Below, in pieces: positions 1 to 64,000 of a DNA stretch of 64,000 nt. A program made the position numbers and the translations under genes. The notes under the pieces were generated by a model that was given only the letters and a program-made list of their open reading frames with translations, was not told the DNA's origin and did no database searches. The stretch comes from Schmidtea nova (taxonomy: Eukaryota), in assembly GCA_044892505.1 (NCBI GenBank), contig CM097883.1, forward strand, positions 407,154,001 through 407,218,000, written 5' to 3'. Every line of letters begins with the position of its first letter. Within the stretch, counting starts at the first letter, position 1.

Positions 1-1048
1 GGGGGTATTTTTAGAATGAAGTATATTCAGAGAAATTAATTCATACAGAAAAACTTTTGAAGTGAAAAATATCACTTTGATGGGAAACCCATTTAAAGGA
101 TGAATTTATTAGGGAAATTATCATTCAGATTGGTAATTTCTGTAGTTGGAAATAAATTAAAAGGTTAAATCCGTTCAAAGGAGAATTCCACTGAAATTGA
201 AATAGAGACAATCCATTGAAAGTGAGGCAAACTATTGAAAGATAGGCGATCCAATGAAAGAGGAATGTATTGTGTTTGCTACGAATTATTCTACATGTAT
301 CAGTAATTTTATTTAAGTGTTTATTATTGCACCCCCATACGGTTTTTCTTATTGTGACAGAAAGAATTATTGAAATTTGTGATTTAAATTTTAAATTTTA
401 AGAAGAATAGAATATAAAAATTAAAAACTTGAAATAAGAAAATATACAGTCTAATTAATGTTTTGAAGATTATGCAAAATTTTAGGTTTATTTTCTGTGT
501 TGTATACTTACGTGAGTAGGTGTTGTTTTTATATTTTTTATATTTTTATATTCTTTTTCGAAAAATAAATGATAAAAAATAATTTATTGAAATGGGTGTG
601 GTGGCGAACCGGGGATGGTTGTCACAGTCTTTCGAACACACCTGGGATCGATCCCCAATTTGTGAGAGTTTATTTCGGTTTGGTTACGTGCTTTCGGTAA
701 TGTGCTTAAAACACCGTTGAGCGAGAAGTGATAATAATGCACATTACAAGTATTGAAGAGGTTCTGGTGTATGAGTCTGGCCAGCTTGTATATTGGGATT
801 AATTCGATACACAAAAGGGGTTAAAATAAAAAAACTAAAAAAACATGTTCCGGAACATAAAAGAAAACAAAAAAAACACTGCCAAGAGGATAGTGGTAAA
901 AAAACAAAAAACCACTATCCTAAGAGCGGTTTTACTATTTTTTAAATTAAAATTCATAGGCGCATAGGTGCATATTTTTGGTACTCAAACACACCTTCAA
1001 CACATCAACAGAGTTGGGTTTCACCATCTTTAAATTATCTAATCAAAA

Positions 1049-1394
1049 ATGGAAAAAAGTATTGAATTCGCTGTAAAGTATTCAAATACTGATCCCAATA
1101 TATTCAAAAAGAATAGTGAAATAATAAAATTAAATGAATTTATTCAAGAAAAAATGGAAAATCCACATTTAAATGAAAGACAACTTTGTAAAAAGATATA
1201 GAATTTTGTAAAAAAGTACTCTAACAAGATATAGAATGGATACAAATTGTTCAAGTTTTTATAGATATTTTATACCAGCTAAAAAACAGGCTAAACATAT
1301 TCCAACAGAAGAGGAAATTGAAATTAAAAAGAAATAATTAACAAAATGTCCAAAATGTAATCAACAATGTTCATTCAAAGAAAAAAACAGTTGA
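1049..1394 (+). pseudogene. Small HTH-like protein of the kind found in Polinton-like elements (degraded)
   Basis: Manual translation: MEKSIEF...LNEFIQEKMENPHLNERQLCKKI*-ICKSTLTRYRMDTNCSSFYRY, then a CPKC motif. It contains a stop and a frameshift. The NP.L....K.LG...STL.RYR pattern is recalled from Polinton accessory proteins, not searched. Confidence 0.45.
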
Positions 1395-2070
1395 AGAATT
1401 CTTCTGCGTAATTTACAATCAAAATAAGAATTATTTAGAGAAATCTTAGAGCGAATTCTATACAAGAGGAGAATTCTTATTAAATGACTTATTCTTAGGT
1501 CTAAGTATATTCAAAAAGAGAAATCTAGAGTTGAAAATTACATAAAAATGGCGAAAATAAGACTAATAGGAAATTCATTCAAATAAGGAATTTATGAATG
1601 AAAATAGCATTCAGATCGAGAATTTCTTAATGATAAAATACATTAAGAGAATTTTTAAAATGAAATCATAAAAGGTAAAATACATTGAAAAGTATGAATT
1701 CAGGTGGAAAATCATAATATATATTCAGATGTAGGAATTCTAAATGGAAAATGAAAAAGTGTACATCCAATGAAAGGAAAATTTTATTGATAATTTCTAA
1801 TAGGAAAATTGTCAGTGAAAAATGACTCAATGCTGAAATATTAATTTAAAGGTTAATGGTGGATTTTTATCGATTATCATTAAAGTAAGGATTTTATGAA
1901 ATTTAGAAACATTTAATTCAGAGAAAATTTCATTACTGTTTTTGTTATTGTTTATTTTTAAAGGTGATAACATCCTATTTATTTGTCAATAGTAACCAGT
2001 CAGCCAATCAAATTAGAGTATTAATAAATAAATTATTATAAATACCACATTTTTGAAAAAATAAATCAAA

Positions 2071-2500
2071 TTTGGAATATAAATTATAAAGGTAAAAACT
2101 TAGTACCCGGCATAATATTCCCAGGCGGAAAATCTTAACAAGTTGTAGATAGAAGCAGGAAGTATGCCATCTTATTTTTCAGATCGGGAAACTGTCAGAT
2201 AATTGGGTGCAAACAACCATTGTTAATGGGAGAATTTACAATAAAAAAGACATTTAATTACAATCACTAACTGTAATAATTGACATTGGAATGAGGATTG
2301 ATTTAAATGAATTGAATAGAAAAACCAATTGTATTTATAAACAAAAAATATTCTCGGGTTTGACAGAGCTGAGGTTTAATTCATTATGTGTTAATGTATT
2401 TATCAGTGGTAAAATAGTTATTCTTGGAATAAAAACTTTAGAATGTCATGGTTTGGTTGATTAAATTGTAAACCACATAAAATCAATGATTATAGATCCT
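2071..2500 (+). pseudogene. TBP-fold (TATA-binding-protein-like) gene remnant, probably of Polinton/viral type
   Basis: Two TBP-like half-repeats: KYAILFFRSGNCQIIGCK and SLTVIIDIGMRIDLNEL...YKQKIFSGLTELRFNSLCVNVFISGKIVILGIK. Compare TBP YEPELFPGL...LLIFVSGKVVLTGAK. In-frame stops and one frameshift. Confidence 0.7.
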
Positions 2501-2904
2501 ATTTTGATGACCTATGCTAATTTTGTAATTTTTGCTTGATTTGGAGAAAATGTTTTATAAAATTCAAATTTCTTTACGATTTGTTTGTTTATAATTAGAA
2601 ATTATATTAGATTTCTCAGTGGGTTTTTATTATTATATTTTTAATTATATCAACTTTGAAATTCATATTTAATCATTTTTATTGTCAAGTAACTTTTAAT
2701 TAAAATAATATTACTACGTAAATGATTTCTATTAAATATATATATATATATATATATTTGACAATTTTGATTTACTTGCAATTGTATGAAAGTTATTAGG
2801 TATTATTAAATGTACAGCTTGCATTGATTGTTTCATTTATCGGTTATAAATCTTATAAGAATCTTTATATACATATGTATATTCAAAAAAAATTAATTCA
2901 CTGA

Positions 2905-3070
2905 CGTGTCTGTGTGCGAGATCGTTTTTTGTAATTTTCTCGCGTCTGTGTGCGCATGCTTAGTTTTGTTAGTGTCAATCGCGTCTGTGTGCGCATATTT
3001 TATTTCGAGTCTATTTGCGTCTGTGTTGCCGCGTGGTTGATTTAGGATTTGCTCGCGTATGTGTGCGCAT
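2905..3070. repeat. Array of 5 GCGTCTGTGTGCGC motifs separated by unique 20-25 nt spacers
   Basis: Motif cores at 2909, 2945, 2984, 3020 and 3058. The spacers are unrelated to each other. Confidence 0.85.
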
Positions 3071-4084
3071 TTGTGATACATTGATTTTCTTGGAATCAGA
3101 ATGGAAATTTAAATTCTCAATTCATATTTTTTAATTTGGATTTTTGTTTTATCGAACTTTTGGTTTATTAGAATTGAAGCTTTTGTGTGTTTTCGAATTT
3201 TTGGGAATTTTAATCAGTTTTTGTGGAGATTATTTCAAAAGGAAATTGCTGAGTGTTTTGAAAAAGTTGAAATTTAAATTTGAGGTTTATTTACAGGTTT
3301 ACTTTTATAGGTTTATTTTCACACGAAATCTGTTTTTATTTGTGTGTCATATTAATAGCTTGCGAAGTCACGTTTTTTATGACAATTTAAAATTTCAATA
3401 ATAAGTAAACTGTTGAAATGCTTTTTTTCTCCAAAATGCGTAAATAAAACTCCACTAATTTCACAGTGAAAACAAAATTAATAATGTACAGTGTATTAGT
3501 TGACAGAGAAAATGGACGTTTATGATTTTAAATATGACACAAAATTTAATTGATCGAAATACATATGTAGATTGTTTTCTAATCTCTGTCAAAGAGCGTT
3601 TCAGAGTGAATCTACGATAAAAGTATGCAAACATGTAAACATACATACTTTTGTTCTTTATATATTAGAAAAATATTGTTTTAATTGTGAAAAAATTTTG
3701 TTGCATTATATCCGTCAAATGACGGATATTTCAATAAGATACTAATAATCAAAGAAACAGTTTCACAACAGTACAAAGTATGATTTATATAAGAAAAGTC
3801 ATGTAAAGTACAGATAATAGGTGCCTGCATAAAGAAAACGCGTATGTGACGCAAGGAATTGGACTTACTAAAGTTTTTAAAATACTAATTGCTTAATTTA
3901 AAAAGTTTCCTATACCCTGTACTACTGAAAATTGCATCAGTAGTCGAGAAGATTGATTTCGAATCGCTGTCAAAAAGCGTTCCAGAGTGAATCAGCGATA
4001 CAAACATATAAACATACATACTTTTGTTCTTATTTTCACTATTTAATTATTACGTAATTTATACAGTTTAGAGATAAATAGCTT

Positions 4085-4113
4085 GTGCAAGGGTGCACAC
4101 TTCTCCGTACTAG
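4085..4113 (+). mobile_element. Helitron 3' terminus
   Basis: Hairpin GTGCA-AGGG-TGCAC (4085-4098), followed 11 nt later by CTAG (4110-4113) and then T. An internal duplication lies upstream (about 3575-3660 vs about 3955-4035). The 5' end was not located. Confidence 0.65.
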
Positions 4114-4619
4114 TATAATATAAAAGGGAAATGTGAATTTTATAATATTGTAAAGAATCTATTTAAATTGTGTTTAGGTAAATTGATCTTATTATTTTAG
4201 TCTGTTATTCTTCGTTGACTAAGCTTATTGAATTACTTCGAAAACGTCAGTAGAGAGTAATAAAATACCGCAGTGTGATTCGATTTTTGTATATATGAAA
4301 GATAAAGTCAATATGAAATTCAGATTGAATTGAATCCTGTTTAATGCGAAGAATGCCTCTTATTGGCAATAAAAAATGATGTTAATTTACAAAATATTTA
4401 AAATGGGAAATTTTAATTTTAAAAAGATATTTTGTCACAGCCTTTATCAAGTGTATATTTACATACTTAAAAAAGACTGCCGAAATATTGTGTCCCTAAC
4501 ACCCAAAATAATGTTGATCTAGTCATAGAACTATTAATATGAAAATTATGAATTTAAATAAAAAGAGGTCTAAGGTGAAATCAAGAGATAACTATGGAAA
4601 TTGAAAAGTTAAAAATATG

Positions 4620-6135
4620 TTAAATTAAATAAAAGAACACCATTTTTTTAAATATATTAATGCAATATATTTCAACAGCTTAGCTGTCATCATCAGGCTT
4701 TACACAATCTCAATAAAATAAAAATTGATATTATTTATACGCGTAATAGTGATTACATAATTACATGTGCACAATCCAATAAAACTTTTATTAACCCTAG
4801 TAAAATTAATAAAAAATTCTCAAAATGCAATATCTACATGCATTTTGAGAGTTTATTTGATTTTTGTAGAGTTGATAAAACCAGGTTGGATAAAAATTAT
4901 CTAAAAATGATATTTATTGAAATTTTAACAGGGCAAAATACATATTAATTAATTTTTTTATTCCCTTAAAATGGATATCGATAGAATAATTAAAATGAAT
5001 GAAGAAGAACTCATATTTTATGAAAGACAATGGCATGTTAGCGAATGAATTAAAATGCTCTTCTTGCTAAAAAGAAATGATACTAGTAAAGACAAAAAGA
5101 AATTATGATGCTATGTGTTGGAGATGCCGATTATCTGAGTCTAGAAAACGAGATTATTCTGTTTCGGTTAGAGAAAATAGTTTTATTGAGAAGATGAGGA
5201 TACCTCTCAAAGAAATTTTAAAATTTCTATTTTATTGGTCGAAAGGGTTGCAAAGTGCTGGAATTTTGAAGTTTGTGAAATTTAAAGAAGATTCAATACG
5301 AAAGCTAAGATGATTGCTTATTTCAGCAATCAAAAACCATAACGAAACGCATCCATTTCTGTTAGGAGGTCCAGGTAAGCTCGTGCAGGTAGACAAACCA
5401 TGCTGAATCACAAGGTGAAGGCACACATAGGAAGAGCCCAAAAAAAACAAACTTGGGCACTGGATATTGTTGATTGCTCTTTTTCACCAGCGAAAAGCGA
5501 CATGTGCCTTGTTCCTGATAAGAAAGCTGAAACTATAATACCAATTATAGAGAAATATGCGAGAAAAGGTTCAATTATCCATACAGACGAGGCAAAAATC
5601 TATAGCCAAGTAGATAAAAAGGCATCTTATAAACACAAATCAATTGTTCATAAATATAAATTCGTGGATTATAAAAATGGAGTTCACACCCAGAACTTCG
5701 AAAGTTACAATAACAAAATAAAGATAAATTAAAAGAAATTCGGGGTATAAAAGAAAATTGCCGAGAAGATTTTCTTGTGGAGTTTATGTGGTTGGATAAT
5801 AAAAAAATGACTGTTTTGAAAAAACATTACATTTGATTAAAAAGTTCTAAGTTATTAATTTGTTATGTTATTAATGTTCAAAAGATATTTTCTGATTTTA
5901 TAATATTGTGATTTTATTTAAAACAATAATATAAGTTATAATTTATAAAAAAATTTCTGGGTCAAAAAATCGGGATGATCCAAAATTTTATTGGATTATG
6001 CACATGTGATTGTGTAATCATTAATAAATAATATCAATTTTTATTTTATTGAGATTTTGTAACGCCCGATGTTGACAGCTAAGCTGTTAAAATATATTGC
6101 ATTAATATATTTAAAATTTTATGTTCTTTTATCTA
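4620..6135 (+). mobile_element. Merlin (IS1595/ISXO2-like) DNA transposon, degenerate, with long TIRs
   Basis: About 135-bp inverted repeats (4647-4785 vs about 5985-6116). Frameshifted transposase about 4971-5830 with WRC zinc ribbon, GGPGKLVQVD, IIHTDEAKIY and VHTQNFESYNNKIK motifs. Confidence 0.85.
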
Positions 6136-6249
6136 TTTGAATAAATTGTCATTTTTATTTAATAGAATATTTAAAATTGATAATTTAAAATAAAAAAAGG
6201 TAAATTTGTTTAAATATCATAACAAATGAAAACCAGTTTAGTTTTTCAT

Positions 6250-7761
6250 TATTACTTTTATAGAATAAATTTTATGCATTTGTTTAGTGATTCTGAATTA
6301 ATTTCTCAAGTTTCGATAATCCTAACAAGGAGGATAGCGTGAAATCTGCGAAAAAAATAACAAATAGATTCACGACAAAAAATATATCGAGCATTTAGAT
6401 GTGAAAACTTTACTCCCCAATAGAATATTGCTTTTCTGTATTGTATCACGTCTTTTAGCAACTGTTATACAAATTTTAAAAAGCTTCACAACTTGTTGGA
6501 GACTGCCTGTTGCATAATACCATCACGATCAATTAAACACCATACAAACACATTCTAAATCTCAAAGTCCTAAAGGGAATCTCAAAGAGTGGAAACCACT
6601 AGTAGACACTAATTCAAGGAAAATACAAGCACACAAAACAAACTATACTCAGTCATTTCCAAAGAAGAAATGGAGAACATTGAGTGCAAATTATTGCAAA
6701 ACTTTTGTCGTTCAAATGATATTGAAGTTGCCATTCCCTGAATTGCTTCTATTCAAACTAAAAAGGCTAAAGATTTCATCGAAGACCCTTATAAATTGAG
6801 TGTATTTTTGCCCTATATAGATTCCCTCGTTAGCTCATTAAACATAAGATTTTCTCAGGAAAACAATCTTTTTCGTCTATATCCAAAAAATTTAAAACAC
6901 TGACTCCGGAGCAAATCAGAAACTTGCCTTAAGAAATCAACAAAAGTAGCGATTTACTTAAAGATGGACTTGTTTTGTGCAAAATGACTGAAGACAGTGA
7001 AATAAGTTCTACCGAAGATATTATCAAGGCGTAAGCTGCGAATTGCTCTAGCATATCCGGTCTCGCCATCAACTATTGAAAAATTATTTAGCACCTGGCG
7101 CAGACTTAAGGCATAACTACGATCTACAACATCTGAGAGCAAGACTAGTACATTATCCATGCTAAGTGTACATAGAGAAAATTTTATAGCCAAAGTAATA
7201 AATTAATTTGGCAAAAATTAGAGAAGACTTGATATTCTCTTTGAAAATATTTACATATTATAATTGTTAAGTAATAAAATAAAATTTATAATCGTTATGT
7301 AATAAAAACAAAAATAACTAAGTATTCCTTAAAATCTTTAAAGAATTGTATAGCATATTAGCAAAAAATTCGAAAAAATATTATGTGCATAAACAAGGTT
7401 GTAGCACATTCGACACTATAATATGTTTACATCATGATGCATATATATATTTCGATACGTAATATTTATTCAAAGAAGAACTACAAAAATTGTTTAGCAG
7501 TTTGTTAACTGTAAGGAAATTTTATATAATTATCACACAATAGGATATATCACATATTCCAATTGTAATTTTTGCATCTCATCTATTTTCAACAAATACT
7601 ACGATCTGTTAATGTGTAAAATTTTAATCATTAATCTCAAACTCTAAAGTAGTTTTGCAAACAGGAAATTTTTTCTTAAAAGCCAGCAAAAAAAATAATT
7701 TACCTAAAAATCGTAATTAATATAAATTTTAATTTGCCCCCCCCCTTTATGGACGCCTCTG
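6250..7761 (+). mobile_element. hAT transposase remnant (ZMYM1-like) with 3' terminal repeat
   Basis: Plus-strand translation near 7030-7190 reads LRIALAYPVSPSTIEKLFSTWRRLKA*LRSTTSE...LSMLSVHRE (hAT dimerization domain). The terminus is TTTGCCCCCCCCCTTTATGGACGCCTCTG, ending at 7761. Confidence 0.7.
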
Positions 7762-8552
7762 AATACATTAACAGTTTTTAATTATACAATTGATTAAAAT
7801 TACTTATATTGCCGATTGTAACCAGACGAGTGATGAAATTCTAAAAAAATATTAATAATTAATAAAGTATTGCATAAGTTTATATAATTACCAGTTTTTA
7901 AAATGGTTGAATAAACAATTTAAATTAAATAAATTTTTGATTTATTTTATATAAACAAATAATATATTTTATTATCTATTTTTAATAAAATTATGATGAA
8001 AATTTACAATAGGAATTAAATTATGTTTCTAATAATATATGTTAATAGTTTTTGCATCGCAAATGCCAATAAAGCCAAAATTAAATGTTTCATATTCAGG
8101 TGACAACAAAAATAGTTCTATAGGTTTATTGGTCCTTAAATTTGAAAGTTTCTAAATTCATAGTTACCATATCACTGACATCATCATGATCCGCATAACT
8201 GACTTCACTTATGTGTCCATAAATGTGGTGGGTTATTAGCAATAAGTTAAATCTAATTACTATTGCTCGAACCTCAATAACCTCGCAAATAAACCTTACA
8301 CACCATCTTGTATCTCGTTACACAGTAACGTTGGTACTGTAACAACTGGGTGGACATCCGAAAGACCTGAACACTATTTATAGGGCGGTAGTTGATCAAA
8401 TATCTCAGTTGGGCCCAAGGACTACGAATAGCAGATATGTTGTCCATTTTTCGTCCATTTAACAGTTCAAGTTATAAATACTCTCCTTATATCTTCGATA
8501 TAGAGTTTACGATGGTTATTTTATTTTATTTTTATTATTGATTTATTTCTCA

Positions 8553-9636
8553 TGTTGGGCTGGCGAAATCGAAAATGAATTTTGTTTGAATTCATCAAAA
8601 ATTAAAAAGGAACAAGTTTAAAAACGCACGATAAAGCATTACGCAGTAAATTAACGCAAAAGAAAATAAAACAGTAAAGTACAATAGTAATCATGCGAAC
8701 CACATTCAATAAGTCGGTCGAGATAGGGCTTAAAAGATAGAAAAGAGGCATCTTAAAAGAGAGCCCACAATTTGAGTGCAGGTCGCATTTATACACGAAG
8801 GACCGCACGAGAATTGAATAGGGAAGATCATCGCTGTACAAAATTAAATAAATAATCTCTTATTGATACGAATAAATTGAGTTTCAATCATATTATAATG
8901 GAAGAATGCATGGGTGTCAGTCTTTTTTAGTATAAATAGACGCAAAAAATCAGTTGAATTGAATTGAATTAGTTTGGAGCTAGCACATATATTAATTTCA
9001 ATTTTGCCAGCCAGTCGCGTAGGTGAGTAGATTTATTTTGTGTATGGTAATCTGTAATCATGTTATATGAATGGTATTCAATAAATGTTTTGAATCATAA
9101 AAATTGCTGATTATTTGCGGGTAAACCCTCATAACAGCCGGGATAAAGTCGATAAGGGCATGTCCTAATGGTCTCGAGAGCTCATGGGCAATAATCGGCC
9201 TCTCGTCCGGACTCTCTTTGGAGGGTTATGCGTTGCGGCGTACTTGACCCAAATTTGGGCAGGAGGAAATTGGATTGCCAGGGGCATTCATCGTTTTGCT
9301 GAATTAATTGAGAAGAAATAAAGGATATTGTTGATAGCAGAAAGTAATAGATCGTCTAAAGGAAAATCATGCGATAGGACCGAAAAGAAAGTAGGTGCGT
9401 AAGTCCTTCTATCGGCAGCAAGAATCCGAAAGAGAGAATATAGTGAGGAGTAGTTTCGGCAACGGAGCTCACCTGCTCACTGGATTCTCACCACCGTGTA
9501 CAGTACCAACATATTTATTTGGGGAATAACTATGGGTGCATGTGTGTGATGGAGTAATATTTATGTTGAGGTGTGGGTTGTATTAACCCTTAGAAGTCGG
9601 TAATAATTTTTGTAACAACACCCATACCACCCAACA
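8553..9636 (+). mobile_element. Probable solo LTR
   Basis: TGTTGGG...CCCAACA inverted ends, imperfect 4-bp flanks CTCA/TTCA, and internal TATAAATA and AATAAA. Confidence 0.5.
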
Positions 9637-9752
9637 TTCATATCTAAGCTAGTAACTTTTAGTTTTAGCAAATATTTCAGCTTGTACACATAATTTTTCA
9701 CCACTTACTGGAAGATTTCATTAAATAATGTCAACAAACCATATATAAAGTG

Positions 9753-10466
9753 TGTTGGGGTTGTGTCTAAACAAGCACGAAATAAGATAAGAAGCACAAA
9801 ACTATGCAAATCAATAAAAAACATGAAAATTTGAAAAGTAATAATTAAAGTAAAAATATTAATTTAAAATTTGGAAAATTAGAACATAAAGATAGTGAGG
9901 GAAACTGGTATGGGAGGATGTTAGAGGATTAGATGAATTCAGATATGGTAATATAAAATAAAGGAGGGTCCCAGAAAGAAATATTATTAAAAACCATTTA
10001 ATTACCTTTTGAAAAACCAGAGCGGTATGGGAAACCCGAGTCATCTGTAGAATTACTCGGGAAAATTGGATGATGCAGAGACGCGCAGAAGGTGAAGGGA
10101 ACTCGAACTTAAATTGGTTTTTTAAAATAACTGATCAAGAGGCGATGAAAAATTATTCAATCAAAAAAATACTATAAAAATAAAAGCAAATTTAGCAGGT
10201 TTGTTAGTTGGTCGATGATAGTTTTATGAATTATTCAGGAGGCTAGATACAAAGTTTCAATTCAACTTAATTATTGCGTACCAAAAAAGGGGATATCCCG
10301 TTTGGAGACCTATCCCTTTCGCTGAAAAGTTCAGATTGTCAACAAAAGTTATTTAGTGTATTAAAACTAAATAAAAGTTATTGTTTTGGGGGACTTATAT
10401 TGATTGTGTAAAAGGACCATGAGGAGTCAGATATTTGTACCGACTTAATAATAAATAAATCCAACA
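9753..10466 (+). mobile_element. Solo LTR (Gypsy-like, 4-bp TSD AGTG)
   Basis: TGTTGG...CCAACA with AGTG on both sides. It shares the GAGGAGTCAGA segment with the LTR at 50680-51730. Confidence 0.8.
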
Positions 10467-10859
10467 AGTGCTTCGTCAACATCCATAGATTACCTTTGCC
10501 ATTTTTTGCTAATATATTAGGTTATATATAGTTAAACAATATCATTTGAATAAACTTTAATTTATTTTTCATTACAATATGAAATTGGGTTAGAAAAGTT
10601 AGTCTTTTTGCATCTGTTTATTTGAAAAATATATTATTTAGTTTTGGGTTACTTGATTCATAGAGATATTTCCGGACCTAGAACGTCACATGCCTATAAA
10701 TTCACATATATATTTTATATAATGAATGGTGAACCCATTTTATAATCACATTGTCAGCATGCAATTTATGAAAATATCAAGTAAACATAATGCAAATTAA
10801 AATTTGAAAAAAGTTAAAAATAATTTTAGCAGTTTTAGTTTTTCATATTAGTCTCATAG

Positions 10860-11549
10860 CAACCTTTAGTGTGAAGACTTCCCTGAAATCTCAAATGCTT
10901 CTCAATTCCATTTTCAAAATCCAAATCGAGCTCGATTCAAATGGGAAAACATTGTCCATCTTAGTGGGTGACACGATGCTAGTCCAAATCAGTGACAAGT
11001 CCGGATTGATGAAACAAAGGGAGATCTTTCATTACGGTATTAAGGACTCCATTGAAAAGGAAATCCAAGGAAAGTTTATGAACATAAAGAAATGGGAAGT
11101 TAATCACAATCTTTATGCCATTGACTTATCCCTTGTTTTTCATAAAAACTCCAACTCTCATATATTAGAAATATATTTTATTGATGCACCTTCGAAGGAG
11201 CTGTTAAAAAAGAAAATTAGCAATTTGCGTTTAGCCAAGCGAATCTATAAAAAAAGAATACATTTATTTCAACAACCCACATTGTCGTTGACAGTGAACT
11301 CAATATCCGGAAATTATTCCCAATGGAAAATTAATGAAAGTATTGTCGCGATTTGTAGGGCCTTTGACGGTATTCCGAATGAAATTCCAAAATTTGAGAA
11401 CTACCAACGATTTTCTAACATAAGCAGCACCTTGTCCATAGAAAGAAATGAAAGAATGATCAACATGACAGTTGGGGTCGTGAATCACATGACTAGGCTG
11501 AAATGTCAGGCGGGGTCTGCTATCCGAGTTCATACAATAAAAGTTTTTC
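10860..11549 (+). CDS. Exon encoding an N-terminal region plus an Ig-like domain
   Basis: Open frame with AICRAFDGIP...LKCQA and several NxS/T sequons. CTCATAG acceptor, then a 48-nt GT-AG intron at 11550-11597. No upstream exon or signal peptide was found. Confidence 0.7.
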
Positions 11550-11597
11550 GTAATATTATTTTATCTGTTTAATTGCAATTTCACCTATTTCAAATAG

Positions 11598-11885
11598 ACC
11601 ATCCAACCGAACTTTTTATTAAGCCAAAACTAAATCTTGTACATCCCAATACCACATTTCAATGTTACGTGGAAAATGGGTTTCCCGCACCGACAATTAA
11701 ATGGTACCTTACTGACGGGCCAATAAACTCATCGAATTATTATGACGTTCTTGGGAACGGTTCCTATTTATTTATCAAAAACAATTGTCCTAATCACTCC
11801 AAGTGGACATTTAAATGCATACTTACACATTTGATTCAGAATTCAAGTCAACTTCTAGTTAAAACGATCTCTTTTTTTGTTGAAA
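11598..11885 (+). CDS. Exon encoding an Ig-like domain
   Basis: FQCYVENGFPAPTIKWY...YLFIK...FKC. Ends at a GTGAGT donor at 11886 (phase 1). Confidence 0.8.
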
Positions 11886-12859
11886 GTGAGTCCTTTATAA
11901 TAAATTCTAATTCACCAATAAGCAATTAATAAGAACATTAATGATATAAGTTTAGTTCTTTAAAAAAAATTAAACTAGTCTATAGTAAATGTATAAAAAT
12001 AATATGATAATGAAAGATAACATTAACCCATGCCAATTAGTGGTTATCGTGATTAACCTTTTGAACTCTAATCAAATAATTAGGAATATAATTTCCAAAA
12101 ATGTATTTACTGAAAACTTGTCATATATAAAATGCCATTGTCCGCCCGTCCTTCTCACTCATATCTAAATTTATGTATTATTAGCTATAGTTATACTACT
12201 TTTAAAAGTAAGTAGTATAATAATTTTAATTTGTTTTTTATTATTGCCATATAAATAAATTGCAAATGTCTGACAGTTCTTTTGTCGTCCCTAGCAACCC
12301 ATATCTAATTTTATACTAATTCAAAAGATGGGGCAGTCGTCATGGGACAGCTTTGCATATAACTAGTAAAAATATAATATGCTCTTTTTATTGTTATTAC
12401 TTTAACAAATTTTGTAGAGATAATTTAAAAATAATTCAAATAGCAATTTCATACAAATTCGTCATAAAACTAAAATTTCATACTCGTTATAAATTTTTAT
12501 AGTTTTTAATATTTCATTCGTGAGATTTCCAATACTTTATTAAATTTTCTATTAAATTTGCCATTCAGTTTTTTTAGTATTCTTTAAAAATTAATAATGT
12601 GCTTTCAAACTTACCTTATATAAAAAACTCCCAATAATTACATTTTTCACTATTTGTATTATAAAACACCTTTATTTTAAAAAATATTATATTTATTTTG
12701 GTGAAACAAGAATTTATCATATATTTCAACTACACTTCACAATTTCAAATACAAGACTAAAAATGAATAACTTTAAAGAGACGCACACAAAGCTAAATAC
12801 CGTTAGATAAGATTTCATAAGACGAATTTGGACACATATCCCATATTATATTGAAACCT

Positions 12860-12925
12860 TTAAATTTAGCCTGTTTTTAAACTTCTGTTGATACATATGT
12901 GTCCCAGCAGCTGCGAAAGGGTTAA
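12860..12925 (+). mobile_element. piggyBac-type terminal repeat (one end only)
   Basis: ...GTGTCCCAGCAGCTGCGAAAGGG followed by TTAA (12922-12925). No matching left end was found. Confidence 0.45.
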
Positions 12926-14089
12926 TAGACTTTTAAAAAAGTCTTTTCTAATAACGCTTTCCTGAAGATGAGATTTGGACTTACACTAATTTTTGTTCCA
13001 AAATAAATATTAGGGCTTATTTTCAGAGGTTGTATTATATTTTGCCTATATGTATTGATCAAACATTACATTAGAAGACTGGCTATTCGTCCTATGTTTA
13101 AATCGTATTCTAAAATACTTTGGTAACATAGTTAAAAGAGAGCCAAAAAACTTGGAGAAAATTGTCATTCGAGTCATGAAAGACATATTTTCACATCAAA
13201 ATTTTTTTATGTACAAAAATTTACATTTATTCAAATAACATCATGTTGACATTTCTGAGGTAATCAGTGGAAGGAATGTAGATTGACGAGTTAACCACCT
13301 GCTCAATTGTCGTCTGAGATCCTTGACCCATAAACACCTCAGTTTTATCCACAAAGTTGGTATTTGGAAAATTCAATGCCATCAATAAATAACTTGAATG
13401 TAATGGAACATTTAATAACTTCAGTACCTTCCAGATTGAACAGTGTTACCGAGTTTCTTAGAGAAAGTTCTTATCGTAAATAGAAGTCGTGCAGCCAGTG
13501 TTGTAATTCTTTGAATTCTTCTAGAGACAATTTTAACTATGATGTCATTACAAGAACAATTGCTTGAATAAGCGTTTGCTCTCCTGATAGCAATCTATTT
13601 CCAGGGAATGTCTTCCAGCTCAAGAAATGTTTGTCGACATGTTTTTCTCATTGTTTCCCTTGATCACGTGTTGATCTTGGTTATCTTATTCTACTCACCA
13701 TTATTAAATCATTTGCAGATTTAATATCTTCTCTTTGAAGAAAATCATAAGATTCTTACTACTGAGGTTTTGATGTTTTACTCAACTTGATGACCTATAT
13801 AAATAATAAGACAAACAGTGGTTCGACAAAATATAATAAATAACAAAATTGTGTAAACACTAATAAATATATCCCGTAACCAAATAATTAGAGAAATTTT
13901 ATAGTTTTTCTATATTATGCGTCTTTTGATTTATATCCCTAATTGAGTTACTTGAGTTCGGTTATGTAATCTCTATGCTCGAATCAATAGTTTCTAATAG
14001 TCGATAACAACTATGAAATATTTCTTTAGCGAAGATTTTATAGGTGTGATTTGATTGAAAAACCAGTCCGTTTATGTACTAATTATGTA

Positions 14090-15467
14090 CTAATCTTACC
14101 CCCAAAAAATATAATTTATTTTTATATTTAGTATGCATGAAAACAGTATTCAACAATTTAGCAACAAAAAAAACAGTTAACGTCTTAAAGTTCACTTTCT
14201 GACCTATATCATGTCATCAATAATAAAAATTAATTTATGACATCAATAATTTATCTCAAGAAAAACTACCCCCTAAACAAACATGAATTTATTAGAATTA
14301 GCTAGTGTAATGGATGATAAACAAACTAGTGTTCGGTTTATTCAGAGACACGGCCTACTTCATAATCCAAGAGTATGCAGCAATGGTCATGAAATGCAGC
14401 TGCAACTGACCGACAAACACGATCGGTGGCGTTGCAAGAGCAGGGACTGCTGTGAAGATATCCCAATTCGTCGTGGCACTTGGCTGCCGGGATCAAAATT
14501 ACCATTTAGAACAATTATATTATTTATCAACTGTTGGTCGGATGATATCAGTCGGATTTATCAGTTTTTGTTAACGTGAATTGCAAATGAACGCTTCAAC
14601 AGTTGTCGACTGGAATAATTACTTACGAGAAGTTTGCGCAGCTACTCTACTGAGCCAACCCAACCAGATGCTAATCGGTGGCCCAGGTTTACATGTAGAA
14701 ATTGACGAGAGTCTATTCACAAAGCGGAAAATAATGCTGGGCGTGTGACTCCACAAAAGTGGGTCTTCGGCGGCATATATAGAGAGACTCGTGAATGTTT
14801 CCTCTTTACAGTTCCGGATAGAAGTACAAACACTTTGATGACCATTATTACTGCGCAGATTCGACCTGGAACTATAATACTTTCCGATAGGTGGGGTGCG
14901 TACAATGGTATTAGACAGCAGTGGGGCCAGCATTACACTCACTTAACGGTCAACCATACTTATAACTTTGTTGACCCTATTACACGTACACACACAGAAC
15001 GTTGAGAAAATGTGGAGTCGCGCCAAGAAACGAAACAAACGTCATAACGGAACACGCAGGCAGATGTTGGAGTTGTATTTATGCGAGTTTATGTGGTGTC
15101 AGAACTTGAACGGTAAGATAAAATCCAACGCTATACTCGACGACATAGTTGCATATTGGCCTCCTGTTGAAACCTATTGAAGGACTGGGAATGTTGCCTT
15201 ATATTGGCATATGACTTTATTTAAAAATATTTAGTTGCTGTTTAACGGTTATCGTATTTGTATAATTATATTTTTCTATATAAAAGTCAAATGTATTTTT
15301 ATTGAGGATATATTTTATAACATTTTTCTATTGCGGCGAATCTATAAAAAAGATAGTAATCAAGTAAAATATTATTGAAAAATATAATATAAAAATATCA
15401 TTTTTATGCATACTAAATATAAAAATAAATTATATTTTTTTTGGGGGTAAGATAATCCAAAAGCACC
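14090..15467 (+). mobile_element. Merlin DNA transposon with frameshifted transposase
   Basis: ORF pieces at 14283-15180 carry CSNGH..WRC, IGGPGLHVEIDESLF, WVFGG, IILSDRWGAY and HTQNVEKMW. The inverted repeat ATCTTACCCCCAAAAAATATAATTTATTTT is present at both ends. The right end finishes ...AAAAGCACC; the left tip is lost. Confidence 0.9.
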
Positions 15468-16065
15468 CAATAATGTTTGTTATTGTTCTATTTGAGTTGA
15501 TTTAAAATGAAATTGTTTTCATAAAAGAATTGTTTTTTGACCTTGGAATTGAAAATATTATTTTACTTTTATTATTTATTTATTCGAAAAAAATATTAAA
15601 ATATTTTTAGATATATAAAATAAAATAATAACCATTTTTCAAATAACTTTAAAATAAAATTAATTAACATGAAAATGCTTTTTCAAAATCGCAAAAAATA
15701 TTATTTAAATACACAGGTTTAGGAAATAAAATGCAATAGAATTTCCTTAAGTTTACATTGTACGTACTTAGTTCCATACCTAGCATTACTTTGGAAGTCC
15801 TCCATTATTTCATTCTTGTAAATCACGGAATAATTCTTTCTTTTTGCATTCTTCTTGTCTGGGAATCAAAATAGTATACCCTTAAATCTAGTTTAAATCA
15901 AAAAATTAGTATGATATTACTTACAAAGACAATGTTATCAATTGCACATGTTATTCCTGTGTCTGCACTGCAGTTATTGGTAATCCTATTTTGTCCTTAA
16001 ATCCCAGAAGTTGAATCTTCATTTCACTTATTTTTGCGTGATTTTTTTTTCATCGCATGATATTA

Positions 16066-17030
16066 CGTGGTGCGTTCAATAAGTACCCGACCTGACGAAG
16101 AAAACGAATTCCAAAATGGGCCATTGTCGTAGAGAAACCATAGTGTCGTATTCTCCTGCTTCTGTCTATTCTTTCTGGTGGTTGCCACGAGTTGGCTGTA
16201 ATAGGCAGCGTTGATGGTGATGCCTTTATCCGCGAAATCAATGAGAATAACACCTTTATGATCCCAGAAAATGGAAAGCATCATCGCTCGCCCATGACTT
16301 GTCCCCTTTCGCATCTTCAAAGATGGCTTCTCTCCAGGCAGTTTTCACTCTGCTGACTCACGCTTTGTTTCCGGCAAATACATACTGAGTGGGGTTTCAT
16401 CCTCCGTTATTAAATTTGCCAGGAAAGTCTCACCATGCTGGTCCCACAGGTTCAAGTTGTTCTGACTGCACTCCAAGCGGTTTCGCATCATTTCACCAGT
16501 CAAGAAGCGGGGTATGAATCTGGAGCACAGTTTTCTGATACCCATGTATTTCAATTTTGCGTGGGCTGTACCAACACTGATGTTGAGCTTCGTTGACAGC
16601 ATTTTCATGGTGATTTGACGTTCTTCTTGGACAATCTTCTCCAATTTTTCATCAACTGTGTCAAAAATTTCTTGTGGCCGACCTGATTTTTCTTGATCAA
16701 AAACGGAGGTGCGACCACCTTTAAACTCTCTGACCCAATATTTAACAGTTGTCAGAGATGGGGAGTCATGTAGGTAAGTTGACTGCAAAAGATCGTAGAT
16801 TTCACTGCACGTCTTCTTCTGCAACACAAAGAACTTGATAACGCTGCGATACTCAACGTCTGAAATCATTAGACCGACGAAAATTCAAAATGTCACAATA
16901 AAAATTTTAATGCGTTTGATAAAATAAAACAATAACTGAAATCAAAACCTATATTTATTTACACAAAAAAACTAAAATTTTTCATTACATTTTTTTTACC
17001 TTTGGTCGGGTACTTATTGAACGCACCATG
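16066..17030 (-). mobile_element. mariner element, internally deleted, with TIRs and TA TSD
   Basis: TIR C(G/A)TGGTGCGTTCAATAAGTACCCGACC at both ends with TA flanks. HTH and LITEDET (first D) in 16345-16869, and WFLYDN (second D) running directly into the TIR. The third catalytic residue is absent. Confidence 0.92.
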
Positions 17031-17151
17031 TAACTAGGGCTTATTTTTCAAACATTCTGAAAAATCAAACTAAGCCTCGTACTAGCTCATAAGAAAATAC
17101 GATAAATGATCCCATTATAATCTCATTGGCTGAAACTTATTAATAATTCAG

Positions 17152-17892
17152 ACAATACGATTGGTCAATGTAATATTGATTGCATGCATATTCGGCTACT
17201 TGAAGTTGAATATTCAACGAAACAAATCAATCAACCAACCAGCGATGTCAAAAACAATCAATTGGATATAATGTCATTAAAAAAGGAAGTTTCAAGCATC
17301 CGCGACCATATATATCAATTTAAAAAGGATTTTATTGTTTCAATTGCGCATTCAAAAATGGAAGATAAAATTTTACATGATCGAATTAGTCTATTAAAAA
17401 ATGAAACAATCTTATCAAATATCTTGCTCTCAAAGATGTCGCCGGCAAACAAATCCATAATAATTTCAAATCGTTATCACAAAATTCTGAAAGAAAAAAA
17501 TGTATCCAATGATAATATAAATCGGATTGATAAAACAAACTCGGATCTTGATGCATTCAAACAATTGATATTGACAGAGATTAGTAAGTTATCAAAAGAT
17601 ATGCTAATTATCCAGAATCATTTAAATTTTTCTGTTCAAGAACATTTGAAACACATTGTGAATACTTTCCAGATGAATATGAATGTGATTAGATTGGAAA
17701 AAATTGTCACTCGAAATTTCTCTCAATTGCAAAGCAATTTCCTAACAAAATACAATATATTGAAACTGGAAAATGAAGACCTAAAAGACCAGCTTGATAA
17801 ACTGAAATCGAAAAATAGAGAAATAAATAACGAAATACGCTTAAAATTGACAGAACTTGAAAAGAATTTGGAGGCCATTGGCAAAGAAATAA
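17152..17892 (+). CDS. Long coiled-coil exon (stalk upstream of the MATH domain)
   Basis: Open frame with heptad character. TTCAG acceptor ends at 17151 and GTAAAT donor is at 17893, both phase 1. Sequons NET, NKS, NVS and NFS x2. Confidence 0.75.
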
Positions 17893-19664
17893 GTAAATTT
17901 TTATATTATCTGTGATGTAATTGTAAGGAAATATTTAATTGCACTAGATCCATTATTATTATTGTATTGATGTCTGTATGCTGACTTGAATTATCTTGAA
18001 TGCCTGGTCCTCAGATAATGTCATTGTTCATTATTTATCCCACTGATACATACACTGTAGACACAAACAGTATACACCTGTTTTCATACATTAAGAGATT
18101 CTATAATAAAAGTTCAAAATTATCAATATCAAATGAAAACTTACGTTGATGTAAAATTTATTATGTGATAGACAAAGTGGGAAATAAATAAATTATACAC
18201 ACAAACACACACAATGTAAAATGCATGCAAACTTTAAAAGGTAAATTAATTTACGCGATTAAGAAATCTATAATAAATTTATTTATTTTTAAAATAAAAT
18301 TTTTGGGTAAATACCTGGAATATTTCCTAGATTAGTGGAGAAAATGAATAAATAATATAGTAAGTTTTATTTTGATGAATTTTAATATAAAATTTCATAT
18401 ATTTCTGAAATTTTTTTGCAAACTTTTTCCGTTTTTAGAAACCAAAAATATAATACCATCTAATTATTTTCAATTTATAGACAATTAAACACATTTACAC
18501 TTCAATTTAGATCATTTTGAAGTCTCAGATAATGCAGGACAAAATATGAAATTTGGCAATACTTAAAATAGAAAATAAAACTTGAAATTTCAATTTTGAA
18601 AATAAAATATTATAATGTAATTTCCGAAATATACCAAATCAGAGTAATCAAAAACCATGTAAAATGGTCAAAAATAGTTCCGATTTGGAAGATTTCTTGG
18701 AATATGCAAAATATATTTCAGAAATAAATAAAAAATTTTATTTAATAATAATAATTATAATAAATATTATTTAAAAATGATTTTTTGACTTACTTTTAAT
18801 GAAAATAATTCCCAAAACATGTTAAAAATCATAATTTTATAGAAAGTATTTAAAAATAAAAATAAAATTGTAGAACAAAGGTAATCTTCCAAAGCTTCAA
18901 TAGAGATCTCATATCATTTTAAGATAAAAAAAACCTTAAAAGATATCTTGTTAAATAAACTTAAATGTACACACCTGCTAGCATTATAGTTACTCTTAAG
19001 CTACCATTATATATATACTACTTTTAGTCAATGAACCTTTCCAAAGTTATTGTTATTTAATCTTTAATATTCCTCGTCTTGAATCTTGTTACGATTTCAT
19101 TTTTTAAGTTTTTTTAGAGAAAAATCAAAAATAGTTTTCGTCTATTGTCTTAAAAAGAATGAAAATAAACGGAATTTCTATGTGAAATGAAAATATTTGA
19201 AATTGAAAAGAAAGGACCAAGGGTGATCAAAATCAAATATGTTATTAATATACGTGCTTGTCTAGTCGAACTTCAAATTTTAGATAAGTGCTTCTCAAAC
19301 TCATTAAAAAAAATTTTCTTTGGAAAAATTAGAATATTTTGCAAAATTGAACAGTAAACACTGCTAAAACGTGGTTAATGTGTACCCCGTTATATGAAAA
19401 CTTGTTATAAGAAACCCGAAATCAGTACAAATCACATTAATTCGAACTGCGTTATATCGAAACCTCCCACGCAATAGGAAAGAATCGTAAAATTTAACTG
19501 CGGTATATTGATACCGCATTATAAGAATACTGTTTAATAAGAGAGATTACTGTATTTATATTCAGTTTATTTTAATAATTTTTAAATTACATATAGCAAA
19601 TATGCCGATTACCAAATCGCTTCGTCAGCTCAATCACTAACAGCGATTACATAATTATGCAATC

Positions 19665-20120
19665 CAGTGGTGTCTTATGGAATTTGGAACCCCTGTGCTA
19701 AGAATTATAAAGCGCTTTAAAAAATGTTTTCAGATTTTTTATTTAGAAAAGTACAAAGATGCTCAGTTTAAATAATAAAAATCATTTTTTAAAAAATTAA
19801 TTCAATAACAAAAAAATTATAAATAATAATGTAATATAGATAAATAAAAGTTATAAAAAATAAAAATATAATGAAAACAAAATAGTAAACCTAAAAAAAA
19901 TAAAATAAATAGTTATTTGATAATATAAATTTAAATATTGAATAATAACAATTATTAAAGTGTACACAATAAATAACAAAATATATAAATAAATAATAGT
20001 AACTTTAATTTGTTTTGATTTTTTATACATTCTAATTTATAACAAAATGATTTATTTATCATATTCACTGACAGCCCAATCTTACTAAAGCCCTTGTGCT
20101 ACACACATAAGACATCTCTG
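19665..20120. mobile_element. Non-autonomous hAT-type MITE
   Basis: TIRs CAGTGGTGTCTTATG / CAGAGATGTCTTATG (reverse complement). 8-bp TSD ATGCAATC / TTGCAATC. Confidence 0.75.
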
Positions 20121-20213
20121 TTGCAATCTGAGTCACCATTGCTAACACAATAATCGTTTACGCAAGATTTTCTTACGACAAAAAATAAATAAGAAATTAG
20201 TATTTTAAACAAT

Positions 20214-20841
20214 TGTTGGGTTATTAATGAGTAGTCGGTTGGTATCTGACTCAGGTGTTCTTTCATTCCAAAAATAAATTAGACCCAACACAATAATTTT
20301 TATTTCTACAATTCAATCACAAGAATATCAATCACAAAAGTTATAACTGTTATCTGTACTCTTCTGCGTTATGGTAGAAGACCCAGTGGAAGATCTTCCT
20401 TTCTTGTAAGCAGGAAATTGATAGACCGATAGCCTATAACTTTCAATTACCGTTTCATCTTCCTTTTCCCCTTTCAGATTTCTCGCTCAACTCTTTTGTA
20501 TTTTTCTTCGACCAACTGGCAACGTCGGCAAATTGCTCTCAGTTTATATAGTACCTTGTTGCTCAGTTCTATCACGCCTTAATGGATCTGTCAAATTATT
20601 AATTAAATTGGGGGTTACGATTAAGTAGGTTTGTGGCTTTTCCACGGGGTACCCTTCAATTCGTCAATCTATTTTTCTAATTAATAGATTTGTTGATGCC
20701 CCGGATTTCCCACATCGCTCGGATTTCCCATTAGCTCTGGTTTCCTTAGGTTTGCACTTTAACTATTAATTTTCCAAATTTCGTATTTTTATTGATTTGT
20801 GCATTTTAAATATATTTTCTGTTTATTTTAACTACCCAACA
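20214..20841 (-). mobile_element. Solo LTR (4-bp TSD CAAT)
   Basis: TGTTGGG...CCCAACA with CAAT on both sides. One end is homologous to the LTR at 50680-51730 (TCTGACTC..GTGTTC). TATATAAA lies on the minus strand. Confidence 0.82.
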
Positions 20842-20970
20842 CAATGCAAACTTTATTAAACATTCCGAATGTGCCTCTTAATAATTTGAATATTTAAACA
20901 ATTTCTAAACAAATTTTATTAGTACTAATATGAAAGTTTTTATTTAAGAAAAATCCTAAAAATATTTCAG

Positions 20971-21482
20971 AATTAAAAAATCGGAAATGCATCTATCATG
21001 ATCCCGTGGGCAAATTCCAAAACAAAGGACGAAATGGAGAATTTCACGAATGGAAAATCATTGAATTCACTAAGTCAAAAGGTAATCAACAGCCATTTTA
21101 CAGTCCGACATTTTATTCTTATTTTTGGGGATACAATATGCGCATCAAATTAGTTGTGGAATTTCCCACATTCTCATCGCTAGGAAATTTGGAGATCTAT
21201 TTCCAAATAATTCCGGGAGAATTTGATCTCCATCAACGATGGCCAATGAATGACACCATAGAGCTCTTACTCGTAGGAAATACTGTTGTTCAAGAATATG
21301 CTTACCAAAGACTGCTTAAAAACGAAACCTCGTCGGACAATGAAATATTCAAAACGCCATCTTGTGAAAGCCACATACTTTTAGAGTATAAATTCTCTAT
21401 ATCGAAATCTTTTGAAAAAAATTATTTTTTAACAAATGATACTCTGGATATTTATTTCAAAGTTACTAAAAAATTGTCATAG
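20971..21482 (+). CDS. Terminal exon encoding a TRAF-type MATH domain
   Basis: FYSPTFYSYFWGYNMRIKL...LEIYFQIIPGEFDLHQRWPM matches the TRAF/meprin MATH pattern. The TTTCAG acceptor is in frame with the upstream coiled-coil exon. Confidence 0.85.
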
Positions 21483-21728
21483 TTTCTCAGTTTTAAATAA
21501 AATATTAAAATATCTTCAGAAATATTATATATTTAAAACGTAAATTAACAATAAAGGCATTCAGAATAAAGAATCACAATTTTTAGAGTCAACCAGTGGC
21601 ACAGTTTGAAGGAGGTATGGGAGCTTGATTTTGGAGTGACCTTTTTTAATCTTTTTCATATGACCTTGCTCGCTGGTGGGAAAACCTGGCAAAATCATAG
21701 GAATTAACCAACTATTTTTTGTCTTTGC

Positions 21729-21764
<36 letters not shown>

Positions 21765-21849
21765 CACACTTGATAAAGGCTGTGCCGAAATATTGTGTTA
21801 TTGTTTATAAAAAAAAATTTGATCTATAGTCATTATGAGAATTATTGAT

Positions 21850-21897
<48 letters not shown>

Positions 21898-23269
21898 GTT
21901 ATGATTTTGGGCCCTTTTTTCAAAACATTTTCCTTGTGCTTTCAGTAGATTAACATTTGTATAAATCATTCATTTTTGAGGTTTTTAATTTAAAAATTAT
22001 AAAAAAGTTCGCGCACTCACTTGTTTCTAATATGTAGACAAGGTCATAAATGTAGCATTAATATTTATATTTTNNNNNNNNNNNNNNNNNNNNNNNNNNN
22101 NNNNNNNNNNNNNNNNNNNNNNNNNNNNNNNNNNNNNNNNNNNNNNNNNNNNNNNNNNNNNNNNNNNNNNNNNNNNNNNNNNNNNNNNNNNNNNNNNNNN
22201 NNNNNNNNNNNNNNNNCAGCATTAAGTATTAAATTAATTAATAAGTAAGTAACAAAATAAGCCTTTATTACAAAAATAATTTTATTAAGTGAGAAAATTT
22301 TCGATTATAAAATAATCCTCATCAATCTCTAATTCTGCAAATAACTGGTATCTTCATTCATTCTGTTGTTTCTTTTTTCGTGATTTATTCGAAATAAACT
22401 AAATATTTGCTAAAATCAAATACAATTTATTCTAACTAAAATTAAACATAAAATATATTTTAGAAATACATATTGATTCCATTTTAAATTCCTTTTTTTT
22501 AAATTTCCAAATTATTTTGTCTCAATTAATATTTTATGCAAATTATTGATTTCAGTAAATTTAAAACATATTTAAGATTGAAATTAATGTCAATTTAATC
22601 AAAGGTTACGACTAAAATTTAGATTATACTTTTAGATTATTACAATGATTATAATAATTTTAGAGGAAACTAAAAAAATTCAAATAACTTCCAAAGAAAT
22701 TTCGTTTCAATTTTTAAGTAAATTAGGGAAATTTTATGATGATAATTGAAAGAATTTAGATGTAAGATAAATTTTAACAAGTATTTTATGTAATTAATTT
22801 GTTTTAGGAAATCAGATGAAGTTAAGGATTAATACACAATAATTTTGGAAATTTGAGAAGTCTTTTACCGTAAATATATTTGTGTTAATTCAATATTCTT
22901 TGCTAATTAAATGGTCAAAACTTTTAATTAAGATTATATCAGATTTTAGGATTATTTATTAATTATTTTATGTTAAAATTTGAAAATCAAAGCCAATAAG
23001 CATAGTCAGTATAAGCTATAATGACTTGAATAAAGGATAAACAAATAAGTTTTGTCCGGTGCAAATACTCAGCTTTCCAATGCTGTAATGAGTGTATAGG
23101 TCTGCAACTTTGTGTGTCTATGCTATATATGTCGTAGATTGGTAAAATTAAAAAAAATCGCTTATTAATAATTTTTAACATTGCTATTAACTTTAATATG
23201 TCTTACATGGATTAAGCACTTTTAATAAATTTCTTGTTTGACTAAAATACTTTTTGTTTTCATTAGAAT

Positions 23270-24110
23270 ACGTCGATTTAAAGAGAATTTCGCACGAGAG
23301 GATATCCGCAAGTTAATCTACTACAATTGGAAACGTGGATAAGTGCCTTCCCAGATTGCAAATGAAATAAATTTGACACTGGGGAAGGACACAAGAAATG
23401 AGCGCACTTGTCGACGCTGAGTTGCAAACTTCAAGGAAAGAAACTTTGATGTTGAAAACAAAGAGCGATGTGGGAGGCCCTCTCTTGATATCAACGATAA
23501 AATTCTAGCTCTTTTAAAGGAGCACAGCAGCACTGTGGAAATGAGCGTGGACCTTGAAGTTTGTCAGCAGACAATTCGAAATCATCTGCTTGCAATGCGC
23601 ATGCGTTACCTGTGCAACTACTGGGTCCCACACAAGTTGTCCGAGCAACAAATGGCCAACCATGAGAAAATATTCAACGAGCTGCTGTGCCAGTATGCTG
23701 CTAATGACTTCCTCGGTCAGCTCATTACAATGGACGAAGTCTGGATCTATTGGAACAACGATGGAACCTATCGCCACCGATCGTGGAGAGGTGCAGGTGA
23801 TACCCTTGATGTGGAAGTTCGCAACACACTCTCACCCAGGAAACATCTCATGTCCGTCTTTTGGGACTGTAAAGGTGTGATTATGATGGATATTCTGCCG
23901 CAGGGTGCTACAATCACTGCCGATGTTTACTGCGAACAGCTGTCCCGTCTGGTGACGGCAATACAACAAAAGCGACGCCGTCTTCTTGGTGGTGGGTTTC
24001 ATCAAATTCACTATCTCCCCGACAATGCACGACCCCATACGGCAGCCAAATCTGAGCAAAAACTTACTGACATTGGTTTTACTGTTATTTTATTTATTTT
24101 ATTAAATTAA
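23270..24110 (+). mobile_element. mariner transposase pseudogene, 3'-truncated
   Basis: REDIRKLIYYNW, RCGRPS, WVPHKL, LITMDEVWI and YLPDNARPHTA motifs. In-frame stops in the N-terminal part. It ends before YSPDL. Confidence 0.88.
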
Positions 24111-24610
24111 AATATAAATCAAAATATAAACCATTTTCCAAAGTTAAAAAATTAATTTACATAAAATATTTTCAAAACAAAATATTCTTTCAATATTATA
24201 TAAAATATTATCATTAATTGTGTCCATCAGTATAAAATAAAAAAATGTCAATAAATGTTCGCAAGATCACAAATTGGTAAATTGTCATAATTATATTGTC
24301 AAAAATTAATTGTCATTCGATCTGCTGTTTGATCTTGATCGCCATCCACATGCACATTTATTCTATATTTCTTTCCTCCTATTCTGTAGTCATCATTAAT
24401 TTCAAATAAGTTGACTACTTTTCCTATTTCTAGCATTATTTATTGTTCTTTAGGTTACTATTTATTGTGCGTTAGCGTACTACAAAATTTTATTATAAAG
24501 ATTTAATGAGTGTTATTAAGTGTATGACGATGGCGATAACCTAATAAATCGACAAAATATTTATTGACATTATTTAAATTTTAATTTAATCATAATTAGT
24601 GAAAATAAGA

Positions 24611-26590
24611 ATGAAGAAATTGAGCAAAAAGCTGTCGGTATCTAATACTGGCCCAAAATTCCCAACAATTTCCAGATTTGAAAAGCTACACGTCCCTGGA
24701 ATCAGGGGTAGTGCAACTAGCAGTAAAGTCTATATTGGTTTTCCAAAGGTTCCAGCATATTTAAAGGAAATTCACTGCAAAGGAAATCCTTTCACCGAAA
24801 TTAACAATCTAAAAACCTTTGATTTGAAAAAGTTAGAAAACAGAAAAAATAATTTCGAAAAAAAGTTTCTAAAGTTTCCAGTTTCTGAGCATGTTACCAG
24901 AGACATCCGAATGAAGTATAACGCAAAGAATAAATTGAAGCAACTTCAATATGCGATAGAGCTAAAAGAGAAATCCCTAAAAGAAATTTCAGAAGAATCG
25001 ACATACAGTTTCTTGCTACCAAGGATAAAATTCAATCCAACATTTGACTTTCTTGTTAATAAAAGAAAGGTATGTCTTTTGGAACTAGGAATAAAAATCA
25101 AAGAACAACATCTGTCAAAATTACATAGAGTTGTTGAGCAAGAGAGAGAATTAATCAAAAAAGAATATGAACGTCTTGAACGAGATCAGAAAAAAGAAGA
25201 CGAAAATTTGAAAGAGACCTGCGAAAAAACCTCGGGAATTATAAAGCGAGTCGATGAAGAAAATCAAAAACGAAATCTCGTGGCAAAGAAATTGAAGCAT
25301 GCCAATTTCAAAAGAGACAAACTCAATGCTCAATGTATTCACCTGGAGAGTGAATATATCAGATTTAAGGCTTTCAGAGAATTCTTAAGAGACTGTTACC
25401 GACAAAATGAGTATGAAAGTATACTGAAGAGAAGAAGTAAAATGGATGAATACAAAATGGAAGCAGTCTTAAATGAAATGGAAAAACAACATAAATTTTC
25501 TAATGAATCGAGAGAATCATACGATATAGACCTTATAACGTTACAAGAAACTGTCGGTCCAGTGGCAAATGTTAGCAATGCCTATTTTAATAACATTAAA
25601 AAAAGAAATAATTTTATTAGAAAATCAGGAATTAAAGATGTATATATTAAAGAAAGATTAGTGAAATGTAAAACTATATTAAGCAACAGTGACTTGGATA
25701 CTTTGAAATCCAACATAATCCTAGGACTTTCCAATGTTAACAATAATGTTAAATTTGCAAGCTCTAAAAGTGAAGAAGACACGACTCTAGAGTTTCTTCT
25801 TAGTTCATCTTTGGATATAATCAATGAAAAAACAAAAGATTCAGAATCTTCTGAAGATTTTACATATTTCCAGGATCCACTCGACCTGATCAATGTCGTC
25901 AGTGAATTGGAAGTAAATAACTTGTGTTTGATAGAAAATGTACAAGAGCAAGAAGAACTGTGTGAATCGTTGATTAAGAAGACCCATAAGATCAAGTCAA
26001 AAATAGAAAAACACATCCATTCCGTCGATTCGCTCATCCATACCATTAGGGAGGACCTTACCGAGTTAACCGAAAAAATAGATTTCATAGAAAATGTTAA
26101 TTTCAATTTAAACACGCATTTGAATATTACTCGTTACAGCGACATATTTTACCTTAAAGATCTCGAAGTTACGACCTTGGATGAGTTGATCGGCTATCTT
26201 TTCAATAAAGTTAGCAAGTTGTATTCAGCAGTATCCCAAATCGACGATCCAAACGGAATTGACTTGATCGAAATGCTAACGAAAATTGAAAGTCTCATTG
26301 ATGGGTTGACTGTCGAATTGCTGACATATGACGAGTTGGCAATAAATAAAGCAAAGAAAGTTGTCGACGAGAACAAAATACTTGCAGCCCGTTTGAAGAA
26401 CAAAGAAATGATGCAAGAGAAACAAGTTATAATGATGAAGAAAACAATGGATGAAGCAAACAAACCGCCTAGGTATAAGCATGGCCGGAAAGTCGTATAT
26501 AGATCCGAACCGGTGAAGCCGAAACTCGTCGTTGCCGCTACCAACACAGACAGTCGCAGAAATGAAGAATATAACTTCTTTTTTACATAA
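24611..26590 (+). CDS. CFAP100: Cilia/flagella-associated coiled-coil protein, CFAP100 (CCDC37/CCDC38 family)
   Basis: About 660-aa intronless ORF with a DUF4200-like block (FLVNKRKVCLLEL...FREFL), YFQDPLDLINVVSELEVNNLCLIEN, and C-terminal GRKVVYRSEP...EEYNFFFT*. Confidence 0.75.
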   Translation: MKKLSKKLSVSNTGPKFPTISRFEKLHVPGIRGSATSSKVYIGFPKVPAYLKEIHCKGNPFTEINNLKTFDLKKLENRKNNFEKKFLKFPVSEHVTRDIRMKYNAKNKLKQLQYAIELKEKSLKEISEESTYSFLLPRIKFNPTFDFLVNKRKVCLLELGIKIKEQHLSKLHRVVEQERELIKKEYERLERDQKKEDENLKETCEKTSGIIKRVDEENQKRNLVAKKLKHANFKRDKLNAQCIHLESEYIRFKAFREFLRDCYRQNEYESILKRRSKMDEYKMEAVLNEMEKQHKFSNESRESYDIDLITLQETVGPVANVSNAYFNNIKKRNNFIRKSGIKDVYIKERLVKCKTILSNSDLDTLKSNIILGLSNVNNNVKFASSKSEEDTTLEFLLSSSLDIINEKTKDSESSEDFTYFQDPLDLINVVSELEVNNLCLIENVQEQEELCESLIKKTHKIKSKIEKHIHSVDSLIHTIREDLTELTEKIDFIENVNFNLNTHLNITRYSDIFYLKDLEVTTLDELIGYLFNKVSKLYSAVSQIDDPNGIDLIEMLTKIESLIDGLTVELLTYDELAINKAKKVVDENKILAARLKNKEMMQEKQVIMMKKTMDEANKPPRYKHGRKVVYRSEPVKPKLVVAATNTDSRRNEEYNFFFT

Positions 26591-26899
26591 TTCTTAGTTG
26601 TAAGAATTCTTCATGACTTTCCTAAAATATAAGATTTATAATAAAATTTGACATTTTAAAAGATTTAACAAAACCTTTTTTACTCTTTTTAGACTGCGAT
26701 CACTTCCAGCTTCCCCAAGTGATGTATGCATTATCGGCTCACGAAACGATAAAATAGTAGACATTTTAAACACAATTAAAGCCCAAATCAAGGGTCTCCA
26801 ACCCTCTTTCTATAGTTGCCATGGCTCCTACCGGCACTTCAGATAAAACAAAACATGGTCTTTATATTTGATATTTAAACGTTCAATTTTCAAAGGTGG

Positions 26900-27450
26900 A
26901 TTTATTTGTAAGCCGATAACTTTAGATCAAGATCCTTTCCTAGTCACGTGACAAAATTCAGTGCACTCCCTCAGGAGAACGGTTGGTGTAGAGGCATTTT
27001 TTAATACAGTTTGTCCAGTCTTTTACACATTAAATGAAGAAAGTGACAAAAACTTGTTGCTAGTTGTATACGTATCTTCACTTTTACTGCCAGTCAAATC
27101 TGTTTATTTATAACCCTTAAATGGATGGTTCATATAAAAGACAATGAACTTGTAATTTCAACGCTGATTGAAAGGAAACATATTTTTTGGATAATTTTAA
27201 AGATAGCTTTATTTATCTGTTCTGTAGAAGTTGTGTCATAAGGGGGGGGGGCAATACTGTGTTACTTTAATTCATGCTGACTTAAATATGTTGTATCTAC
27301 CGAAATCCTAAACATAGTTGAAGAAAAAAGATCTTATAAATGTAAATCTGTTGTAAAATCTAAAAAAGTCATCATTGTATCTCCGAAGCTTTCTCATATG
27401 CTTGCAAAAACTAAAAACCGTTTCATAATGGTCAGTTGTTAAAAGAAACA
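26900..27450 (-). mobile_element. Highly degraded hAT-like (TTF/MYM zinc finger) fragment
   Basis: Only a weak resemblance in broken frames. A hAT-like terminal motif CAAGGGTCTCCAACC lies nearby at about 26789. Confidence 0.3.
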
Positions 27451-29062
27451 TTTTTGACTTTATTTTTAACTCTACGAGTCCATAGATGTATCTGACATTT
27501 CACAGTTGGTAGTTATGGTGAGACTAATGTTTTGTAACTATACTATCAAAGAAGTTTACTTAAAATATTACAGCGGGTGAGGAGATACCTTAACAACACA
27601 CATCTAGGAGACAGTAAATCCACTGATTCCCTTAGGCAATACAAACAGAAACAGGAATATTTTCAACCAAACATTACAAATTTGGGATCCAACGCATTAG
27701 TAATGGGATTTTCATGCGAGCAATGCCTCCAGAAACTAAGTGAATATTGGTGGTTAGCAGCAATGCATATGTGGTAAAACTAGCAAACATAGCCGATAAA
27801 TATCACACTAGATTCTTTCTCAGCATCAAAGTCCCGTCATCAAAACTTTTAGGATTACATACTGCACAGAGGGAGTAAAATGTAGTGTACTCTCTGCACC
27901 ACCTTTCAATTAAAATTTGATTAGGTTAACAATTAGATTACCGATAATAATATCAGCTTGATATGCATGCTGCCAGGGCCTGTTAGAGCAAATTGGACGC
28001 CCAGGTCAAAAGACCATCGTGACCTCTTCTCTTCCTGGGCTTGAATGTAACACTCGAAACAGTATAACAATTGTTGACTTTTGACTATTGTAAACATTTA
28101 TCGACTTCATGTATAAAACGGCTATTTAGACGATTAGAATAACCTACATAATCTAATGATCTTTGGCACAAGCATCTAAGGGATCTCCACTTTATTTCAA
28201 AACTGACCAACAAAATGTTTATCCTGCTTTGATTACTTGTAATAATTTAAGTTGTTTTCAAAGTTGTCTAAAGGTAAAACATATATTATTCTTTTTGTTT
28301 AAGATTACTCGATGCTAATAATACAAATTATAACATAGTTTTGCAGACTGTTCCTCATCATAGTCAAATAGATATGAGTCAAAATCAGAAATGTCGTTGT
28401 CAATTTCTATGAATTTACTTATGTTATTAATCAAAAATCAATGTTTTATGTTGATTCCCGACATTTATGATGACATTACTGAAACGACTTTTCTTGTCAA
28501 TTAGTATATGATTTTAAAACAGATGTATAAAAAAAATAATAAAAACTCAATTCAACACTTTCAAACTGATATATAAAAATTTATATTTATTTATATTTAT
28601 TATTATTATTGGTGGGTTATTGATCTTCAATATGACCTTGACGTTACTATGGCTCACATCAACAACTCAACACACAAACCATATTGTTGCCCGCTACAGT
28701 GTAATGTTGGTAATTCTACAAATGGGTGGACATCCGCAAACAGCGAGCATCGAATATTTGAACACTTTGGGTTCAAAGACGACTGGTAGAAGGTACTTTT
28801 CCTATTTTAGTCCCGTACTCAATCTTTTATCTTTGGCTTTTAGTATGTTTAAATGAAAACTTATTTTCGATGTCTTCTTCGGAATCCTAACCGTCTATTT
28901 ATACCGGTAATTTAAATCATATGAATATAAATGACGATAATTAATGCTACTACGTATAATTATTGATAGTAAGAAAATTCAAATTACACGTAAAATTATA
29001 ATTGCACAATAAATTACAACACTTACACGAAATAAAGATAAATATCGGTAGAGAACAAAACA

Positions 29063-29656
29063 TCACAAAAAAACTTGTCTAAGTGCGCTTTCACAAAATG
29101 GTAATATCAATCGCTTCTTTAGATACCTTTCTGATTTTGACCCTACGCCTCTTTCGACGAGCGAGTACCCTTTACTCGCTTTGAATCGCTTGGGTTTGGG
29201 TGGTATTGCCGCTAGTGAGTTGTCTTCTTCCATTTGTACTGGAAACAGTTCCAGCCAGGAGATATCCATTTTCGAAAGCACAACTGAGATCAATCCGATG
29301 AAGACTCGGATCCGTGCGAATTCACCATTCCGTTCCTTAATTGTCATTTTTTTTAATTACGCTCTTTGCTGAATGGCATGGTCGGCCACTTGCTGCTGCA
29401 TAATTTTAATCTGCTTTTTCAAATTTTCAGTGTCTTCCAAACTGATCTAAATTGTTTTGATGGACCGGCACTGAAACTTAAATTTGTCCACGCGCTCCGC
29501 GAGTGATTTATTTTCTGCCCAGAGGAGTTTCCTCTCCGCTTCTATGTCAACAACGCAAACGTTGATCTTGCGCATATTCCTTGCGTTGCCTTTGACCACT
29601 TTGATTAGTTCGTCAATTTGGGATTGCGACACTCGAAAAAGAATTTTTTGTGCCAA
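29063..29656 (-). pseudogene. About 200-aa coiled-coil ORF interrupted by two in-frame stops
   Basis: ORFs 29447-29656 and 29063-29347 are in the same frame, joined through TAG and TAA by coiled-coil-like sequence (ISLEDTENLKKQIKIMQQQV). Confidence 0.5.
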
Positions 29657-29884
29657 AAATAAGATTGGTAATAGATGGATTTATACAAATAAAATTGAGG
29701 TGTTTGCTTTTGTAAGATTGTTATTGGAAAAGGGAGTTAGAAAACTGGAGATATCTGATTATGTAGAATTTTGGATTCCATTATTTGGAAGTCCCATATT
29801 TCGTGCATGCATGGGAAAAAAGGTTTTGAAGATATTAGAACCGATGACAAAATTTTACGTAATGAAATGAAAATTGATAAATTT

Positions 29885-30902
29885 TCACCGATTTGAAAAC
29901 TGTTTGATATGATAAATGTAAGACTACCGAAGTTTTATACAACTGGGAAAAATTAAACAATCGATGACCAGCTTGTACCTTTTCATGGCCAGGTATCATT
30001 CAAGCAATATCTGCTATCTAAACCGGATAAATACGGCATTAAAAATAGTGGATTGTTGATTCCGAAACATGTCTTTAGCGAGTTATGTGCCAAATAAAAA
30101 TAAATCATTTGTTTTGCTATCAACTTATCATCATAAAGATGCTGTGCACATTGAAAATAAAAACAAATTCGAAATAAATCTCTATTATAATGATAATAAA
30201 GATGGTGTTGATACTTTAGATTTATTATGTCATTCATTCTCAGTAAGAAGAAAAACTCGTTGTTGGTCTTTGTCACAAATTTACAATAGGATAGATGTAT
30301 GTGGTATTGCTTCAAAAATTTTATTTGTAAGTTTACACTCCGAATGGAATCTCAAAAAATAAATACAAGAAGAAAGGTCTTTACGCACCTTTATTTTGGA
30401 AATGGTGTCCGATCATATTCACAGAAGAAGCACATAAAATCTTACGAGAGCAAATGCCTCAAATGTTAGCAACCTTCTCCTTCAAAGCAACCCAAAAATA
30501 ATTAACTCTGAATTCAGAGAAACATCAAAACAGCCCTGCTAAAAGAAGACGATGTTGATATTGTCATTATTCATTGGGACGTGCAACAAAGACGTGTTGT
30601 GGAGCATGTAGCAAGCCAATACGTAATGAAAATTCACAAAAAATGTAGTGTGTAATGTTTGCTATCGAAATAATTAACAAATCAAAGGTTAATGGTTAAT
30701 ATTATTTATTGCTCATGTTATTTATTTTTCTAGTTTTTAATTGTGTATCTCATCGACACATGCCAGGAATATTAAATTAAAAAATCACAGTACGAATACG
30801 GATCTATACTTTATTTAAGGTGCATTAAACGGATTTTTAATAATTTTTATTTATTTTTTTTGTTTGTATGTGTCATATCGACACATGTCAGGATGAATAT
30901 GG
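29885..30902 (+). mobile_element. piggyBac transposase remnant with 3' end
   Basis: TIDDQLVPFHGQVSFKQYLLSKPDKYGIK, YNDNKDGVDTLD...SVRRKTRCW, and a C-terminal Cys cluster at 30550-30650. The end reads ...GTCAGGATGAATATGG followed by TTAA (30903-30906). Confidence 0.88.
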
Positions 30903-32440
30903 TTAATACTATAATAAAATAAAAAAATTAACAGTAAATTATTTTAAAAATCTATAATTTTTTAGGTTAGAATCTTTCCCTGGGTGCGGAGTTGGCTATC
31001 GCAGCCCCTGCTTATGTTATCCGCGAATATTTGCTTGTTTTTAATTTCGATTTTTAATTTTTAAATCGTTTTTTATGCTTTATTAATGTAATTTTCTTGC
31101 TGAAAATTTTAATTACATTTAATTTAATTTCCTTACTTGTTCTTGTTTAGTTATAATTATTTGTTGAGTTCTTGCAGATTAAGTTTCGAGATTTTTGCTC
31201 TATTTGTGGTCGCGAAATTAAAACAAAATGCCAATGTTTTTAGGTTTTCACATTTCACAATTTTTAATCAAATTATATATGATAACCATTTTCCAAATAA
31301 TTTTGAAAAGTTTTTTTTACTAAAAATATATTAAAGTTAATTTTCTAAAAATGTTCTAAAAAGTAAATAAATATCAGACATAATTCATCACATTAATTTA
31401 CTAGTTTAACTTTTAATTTTATTAAATTGATTTATTTATGTTTTACTGCAGTCACGCCATTATTGTATTTTAAAATATACCTTTGAGGCAATTTTTAACA
31501 ACTTGATTTATGTTAAGTAAGATAATGTTATTAAACAATGAATAATAATAAATTTTTAGATAAAAAGAAAACAATTCAACTAGGTAAAATTGGTTAGCTA
31601 CTAATTATATAACTTCTAACAAAATGCCAATTTACGGCTGTGAAAAAGTCATCCCCTTAGTTTACAGAGCAATTTCATTCATATACAGAAATTTTTATGA
31701 ATTTATATGGCTTATTAACAAAAAGGATAATTTACTTCATATTAAATATAAAATTTAAATGAAAAAATCTGTTAATAACAAAATGAGCTCAATTCTATCA
31801 ATATAACATAAACTTATAGCACCAGCATTTCAAAATATGAATTCAAAGTGAACAAGTTTAATTTTTAATAAAAATTTGAACATAAATATTATTTAATTTC
31901 TGGCGGAGTGCTTATTTCCCTCTACTTATTTGTAAAATTTATTTAAAATTAAAAAATGATTGTTCATCAGGTTTTGAATTAATAAAATTTTCGGTAATTT
32001 TTATCTCTAGACATGTAAATTCCCCTAATATTTCCATGTTACTTTCACACACGTAAATCCAAGAAATAAGCATGTATTGATAATCATGGCTCAGAGTGTG
32101 AGACTATACACCGGTTTTCGTCGGTTAAAAGTAACTATGATACAAGTAGGTGTGTACATCTACTTGTTACTCATAGTTACTTTGTTTAATTTTAATTTAA
32201 TTTTGCTATGAGGTAATTTTATTTATCTAGATATCTTTTAAAGCTTCTATTTTGATCGTACAATAATATAAGATCACTATAGAAGCTTTGAAAGTTTATA
32301 TCTATTCTTCAATATTATTATTATTTTATATTTATTAGCTTTTTAGAAAAATATAATTTTTTATAAAGTTTATTGGAAATAATTAACATGAAACATAATT
32401 AAAAATGTATTTTTTAACAATAGTTTATTAATAAAATCAA

Positions 32441-35400
32441 TCAGTCTCCGAATATTTCCATTTTCTTGCAACATTTAGTGAAGAAATTGCGAATATGTTC
32501 ATAATAATTCTTTAAATTTTTGTATTCGTCATTTTCCAGCTCGTTATCAATGGCTTGTTTGATCAAGCAAAATCTATCTTTAAAGGACATTGAGCCAAAT
32601 CCATTTGCTCTTGATATTACTTTTCTTATGCTGAACTTGACTTTGCTGAAGACGCTTTCAATTGGATTTAAGAAAGGACTGTATGAGGGCAAATTCACAA
32701 TGAAATTATTTGGAGATAAGGCTCCTCCGTGAATGGAAGCGTTGTCGTGAATGAGATATAACCCCGTTCCATTCAATTTGGATGATATCTCATCAATGAA
32801 TTCTTGATAACTATTCTTTTTTTTATGAATTGGCCCTTTTACACCAATGGCAAGAACCAAAGACATATTTCCCCCTGTTTGTTGGAATAGTTGTATAGAT
32901 CCTTTCTCCTTTTTTCTTTCTTCCCATTTTTTGGCTTGCCCAGGTGTTGAAACAGCATTCATCAATATAAATTAATTATTCTTCTCTCCATAGTTCTCAA
33001 TCGAAACGCGAAACATATTTCATCCTTAGTTAAAGGACGCGCTCCGAATTTTGAGCTGCTACGCAAGGTTTTAATCGTTGTTATCGAGACATTGCAATGA
33101 AGTCCAAGGAGATAATGTTTCATTTCTTCCAGTGTCACGTAGACATTTTTTTCAACGAAATTTAATAATTGATCTCCTTCTGATATCTTAGATTTAGTGC
33201 CATTTAGTTTAATAATAAAATCAATCAATTACCGAATATTTCCAATTTTTTGCTACATTTAATGAAGAATTTTCGAATATGATCATAAATATTCTTTAAA
33301 TTTTTGTATTCGTACTTTTCCAGCTCGTTATCAATGGCTTGTTTGATCAAGTAAAATCTATCTTGAAATGACATTGAGCCAAATCCATTTGCTCTTGATA
33401 TTACCTTTCTTATGCTGAACTTGACTTTGCTGAAGACGCTTTCAATTGGATTTAAGAAAGGACTGTATGAGGGCAAATTCACAACGAAATTATTTGGAGA
33501 TAAGGCTTCTCCGTGAATGGAAGCGTTGTCGTGAATGAGATATAACCCCGTTCCATTCAATTTGGATGATATCGCATCAATGAATTCTTGATAACTATTC
33601 TTTTTTTTATGAATTGGCCCTTTTACACCAATGGCAAGAACCAAAGACATATTTCCCCCTGTTTGTTGGAATAGTTGTATAGATCCTTTCTCCTTTTTTC
33701 TTTCTTCCCATTTTTTGGCTTGCCCAGGTGTTGAAACAGCATTCATCAATATAAATTAATTATTCTTCTCTCCATAGTTCTCAATCGAAACGCGAAACAT
33801 ATTTCATCCTTAGTTAAAGGACGCGCTCCGAATTTTGAGCTGCTACGCAAGGTTTTAATCGTTGTTATCGAGACATTGCAATGAAGTCCAAGGAGATAAT
33901 GTTTCATTTCTTCCAGTGTCACGTAGACATTTTTTTCAACGAAATTTAATAATTGATCTCCTTCTGATATCTTAGATTTAGTGCCATTTAGTTTAATAAT
34001 AAAATCAATCAATTACCGAATATTTCCAATTTTTTGCTACATTTAATGAAGAATTTTCGAATATGATCATAAATATTCTTTAAATTTTTGTATTCGTCCT
34101 TTTCCAGCTCGTTATCAATGGCTTGTTTGATCAAGCAAAATCTATCTTGAAATGACATTGAGCCAAATCCATTTGCTCTTGATATTACCTTTCTTATGCT
34201 GAACTTGACTTTGCTGAAGACGCTTTCAATTGGATTTAAGAAAGGACTGTATGGGTGCAAATTCACAACGAAATTATTTGGAGATAAGGCTTCTCCGTGA
34301 ATGGAAGTGTTGTCGTGAATGAGATAAAACCCCGCTCTATTCAATTTGGATGATATCTCATCAATGAATTCTTGATAACTATTCTTTTTGTGATGAATAG
34401 GCCCTTTTACATCAATGGCAAGAACCAAAGACAAATTTCCCCCCTGTTTGTTGGAATAGTTATATAGAGCCTTTCTCCTTTTTTCTTTCTTCCCATTTTT
34501 TGGCTTGTCCGGTGTTGAAACTGCATTCATCAATATAAATTAATTATTCTTCTCTCCATAGTTCTTTCTTCGAAACGCGTAACATATTCCATCCTTACTT
34601 GAAAGACGCGCTTTGAATTTCGAGCTGCTTCGCAGGGTTTCACATCTTAAATGGTAATCAAATGATTTTTCTGAAAACGACAAATCGTCGTTCTGGAAAC
34701 ATTGCAATTAAGTCCAACGAGATAATTTTGCATTTCTTCCAGTGTTGCGTATACGTTTTCTTCAACGAAATTTAATAATAGATCTCCTTATTCTGATATT
34801 TTAGATTTAGTGCCACCTCTTTTTTTGTTCGCAAAATAGCCAATTTTTTATAATTATAAATAATTGTATCGATTGATTTTTTGGAATTCCTAAGAAACTT
34901 GGTAATAATCTTTGCCTTTATCTTTTTTTCTTTCTTCCCATTTTTGGCTTGTCCATATATTGAAACCGCATTCATCAATATAAATTAATTTTTCTTCTCC
35001 ATAGTTCTTCGTCGAAACGCGTAACATATTCTCTCCTTAGTTGAAGGACGCGCTCAGAATTTCGAGCTGCTTCGCAGGGTTTCACATTTTTAATCGTGAT
35101 CAAATGATTTTTTCAGGAAACGATAAATCGTCGTTCTGGAAACATTGCGATTAAGTCCAACGAGATATTTTTGTATTTCTTCCAGTGTTGCATATACGTT
35201 TTCTTCAACGAAATTTAATAATTGATTTCCTTCTGATTTCTTAGATTTAATGCCACCTCTTTCCCCCGCAAAATAGCTAATTTTTTTATAATTATAAATA
35301 ATTGTATCGATTGATTTTTTGGAATTCCTAAGAAACTTCCAAATTGGTAATAATCTTTGCCATTATCCTTTTTTCTTTCTTCCCATTTTTTTGGCTTGTC

Positions 35401-37510
35401 CAGGTGTTGAAACCGCATTCATCAATATAAGTTAATTTTTCTTCTCTCCATAGTTCTTCGTCGAAACGCGTAACATATTCCATCCTTAGTTGAAGGATGC
35501 GCTCCGAATTTTGAGCTGCTACGCAAAGTTTCAATCGCTGTTATCGAGACATTGCAATGAAGTCCAAGGAAATAATTTTTCATTTCTTCCAGTGTCACAT
35601 AGACATTTTCTTCATCGAAATTTAATAATTGGTCTCCTTCTGATATCTTAGATTTAGTGCCACATCTTTTTTGTTCGCAAAATAGCCAATTTTTTATAAT
35701 TATAAATAATTGTATCGATTGATTTTTTGGAATTCCTAAAAAACTCTCAAATTGGTAATAATAATCTTTGCCTTATCCTTTTTTCTTTCTTCCCATATTT
35801 TGGCTTGTCCAGGTGTTGAAACCGCATTCATCAATATAAATTAATTTTTCTTCTCCATAGTTCTTCGTCGAAACGCTTAACATATTCCATCGTGAGTTGA
35901 AGGACGCGCTTCGAATTTCGAGCTGCTACGCAGGGTTTCACATTTTTAATGGTGATCAAATGATTTTAAAGAAAACGAAAAATCGTTGTTATCGAGACAT
36001 TGCAATGAAGTCCAAGGAGATAATTTTCATTTCTTCCAGTGTTGCGTATACGTTTTCTTCAACGAAATTTAATAATTGATCTCCTTCTGATATCTTAGAT
36101 TTAGTGCCATTTAGTTTATTAATAAAATCAATCAGTCACCGAATATTTACAATTTTTTGCAACATTTAGTGAAGAATTTTCGAATATGATCATAATAATT
36201 CTTTAAATTTTTGTATTCGTCCCTTTCCAGCTCGTTATCAATGGCTTGTTTGATCAAGAAAAATCTATCTTGAAATGACATTGAGCCAAATCCATTTGCT
36301 CTTGATATTACCTTTCTTATGCTGAACTTGACTTTGCTGAAGACGCTTTCAATTGGATTTAAGAAAGGACTGTATGAGGGCAAATTCACAATGAAATTAT
36401 TTGGAGATAAGGCTCCTCCGTGAATGGAAGCGTTGTCGTGAATGAGATAAAACCCCGTTCCATTCAATTTGGATGATATCTCATCAATGAATTCTTGATA
36501 ACTATTCTTTTTGTAAGAGCCTAAAATTAATTTGTGATGAATTGGCCCTTTTACACCAATGCAAGAACCAAAGACATTCCTCCTGTTTGTTGGAATAGTT
36601 ATATAGAGCCTTTCTCCTTTTTTTCTTCCCATTTTTGGCTTGTCCGGTGTTGAAACCGCATTCATCAATATAAATTAATTATTCTTCTCTCCATAGTTCT
36701 TTCTTCGAAACGCGTAACATATTCCATCCTTAGTTGAAAGACGCACTCCGAATTTCGAGCTACTTCTCAGGGTTTCACATCTTTAATGGTAATCAAATGA
36801 TTTGTCTGAAAACGACAAATCGTCGTTCTGGAAACATTGCGATTAAGTCCAACGAGATAATTTTGTATTTCTTCCAGTGTTGCATATACGTTTTCTTTAA
36901 CGAAATTTAATAATAGATCTCCTTATTCTGATATCTTAGATTTAGTGCCACCTCTTTTTTTGTTCGCAAAATAGCCAATTTTTTATAATTATAAATAATT
37001 GTATCGATTGATTTTTGGAATTCCTAAGAAACTTGGTAATAATCTTTGCTTTTCTCCTTTTTTCTTTCTTCCCATTTTTGGCTTGTCCATATATTGAAAC
37101 CGCATTCATCAATATAAATTAATTTTTCTTCTCCATAGTTCTTCGTCGAAACGCGTAATATATTCCATCGTGAGTTGAAGGACGCGCTCTGAATTTCAAG
37201 GTGCTTTGCAGGGTTTCACATCTTTAATGGTAATCAAATAATTTTTCAGAAAACGACAAATCGTCGTTCTGAAAACATTTGCGATTAAGTCCAACGAGAT
37301 AATTTTGCATTTATTTAAGTGTTGCGTATACGTTTTCTTCAACGAAATTTAATAATTGATTTCCTTCTTCTGATATTTAATGTAGTGCAACCTGTTTTTT
37401 TGTTTGCCAGTCGGTCAAACTTTGTATAAGTATAAATAATTGTCTATTGATTTTTTTGGGATCCCTAATAAATTTCCAAATTGGTAATAATCTCTGCCAT
37501 TCTTCCATGG
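32441..37510 (-). mobile_element. Tandem array derived from a Tc1/IS630-like transposase gene
   Basis: Four copies of the DDE C-terminus (32441, 33225, 34009, 36134; the first repeats have a 784-bp period). Eight copies of the YIDECGFN segment. About 440-bp N-terminal units. Motifs LIHDNASIH and LPSYSPFLNPIESVFSKVK. Every unit is frameshifted. Confidence 0.92.
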
Positions 37511-38145
37511 CATTAATTATTCTAATTTTATCTTTTTCAGAAATCCTAACAATATTATATTTTTTAATATAAATCGATAATAATTTACGATTTTCTGGTT
37601 TTCTTTGTTGTATTTAATTGCCCACTTGAAGTTTCAAGAACTTAAGAATTATCGAAAGTAGTATGAAAAATGTTAAATTAATCATAAATTACGAAGTTCT
37701 TACCATATAATCTCTGCACATTCACGAAATGGAAGAGTTTCTATAAAAATTTCGGAAATCCTATGAAATATTGAATAAATAATAATTTTTTAAAAAATTT
37801 TACGTATTATCATTTTCTCGACAACTAACAGTCGATTCATTTGAGCAGCATTCAAAATTTTGACTTGTCATAATTTTTACCAAAACAAATTTATTGTACT
37901 ACTTTTAATCGCGAAACAAGATGTACCCTTTAAAATTTGCATGCAATTTTCATTGTGTGTTGTGTTTGTGTGTATAATTTATTTTTTCTTACAGAATGTC
38001 TATCACATAATAAAACTTTTAAACCACGAAATATCAAAATATATATGTATATATATGGCTTATATGGCTTATCTATATGGCTTCTTTTGCTTTGAAAATA
38101 ACGACAAAAACGTTTTAATGTATTTTTAAATAAAATAAAATATGC

Positions 38146-38950
38146 AATTTTCTAGTGAGAATTTATTACAATTTGAATATTTTATGTTTTAAAAAATAAA
38201 TTAAAAAAATAAAAACTTATTTCACTTAAATTACATTTAACTGAAGTATGAATTTAGTGCTCAAAATTTTACAGACTTTTATTTATTCGTAATAGGGTTG
38301 ACTCAAACGTTTTGACATGTAATTCCAAGAATAACATAAAAATGGGTTATTCATTCATGTCAGTTGAATAACTGCAATAGTCTCCATCATATTGAATAGT
38401 AGAGGGATGCGAGCATACTCAGGCAAGGACAAAGATGTGTAATGGCCTTTATACAATATGCGCGTGGGAAATTTTAAGCTCTATCCAAACACCCTCTATT
38501 TAAAAATGAACCAGAACTAGAAGTTCGAACTCCGTATCTAAACTTTGGCCATATCGATCCTCTTCAATTAAGTGATGAAGAATAATATGTGAAAATAAAG
38601 AAATTGGTAAAACAGCTACAATTTATCGAAGTACAAGAAGAATATATAAAAGACGAACAAAAGAATCTTAAAAAGAATATCTACATGCACAAGAAGTGAA
38701 ACGTATTAAAAGTGTTCCTCTTGTATTAGGTCAACGAAAACACTGGGTAACGTTTCGGAGTGGGAATAGATAAAATTTTCTAGTGAGAATTTAATTACAA
38801 TTTAGTTATTTTATGTTTCAATTAAAAAATAAATAAAATAAAAAATAAAAAACTTATTTCACTTAAATTACATTTAACTGATGTATGAACTTAGTGCTCA
38901 AAATTTTAAAGACTTTTATTTATCCGTAATAGGGTTAACTCAAACGTTTT
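38146..38950. repeat. About 170-bp direct repeats (38146-38313 and 38774-38950)
   Basis: Near-identical AATTTTCTAGTGAGAATTT...AGGGTT(G/A)ACTCAAACGTTTT blocks flanking the RPT3 fragment. Confidence 0.85.
38504..38735 (+). pseudogene. PSMC4: 26S proteasome AAA-ATPase RPT3/PSMC4 N-terminal fragment
   Basis: [32 protein letters not shown][frameshift]-EYLHAQE-VKRIKSVPLVLGQ matches the RPT3 N-terminal coiled coil. One stop and one frameshift, then truncated. Confidence 0.88.
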
Positions 38951-39100
38951 AAATATATTACATTATATAAATATATTTAAATAAATTACATTTATTGTTT
39001 ATCATTTACTTTCACACCTGTTATTTATTTCGAGGAGGAAAAATAAGAGGGTACTTTTATAAAAATTTTATTTAATTATTTATTCTAACTGGTTTATCTC

Positions 39101-39427
39101 TCATTCAGTCGACGTCTCTTCGTTAATCTGCATCATCAGCATTGTTAACTCGGCTTCGTATCGAAATAAAAGTATTTCCAATCTCTCCACTTTCCTTTTT
39201 AAAATCATGCCTTCTTGTTCCAGTTCATTTATTTTTCTATCTATCAATTTCATTTTCTTACGCATTTCCTCAATCGTGCTTCGGCATTCTTTCCAACATT
39301 GCTCTGCATTTTCTGGCTTTTGAATTTCATAAATTAAAATAATTAAGATTTTCCTATTCACAATTTGTTGCACAAAGCCCGACCTCCCCAAAAAAGCTCG
39401 ACCAAACAAAATATTTATCCATCTCAT
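39101..39427 (-). CDS. Hypothetical short coiled-coil ORF
   Basis: Heptad-rich ECRSTIEEMRKKMKLIDRKINELEQE...; no family recognised. Confidence 0.3.
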   Translation of the reverse strand: MRWINILFGRAFLGRSGFVQQIVNRKILIILIYEIQKPENAEQCWKECRSTIEEMRKKMKLIDRKINELEQEGMILKRKVERLEILLFRYEAELTMLMMQINEETSTE

Positions 39428-39569
39428 GGCTTATATATACAGAATCTTGCAAATTATTATAAAATATATTACTGCAATATTTACACCCATGCATATAATA
39501 CTTTTATACTGAAGTTCTCATTCAATAATGTTTCACCGACTTCGTTCACCTCGAGCTCACGAAAAATAT

Positions 39570-39700
39570 ATGTTATGTTTTAATTAAATCAGATAATAAT
39601 CGCTGATGTCTGACTCTTCGTGTTCAAACACATCAATAACTAATAACGCTCCCAACGTATATTTGTTTTAAATTAATACAAATAACATATAAATGAAAAT
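39570..39700 (-). mobile_element. LTR end fragment of the same family as 50680-51730
   Basis: TCTGACTCTTCGTGTTCAAAC..ATCAATAA...CCCAACGTATATTTGTT matches the reverse complement of 51630-51700. Confidence 0.65.
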
Positions 39701-39855
39701 ATATTTCTTTTCTAAATTATAAAGATGCAACTCTTCAACGCTGAACTCTAACGAATTACTATCACAATCCCTCCCGATATCGGTTTCGTTTTTGGAAGGA
39801 GTTTTTTAAAAAAGTTTTGAATTTGTGAAGTGTTAAATTTTTAATGTTTTATGCT

Positions 39856-40425
39856 TCAATGGGAAACAAGTCATCAAAAGAAACTGATATCGGGACGGAT
39901 GGTGACAGTAATTCATTAGAGTTCAACGTTGAAGAGTATATGAAAAAAGCCACCGCAAGTTTCATTCGTATATGCCATGGGAATTATTTCAATTCAAATG
40001 AATGTCTTCATTATCTTCGTGATTTAAATACGACAATCGTGCTAAGGCTTTCTCGTGTCTCTGACGATAATCCACTTGAAGACCGCTTCAAAATCTAAGT
40101 GAAAATTTCCGTAGATTATTGGCAAAAAAGATTTACTGCGATCGCTATTTTCTCACCATTAGTTTATGTCGTTCTGTATATACAGTTGTGGCATTAGGGG
40201 GTTCGTTCTCTTCTTGGTGAAGAATCATTATCTGCAACAATATACATTGTTTGGATGGATTCATGTGACACTGCTAATAATAGGCACTTCTTCGCATTTC
40301 ATGATGAATAGTTTATTCAATGGAATTATGTGGTTTTCAGTTACAGTTTCTCTGAATCTATGTAATAATAATATGGTATATATGTTTTGGGTTTTCGGGA
40401 GAACTCCGCTAATTAAATTGTCTAC
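39856..40425 (+). pseudogene. Phosphatidate cytidylyltransferase (CDP-DAG synthase) fragment
   Basis: FVLFLVKNHYLQQYTLFGWIHVTLLII...HFMMNSLFNGIMWF...CNNNMVYMF..FGRTPLIKLS matches eukaryotic CDS1/2. It is truncated immediately after RTPLIKLS, and the upstream frames are broken. Confidence 0.85.
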
Positions 40426-40862
40426 ATTGGTCTTTGCTAATCTTTTCTCTCAAGCCTTGACTAACTGGCCTGGATCTAACACTGGTAGCAGAGCGTGGTT
40501 TTCATTGGGGAACCACGCACAACTTGGAAATTCTTTGAAATTGCTAGTTTTTTTGCATAACAATTATGAAAATATTATTTTGATTTTTCTACATTTTTAC
40601 GATTTTTTGTTTGTGAGTGCGGAATTGATCACCCTTCCCTCTAAAGCGCGTTTTTAAGGGGAAAGACGCTAGGGGGCTTTGATAAAGGGAGTAATGTGCG
40701 AGATTTAAGTTTAAGTTTTTAAGATGAAAAGTGGAATGACTTGGCCACAGGATATTGAGAAAAATGCTGCTATGGGCTCCAGCATTCTTTAAATTTTCCG
40801 GAGAATATGGGAAGGAAAGGTACTCGTATCCGTATGTGGTTGGGCGATCGAGAGAGGTAGGA

Positions 40863-41425
40863 CAGATATTTGTGAAGACTTTGACAGGGAAACTATCACT
40901 CTTGAAGTGGTAATGAATGACATAGTTGCGAAGGTAAAAAGAAAAAAGATATTAGAATTCCGCTTGTGCAGCAAAGGTTAATTTATACTGGCAAGCAATT
41001 AGGAAGCCGAAAATTATCGGATTATATGATACAGGATGAATCCACTATTCATCTATCAAATTATATTGTGTGGAGGGAATGAGCAGGAATTAGAGGAAGG
41101 ACTGAGAAAGAAGAGGAGTGTTAAATATAGATTGACGAGTTTGAGAAACAAATGGATGAACGATATTCTGGCAGAAGATGCATCACATGTGCTTGATGAT
41201 TATCAGGCAATAGAAAGTGTCATAGAGAGTTTTGATAGACTGTTGGACATCAGAAAAAGATTAGGCAGGTCAGATATAACAATTGTGGTAGAAGCTGATT
41301 TAAAAAAGATAGAAGAAAAAAATGAAAAAGTTTTTCTAAAAAAAACTCCTTTAAAAACCAAACCAAATTCATTTGATAAAACAATCCAAAATCGATATCT
41401 AATTCCAACCAATAGATTTCCCTAA
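40863..41425 (+). pseudogene. Degenerate ubiquitin fused to an unknown ~115-aa helical tail
   Basis: QIFVKTLTGK-[frameshift]-TITLEV...IPLVQQRLIYTGKQL...KLSDYMIQDESTIHL...LCGG, then NEQELEEGLRKK... The ubiquitin part has several frameshifts. Confidence 0.8.
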
Positions 41426-41499
41426 AGCCTTCCAAATTCACCAAAAAACAAATTGTACACTCACTTACACTAAAAACCGCATCATCAATTGGATTAATG

Positions 41500-41950
41500 C
41501 ATCTAATTGATGAAACATCAATTAATTCTTCTTTTAGTATATTGTGGATTGCTCAATGGCTGCTGTTGATCAGCTTGTTTAGATTAATTGTTCATCGACC
41601 ACCTTTGTTATTCCAATTCCTCCTTTTTCTCTTGGAGAATGCATAATTGCATCAGCAAGAGATCTTTTATATGGGACATCCAAGATGTTTTTTGACTCTA
41701 GGAGCATCCTGATTTTGTCGTCAAAAGTCTTGATATGAGTTTTTGTGGCATCTTCGGCTTGAAGCGGGAAGATGAATTTTGAGTAGCAAAAGATGTTGTA
41801 AGCATCTATTTTCTGGTGTGCTCTTAATTTTGAGTTGAAGATTTCTTCTGTTTTTTATATGACTTCATTAAATAATTCAGTCATATCATTCCTTTTTGTT
41901 TCACCGATGTTCTTATTATAATTTCTAAAACGTATATGAATAATTCTAAT
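41500..41950 (-). mobile_element. Non-LTR retrotransposon RT thumb fragment (R2/NeSL/R4-like)
   Basis: EEIFNSKLRAHQKIDAYNIFCYSKFIFPL...FDDKIRMLL...IMHSPREKGGIGITKVVDE. In-frame stops. Confidence 0.7.
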
Positions 41951-43749
41951 ACAAAAAACTTCCAATAAAAAATCAAAAATATTGCATTGAAATACCTTGT
42001 TCTGGCTGGATAGCCAGAACCATATTCTGAAGGATCCAGAAAGCGCGTGGTCCCCCGATGGGAACCACGCTCTGCTACCAGAAATGTTTGTGATAAAACG
42101 TAACGCCCTTTCAATGATTTTATTGGCATATGTTTTGAACATCACAAGAGGAGATTGAGGATCAATCATAAAGTTGATGATAATAACGGTAATACGCAAC
42201 TACATGATACATACTGTTGAACAAGTATTTGTAGAAGTAATTGTGACAAATTAGAAATTAGAAATTAGAAATTAAGATAAAATTATAATATCTTAAAATT
42301 TCTAATTTACTAAACTTTAATAAATAAATTAAATTCAGTACACGTCAAAAAAAATAATAAGGGAACAGATAGATTGAAACCAATTATTAGAAATCAATGT
42401 TATAAATGATGTATAGGTACGAACCCACTATAGATTAATACATTATTAACCTCAAGGATGCTGGGAATAAAGATAGTACTAAAAATAGTAATTGTTGTTT
42501 GAACTTTTAAAAATAGAAATTTTGTTGTTCAAAAACAAATATTATTGACAGATAACAACTCTTATCACTTGAAGTTAAGGACCACAAAAAATAACTATAT
42601 AAATCATAGTTTTCATTTGTCAAACCACCCAAAAATCACTGTAATTGAAAATCTTATAGTTGTTATCGGTTATAAAATTAAATTAGAGCATACAGTAAAT
42701 CGAGCTCACATATTACATTTACAACACATTTGCACACAAACAAATTTTGATGTAAAAGAAGTTGTTTGATTTTGATTTAACTTGGTAATTATCATTTTGT
42801 TATTTAATAGAAGTTTAATAAGAACCAGTGTTGACTTATTTATTTATATAAGATCATCAAGTTGAGATTCTGGGAACCTTAACAAAGATTGGTTCACCAA
42901 AATATAAAAAGCCATGACTGTTAAGGAATATATCCTATTTTATAAAAATAATATTAACAAAGCTATAAATTCAGCCTAGCCCATGCTCAACAATCATAAT
43001 CCTTTCATCTAAAAATCTTCCTGTAGGGATCTCGAGCGATTCGTCCACAGAATAGGTTCTGTAAAGTAAGATTCTCTGGAGAGGCGATTTTCTCGAAGTC
43101 AGCATTCCGTAGTGGTATTGTCTTATTAATTGTCGCAAATTCTTTAGAGAAAATTTAATCAATGTCCCAAGGCGATTCCAAGGCGAATTAAACTTTATTT
43201 TTCGAATAACAAAACAACTAAAAATCCGAGAATTAATCACAATTTTTTTTAAATTCCAAAAATAATCGTATTGTTAATTCGCAAAAGTCGATCGACATAC
43301 AAAATCTCTCTTAAATTCCAAAAACAGCCTCAAGCAAACAAACATAAAATTTATTCATCCAATTGGGTGCATATATAGTCATAAAAATTTCAAAAGTCTA
43401 AACAGTTCGACACACACAAATACTTAACTCCAAAACCATTGGTCGCACACCCAATGGTTTTGGTAAAATTCCAGCATATTATCATTACTTTACTATTTTA
43501 TTTTGCGGCTGATATTTATATATAATTCTAATCTAATTACTTTTACTATCAAAATATTATATATTAAATATTTATATACACAAGATTATAACGAAATAAT
43601 ACTTTCTTATTATAAAATATTAAACAAAACATTTTATTTATTTATATTTTACTTGATATAATAAATATATTAATATAAAACAATATAAAAGTAATAATAT
43701 AAACAAAACAGTTTGAATATAAATTCTATTATATTAAAACGAATTCGAA

Positions 43750-44640
43750 ATATTGATTTCATCGTTTGGTTGAATTCTAAAAATCTTTGGACATCTTAAA
43801 ATTATACAATTCATTAAATAAACATTTATCATCAAAGTGTATGATGTGGGATCAGCGTAAGAAAGCCTTCATTGATTCCAATTTCCAATTCATATTAATA
43901 AACGAATAGATATTATTACAACAAATGATTCGTTAGAGACTAATATCATATTTTACATTAAATGCCAATAATTTCCTCATGCCCCATTTATTAGTCGTCA
44001 ATAACACTATCATATTGAAAATCTTGGCAAAAAGTGACATGTAATTCGGCAGCGCGAAATTTGTTTTACAAATTCCGGTAGGTCTTATGAATTCCAATGT
44101 CCGTTTATTAATTTCAAACTTTGGTATGTACCAATTATTATCAAATGCAGCTCGAGTTGGTATTCAATTTTTGGTAATATTGTCGATTGGAGCTTTTGAT
44201 ATAACTTGATAAATTCAAGGGGCTTCTCCTGTTCAACCAATAGAACTAGACATTAAAATCGTCCCCAAAAATCTGTTGAAGGTATTCGTATTGATGATCG
44301 CTGCCCAATGAGAATTTTGTCGCCATTTGTTAAAGCAGTTTACTCGATTCAATACCCGTTACCAATGTAATACCGAGTTCTTTTTCTTTCTGACAAATTT
44401 GCCCGCATGACAGTGTGACAAACATTTTCATAAAATGTCTTTTCACCGAAATGTCTTCTTGACCTATATCAAAACTATAATTATTATCACAAATTTGATT
44501 TAATTGTGTTCTTTTAATTATAAAATCAGCGTGATCGATAGAAAATTGATAATTTTTGTATCTCCTTTTAAGATCAGATGATACTGCAATGGCTGATTGA
44601 TGATTACTCACTTCTTCATATCCATTAGTTGACTGAAATA
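43750..44640 (-). pseudogene. Heavily degraded CRESS-type Rep (HUH endonuclease + SF3 helicase)
   Basis: KRRYKNYQFSI...FDIGQEDISVKRH (endonuclease-like), RPTGICKTNFAL (decayed Walker A) and QYDSVIDD (Walker B-like). These are colinear with the better-preserved Rep at 53478-54523. Confidence 0.55.
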
Positions 44641-45345
44641 ATTAATCACTAGTCTAGATAGTTTGGCATATTCTTTTACTACCTTTGAAAGGTGAGTAAA
44701 ATTGCCGCAACTTGATGATTTAAAGGACTTGGTTTATGGCAAAATTTTATCACCATAGTGCTTTCGTTTCCCGTCTTTAATTTGACTGATTGTATTGAAT
44801 ATTTTGCACACTATCAGTTTTGGATCCGTATTCCGTCCTTTATGGGTCATTAATCACGAGGGTCATATTTTAAAATAAGTTTTTAGTAAAAATAAAATTT
44901 TTCGACGTTTTGATGGTTTTGACCTACCATAAAACCATTGAAAATATTACCATCATACTCATTAAACGATTTATTATCGATATACACCAATTTTTTTCAT
45001 TTTTACGACACTGAATGTTTTTTGACTTACCAAAATTCAATTTGTGAAGATTCGAATAACACCATCAAACTCAGCATACAGTTCTCTATTGGTTGATACC
45101 AAAATAAAAATATCTTTCTTTGAAGGTTTTTGTTCATCCATAAAACTGCTAGAGTACTTACATATTAACGCCACTGCAGCTACGNNNNNNNNNNNNNNNN
45201 NNNNNNNNNNNNNNNNNNNNNNNNNNNNNNNNNNNNNNNNNNNNNNNNNNNNNNNNNNNNNNNNNNNNNNNNNNNNNNNNNNNNNNNNNNNNNNNNNNNN
45301 NNNNNNNNNNNNNNNNNNNNNNNCTGATCAAACTTTGACTATTTA

Positions 45346-45525
45346 TCATCTGTGTGCGCGTGGTAAGGTGTCTTTTGCATTGCTCGTCTGTGTGCGCTGC
45401 AGAGTTGTAGTTGGTTGTTGTCGCGTCCGTGTGCGCATTTGTCAATTATACTATTAGTTGGCATTCAGCGTCTGTGTGCGCTTTTTCTTTGCTCCTTGAT
45501 CTGGTGATTCGCGTCTGTGTGCGCG
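45346..45525. repeat. Second array of GCGTCTGTGTGCGC motifs with unique spacers
   Basis: Cores at 45349, 45387, 45426, 45471 and 45514. The array may continue into the adjacent gap. Confidence 0.85.
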
Positions 45526-45714
45526 TTGGATTTAATTGATTTTCTCGTGTATTTATTTTGGAATTTGAGTATTGATTTCTGAAAATCTGGATTGTTTTAA
45601 TAATCCAATTCGTATTTGGATTTTGGGAGTTGTTTTTTGAATGATATTATTTCTGATTTGGGATTTGAATTTATTGGATTTGATTTCAAAAGAAAACGAC
45701 GAGTGAATATAAAT

Positions 45715-48456
45715 GTATGAAGTGTGAGAATATTATGCCTTCTGCAAATTGCTTCTCTTCGAAAAAGGTGTTATCAATGTTTATGGAATGAAACCTGACC
45801 AAATAAATAGAAAATGCTTAACATTAAATTAGGGCTGGTAACGATCAATGTAATTTTAATAGTTAGCTTTTATAAAAATAACGATTAATTAATAGTCAAT
45901 TTCGATTAAAAAATACCTGTAGTTAAAATCATGATCAAGTTTATTTAACAAAACAGCACAAGCTTTTCTCATTCAAACGTCGTCAGATAACCAGCTGCCC
46001 AAACACACCAACATATTCACCGTATTTGGTTCGAGTGATGAACGTGTCTTATTAACAATGTAACCGGCCGAGCTAAATAAACGTTCACATGGAACCGAGG
46101 TAGCTGGTATAGAGAGAATATTTTTGGCCAATGAAGCCAATTTTGGATAACGATGTTCATTAAGCTTCCACCATTGTAGTGGGTCAACTGTCTCAGCAAC
46201 TTTTTTTTATTTTTATAGCGATATAATTCATCGTCCGCGCTTTCAACCTCTTCTTCCGAGTCAGAGTCTGACTCCATCAACTTAATACGCCTTGCAGCAG
46301 GTTCGAATATAGGTTCAGTGAAGACGTCAGTATCATAATTAGTCTGCAGCTGATTATCAATCAGACAGCATGCTATTTTTCTCGGAATAAGTGACCAAGT
46401 TTGTTCTTTTAATTCGTCTGACAAGCACCTCAAGTTTTTATATCGTGGATCTAGTGCTGTTGCAATCTGCAATTTTTCAATATTAATCATACCAGTTACA
46501 CGTTCTTTGAAGTCATCAATAGAAGCTTCCTTGAATCTGGCTATATAGCCTGGATCATCATCATTTACCATCATATGTTTCGTCAATGATGATAATAACG
46601 GTAATACGCAACTACATGATACATACTGTTGACCACCAAGTAAGACCGTTGCCTGGCAGAACAAGTCCAAAATATCTACGTATTTTGAAATCTTCTCCCA
46701 GTCATTATCTGACAATTTAAAAACTTGGAATTTCTTTTCCTCCCGTGACATATGGACAGTTATTGCATCCCTGGCCCTCAGCAAACTTTGCTTCATCACA
46801 AAAATACTGTTCCATCTTGTTGAAACATCTTGTTGCAGTTTGCGCAATGGTGACTCAGTACAACTTTTTAATTCTGACGTATTTGCAGTACTATGCTTAA
46901 AGTGGCTAACAATTTTTCTGCATTTATTAAATAAATTTTCAGTATCTGCGGCCTTAAATGCGTGTAATATGCTCAACTGTAGGCTATGAGCCATGCATGG
47001 AATATGAGAAAAGCCACTTAGATTTACGACCGAAACAATATTTCGTGCATTGTCTGTCACTAGAGCCTGAACTTTCTTTGATATGTTCCATTCTGCTGCA
47101 AACTGCTTGTATAATTCGGCCACATTGTTAGAATAGTGACGTTCAATAACAACCACACGTTCAATAACAATACTTCGCAAATTCCAGTCGTCAGTAATCC
47201 AATGGCCAGTAATACCACAGTAACTTTCACTGCCTAGAGATGTCCAAAAATCAGACGTTAACGCAACTGCAGTTGCGGTTTTCACTGCTTCTTTAACATT
47301 CGTACTTTTGCTGTCGTACATTTCATTCAACAATTTATCAATAGTTCGCCTGCATGGTAGTTTGTAGTCTGCATTTTGAAGTGCTCTGCGTAACACTTGC
47401 TGGAGGCCCTCATCTTCTACGATCGATATTGGTCTTCCACTACTAGCTATCCAACTTGCAAGTGATAATTTAATGTCGCCCTGTACAGCGGCACTAACCG
47501 GACGATCTGACTGGTAACAAAACTGACTTAGATTACTCTGTCTAGAAGTGGATGACGATGCTGCAACCAAATTGCTAAATGAAGCTGACTTTACTTGCTG
47601 GAGTTTCTGATACTTTAATGGGTGTTTTTTTTGAAGGTGGTAAGTAAGAGAAGTGTTTGATCCATGATACGCGAATTGTTTATCGCAATGTATGCAAGAA
47701 ATGTAATCAACATTTTCTATCTTTCGTTCGTTCGACAACTTAAACCCAAAATGCTCATGTAATCGCCCAGTTATAGATTTATTTTTAGTATCTTTACTGA
47801 TATTGGTCGTCAGATTACATTGTTTAGCGTCACCATTGTCTCCTGGATTCCTGTACATTTGGCAATGATGGGTAAACTAAAAATTGAAATGCGATTAATT
47901 GTTAAAAATAATTTAATCGTTAATTTTTTTAACGATTAATCGATTAATTAATCGATAATAACCGCAGCCCTACATTCAATTGTCCAATGATGAAAGTTGT
48001 TGAAAACGATAATGTGATATTTCATTGTGAATATTGTGATCAATCGAACTGTTCGAGATGCAATAAAAGGTTTGAAATATTACAGCATTATCGATGAAAT
48101 TTTGGGAAGTTGGGAGAGACGAAATATTAGACAGAAATGAGCCATTATTGACATTAAACGAGAAAGGATTTGGTCTATTTCCAAGACAATGTGATGACAT
48201 TCATGCAACATTTCAAATGATAGCATCTAAATTCTATATTCCACAGCGATCTGGAACTGAAACCTTTTCTCTGGATAGTTTGCCGATCGCTGAGCAGTAT
48301 ATTGTCGAACTCATCTTATCGTATTGGAGTTTGTCTTCAGAGCAAAGCTTGACATTCAAGCTCAATAATGACATCAAGATCCCTGAAGCGCGCTGGTTTT
48401 CTGGATCTCAAACCAATGGCCAAACAAATCACAGAGAGCCTCTTTCTATTCTTTAA
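45715..48456 (+). pseudogene. IBR-like Cys-rich gene disrupted by the hAT insertion
   Basis: Removing the element and one TSD copy restores the frame RKCLTLNCPMMKVVENDNVIFHCEYCDQSNCSRC. The downstream ORF 48094-48456 is unassigned (possibly PARP-like; weak). Confidence 0.45.
45830..47972 (-). mobile_element. Near-intact hAT (Ac/ZBED1-like) transposon
   Basis: TIR TAGGGCTG at both ends; 8-bp TSD CATTAAAT/CATTCAAT. BED finger (CIHC...HLQKKH), LTSDFWTS, LVTDNARN, CMAH and DVSTRWNS. A single frameshift in an A-run near 46205 separates off the dimerization domain (DPLQWWK...VPCERLFS). Confidence 0.95.
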
Positions 48457-48573
48457 CACCGTGTTCATTACAAACAACAATTTAGTGATTACAAACTCGA
48501 GTTGCTCGCTTCTTTGATAAAAACATTGTTTGATAGAAATAAAAATACCTTCCAAACGGTTTTTGCTCGATTC

Positions 48574-48607
<34 letters not shown>

Positions 48608-49211
48608 TTAATAAAAAATAATCGATAATAATAATTAATAATAATCGACAATCGATAATAATCAATAATAATAATAGTCAATAATAATAATATTATTTGT
48701 CTGTAGCTGCGATGGCGTTAATACGTAAGTATCCTTTCTAGAATATCATTATCATACTCATTAAAAAATTTATCAAGCCAAAAATTTTTTTGAAATTTTT
48801 GACCTTTGATGGTTTTTACTCACCATGGTTCAACCAATGAAGTTCTAACTAAAACCACTATACTCAGCTTATTATCAATAGATAGAAAAATTTAAAACAT
48901 TTAAAAATTTGAACATTCTTTTATCTATCTTTAAAAGCATAACTATTGGATAATTTAAAAAAGGCACGAGACTTTAAAATAACACATGAGTCATTGACAC
49001 TAAAATATTTCACTGCTGTGCTGTGCTACTTTTAACATTAGCACGCTCATACTCTATAATAGCATGGTAATTAAAATTAGATATTAAAAAAAGCCAAGGT
49101 AAGATAAGTTTTGAAAATTATAAATAACTTTAATAGAAGATTATTTACAAAATCACAAAGTTAGTTGAATTTTTTAAATTATTTTATAAATTACAATTAT
49201 TAAATTATTTC

Positions 49212-49892
49212 ATTAAAAGCAACAATAAATCAATACTTACTTTTCTTCATTCATGATGTTTTCCATTGAAATAACAATTATTAGACCCATTTTATTATTG
49301 TTGCTGTCGATGTTGTTCATTTTATAAATTGATTACTTCAAAAAATTAAAAAAATTATTTATTCACTTACTATCATTAAATTATTTCATTAAAAAAATAA
49401 AAGTAAATCAATACTTACCTATTTTTTTCATCTTTTGCCGAGTAGTGGCGAGTTAAGTTATTTTAATCGTAATTATTGACGAATTTGTTTCTGGTCATTT
49501 AAAAAAATTCAAATTTCATTCAAAAAAACTTTGTTATACATGATTAACCCAATTAAAAGCAACAATAAATCAATACTTACTTTTCTTCATTCATGATGTT
49601 TTCCATTGAAATAACAATTATTAGACCCATTTTATTATTGTTGCTGTCGATGTTGTTCATTTTATAAATTGATTACTTCAAAAAATTAAAAAAATTATTT
49701 ATTCACTTACTATCATTAAATTATTTCATTAAAAAAATAAAAGTAAATCAATACTTACCTATTTTTTTCATCTTTTGCCGAGTAGTGGCGAGTTAAGTTA
49801 TTTTAATCGTAATTATTGACGAATTTGTTTCTGGTCATTTAAAAAAATTCAAATTTCATTCAAAAAAACTTTGTTATACATGATTAACCCAA
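49212..49892. repeat. Near-perfect 340-bp tandem duplication
   Basis: The unit starting ATTAAAAGCAACAATAAATCAATACTTAC occurs at 49212 and again at 49552. Confidence 0.9.
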
Positions 49893-49899
49893 TGTACAC

Positions 49900-50150
49900 A
49901 AAGTTCACCTAATTTAATAAATTTTAAACTTCTTTTTGTTTAAGGTGTGTACAGCAATATAGTTAACTATTTTAGTTACAAGTTTCATCACATTTTCAAC
50001 GACCTTGAGACTGTTCTTTGCATACAAAGCTTCCTGGTGTATGATGAAAAGAAAGCCCAGCAATTGAGATCCAACAGGCTTTGTAGATAATTTGACGAAT
50101 CCCGCTTTCTTGCCAATCATCATACTGGGTGCACAATCTGTAGTTACAGA
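49900..50150 (-). mobile_element. hAT (Charlie/Buster, GTF2IRD2-like) transposase fragment
   Basis: VTTDCAPSMMIGKKAGFVKL...IIHQEALYAK. Confidence 0.75.
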
Positions 50151-50679
50151 TTATCTAAAATTAATTGATTAATTAAAAATTATTTTGTCACTTACTATTG
50201 TTAAGATCAAAAAATGCGGATGACTGACTCCAAGTTGGTAAATAAATAAATAAATATACATAACGTATTGTCTTATTAAAATCATTCGTTACTATATGTT
50301 CGAAAAAAACATTTTTAAAAAATTTTGATTAACTATCAAAATTTACTATCTGTGTTAACAATATACAAGTGTTAACCAATATTTGATTAGAATAATCCTT
50401 ACTGTTGTATGACAGTCTGCAAGAAATTGTTGGCTCCTATGATTTTGGGGCACCCAGAGTATACTGAAGTAGGCGATTTTACTTTGTATTCGATTGTTAT
50501 CTTTTACTGAAGAATACTTTTAGCCTTCCTTTTAAAACGTTTATTTTTTCAAAAGAAAATTTTTAAATTACCCATTATCGATTTATGAAATTATTCTTTA
50601 CGAATTCTGCCAGAACAACTCATTCTTCTCCATGCAGCTTATGCGAAATATATAGGGCCCCCTTACCCCCCCCCCCTAC

Positions 50680-51730
50680 TGTTGAGGTTGTTAAATTAAA
50701 ATTATCTTAAATTAAATTAGAATTATTTTGAATCAAAAGAAAATTGAAGTGAAACGAAAGAGAATCGAAATCGAAGCTGGAAAACGGAATAGGTGTAGAT
50801 CAGGGATTGGCGAAGAAGATAGTGAGCAAGAAATTGTCAGAAAAGGTCTTGAAAGGGTTGAAAATAGGTAAAAAAGGTTAAAACAGAAATCATTAATTAA
50901 TTAATTAATTGGCTAATGGAAAACCCGGGCTAATGGGAAGTCAGAGCCAATGGAGAACCCGAGAGATGAAGAAACCTCGAGCACGGGTATTAGGGAAAAT
51001 AAACAAACTGAACGTTGGAGAACGATTATCAAAACAAACAAAACGACTTTTGGAGAAACATTATTTTAACAACCGAGCGCGGCAATCGAGAAAAATAAAC
51101 AGTTTAACTTTTAGAGAACTATTATGGAATCAACAGGATAAGTGAGGGTAAATAAAATAAGATCGGAAATAACATGAAGGAACGGTAGAAGTGATTAATT
51201 ACAGTTATTTTATCATAATATCAAAGGAAACCGCTGGTAATCAAAATGATTATTGGAGTATATAAGGAGACTCCAAATTCAGAAAATTCGGCGTTAGCCT
51301 TAGGTAGGGAAGAAGAAATCGACAATAGGTTTTGGAGATTGTGAGAAGAAGTGAAATTGGGAGAAGTGGAAAATTAAGGAATCAAAGAAGTCAGATCAAG
51401 AAAATTAAAGGATATCAAAAGTGAATCAAAGAGTTGAGTGAATTAAATTCAAAATAGTCAAACACATCGAATCGAAGGCAAGGAGTCGTATAAAGGAATT
51501 AAAAGGTGACATTTACTTTCAGATCGCACAGGGTCGAGACTTCCGAGGCGAGGCTTGATCGAGTAGATAAAAAGTTTGATTATTAATTTATTGTTGCGAA
51601 ATTGGTTGTGAGTGAGAAGTGTAAAGTGTGATAACAAATATACGTTGGGAAAATCGGAGTTTATTGATTTGTCTGAACACGAGGAGTCAGAGTAACCAAC
51701 GATCAATCTTTTGTTATTAGAAACCCAACA
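50680..51730 (+). mobile_element. Solo LTR (1051 bp, 4-bp TSD CTAC)
   Basis: TGTTG...CAACA with CTAC on both sides and TATATAA near 51258. Confidence 0.85.
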
Positions 51731-51864
51731 CTACCCCCAAGTCTGATTTCATAGAACACGGCGCCAAACAAGGAATAATTATCGATTTTTAAACATTTTT
51801 ATTATAAAGTAACTAGTTAACTACCCCAAGTGGATTAACCCGCAACACAACTAGTTACTTTTAT

Positions 51865-52218
51865 ATGAAAAAGTTAGAAGATGAGTCATAGAACATTATT
51901 ATGAATGACTTATTAATTTATAATGAATTGTCGACTACATGAATGTTAACCTAATCAAGCTCATGTGTGAAGGTAATATTTTAATGCGAGTGTCTCGAAA
52001 AAACGAATCTAACGCATCTCTACCTTCTGTGCCGTGTATCATTTCAAACAATCATCCTATTTGGAAGTATGCCAGTGAACACTAGCAAGCACTTCGAAAC
52101 AGGAGTTTATATATCGTGTGTGAGAACCCTTATATATTTAAAGCAAATGTAGATGTATTTAAATCGACAAATAATGTAAAATTTAATTATTTTAATAAAG
52201 TAAACAAGTATTTTTAAA
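51865..52218 (+). pseudogene. Parvovirus-NS1-like SF3 helicase C-terminal fragment
   Basis: NLIKLMCEGNILMRVSRKNESNASLPSVPCIISNNHPIWKYASEH*QALRNRSLYI resembles the B'/motif C/Arg-finger region of NS1-type helicases. No Walker A was found. Confidence 0.55.
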
Positions 52219-53477
52219 AACTAAACATTTATTAACTAAATTTCGATATAATAATAAAATATGTATAATTGACTATAGTGTTCACAGAGAATTCTTGCAT
52301 ACTCCAACATACAACTGTTGAGGTCTCAAATATGTGTACTTGAAATCTCAACTGGGGGTTGGTGGTTCCTATATAAATAAACTAAGACAATAAACGTTTG
52401 TTAATAAGATTTATTTAATAACAAGATTAACAAAATTATTACCGATAATTGTGTACAATTTAACTTCAACAAGTTTTAAATTTTATATGTTTTTGACCAA
52501 CCGGTTGATTTTAAAAGCTCTACAGGATTTGTACCTGAGAGAGCAAAATTTAACCTCAAAATTTAACCTTGATTTTATGGCAATTTGACTAAATTCCCCT
52601 TTTATATTGAAATTTAGCATGCAATTACATACATTATTTAATAAAAACTGATATTCTGACATTTATAAAATAACATTATTTACATTTCACTGAAACTCTG
52701 ACATTCATTGTCGAATTTTCCTAATATGATATGACATTTATAACTAAAATTTGGAATTCTGACATTTATAATTGTCGAATTTTCTAAATGTGATATTGAT
52801 GAAATACATTTTTAATAAATAAAATTTATAAAATACATTCCTAATAAATAAAATAAAAATCAATAAAATCAAGCATGCTCAGAAATAAAATACAAATAAA
52901 GTCAAGCGTTCTCAAAATTAAATAATGAAATCGTCATGTTAATCAGTTCGACTGTTGGGTTCGCTTTGCATTGACAGACAATTTGATTTGCGACAGACGA
53001 CATGAGATGATTTGAATTAAATGACTTAAGATAGTTTGTAGGATCACAAAGATAGTGAAGGGTTGTTAATTGTTAGGCAGGTTTTGATTGATTATAGTCA
53101 TCTTACGAAAGGAATTTCAACTGATGTTATTATTTGATTGAGATGGTTGAGACGGGCACTTGAGACGGATATTGAGATGGATATTGACACGGGTATTGAG
53201 ACGGATATTGAGACGGATGATGACTGCGACAGACGATTGATGATTTGATTGGGGATTACTTTTCCAGATAGATATTTATTCTGTATCTATTGTTGCCAAT
53301 ATGATAATATTTATTGACTTTGAATGCTTTTATGAGTCTTCGCTCGTCATCCAACACAACCTAATTAGATTATTACATTTAGAACACATAGCATTAAAAA
53401 ATTTTGTGCGATTTTCAACAGATGGCGTTACTGCTTGGCATATTGATGTGTCATCGTCTGAAATAAAGTAATATAAA

Positions 53478-54523
53478 TCAATATTTAAATAATAATACTT
53501 TTTCAGATATATATTTTTTTAAAATATTGCCATTAAATTTGCGAATCTTTATGCGACGTCTACTAGCTTCCATTATATTAGCTGTTATTGATTCAGGATA
53601 AAAAAGATCTAAATCATTAATGCAGAAAATCCTCGGAATACCCTTTGGTATTGTTGCCACAGAATATTTTATATTCACTGCATTCTCAAATGCGCAGTCT
53701 ATTAAGCACAAAAACTCATCCACTCGAATTTTATTAAAATATAGGTCATCAAAGACCAATCCATCACATTGATCAATATTAGTAGAAATTTTATTGAGGC
53801 TTTGTATATGTTTAACATGAACTGGATGCTTGAAATGAGAGAGCGCAAAGTTAGTTTTTCCAATGCCGCTCTCTCCGACGAATATATGTGCTTTCCAGTC
53901 ATAAACATTTATATAATCTATAAGGAAACCCGAGCCGAAATTATGTACTGTTTCCTCTCCGAATGCATTAACGAGGCTCTCGACAACTGATTTTCTTTTT
54001 GTTAGATAATGATAGCTCTCAGACTGCTAGATGATATTAATGGCATCACATAAGTAAATTACACTTTTTTATATTCTCGGCGTTATACTTACTAGGTTCG
54101 CCAATTTTGATTTTTATGCCACATACTCTTGATTCTGGTTTACAACAGTATTCGATTGCGCTCCGTCGATCAATCCCTGCAACTCCTCGAACATAGGGAA
54201 GTCCAGTCTTCGCCTTAAATAAAGATTACTTCCCAATAGCACTGCAAATGGCGAAATCCATTGCTGCCTTGCTCCTCCTGGCCAACAAGGAAGCGTGACC
54301 ATCCTTTGTCAAGCGCAAGGGCTCGTAGCTCATTTTCCAATGTTTTAAACTTTGCCATACTGTTATATCTTCTTGTAGGGCTCCGATTACACTTTCCACT
54401 TGTTGGATGCTGTTGCTGTTCAGTAGAAGCCGATCCGTCATCCAATAAATTACCGCTGTCATTTGTTGCAGATCTCCCTCCCTTTCCTTCTTGTTGGCTA
54501 TCTTCACAAAGTATGTTTGGCAA
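53478..54523 (-). mobile_element. CRESS-DNA-virus-type Rep (HUH + SF3 helicase), split across frames
   Basis: Motif II FLVGQEEQGSNGFRHLQCYWE, motif III AIEYCCK, Walker A IFVGESGIGKTNFAL, Walker B DGLVFDD, motif C IPRIFCIND and Arg finger EASRRR. Motif I was not recognisable. Confidence 0.88.
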
Positions 54524-56559
54524 AGTATGTTTGAAGTCTTTTCAGTATCTCGCACAGGGGGCAGAGACACCGGAGACAGATTGGAATAAGTTATTAAAAT
54601 AAGTTAGTAAAATATATTTGCAAAATATTAGAAACCATTAATACACTTTTATTCATCTAAGTAATTACCATAACACTCACTGTTGTTTCGCAAAACGCGA
54701 TACCAATTTGTATGCCGTTATTGTAGAAATTTTCTGATTTTTGATTGTATTTTTTACATCAAAGGATGGTAGTAATTTGTTGGCGAAATTTCAGGAGGAT
54801 AAAGAGGGCGTGGTAACGTTTCTCAGCCTAGTTAAGAAATTTTTTTGCAGGATCACTTTTTCGGAATGAGATTTAGCATTTTCTTTTTAGAATAACAAGT
54901 TCATTCGATTGATCAAAGAAGGCTGTTTCGTGCTGTCTCAACAGCTTTGGTGCTGAGTTTGTTTGACTTAAATTTTTATTCGTTGACATGTAAATTAAGC
55001 AATTCACGTAAAATTTGAATGCATAAAATAATAGAGGGATTAATATTAAAATTGATAAAACTATAAACACGTGGTATCGATAACAACGACCTAAAAACAT
55101 TCATAACAATTTGCACTCGAAAACCACATTTGTTTAAATAAAATTACAAATTTCTTTATTTTTGTGACCGTGTTAAATTGAAAACTAGTGTAATATAAAT
55201 AAAATTTTCCGCATTTCTTCAATTGTGTTAAACCAAAACCATGTAAATCAAGTGCTAAGTGTAGTAGGTAGATGTGAGCGTTTTTCAAAAAATTTTAAAA
55301 TCCCAAAATCAATACATTATGAGTCGGTAAGTAGGTCAAGGTCATTTGAACAAAGAAATGTTACTATTTATGAACTATTTAATGTTGTGAGCTCACAATG
55401 ACACATCATTTTTTCAACAACAAAAAATTCAGTTACCCCTACTTTCACAAAAAATTACAAAATTTTTAAAGTCCACTTAACAAAAAAACTTTCAAAATTC
55501 ATTTATAAACATGTTAATTAATAGAAATATGTTCGAGTGGGAAGCCTTTAAGCTTAAAAAACCATCACACAGTAGGTTCTATTAGGAGACGGCATATATG
55601 CATTTCAGTTGTTAAATATACATGCAATCAACAATCTAGGTACATTACTTTAATATGTTTGTGACTGTGGTCAGAACATGCATGGCGAGAACACGTTTCA
55701 CATTATTGTAGCGTGGATTTGCAACAACCAGGTATTAGACGTTTTAATGGGTTTCCAAGCACCTTAGGTAATGATTCTGGCACAGCAGTGCGATGCACGA
55801 CATATTGAAGAAAATAATTTTATAAAAATCTGATATAATTTGAAATAATGAATAGGATACCAAGAATTGATTTTCTGATGAATGACAAGTTAATTAATTG
55901 TCTTTTGGAAAATGGGGTGAAGACAAGTGCGATTGTGGAAAACATTTTTATACATGCTAATATATGTTTCTAAATTAATTTTTATCCACAGATCCCTAAA
56001 ATTCCAATTTGTTTTTCATCGGAACACTAATTATTAAAAAATTAAAAAATTTTTTAAAATTTATTTTAACATTTACATTGATAGGAATGGTAGTGATTTT
56101 CACTGCAAAGATTTTCGATTGGTAGTTCAATCAAAGACAAACAAACTCTCATTTCTCGGTCAACCGTATGAAATCTTTCGGGCTTAAACTTAATTTCAGC
56201 CAGTGCCGAGAATCCCTATTTACATAAATATAATGTTTCAAAATTAGAAAAAAAAATATTTTTCAATATTTTTACCAATATTTTTCATTTCAAATGAGAT
56301 ACGAATATAAAAGTTTGTGCATACAGAAAGACAATGCAATAATGCAAATGAATATAAACAGATTTTTAACATTATTTGAGTTCTTTTTATAATATTAATG
56401 AGTTAAATAGGTGAACACTAATATTTTTAATTTCAAATGAGACACAAATACATGTGATAGAATAAAATTTACGACAGAAACAACTGGTTTCAAACGCCTC
56501 TCACGTCGAAATGTTTTCACATGGATAATACATTGTAATATTTTTTTAATTAACCGGAA

Positions 56560-56643
56560 AACTCGGGAATTTTGGTTGAAATCCCGGGATTACGGGAATA
56601 AATTTCACAACAAGGATCCCGGGATCCCGTTTGAGAAACCCTA
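56560..56643 (+). mobile_element. hAT-type terminal segment (one end)
   Basis: CCCGGGA subterminal repeats ending ...GAAACCCTA. Confidence 0.45.
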
Positions 56644-58423
56644 AAGCATATTAAATTAAAACTTAACCTAACTTGAAAATTTTTGTATCATTATTTTTGA
56701 TTGAAACATAACCAATCTTAGATAAGATAGACTTAACATTCGTGGGAATTTTCATGAATGTTTCTCCCGCGAATGTTAAGAGAAATAAATCAAATATGAA
56801 TTTACACATATCAATATACAACTGAACAAAACACCACAGAAGGCAATCGTCAACTATACAATGATTTTGATTCTTTCTTTCCCCCTATACTCACTAGTAC
56901 CCCTGCCTTGTATCAATTCAGTAATTACCGATTAATAACTGCATAAAATATTTTTAGGACTGTAATTTTATATTTATATTTTTTCATTTTTATTTTAAAC
57001 ATCATTACACCAATCAGATGTAAACATATACTTATGTACTTCCTAGTCGTCCTTCGGTACTAGCATCTATCATGCTCTTTCAAGTTTTGATTCATGAGTA
57101 TTATTCACTGTCTCTGTATGCCTTTTCAATTTTTAGATAGTCACTTACTAACACGCATTCAAAATCTCGGACATTCTTGACTTTCGTCTGCGCAACTTTC
57201 GGTTCCCAATGGACCTATACTGTACCTATACTTCTGAGTGTTTTATTCCTGCCTTTATATGAATTATCCATTGATAGACTTTGTTGCTTTTGTTGGCTTT
57301 ACCTTTGTTTACATTTTATCATCATCTTAATACTTTACCGATTAATAAAAATATGAAATAATGAAATTAAAATGTGTCTAAGCACAATATTACGATAAAT
57401 TAAAAACTTATTCGACCCGCTAATTATTGGGAAGGTTTTTCCATTACCGGCCACAAAAAGGTTAGACATCAACGCTTCTCTTCAGGTTGTCTCTAGATTT
57501 GGAATCTTGTACTTTTGATTTTTCCAGGTTTGTTTTTTTTCTTGAAATCTTGAATAGGTCTTGCATGTTAGCTGGTTTTCAGGAAACAGTTCCAATTCAC
57601 TGCATTGCTAAGCTATGTTTTTATTGACTTGTATCAGGTTTAGTTGATGATTTCTATCTTTTAGCTTGATTTTTGGGCTTTAATTTTTAGTATATCGATA
57701 CGTTTCATCTTCATCACATTGCTTCTACAGCACCACAGCACCAGAACTCTCCTTTAGTTGTTTCTTTTTTTCTAAAGTATTGTTTTACTTCTTCCTGAAG
57801 TTATCAATAACTGAATCATGTACTAAATTTAGAAAAAAACCATATTGTCGCCCAATCTTATCATTTCTTTTCTAGTTGTTGAGGTTATTCCCTTTGCATA
57901 TTCTTTGGCATCGTTCCCATAATTCACTAAATTGAATCCACGGTAGTGTAATCTGTATTTTAAACGCAATCCGAGTTACTTGCTCTGCGCTTTATACATC
58001 ATTGTACCATTGAGTCTATATTTTTGATTAAATTTTTTCGTAGAACCCTTGTGTTATCGTTTGTTGAAATATACTATAACCCCCAAAACACCCCCATAAT
58101 CCTATCATGTCCTTATTGCATCCAAATTTAGCACATTAAAGTCAATTGATATCAACTGCAGTACCAGTGCATATTTTTATATGTATTTTATATTTTCAAT
58201 CTCACTAATTAAAATATATTTTTCATAATGGAAAAAGAAAAGTTCAACTTTTTCATTATCCTCGCTTCTTTTCTTACGGTATTTTCGGACAAATCATTCA
58301 TTAAATTTAACGATGCTGTTAACTCATTATGATAACATTCAATTTACATTGTGTCATTATAAAAAATTATTCATTTAAAAATGGAAAATATTTCAAAGTA
58401 TCGTTTTATTTCTATTTATTTAT

Positions 58424-58625
58424 TTATTCGAGTGCTTCTGGATACACAATATTTTTGTTTTTCCGTCTGGCGCATACACGAATAAATCAAGGTTTTCCGA
58501 CGCGTGAGGTGGTCACATACAGTTGTCCATGTCAGTAGTACGTATATAGTCCTCACACTTGCAGCAATTGTACTTGCACTTTGTTGATGATCATTACAAA
58601 AGCGAGTCGCATTGGAAAGCGTGGG
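58424..58625 (-). mobile_element. Helitron Pif1-helicase C-terminal fragment
   Basis: FPMRLAFVMIINKVQ...HGQLYVTTSRVGKP...KNIVYPEALE*, with stops and a frameshift. Confidence 0.85.
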
Positions 58626-58689
58626 CTGAGGGTGGATATTTAATTTTTTATGCCAGAAACCTTTGCGGGAAGTAGACAGAAGTGTGCAC

Positions 58690-58895
58690 CATGAGTCATC
58701 GCAGAACAAAGGAAATGACGTCATCGATGAGTCACCCATACCCCCCTCCCCCCGGGATGACTCATAAATGACGTCATCGATGACTCATCGATGACTCATC
58801 ACATGACTCATCGATGACTCATCACATGACTCATCGATGACGTCATCGATGACTCATTTCAAATTTGAATTTTATGACGTCATCAATGACTCATT
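58690..58895. repeat. Cluster of ATGACTCAT / ATGACGTCAT palindromes around a C-rich spacer
   Basis: Eight ATGACTCAT and three ATGACGTCAT copies between 58757 and 58895, plus inverted copies at 58691-58735. Confidence 0.95.
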
Positions 58896-58991
58896 TCAAA
58901 TTCAAATTTTAAATTTAAATTCCCAAGGGTCCAATAAGGTCAGACCTTCAAACAAGGGTATCATTCGAAAGGTCTTTTAAGGGTCTATCCA

Positions 58992-59520
58992 ATGGTCATA
59001 CCCTCGAAGGTGTATGGAGGGTCCTTAACCTTCAAGGGGTCAAAAACCTTCAACCTTTTACAATCCTTATAATATACATATCAAACAAAAGGTAATTGGG
59101 AGGTAAGTAAGATGGTCATACCCTCGAAGGTGTATGGAGGGTCCTTAACCTTCAAGGGGTCAAAAACCTTCAACCTTTTACAATCCTTATAATATACATA
59201 TCAAACAAAAGGTATTTGAGAGGTAAGTAAGATGGTCATACCCTCGAAGGTGTATGGAGGATCCTTAACCTTCAAGGGGTCAAAAACCTTCAACCTTTTA
59301 CAATCCTTATAATATACATATCAAACAAAAGGTAATTGGGAGGTAAGTAAGATGGTCATACCCTCGAAGGTGTATGGAGGATCCTTAACCTTCAAGGGGT
59401 CAAAAACCTTCAACCTTTTTCAATCCTTATAATATACATATCAAACAAAAGGTAATTGAAGGCTGCACACAATGGTCATACCTTCCAAGGTCTATGGTGG
59501 CTGCTCAACCTTCAAAGGGT
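58992..59520. repeat. 120-bp tandem repeat (4 full copies and 1 diverged partial)
   Basis: The unit ATGGTCATACCCTCGAAGG... starts at 58992, 59112, 59232, 59352 and 59472. Confidence 0.95.
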
Positions 59521-59583
59521 ACAAAACAAGGATATAAAGGTAAGTACGGTTTTCTTAATGACTCATAGGTAAGATTTATTTGG

Positions 59584-59761
59584 ATGACTCATTGGGATGA
59601 CTCATTGGTATGACTCATCAGTATGACTCATCAGTATGACTCATCAGCATGACTCATCAGTATGACTCATTGGTATGACTCATCAGTATGACTCATCAGT
59701 ATGACTCATCAGTATGACTCATTGGTATGACTCATCAGTATGACTCATCAGTATGACTCAT
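59584..59761. repeat. 13-bp tandem repeat ATGACTCATCAGT (14 copies)
   Basis: Strict 13-bp period from 59584 to 59753, with ATGACTCAT invariant in every copy. Confidence 0.95.
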
Positions 59762-60789
59762 CAATAAATATTAACAAAGACAATGCAATCCATGTGCAAA
59801 GAAACAAAGACAATGCAATCCATGTGCAACGAAACAAAGACTAATGAAATATAATTTTTAATAATAATAATTTTTTGTACAGAGATAAATTGTGTGTGTG
59901 TGTGTTTAAGACAAATCACAGTACTCATTGAACGCGCGTGAAACGCGCGTTCTTCTNNNNNNNNNNNNNNNNNNNNNNNNNNNNNNNNNNNNNNNNNNNN
60001 NNNNNNNNNNNNNNNNNNNNNNNNNNNNNNNNNNNNNNNNNNNNNNNNNNNNNNNNNNNNNNNNNNNNNNNNNNNNNNNNNNNNNNNNNNNNNNNNNNNN
60101 NNNNNNNNNNNNNNNNNNNNNNNNNNNNNNNNNNNNNNNNNNNNNNNNNNNNNNNNNNNNNNNNNNNNNNNNNNNNNNNNNNNNNNNNNNNNNNNNNNNN
60201 NNNNNNNNNNNNNNNNNNNNNNNNNNNNNNNNNNNNNNNNNNNNNNNNNNNNNNNNNNNNNNNNNNNNNNNNNNNNNNNNNNNNNNNNNNNNNNNNNNNN
60301 NNNNNNNNNNNNNNNNNNNNNNNNNNNNNNNNNNNNNNNNNNNNNNNNNNNNNNNNNNNNNNNNNNNNNNNNNNNNNNNNNNNNNNNNNNNNNNNNNNNN
60401 NNNNNNNNNNNNNNNNNNNNNNNNNNNNNNNNNNNNNNNNNNNNNNNNNNNNNNNNNNNNNNNNNNNNNNNNNNNNNNNNNNNNNNNNNNNNNNNNNNNN
60501 NNNNNNNNNNNNNNNNNNNNNNNNNTAGAAAAAATATAATATTAACAAAAATAATAAAAACTTATAAAAATAAAATTCAACAAATATTTAAAAAATATAA
60601 CCCAATAGGGAAAAAACAACAATTATTTTAAATTAAAAAATTTATTTCCATTCAATTTATTCAAAATAATGCTTTGTTCATAGTCAAAATCAGAATTTTC
60701 TTCTTAATATTTTTCTTCTTTTTCCTATTGGCGTATAGTCTATAATAATAACAATAATAATAATGAATAAAATAAAAAATAAATTTACC

Positions 60790-63700
60790 TCAATATATAC
60801 CGGTGGATGTAGATGGCTGATCACGTAATTGCTGCTCCATCCTCACCAGGTATTCGTGGAGTCTGCGTGATTCAGCCGTTTCGCCATCATCGAATTCTTC
60901 CTCATCGAAGCCATCAGGTTCGGCTGGGGTATTCGTTTGATCATAACCTATAACAGTATTTTCTACCCTATAGTGCCCATATGCAAAGCTTTTGTTTTTC
61001 GACACCCAATTGCGTTTGTCGTCGTTGCAATTGAGTGCCGTTTTTGTATTTTTGACACTGTAAACCTGATGATTTTTTGAGACTATACGAAACTGCGGGA
61101 CCTTATATATTTTACTTGTTGTGTAACAGTCTAGGTAATTCGAATGGTTAAGTCCCGCAGTAGCCAAACATATGCCCTTGGCTTTTAAACACTCCTCGTC
61201 GCCAAGTAAACTATAGCATTTAGGCCGAAGAAAAACCCACTCTTCATATTTGAAGCCCTTATTTTCGTCCTTAAACTTTCCTATAACTGAATCCAAATTA
61301 CGCGAAAATAAGGGATGGCTCGGGTCATAGTTCGAAGTATCTAAAAGTTGATCCCTCACCATAGCGGGCAAAAGAACAGAAAGCCTACAATTAACAATTT
61401 CAAGAAAAAAGGAGTCTGTGTCTCCTGCTGCAATATTAATCTTACAATTAAACTCTTTCCTATATTTCTCTAACTCTATATATTGTAGTTCATACATTCT
61501 TAGTTTAGACAAGTCCAAGACCGTCTGTCCTATATAACTTGGCCTATCTAAACACACAGACTCCTTCCTCAAAAGCACTGATATAAGATTATGGTCAATT
61601 TTCGTTGATTTCCTAAAATACGGGCTACTGCTATATGTTATTAATTTACGTGCCGAATTGCACAGTCTTAAATTGATACGTTTTTTCAGATTCTCTACGG
61701 TTTTGCCGTAGAGACTGTTATTTAATAACTTAAAATAATTTTTGTCGAGTTTCGTGGTGGAAGAAGCTCTCAAAGCAGTATTTGTATCCACGTATTTCTT
61801 AAAAAGCCTACTTTGATGATATTTAATAGCTCGATGAATTTTGGTCACTACAACACCTAACCTCAGAAACATCTGCAAAAGTCGCCAATGAAGCACATAG
61901 TTTTTCTTAGGCATGTGCGTCAAAAGCAACTTATGCACCTTCGAACCTGGCACACACATCTTTTCAGCAGCTACTGGTAAATCATCCAGTAAGTCGTGAA
62001 TAGATGCCGGTATCTCTAAATCCACTTCTATGGTATAACCATAGTTAAGTGAACATAAATCAACCGTAGTGCACTCCAACAAGATGTCATGAAGCAAGTG
62101 GTCATCCGTGACCCAAACAAAGTCCCCGTCCGGTAAGTTTTGAGAAAGAGCCCAGCCATACAGATTATTAATATCTATATACAGCAACTCTGTATCTGGG
62201 CCTGATTTAACATGATGTTTATTAACAAAAGTGAGGCCGCCCCTGATTCCACCCTCAAAAAAGTTGTACATCTCCATATCTTGCAAAAGCTCGATAGGAG
62301 ATTCCAAAGTCATTAATGCAGAACACCAGCTCATACCTGGTATACCCAAAAAATTCAACGGCTCAAGTTTATTATGAGCTATACTCTTTGCACGAAATTG
62401 TTGAAAATAATCAGCCAAAAGAAATATGTCGAGTTTCATGTAAACCATCATATAATCAAATAATGAGGTACACGAATTTTCTCTCCATATTTCTTTTGCC
62501 TTTTCATAATCAGCAATTTCGACACCTTCCCAAATCGGTGGCAATTCAGTGGTCGACCTCAAGACAGATAAAGATGTAGCAACATCATATGGAAAAATTC
62601 CCTTACTGGTGATAATAGTCCCGGTAAATTCCGAAGAAGTAAGAGGAAAAGATGTTAGAGTTTTTACTAAGTTATTTAGAGATTCGCTGGCAAATTGATA
62701 CGAATCGATAAACTTCACTGTGAGTGATCCGATTCTCGCAAAAAGACTGAGAAACTTCTCACTGGTGACAGGAACACAGCTAATGTTCCACGATTCGTAT
62801 TTAGAAAGTCCGAATTTGAGGATATGATGTAAATCATATCCCCGTAGATTATGAAAAACTATCGGCAAAGTGTGTCGAATTTGCCTATTTATATTACATT
62901 CGTTGCATGCTGCTCCTAGGTAAGCACCTGTAAAGTGATCGTGGTCTTTAACAGGATTTACTAAAATATTTTCACACAAGTAGCAGTGTGTTGCATAAGA
63001 AAAATGTTGCATGTCTTCGTAGGTTAATATTATTTGCTTATTTTTATTTGCGAAATAATAGGGCGTTACAATTTTTCGACTTATATTTTCAATTTCTTGC
63101 AGGAATTTGGCAACGCAATCAAGGCCATAGAAGGATTTATATAATTTAACCCCAGTGAAATTATTAATAAGTAATAAACCCGCAGAAATGGGCAAATGTT
63201 TTTGGTAATATTTCGAGTCGCGAGGTAAAATTGCCTCAAAATCGGCATAAATTACAAAAGGAGGGGTCACTGTCTTCGTCCAGTCGCTAAAACGTAAAAA
63301 TTTATTATTAGGAAGTGTATACAAAGTTGTGCCTATTTGGTTGGCATCACAAAGACCACGATGTCTCTTGAATGTATCTGAATTACGGAAGCCATGCAAG
63401 CACCTAGGACACCATTTATTATAAATTCTCACTGGGGTTATGGCCGAAGTTTTACAATTTAAAAATTTGTCGATGTTATATATTCCTGCGTAATGAAATT
63501 CTTTTTTATTTTCAATTAAAAGTAGGTTTATGACAGTGCCCCCCATTACTTTACTTTTATAGATAATATCGATGAATGGATGTTTCATCACTTCACTTTT
63601 ATTAGTCAAGTCAACTAACGCATTTTCGTCATACGATAATACATTAATTGCATAACCGGGGTTTGATAATTCAAATCTGCTAATGTTACTTAGCTTCATT

Positions 63701-63984
63701 GGCATATCATTTATATCAAAGCGAAGTGATGTCAAGTTATAAGATGTTGGTAAATGTCGAATTTCATCATCAACCTGATTATAATTTTTAACAGACAAGA
63801 CACTATAAAGGAAGCAAAGATTGTCGGTGTTATTGACATTGATAATGCAATCCTTATTAAGTAAAGATTTCGGTGTTGAAAGAAATTTTTTACCTCTTAA
63901 TCTGGTAATTTCAGAGTATTTCGTTATTACAAAACTAATATATTCTATTTTATTTAATTTCCAATTTGAACCCTTCTCGTTCAT
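60790..63984 (-). CDS. polB: Protein-primed family B DNA polymerase (Polinton/Maverick/adintovirus type) with an embedded endonuclease-VII-like zinc domain
   Basis: Uninterrupted frame of 1064+ aa. ExoI VIYADFE, ExoII FHNLRGYD, ExoIII YMKLDI, Pol motifs YIDINNLYG, KLLNNSLYGK and AGDTDSFF, and CYLC...DHDHFTG...AACNECN. The frame stays open to the window edge, so the true start is probably upstream. Confidence 0.95.
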   Translation of the reverse strand: MNEKGSNWKLNKIEYISFVITKYSEITRLRGKKFLSTPKSLLNKDCIINVNNTDNLCFLYSVLSVKNYNQVDDEIRHLPTSYNLTSLRFDINDMPMKLSNISRFELSNPGYAINVLSYDENALVDLTNKSEVMKHPFIDIIYKSKVMGGTVINLLLIENKKEFHYAGIYNIDKFLNCKTSAITPVRIYNKWCPRCLHGFRNSDTFKRHRGLCDANQIGTTLYTLPNNKFLRFSDWTKTVTPPFVIYADFEAILPRDSKYYQKHLPISAGLLLINNFTGVKLYKSFYGLDCVAKFLQEIENISRKIVTPYYFANKNKQIILTYEDMQHFSYATHCYLCENILVNPVKDHDHFTGAYLGAACNECNINRQIRHTLPIVFHNLRGYDLHHILKFGLSKYESWNISCVPVTSEKFLSLFARIGSLTVKFIDSYQFASESLNNLVKTLTSFPLTSSEFTGTIITSKGIFPYDVATSLSVLRSTTELPPIWEGVEIADYEKAKEIWRENSCTSLFDYMMVYMKLDIFLLADYFQQFRAKSIAHNKLEPLNFLGIPGMSWCSALMTLESPIELLQDMEMYNFFEGGIRGGLTFVNKHHVKSGPDTELLYIDINNLYGWALSQNLPDGDFVWVTDDHLLHDILLECTTVDLCSLNYGYTIEVDLEIPASIHDLLDDLPVAAEKMCVPGSKVHKLLLTHMPKKNYVLHWRLLQMFLRLGVVVTKIHRAIKYHQSRLFKKYVDTNTALRASSTTKLDKNYFKLLNNSLYGKTVENLKKRINLRLCNSARKLITYSSSPYFRKSTKIDHNLISVLLRKESVCLDRPSYIGQTVLDLSKLRMYELQYIELEKYRKEFNCKINIAAGDTDSFFLEIVNCRLSVLLPAMVRDQLLDTSNYDPSHPLFSRNLDSVIGKFKDENKGFKYEEWVFLRPKCYSLLGDEECLKAKGICLATAGLNHSNYLDCYTTSKIYKVPQFRIVSKNHQVYSVKNTKTALNCNDDKRNWVSKNKSFAYGHYRVENTVIGYDQTNTPAEPDGFDEEEFDDGETAESRRLHEYLVRMEQQLRDQPSTSTGIY

Positions 63985-64000
63985 TTGGATAATTTTTTCG

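What the first reader, a model, noticed from the sequence alone, without database searches (positions are those of the whole stretch)
10860..21482. Candidate single gene encoding a secreted Ig-Ig-coiled coil-TRAF/MATH protein
Seen in sequence: four plus-strand exons (10860-11549, 11598-11885, 17152-17892, 20971-21482) have GT/AG boundaries that are all phase 1 and join in frame into about 743 codons. The long introns contain no recognisable host exons; what could be identified there is transposon material. NxS/T sequons run through the Ig, coiled-coil and MATH parts. Established: TRAF-type MATH domains are normally cytoplasmic (TRAFs) or extracellular in meprins, and Ig + coiled coil + terminal recognition domain is the layout of mollusc FREP-type lectins. 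Inference: this could be an undescribed trimerising extracellular recognition or adhesion protein. No signal-peptide exon was found.
Basis: partly seen in the sequence, partly recalled or inferred. Interest (0 to 1): 0.75.

Follow-up and report, generated by a model that had tools for sequence, protein, structure and literature searches.

The report
Ig exons followed by TRAF-type exons
Four open, splice-compatible exons in a transposon-rich stretch of a probable flatworm genome encode an immunoglobulin module and then a TRAF-type coiled-coil plus MATH module; joined, they would make a domain combination not seen before, but nothing available here shows that they are joined or that the product is secreted.

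Summary
The four plus-strand blocks are open, AG/GT-bounded, all phase 1, and sum to 742 codons plus a stop.

- **Exon 4:** a complete but divergent TRAF-C/MATH domain.
- **Exon 3:** an all-helical, heptad-periodic rod.
- **Exon 2:** an I-set/IgCAM-type Ig domain.
- **Exon 1:** matches nothing, so the "first Ig" rests only on a cysteine pair.
- **Intron 2:** holds two transposons bounded by inverted repeats.

The single-gene, secreted reading is neither shown nor refuted. The run finder was closed, so there was no RNA test. No ortholog exists in any database searched. All 138 nearest MATH relatives are TRAF-type or MATH-only, and none has an Ig domain.

N-glycosylation sites are enriched only in the Ig part (P=0.0006). 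In the coiled-coil plus MATH part they are near chance (P=0.10).

One new point: a signal-peptide-like stretch lies in frame just upstream of exon 1, but a TGA separates it from the only in-frame ATG.

My estimates are one gene about 0.45, two adjacent genes about 0.40, and a disabled locus about 0.15. Earlier first-reader notes of this scan report MATH modules elsewhere in this genome, but not this architecture.

The parts
10790..10807 (+). In-frame ATG, four further codons (MQIKI), then a TGA stop at 10805-10807, directly upstream of the open frame of exon 1
   Evidence: Codon listing; frame extents
10808..10861 (+). Eighteen codons open in the exon 1 frame that read as a signal-peptide-like stretch (KKLKIILAVLVFHISLIA). 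The only AG in phase 0 with this frame is at 10812-10813
   Evidence: Hydrophobicity 2.97, reached by 3% of all open 18-codon windows and by 8% of pyrimidine-rich acceptor-like ones
10860..11549 (+). Exon 1 (229 codons plus 1 base). An N-terminal part of about 135 residues of unknown fold with no cysteine. A C-terminal part of about 95 residues with Cys165 and Cys215 and 4 NxS/T sites, possibly a divergent Ig domain. First ATG inside the exon at 10895
11550..11597 (+). Intron 1, 48 nt, containing an in-frame stop at 11570-11572
11598..11885 (+). Exon 2, a symmetric phase 1-1 exon of 288 nt. It encodes an I-set/IgCAM-type Ig domain with a Cys22-Cys73 pair, 5 NxS/T sites and a consensus donor AAA|GTGAGT. 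If unspliced, the frame runs on to a stop at 11927-11929
   Evidence: Pfam C2-set_2 26.8 bits (cut-off 21) and Ig_3 29.7 (cut-off 30); PDB DCC, Robo and neurofascin down to 6e-10
11886..17151 (+). Intron 2 in the one-gene model, or the spacer between genes in the two-gene model; 5266 nt
14093..15453 (+). IS1595/ISXO2-like DNA transposon remnant with 53-nt terminal inverted repeats (94% identical) and a transposase frame broken into three pieces
16063..17033 (-). Internally deleted mariner with 30-nt terminal inverted repeats (97% identical). It ends 118 nt upstream of the exon 3 acceptor
17152..17892 (+). Exon 3 (246 codons plus split codons), an all-helical segment with heptad periodicity. 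A CxxxC pair lies at residues 6 and 10. The first ATG is at 17184, which would be the start codon in the two-gene model. The only AG in the open stretch ahead of that ATG is at 17150-17151
   Evidence: period 3.56, z=3.5; helix 119-245; ten-residue block means rise from 76 at residues 181-190 to 87-97 at 191-246
17893..20970 (+). Intron 3, 3078 nt, with dispersed-repeat pieces at 18152-18284 and 18758-18963
20971..21482 (+). Exon 4, holding the end of the helix and a complete, divergent TRAF-C/MATH domain (residues about 25-165 of the exon). TAG stop at 21480-21482
   Evidence: 11 of 19 strongly conserved family positions kept
21496..21501 (+). AATAAA, 14 nt after the stop; a possible polyadenylation signal, weak evidence in AT-rich DNA
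   Evidence: Sequence read

Best explanation
**What is shown.** The four blocks are genuine coding exons of a host locus in a transposon-rich region. Earlier, unchecked notes of this scan call the genome a flatworm. There are two modules. The first is IgSF-type: an unknown domain of about 135 residues, a cysteine-paired Ig-like segment, and an I-set Ig domain. The second is TRAF-type: about 240 residues of helical coiled-coil-prone rod, then a divergent TRAF-C MATH domain.

**What is inferred.** By a narrow margin, I think the most likely reading is that the modules are spliced into one mRNA through phase-1 introns. This would be a lineage-specific exon-shuffling product within the known planarian expansion of TRAF/MATH genes.

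**How it would work.** The product has no membrane-spanning segment. The Ig part looks like a secretory-pathway protein. If a signal peptide is supplied upstream, the rod would oligomerise, presumably into trimers as in TRAFs. It would then carry MATH heads at one end and Ig domains at the other, as a soluble multivalent binding protein.
For: - The exons are open far beyond chance and all phase 1.
- The exon 2 donor is a full consensus GTGAGT placed exactly at the end of the Ig domain, so exon 2 is probably not a terminal exon.
- Only one AG lies in the open stretch ahead of exon 3's first ATG, and it falls in the matching phase, a one-in-three chance.
- A CxxxC pair sits between that acceptor and the first Met, where interchain disulfides would sit at the head of a rod.
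- At least 2.3 kb of the 5.3-kb gap is two transposon insertions bounded by inverted repeats.
- No RING or TRAF zinc-finger exon, and no other host exon, lies between the modules.
- The Ig region is enriched in N-glycosylation sites, 9 against 2.9, P=0.0006. Both Ig-like segments have a cysteine pair about 50 residues apart. No 19-residue window is hydrophobic enough for a membrane span.
- The MATH domain keeps the fold-defining S-P-x-F-Y, G-Y and G-x-x-D...W-P motifs.
- The MATH expansion in planarians is published (PMC6109357; PMC7586133).
Against: - There is no RNA evidence at all.
- No ortholog or paralog with this architecture was found.
- All 138 nearest MATH relatives carry only MATH with or without RING and TRAF zinc fingers. 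None has Ig or MAM, and none resembles exons 1-3.
- Exon 3 has its own ATG 32 nt after the acceptor. This fits a first coding exon, possibly with a spliced leader added.
- A coiled-coil plus MATH protein of about 405 residues is a known layout.
- TRAF domains are normally cytoplasmic.
- Glycosylation-site enrichment in coiled coil plus MATH is not significant (P=0.10).
- No start codon with a signal peptide was found. The signal-peptide-like stretch is cut off from its ATG by a TGA.
Confidence: 0.45

Rival explanations
1. Two adjacent genes on the same strand. The first is an IgSF gene made of exons 1-2, ending at the 11929 stop or in a small unrecognised tail exon. The second is a TRAF1-like gene made of exons 3-4 with only a coiled coil and a MATH domain. 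It would start at ATG 17184, with AG 17150-17151 serving as a spliced-leader or 5'-UTR acceptor. The matching phase would then be coincidence.
For: - ATG 17184 lies 32 nt downstream of the single AG.
- The product of about 405 residues matches the size and layout of relatives such as P0046, P0077 and P0092.
- All nearest MATH relatives are cytoplasmic TRAF-type.
- Planarians trans-splice a share of their mRNAs, and planarian MATH transcripts often lack RING and zinc fingers.
- A phase match happens by chance one time in three.
- The glycosylation-site statistics differ between the two modules.
Against: - A consensus GTGAGT donor at the exact Ig-domain boundary is unexpected for a last exon.
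- The distance between the modules is short once the two transposons are removed.
- No candidate tail exon for the Ig gene could be singled out.
- The Ig gene would lack a start, a signal peptide and a membrane anchor just as much under this reading.
Confidence: 0.4
2. A recently disabled or never-functional locus. The exons are still open, but the gene has lost its start: ATG 10790 is followed by a TGA at codon 6. Alternatively it is a 5'-truncated duplicate stranded among transposons.
For: - The in-frame sequence ATG-MQIKI-TGA is followed at once by a textbook signal-peptide core.
- No alternative signal-peptide exon lies in the 10.8 kb upstream.
- The MATH domain is unusually divergent, at 49.7 bits where relatives score 135-200 bits. 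Eight of 19 conserved positions are changed.
- The surroundings are almost wholly mobile elements.
Against: - 742 codons without a stop or frameshift in 30% G+C DNA allow, by my own estimate, less than about 1% neutral divergence since any loss of function.
- All six splice sites are intact.
- The hydrophobic stretch may simply be the acceptor's pyrimidine tract read in frame. This happens in 8% of comparable open windows.
Confidence: 0.15

Closest known systems
TRAF family, especially TRAF1-like and planarian TRAF-like proteins that lack RING and zinc fingers
   Same: The C-terminal TRAF-C MATH domain is preceded directly by a coiled coil. The best PDB matches are TRAF2, TRAF3 and TRAF6. The core motifs are kept.
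   Different: There is no RING or TRAF zinc finger. The helical part is unusually long, at about 240 residues. Eight of 19 conserved positions are changed, including the G-x-x-x-F stretch of the usual peptide groove. It may be joined to Ig domains, which none of the 138 relatives has.
Meprin alpha and beta (astacin-MAM-MATH-EGF-TM)
   Same: This is the one well-known case of a TRAF-type MATH domain outside the cell. The Pfam family is shared.
   Different: There is no astacin, MAM, EGF or membrane-spanning segment. Sequence similarity is weaker than to TRAFs, at E=0.014 against 1e-6.
I-set IgCAM domains (DCC, Robo, neurofascin, contactin)
   Same: Exon 2 has the G-F-P-x-P-x-I-x-W and Y/F-x-C pattern and matches these at down to 6e-10. 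It is a phase 1-1 exon that encodes one domain.
   Different: There are only one or two Ig domains. There is no FN3 domain, no membrane anchor and no recognised signal peptide.
Mollusc FREPs, and collectin, ficolin and C1q-type oligomeric recognition proteins
   Same: The layout only: N-terminal modules, an oligomerising helical neck and a C-terminal beta-sandwich head. This is an analogy from established knowledge.
   Different: There is no fibrinogen, C-type lectin or C1q domain. No homology was found. Secretion and oligomerisation are untested.

Membership tests
TRAF family | C-terminal TRAF-C (MATH) domain | tested here: met
   Pfam PF21355 at 6e-13 and 49.7 bits (cut-off 27.4), covering profile positions 3-123 of 125. 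PDB TRAF2 at 9e-7.
TRAF family | Coiled coil (TRAF-N) directly N-terminal to the MATH domain | tested here: met
   Heptad periodicity peaks at 3.56 residues, z=3.5 against shuffles. The AlphaFold2 single-sequence model is all helical, and residues 191-246 have ten-residue pLDDT means of 87-97. The exon 3 to exon 4 junction itself is inferred from splice sites only.
TRAF family | N-terminal RING and TRAF-type zinc fingers (absent in TRAF1) | tested here: not met
   None in the four exons. No Cys/His-rich open frame on the plus strand of intron 2 apart from the transposase.
TRAF family | Conserved core and groove residues of TRAF-C | tested here: inconclusive
   Eleven of 19 positions conserved at 75% or more in 39 relatives are kept. 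The NGDG-loop, L88, G138 and F142 equivalents are changed.
TRAF family | Trimer formation and cytoplasmic binding to receptor tails | not testable with these tools
   Needs expression and biophysics.
Immunoglobulin superfamily, I-set/C2 | Profile match and B-F cysteine pair in exon 2 | tested here: met
   C2-set_2 at 26.8 bits (cut-off 21), Ig_3 at 29.7 (cut-off 30), I-set at 22.3 (cut-off 23.7). DCC, Robo and neurofascin down to 6e-10. Cys22 and Cys73.
Immunoglobulin superfamily, I-set/C2 | Ig domain in the C-terminal half of exon 1 | tested here: inconclusive
   No Pfam hit even at E=10 and no PDB hit. BLASTP against exon 2 gives E=0.74. The model has pLDDT about 30. Only Cys165 and Cys215 and 4 glycosylation sites speak for it.
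Secreted or extracellular protein | N-terminal signal peptide after a start codon | tested here: not met
   No convincing ATG-to-GT phase-1 signal exon lies in 1-10860. The in-frame hydrophobic stretch at 10808-10861 has no ATG after the TGA at 10805-10807.
Meprin | Astacin protease and MAM domains N-terminal to the MATH domain | tested here: not met
   No such Pfam hits in any exon.
FREP (fibrinogen-related protein) | C-terminal fibrinogen domain | tested here: not met
   The C-terminal domain is MATH.

The most novel reading that the evidence does not exclude
All four exons form one mRNA whose product enters the secretory pathway. The start could come from an unrecognised upstream exon. It could also come from a flatworm spliced leader, whose 3'-terminal AUG would be in frame if joined at AG 10812-10813. 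That join would give M-LKIILAVLVFHISLIA, a complete signal peptide. The result would be a soluble, glycosylated, oligomeric protein with Ig domains and an extracellular TRAF-type stalk and MATH head. That would be a new class of extracellular recognition or adhesion molecule, built from a module otherwise used for cytoplasmic signalling.
Probability: 0.22. Interest if true: 0.7.

Novelty: new variant of a known kind. Interest (0 to 1): 0.4.

Why it matters
Planarians are known to have a large and mostly uncharacterised expansion of TRAF/MATH genes (PMC6109357, PMC7586133). A member fused to glycosylated Ig domains and lacking any membrane span would put a TRAF stalk-and-head outside the cell. 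Only meprins are known to carry a MATH domain there. That would suggest part of the expansion serves extracellular recognition rather than adaptor signalling. If the locus proves to be two genes, it is an ordinary orphan IgSF gene next to an ordinary divergent TRAF-like gene.

Tried and rejected
**Closed or left out**
Every search was made exon by exon, by reference.
- The third word search was not spent.

**Searches that found nothing close**
- A word search with exon 1 found nothing.
- An exhaustive HMMER search with exon 4 gave 138 hits, none above about 39% identity, and no protein of the same species.
- phmmer of exons 1-3 against those 138 hits found nothing.
- Exact look-ups of the 17184-17912 and 46020-47858 products found nothing on record.
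- Metagenome scans with exons 3 and 4 and a viral-contig scan with exon 4 found no relatives.
- The scan's own index, queried by sequence with exons 1 and 4, found nothing.
- tblastn found no paralog inside the window.
- Rfam found nothing on 8000-24000.
- Paper searches for an extracellular or secreted MATH domain, or for an Ig-MATH protein, returned nothing relevant.
- Cluster look-ups of the top hits gave no names.

**A control on database coverage**
- A neighbouring 663-residue ORF finds only a 76%-identical relative.
- This species' own proteins are therefore not in the protein database. The absence of close hits says little about whether the gene is expressed.

**Analyses that did not help**
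- The AlphaFold2 single-sequence model of exon 1 was unusable, at pLDDT 36.
- I considered arguing that decayed transposons beside open exons prove selection on the exons. I dropped this because defective copies can insert already broken.
- The best separate upstream signal-exon candidate is 472-511, with a GTGAGT donor. I rejected it as too short and too distant to credit.
Full report
**Observation**

Translating the four blocks in all frames shows one open frame each. The blocks are exon 1 (10860-11549), exon 2 (11598-11885), exon 3 (17152-17892) and exon 4 (20971-21482).
- Every block has an AG just before it, and the first three have a GT just after.
- Each junction splits a codon after its first base. 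The split codons read H, N and K.
- The total is 742 codons plus the TAG at 21480-21482.
- The open frames run only 9-18 codons beyond each acceptor and 7-14 codons beyond each donor.
- The window is about 30% G+C. By my own estimate a random codon is then a stop about 8% of the time, so these are coding sequences, not chance.

**What each exon encodes**

All searches were made exon by exon, by reference.

- **Exon 4** is a complete TRAF/meprin-type MATH domain.
  - Pfam PF21355 scores 6e-13 and 49.7 bits against a cut-off of 27.4, covering profile positions 3-123 of 125.
  - Its best solved relatives are the TRAF-C domains of TRAF2, 3, 6, 5, 1 and 4, at 1e-6 to 1e-4. Meprin matches only at 0.014.
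  - It is divergent. Relatives score 135-200 bits on the same model.
  - Of 19 positions conserved in at least 75% of 39 full-length relatives, 11 are kept. The fold-defining S-P-x-F-Y, G-Y and G-x-x-D...W-P motifs remain, while the NGDG loop and the G...F stretch have changed.
- **Exon 3** has no family match beyond weak coiled-coil noise.
  - Its core hydrophobic residues show a 3.56-residue period, and a/d occupancy is 3.5 SD above shuffles.
  - AlphaFold2 from the single sequence makes it all helical, with helices at 3-23, 30-93, 97-115 and 119-245.
  - Ten-residue pLDDT means rise from 76 at residues 181-190 to 87-97 at 191-246.
  - With exon 4 it forms a TRAF-N plus TRAF-C module.
- **Exon 2** is an Ig domain of the I-set/IgCAM kind.
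  - Pfam scores are C2-set_2 26.8 bits (cut-off 21), Ig_3 29.7 (cut-off 30) and I-set 22.3 (cut-off 23.7).
  - It matches DCC, Robo, neurofascin and contactin down to 6e-10.
  - It has a Cys22-Cys73 pair.
- **Exon 1** matches nothing.
  - There was no Pfam hit, no PDB hit and no word-search hit.
  - Its model is unusable at pLDDT 36.
These hold Cys165 and Cys215 and four glycosylation sites. This is a pattern-level suggestion, not a test.

**Introns and surroundings**

- Intron 2 (5266 nt) contains an IS1595/ISXO2-like element with 53-nt inverted ends (14093-15453). It also contains an internally deleted mariner with 30-nt inverted ends (16063-17033).
- Together these make up 2332 nt of the gap.
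- Neither intron has a RING, TRAF zinc-finger or other host-like open frame on the plus strand.
- The window has no paralog of any of the four exons.
- The rest of the window is mostly mobile DNA.
- Earlier notes of this scan call the genome a flatworm and report many TRAF/MATH modules in it, some on mobile elements. I did not check those notes.
- A large MATH/TRAF expansion in planarians is published (PMC6109357; PMC7586133).

**Is the product secreted?**

- N-glycosylation sites exceed the composition-matched expectation in the Ig region: 9 against 2.9, P=0.0006.
- There are none in the first 136 residues of exon 1.
- In coiled coil plus MATH the count is only weakly above chance: 8 against 4.9, P=0.10.
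- No 19-residue window reaches a hydrophobicity of 1.0, so I infer there is no membrane span.
- The Ig part therefore looks like a secretory-pathway protein. The other half gives no independent sign of it.

**The 5' end**

- A search of the 10.8 kb upstream for ATG-to-GT phase-1 mini-exons gave nothing convincing.
There it reads KKLKIILAVLVFHISLIA, a typical signal-peptide core.
- This stretch is bounded by a TGA at 10805-10807, and an in-frame ATG lies five codons further up at 10790.
- Such hydrophobicity occurs in 3% of all open 18-codon windows, and in 8% of those that look like pyrimidine-rich acceptors.
- There are three possible explanations:
  - It is the acceptor tract read in frame.
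  - It is a first exon disabled by a stop.
  - It is a signal peptide started by a flatworm spliced leader, whose 3' end is AUG (PMC12582326). This holds only if the genome is a flatworm.
- On the third explanation, the only AG in the right phase is 10812-10813. Its upstream tract is poor, with 8 pyrimidines in 25.

**One gene or two?**

*For one gene*
- The exon 2 donor is a full GTGAGT at the exact domain boundary.
- The single AG ahead of exon 3's first ATG is in the matching phase, a one-in-three chance.
- A CxxxC pair lies between that AG and the first Met.
- The gap is short once the transposons are removed.
- There is no other partner exon.

*For two genes*
- ATG 17184 lies 32 nt after the acceptor, as expected for a first coding exon. 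It could carry a spliced leader, since planarians trans-splice.
- The resulting coiled-coil plus MATH protein of about 405 residues has a known layout and size.
- Among the 138 proteins that match exon 4 in 1.84 billion representatives, none has Ig, MAM or any extracellular domain. None resembles exons 1-3.

**Limits of the evidence**

- No ortholog of either model exists in the collections searched.
- A control with a neighbouring ORF found only a 76% relative. This species' proteins are therefore not in the database, and absence there says little about expression.

**Verdict**

The single-gene, secreted interpretation remains open.

| Reading | Probability |
|---|---|
| One gene | about 0.45 |
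| of which secreted | about half, i.e. about 0.22 |
| Two adjacent genes | about 0.40 |
| Recently disabled locus | about 0.15 |

If it is one gene, the Ig plus coiled-coil plus MATH combination is new among everything searched. If it is two, both genes are ordinary members of known kinds.

Noticed in passing
window 10790-10861: In-frame ATG, four further codons, a TGA, and then an 18-codon signal-peptide-like stretch running straight into exon 1. The only phase-0 AG (10812-10813) would put a flatworm spliced-leader AUG in frame with it.
   Followed up: partly
window 24599-26590 (+): An intact 663-residue ORF with a weak DUF4200 coiled-coil match. Its only database relative is a 660-residue protein at 76% identity over 99% of its length, from a metagenome-derived source. 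It could be a host single-exon gene or transposon cargo.
   Followed up: partly
window 32421-36917 (-): An array of about 784-bp units at 91-100% identity. Each holds a 173-174-residue open frame with a partial DDE_3 transposase match, so a transposase fragment has been tandemly amplified.
   Followed up: partly
window 46017-47858 (-): An intact 613-residue ORF with a BED zinc finger, probably a hAT-type or domesticated transposase. It has no exact copy on record.
   Followed up: partly
window 14093-15453 and 16063-17033: Two complete-ended but internally decayed DNA transposons inside intron 2: an IS1595/ISXO2-like element with 53-nt inverted ends, and a mariner with 30-nt inverted ends.
   Followed up: yes
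window 21730-21900: (CA)n and (TA)n microsatellites about 250 nt downstream of the stop codon, followed by an assembly gap at 22074-22216.
   Followed up: no
window 23535-24110 (+): Another mariner transposase fragment (Transposase_1, 1e-17), 2 kb downstream of exon 4.
   Followed up: partly
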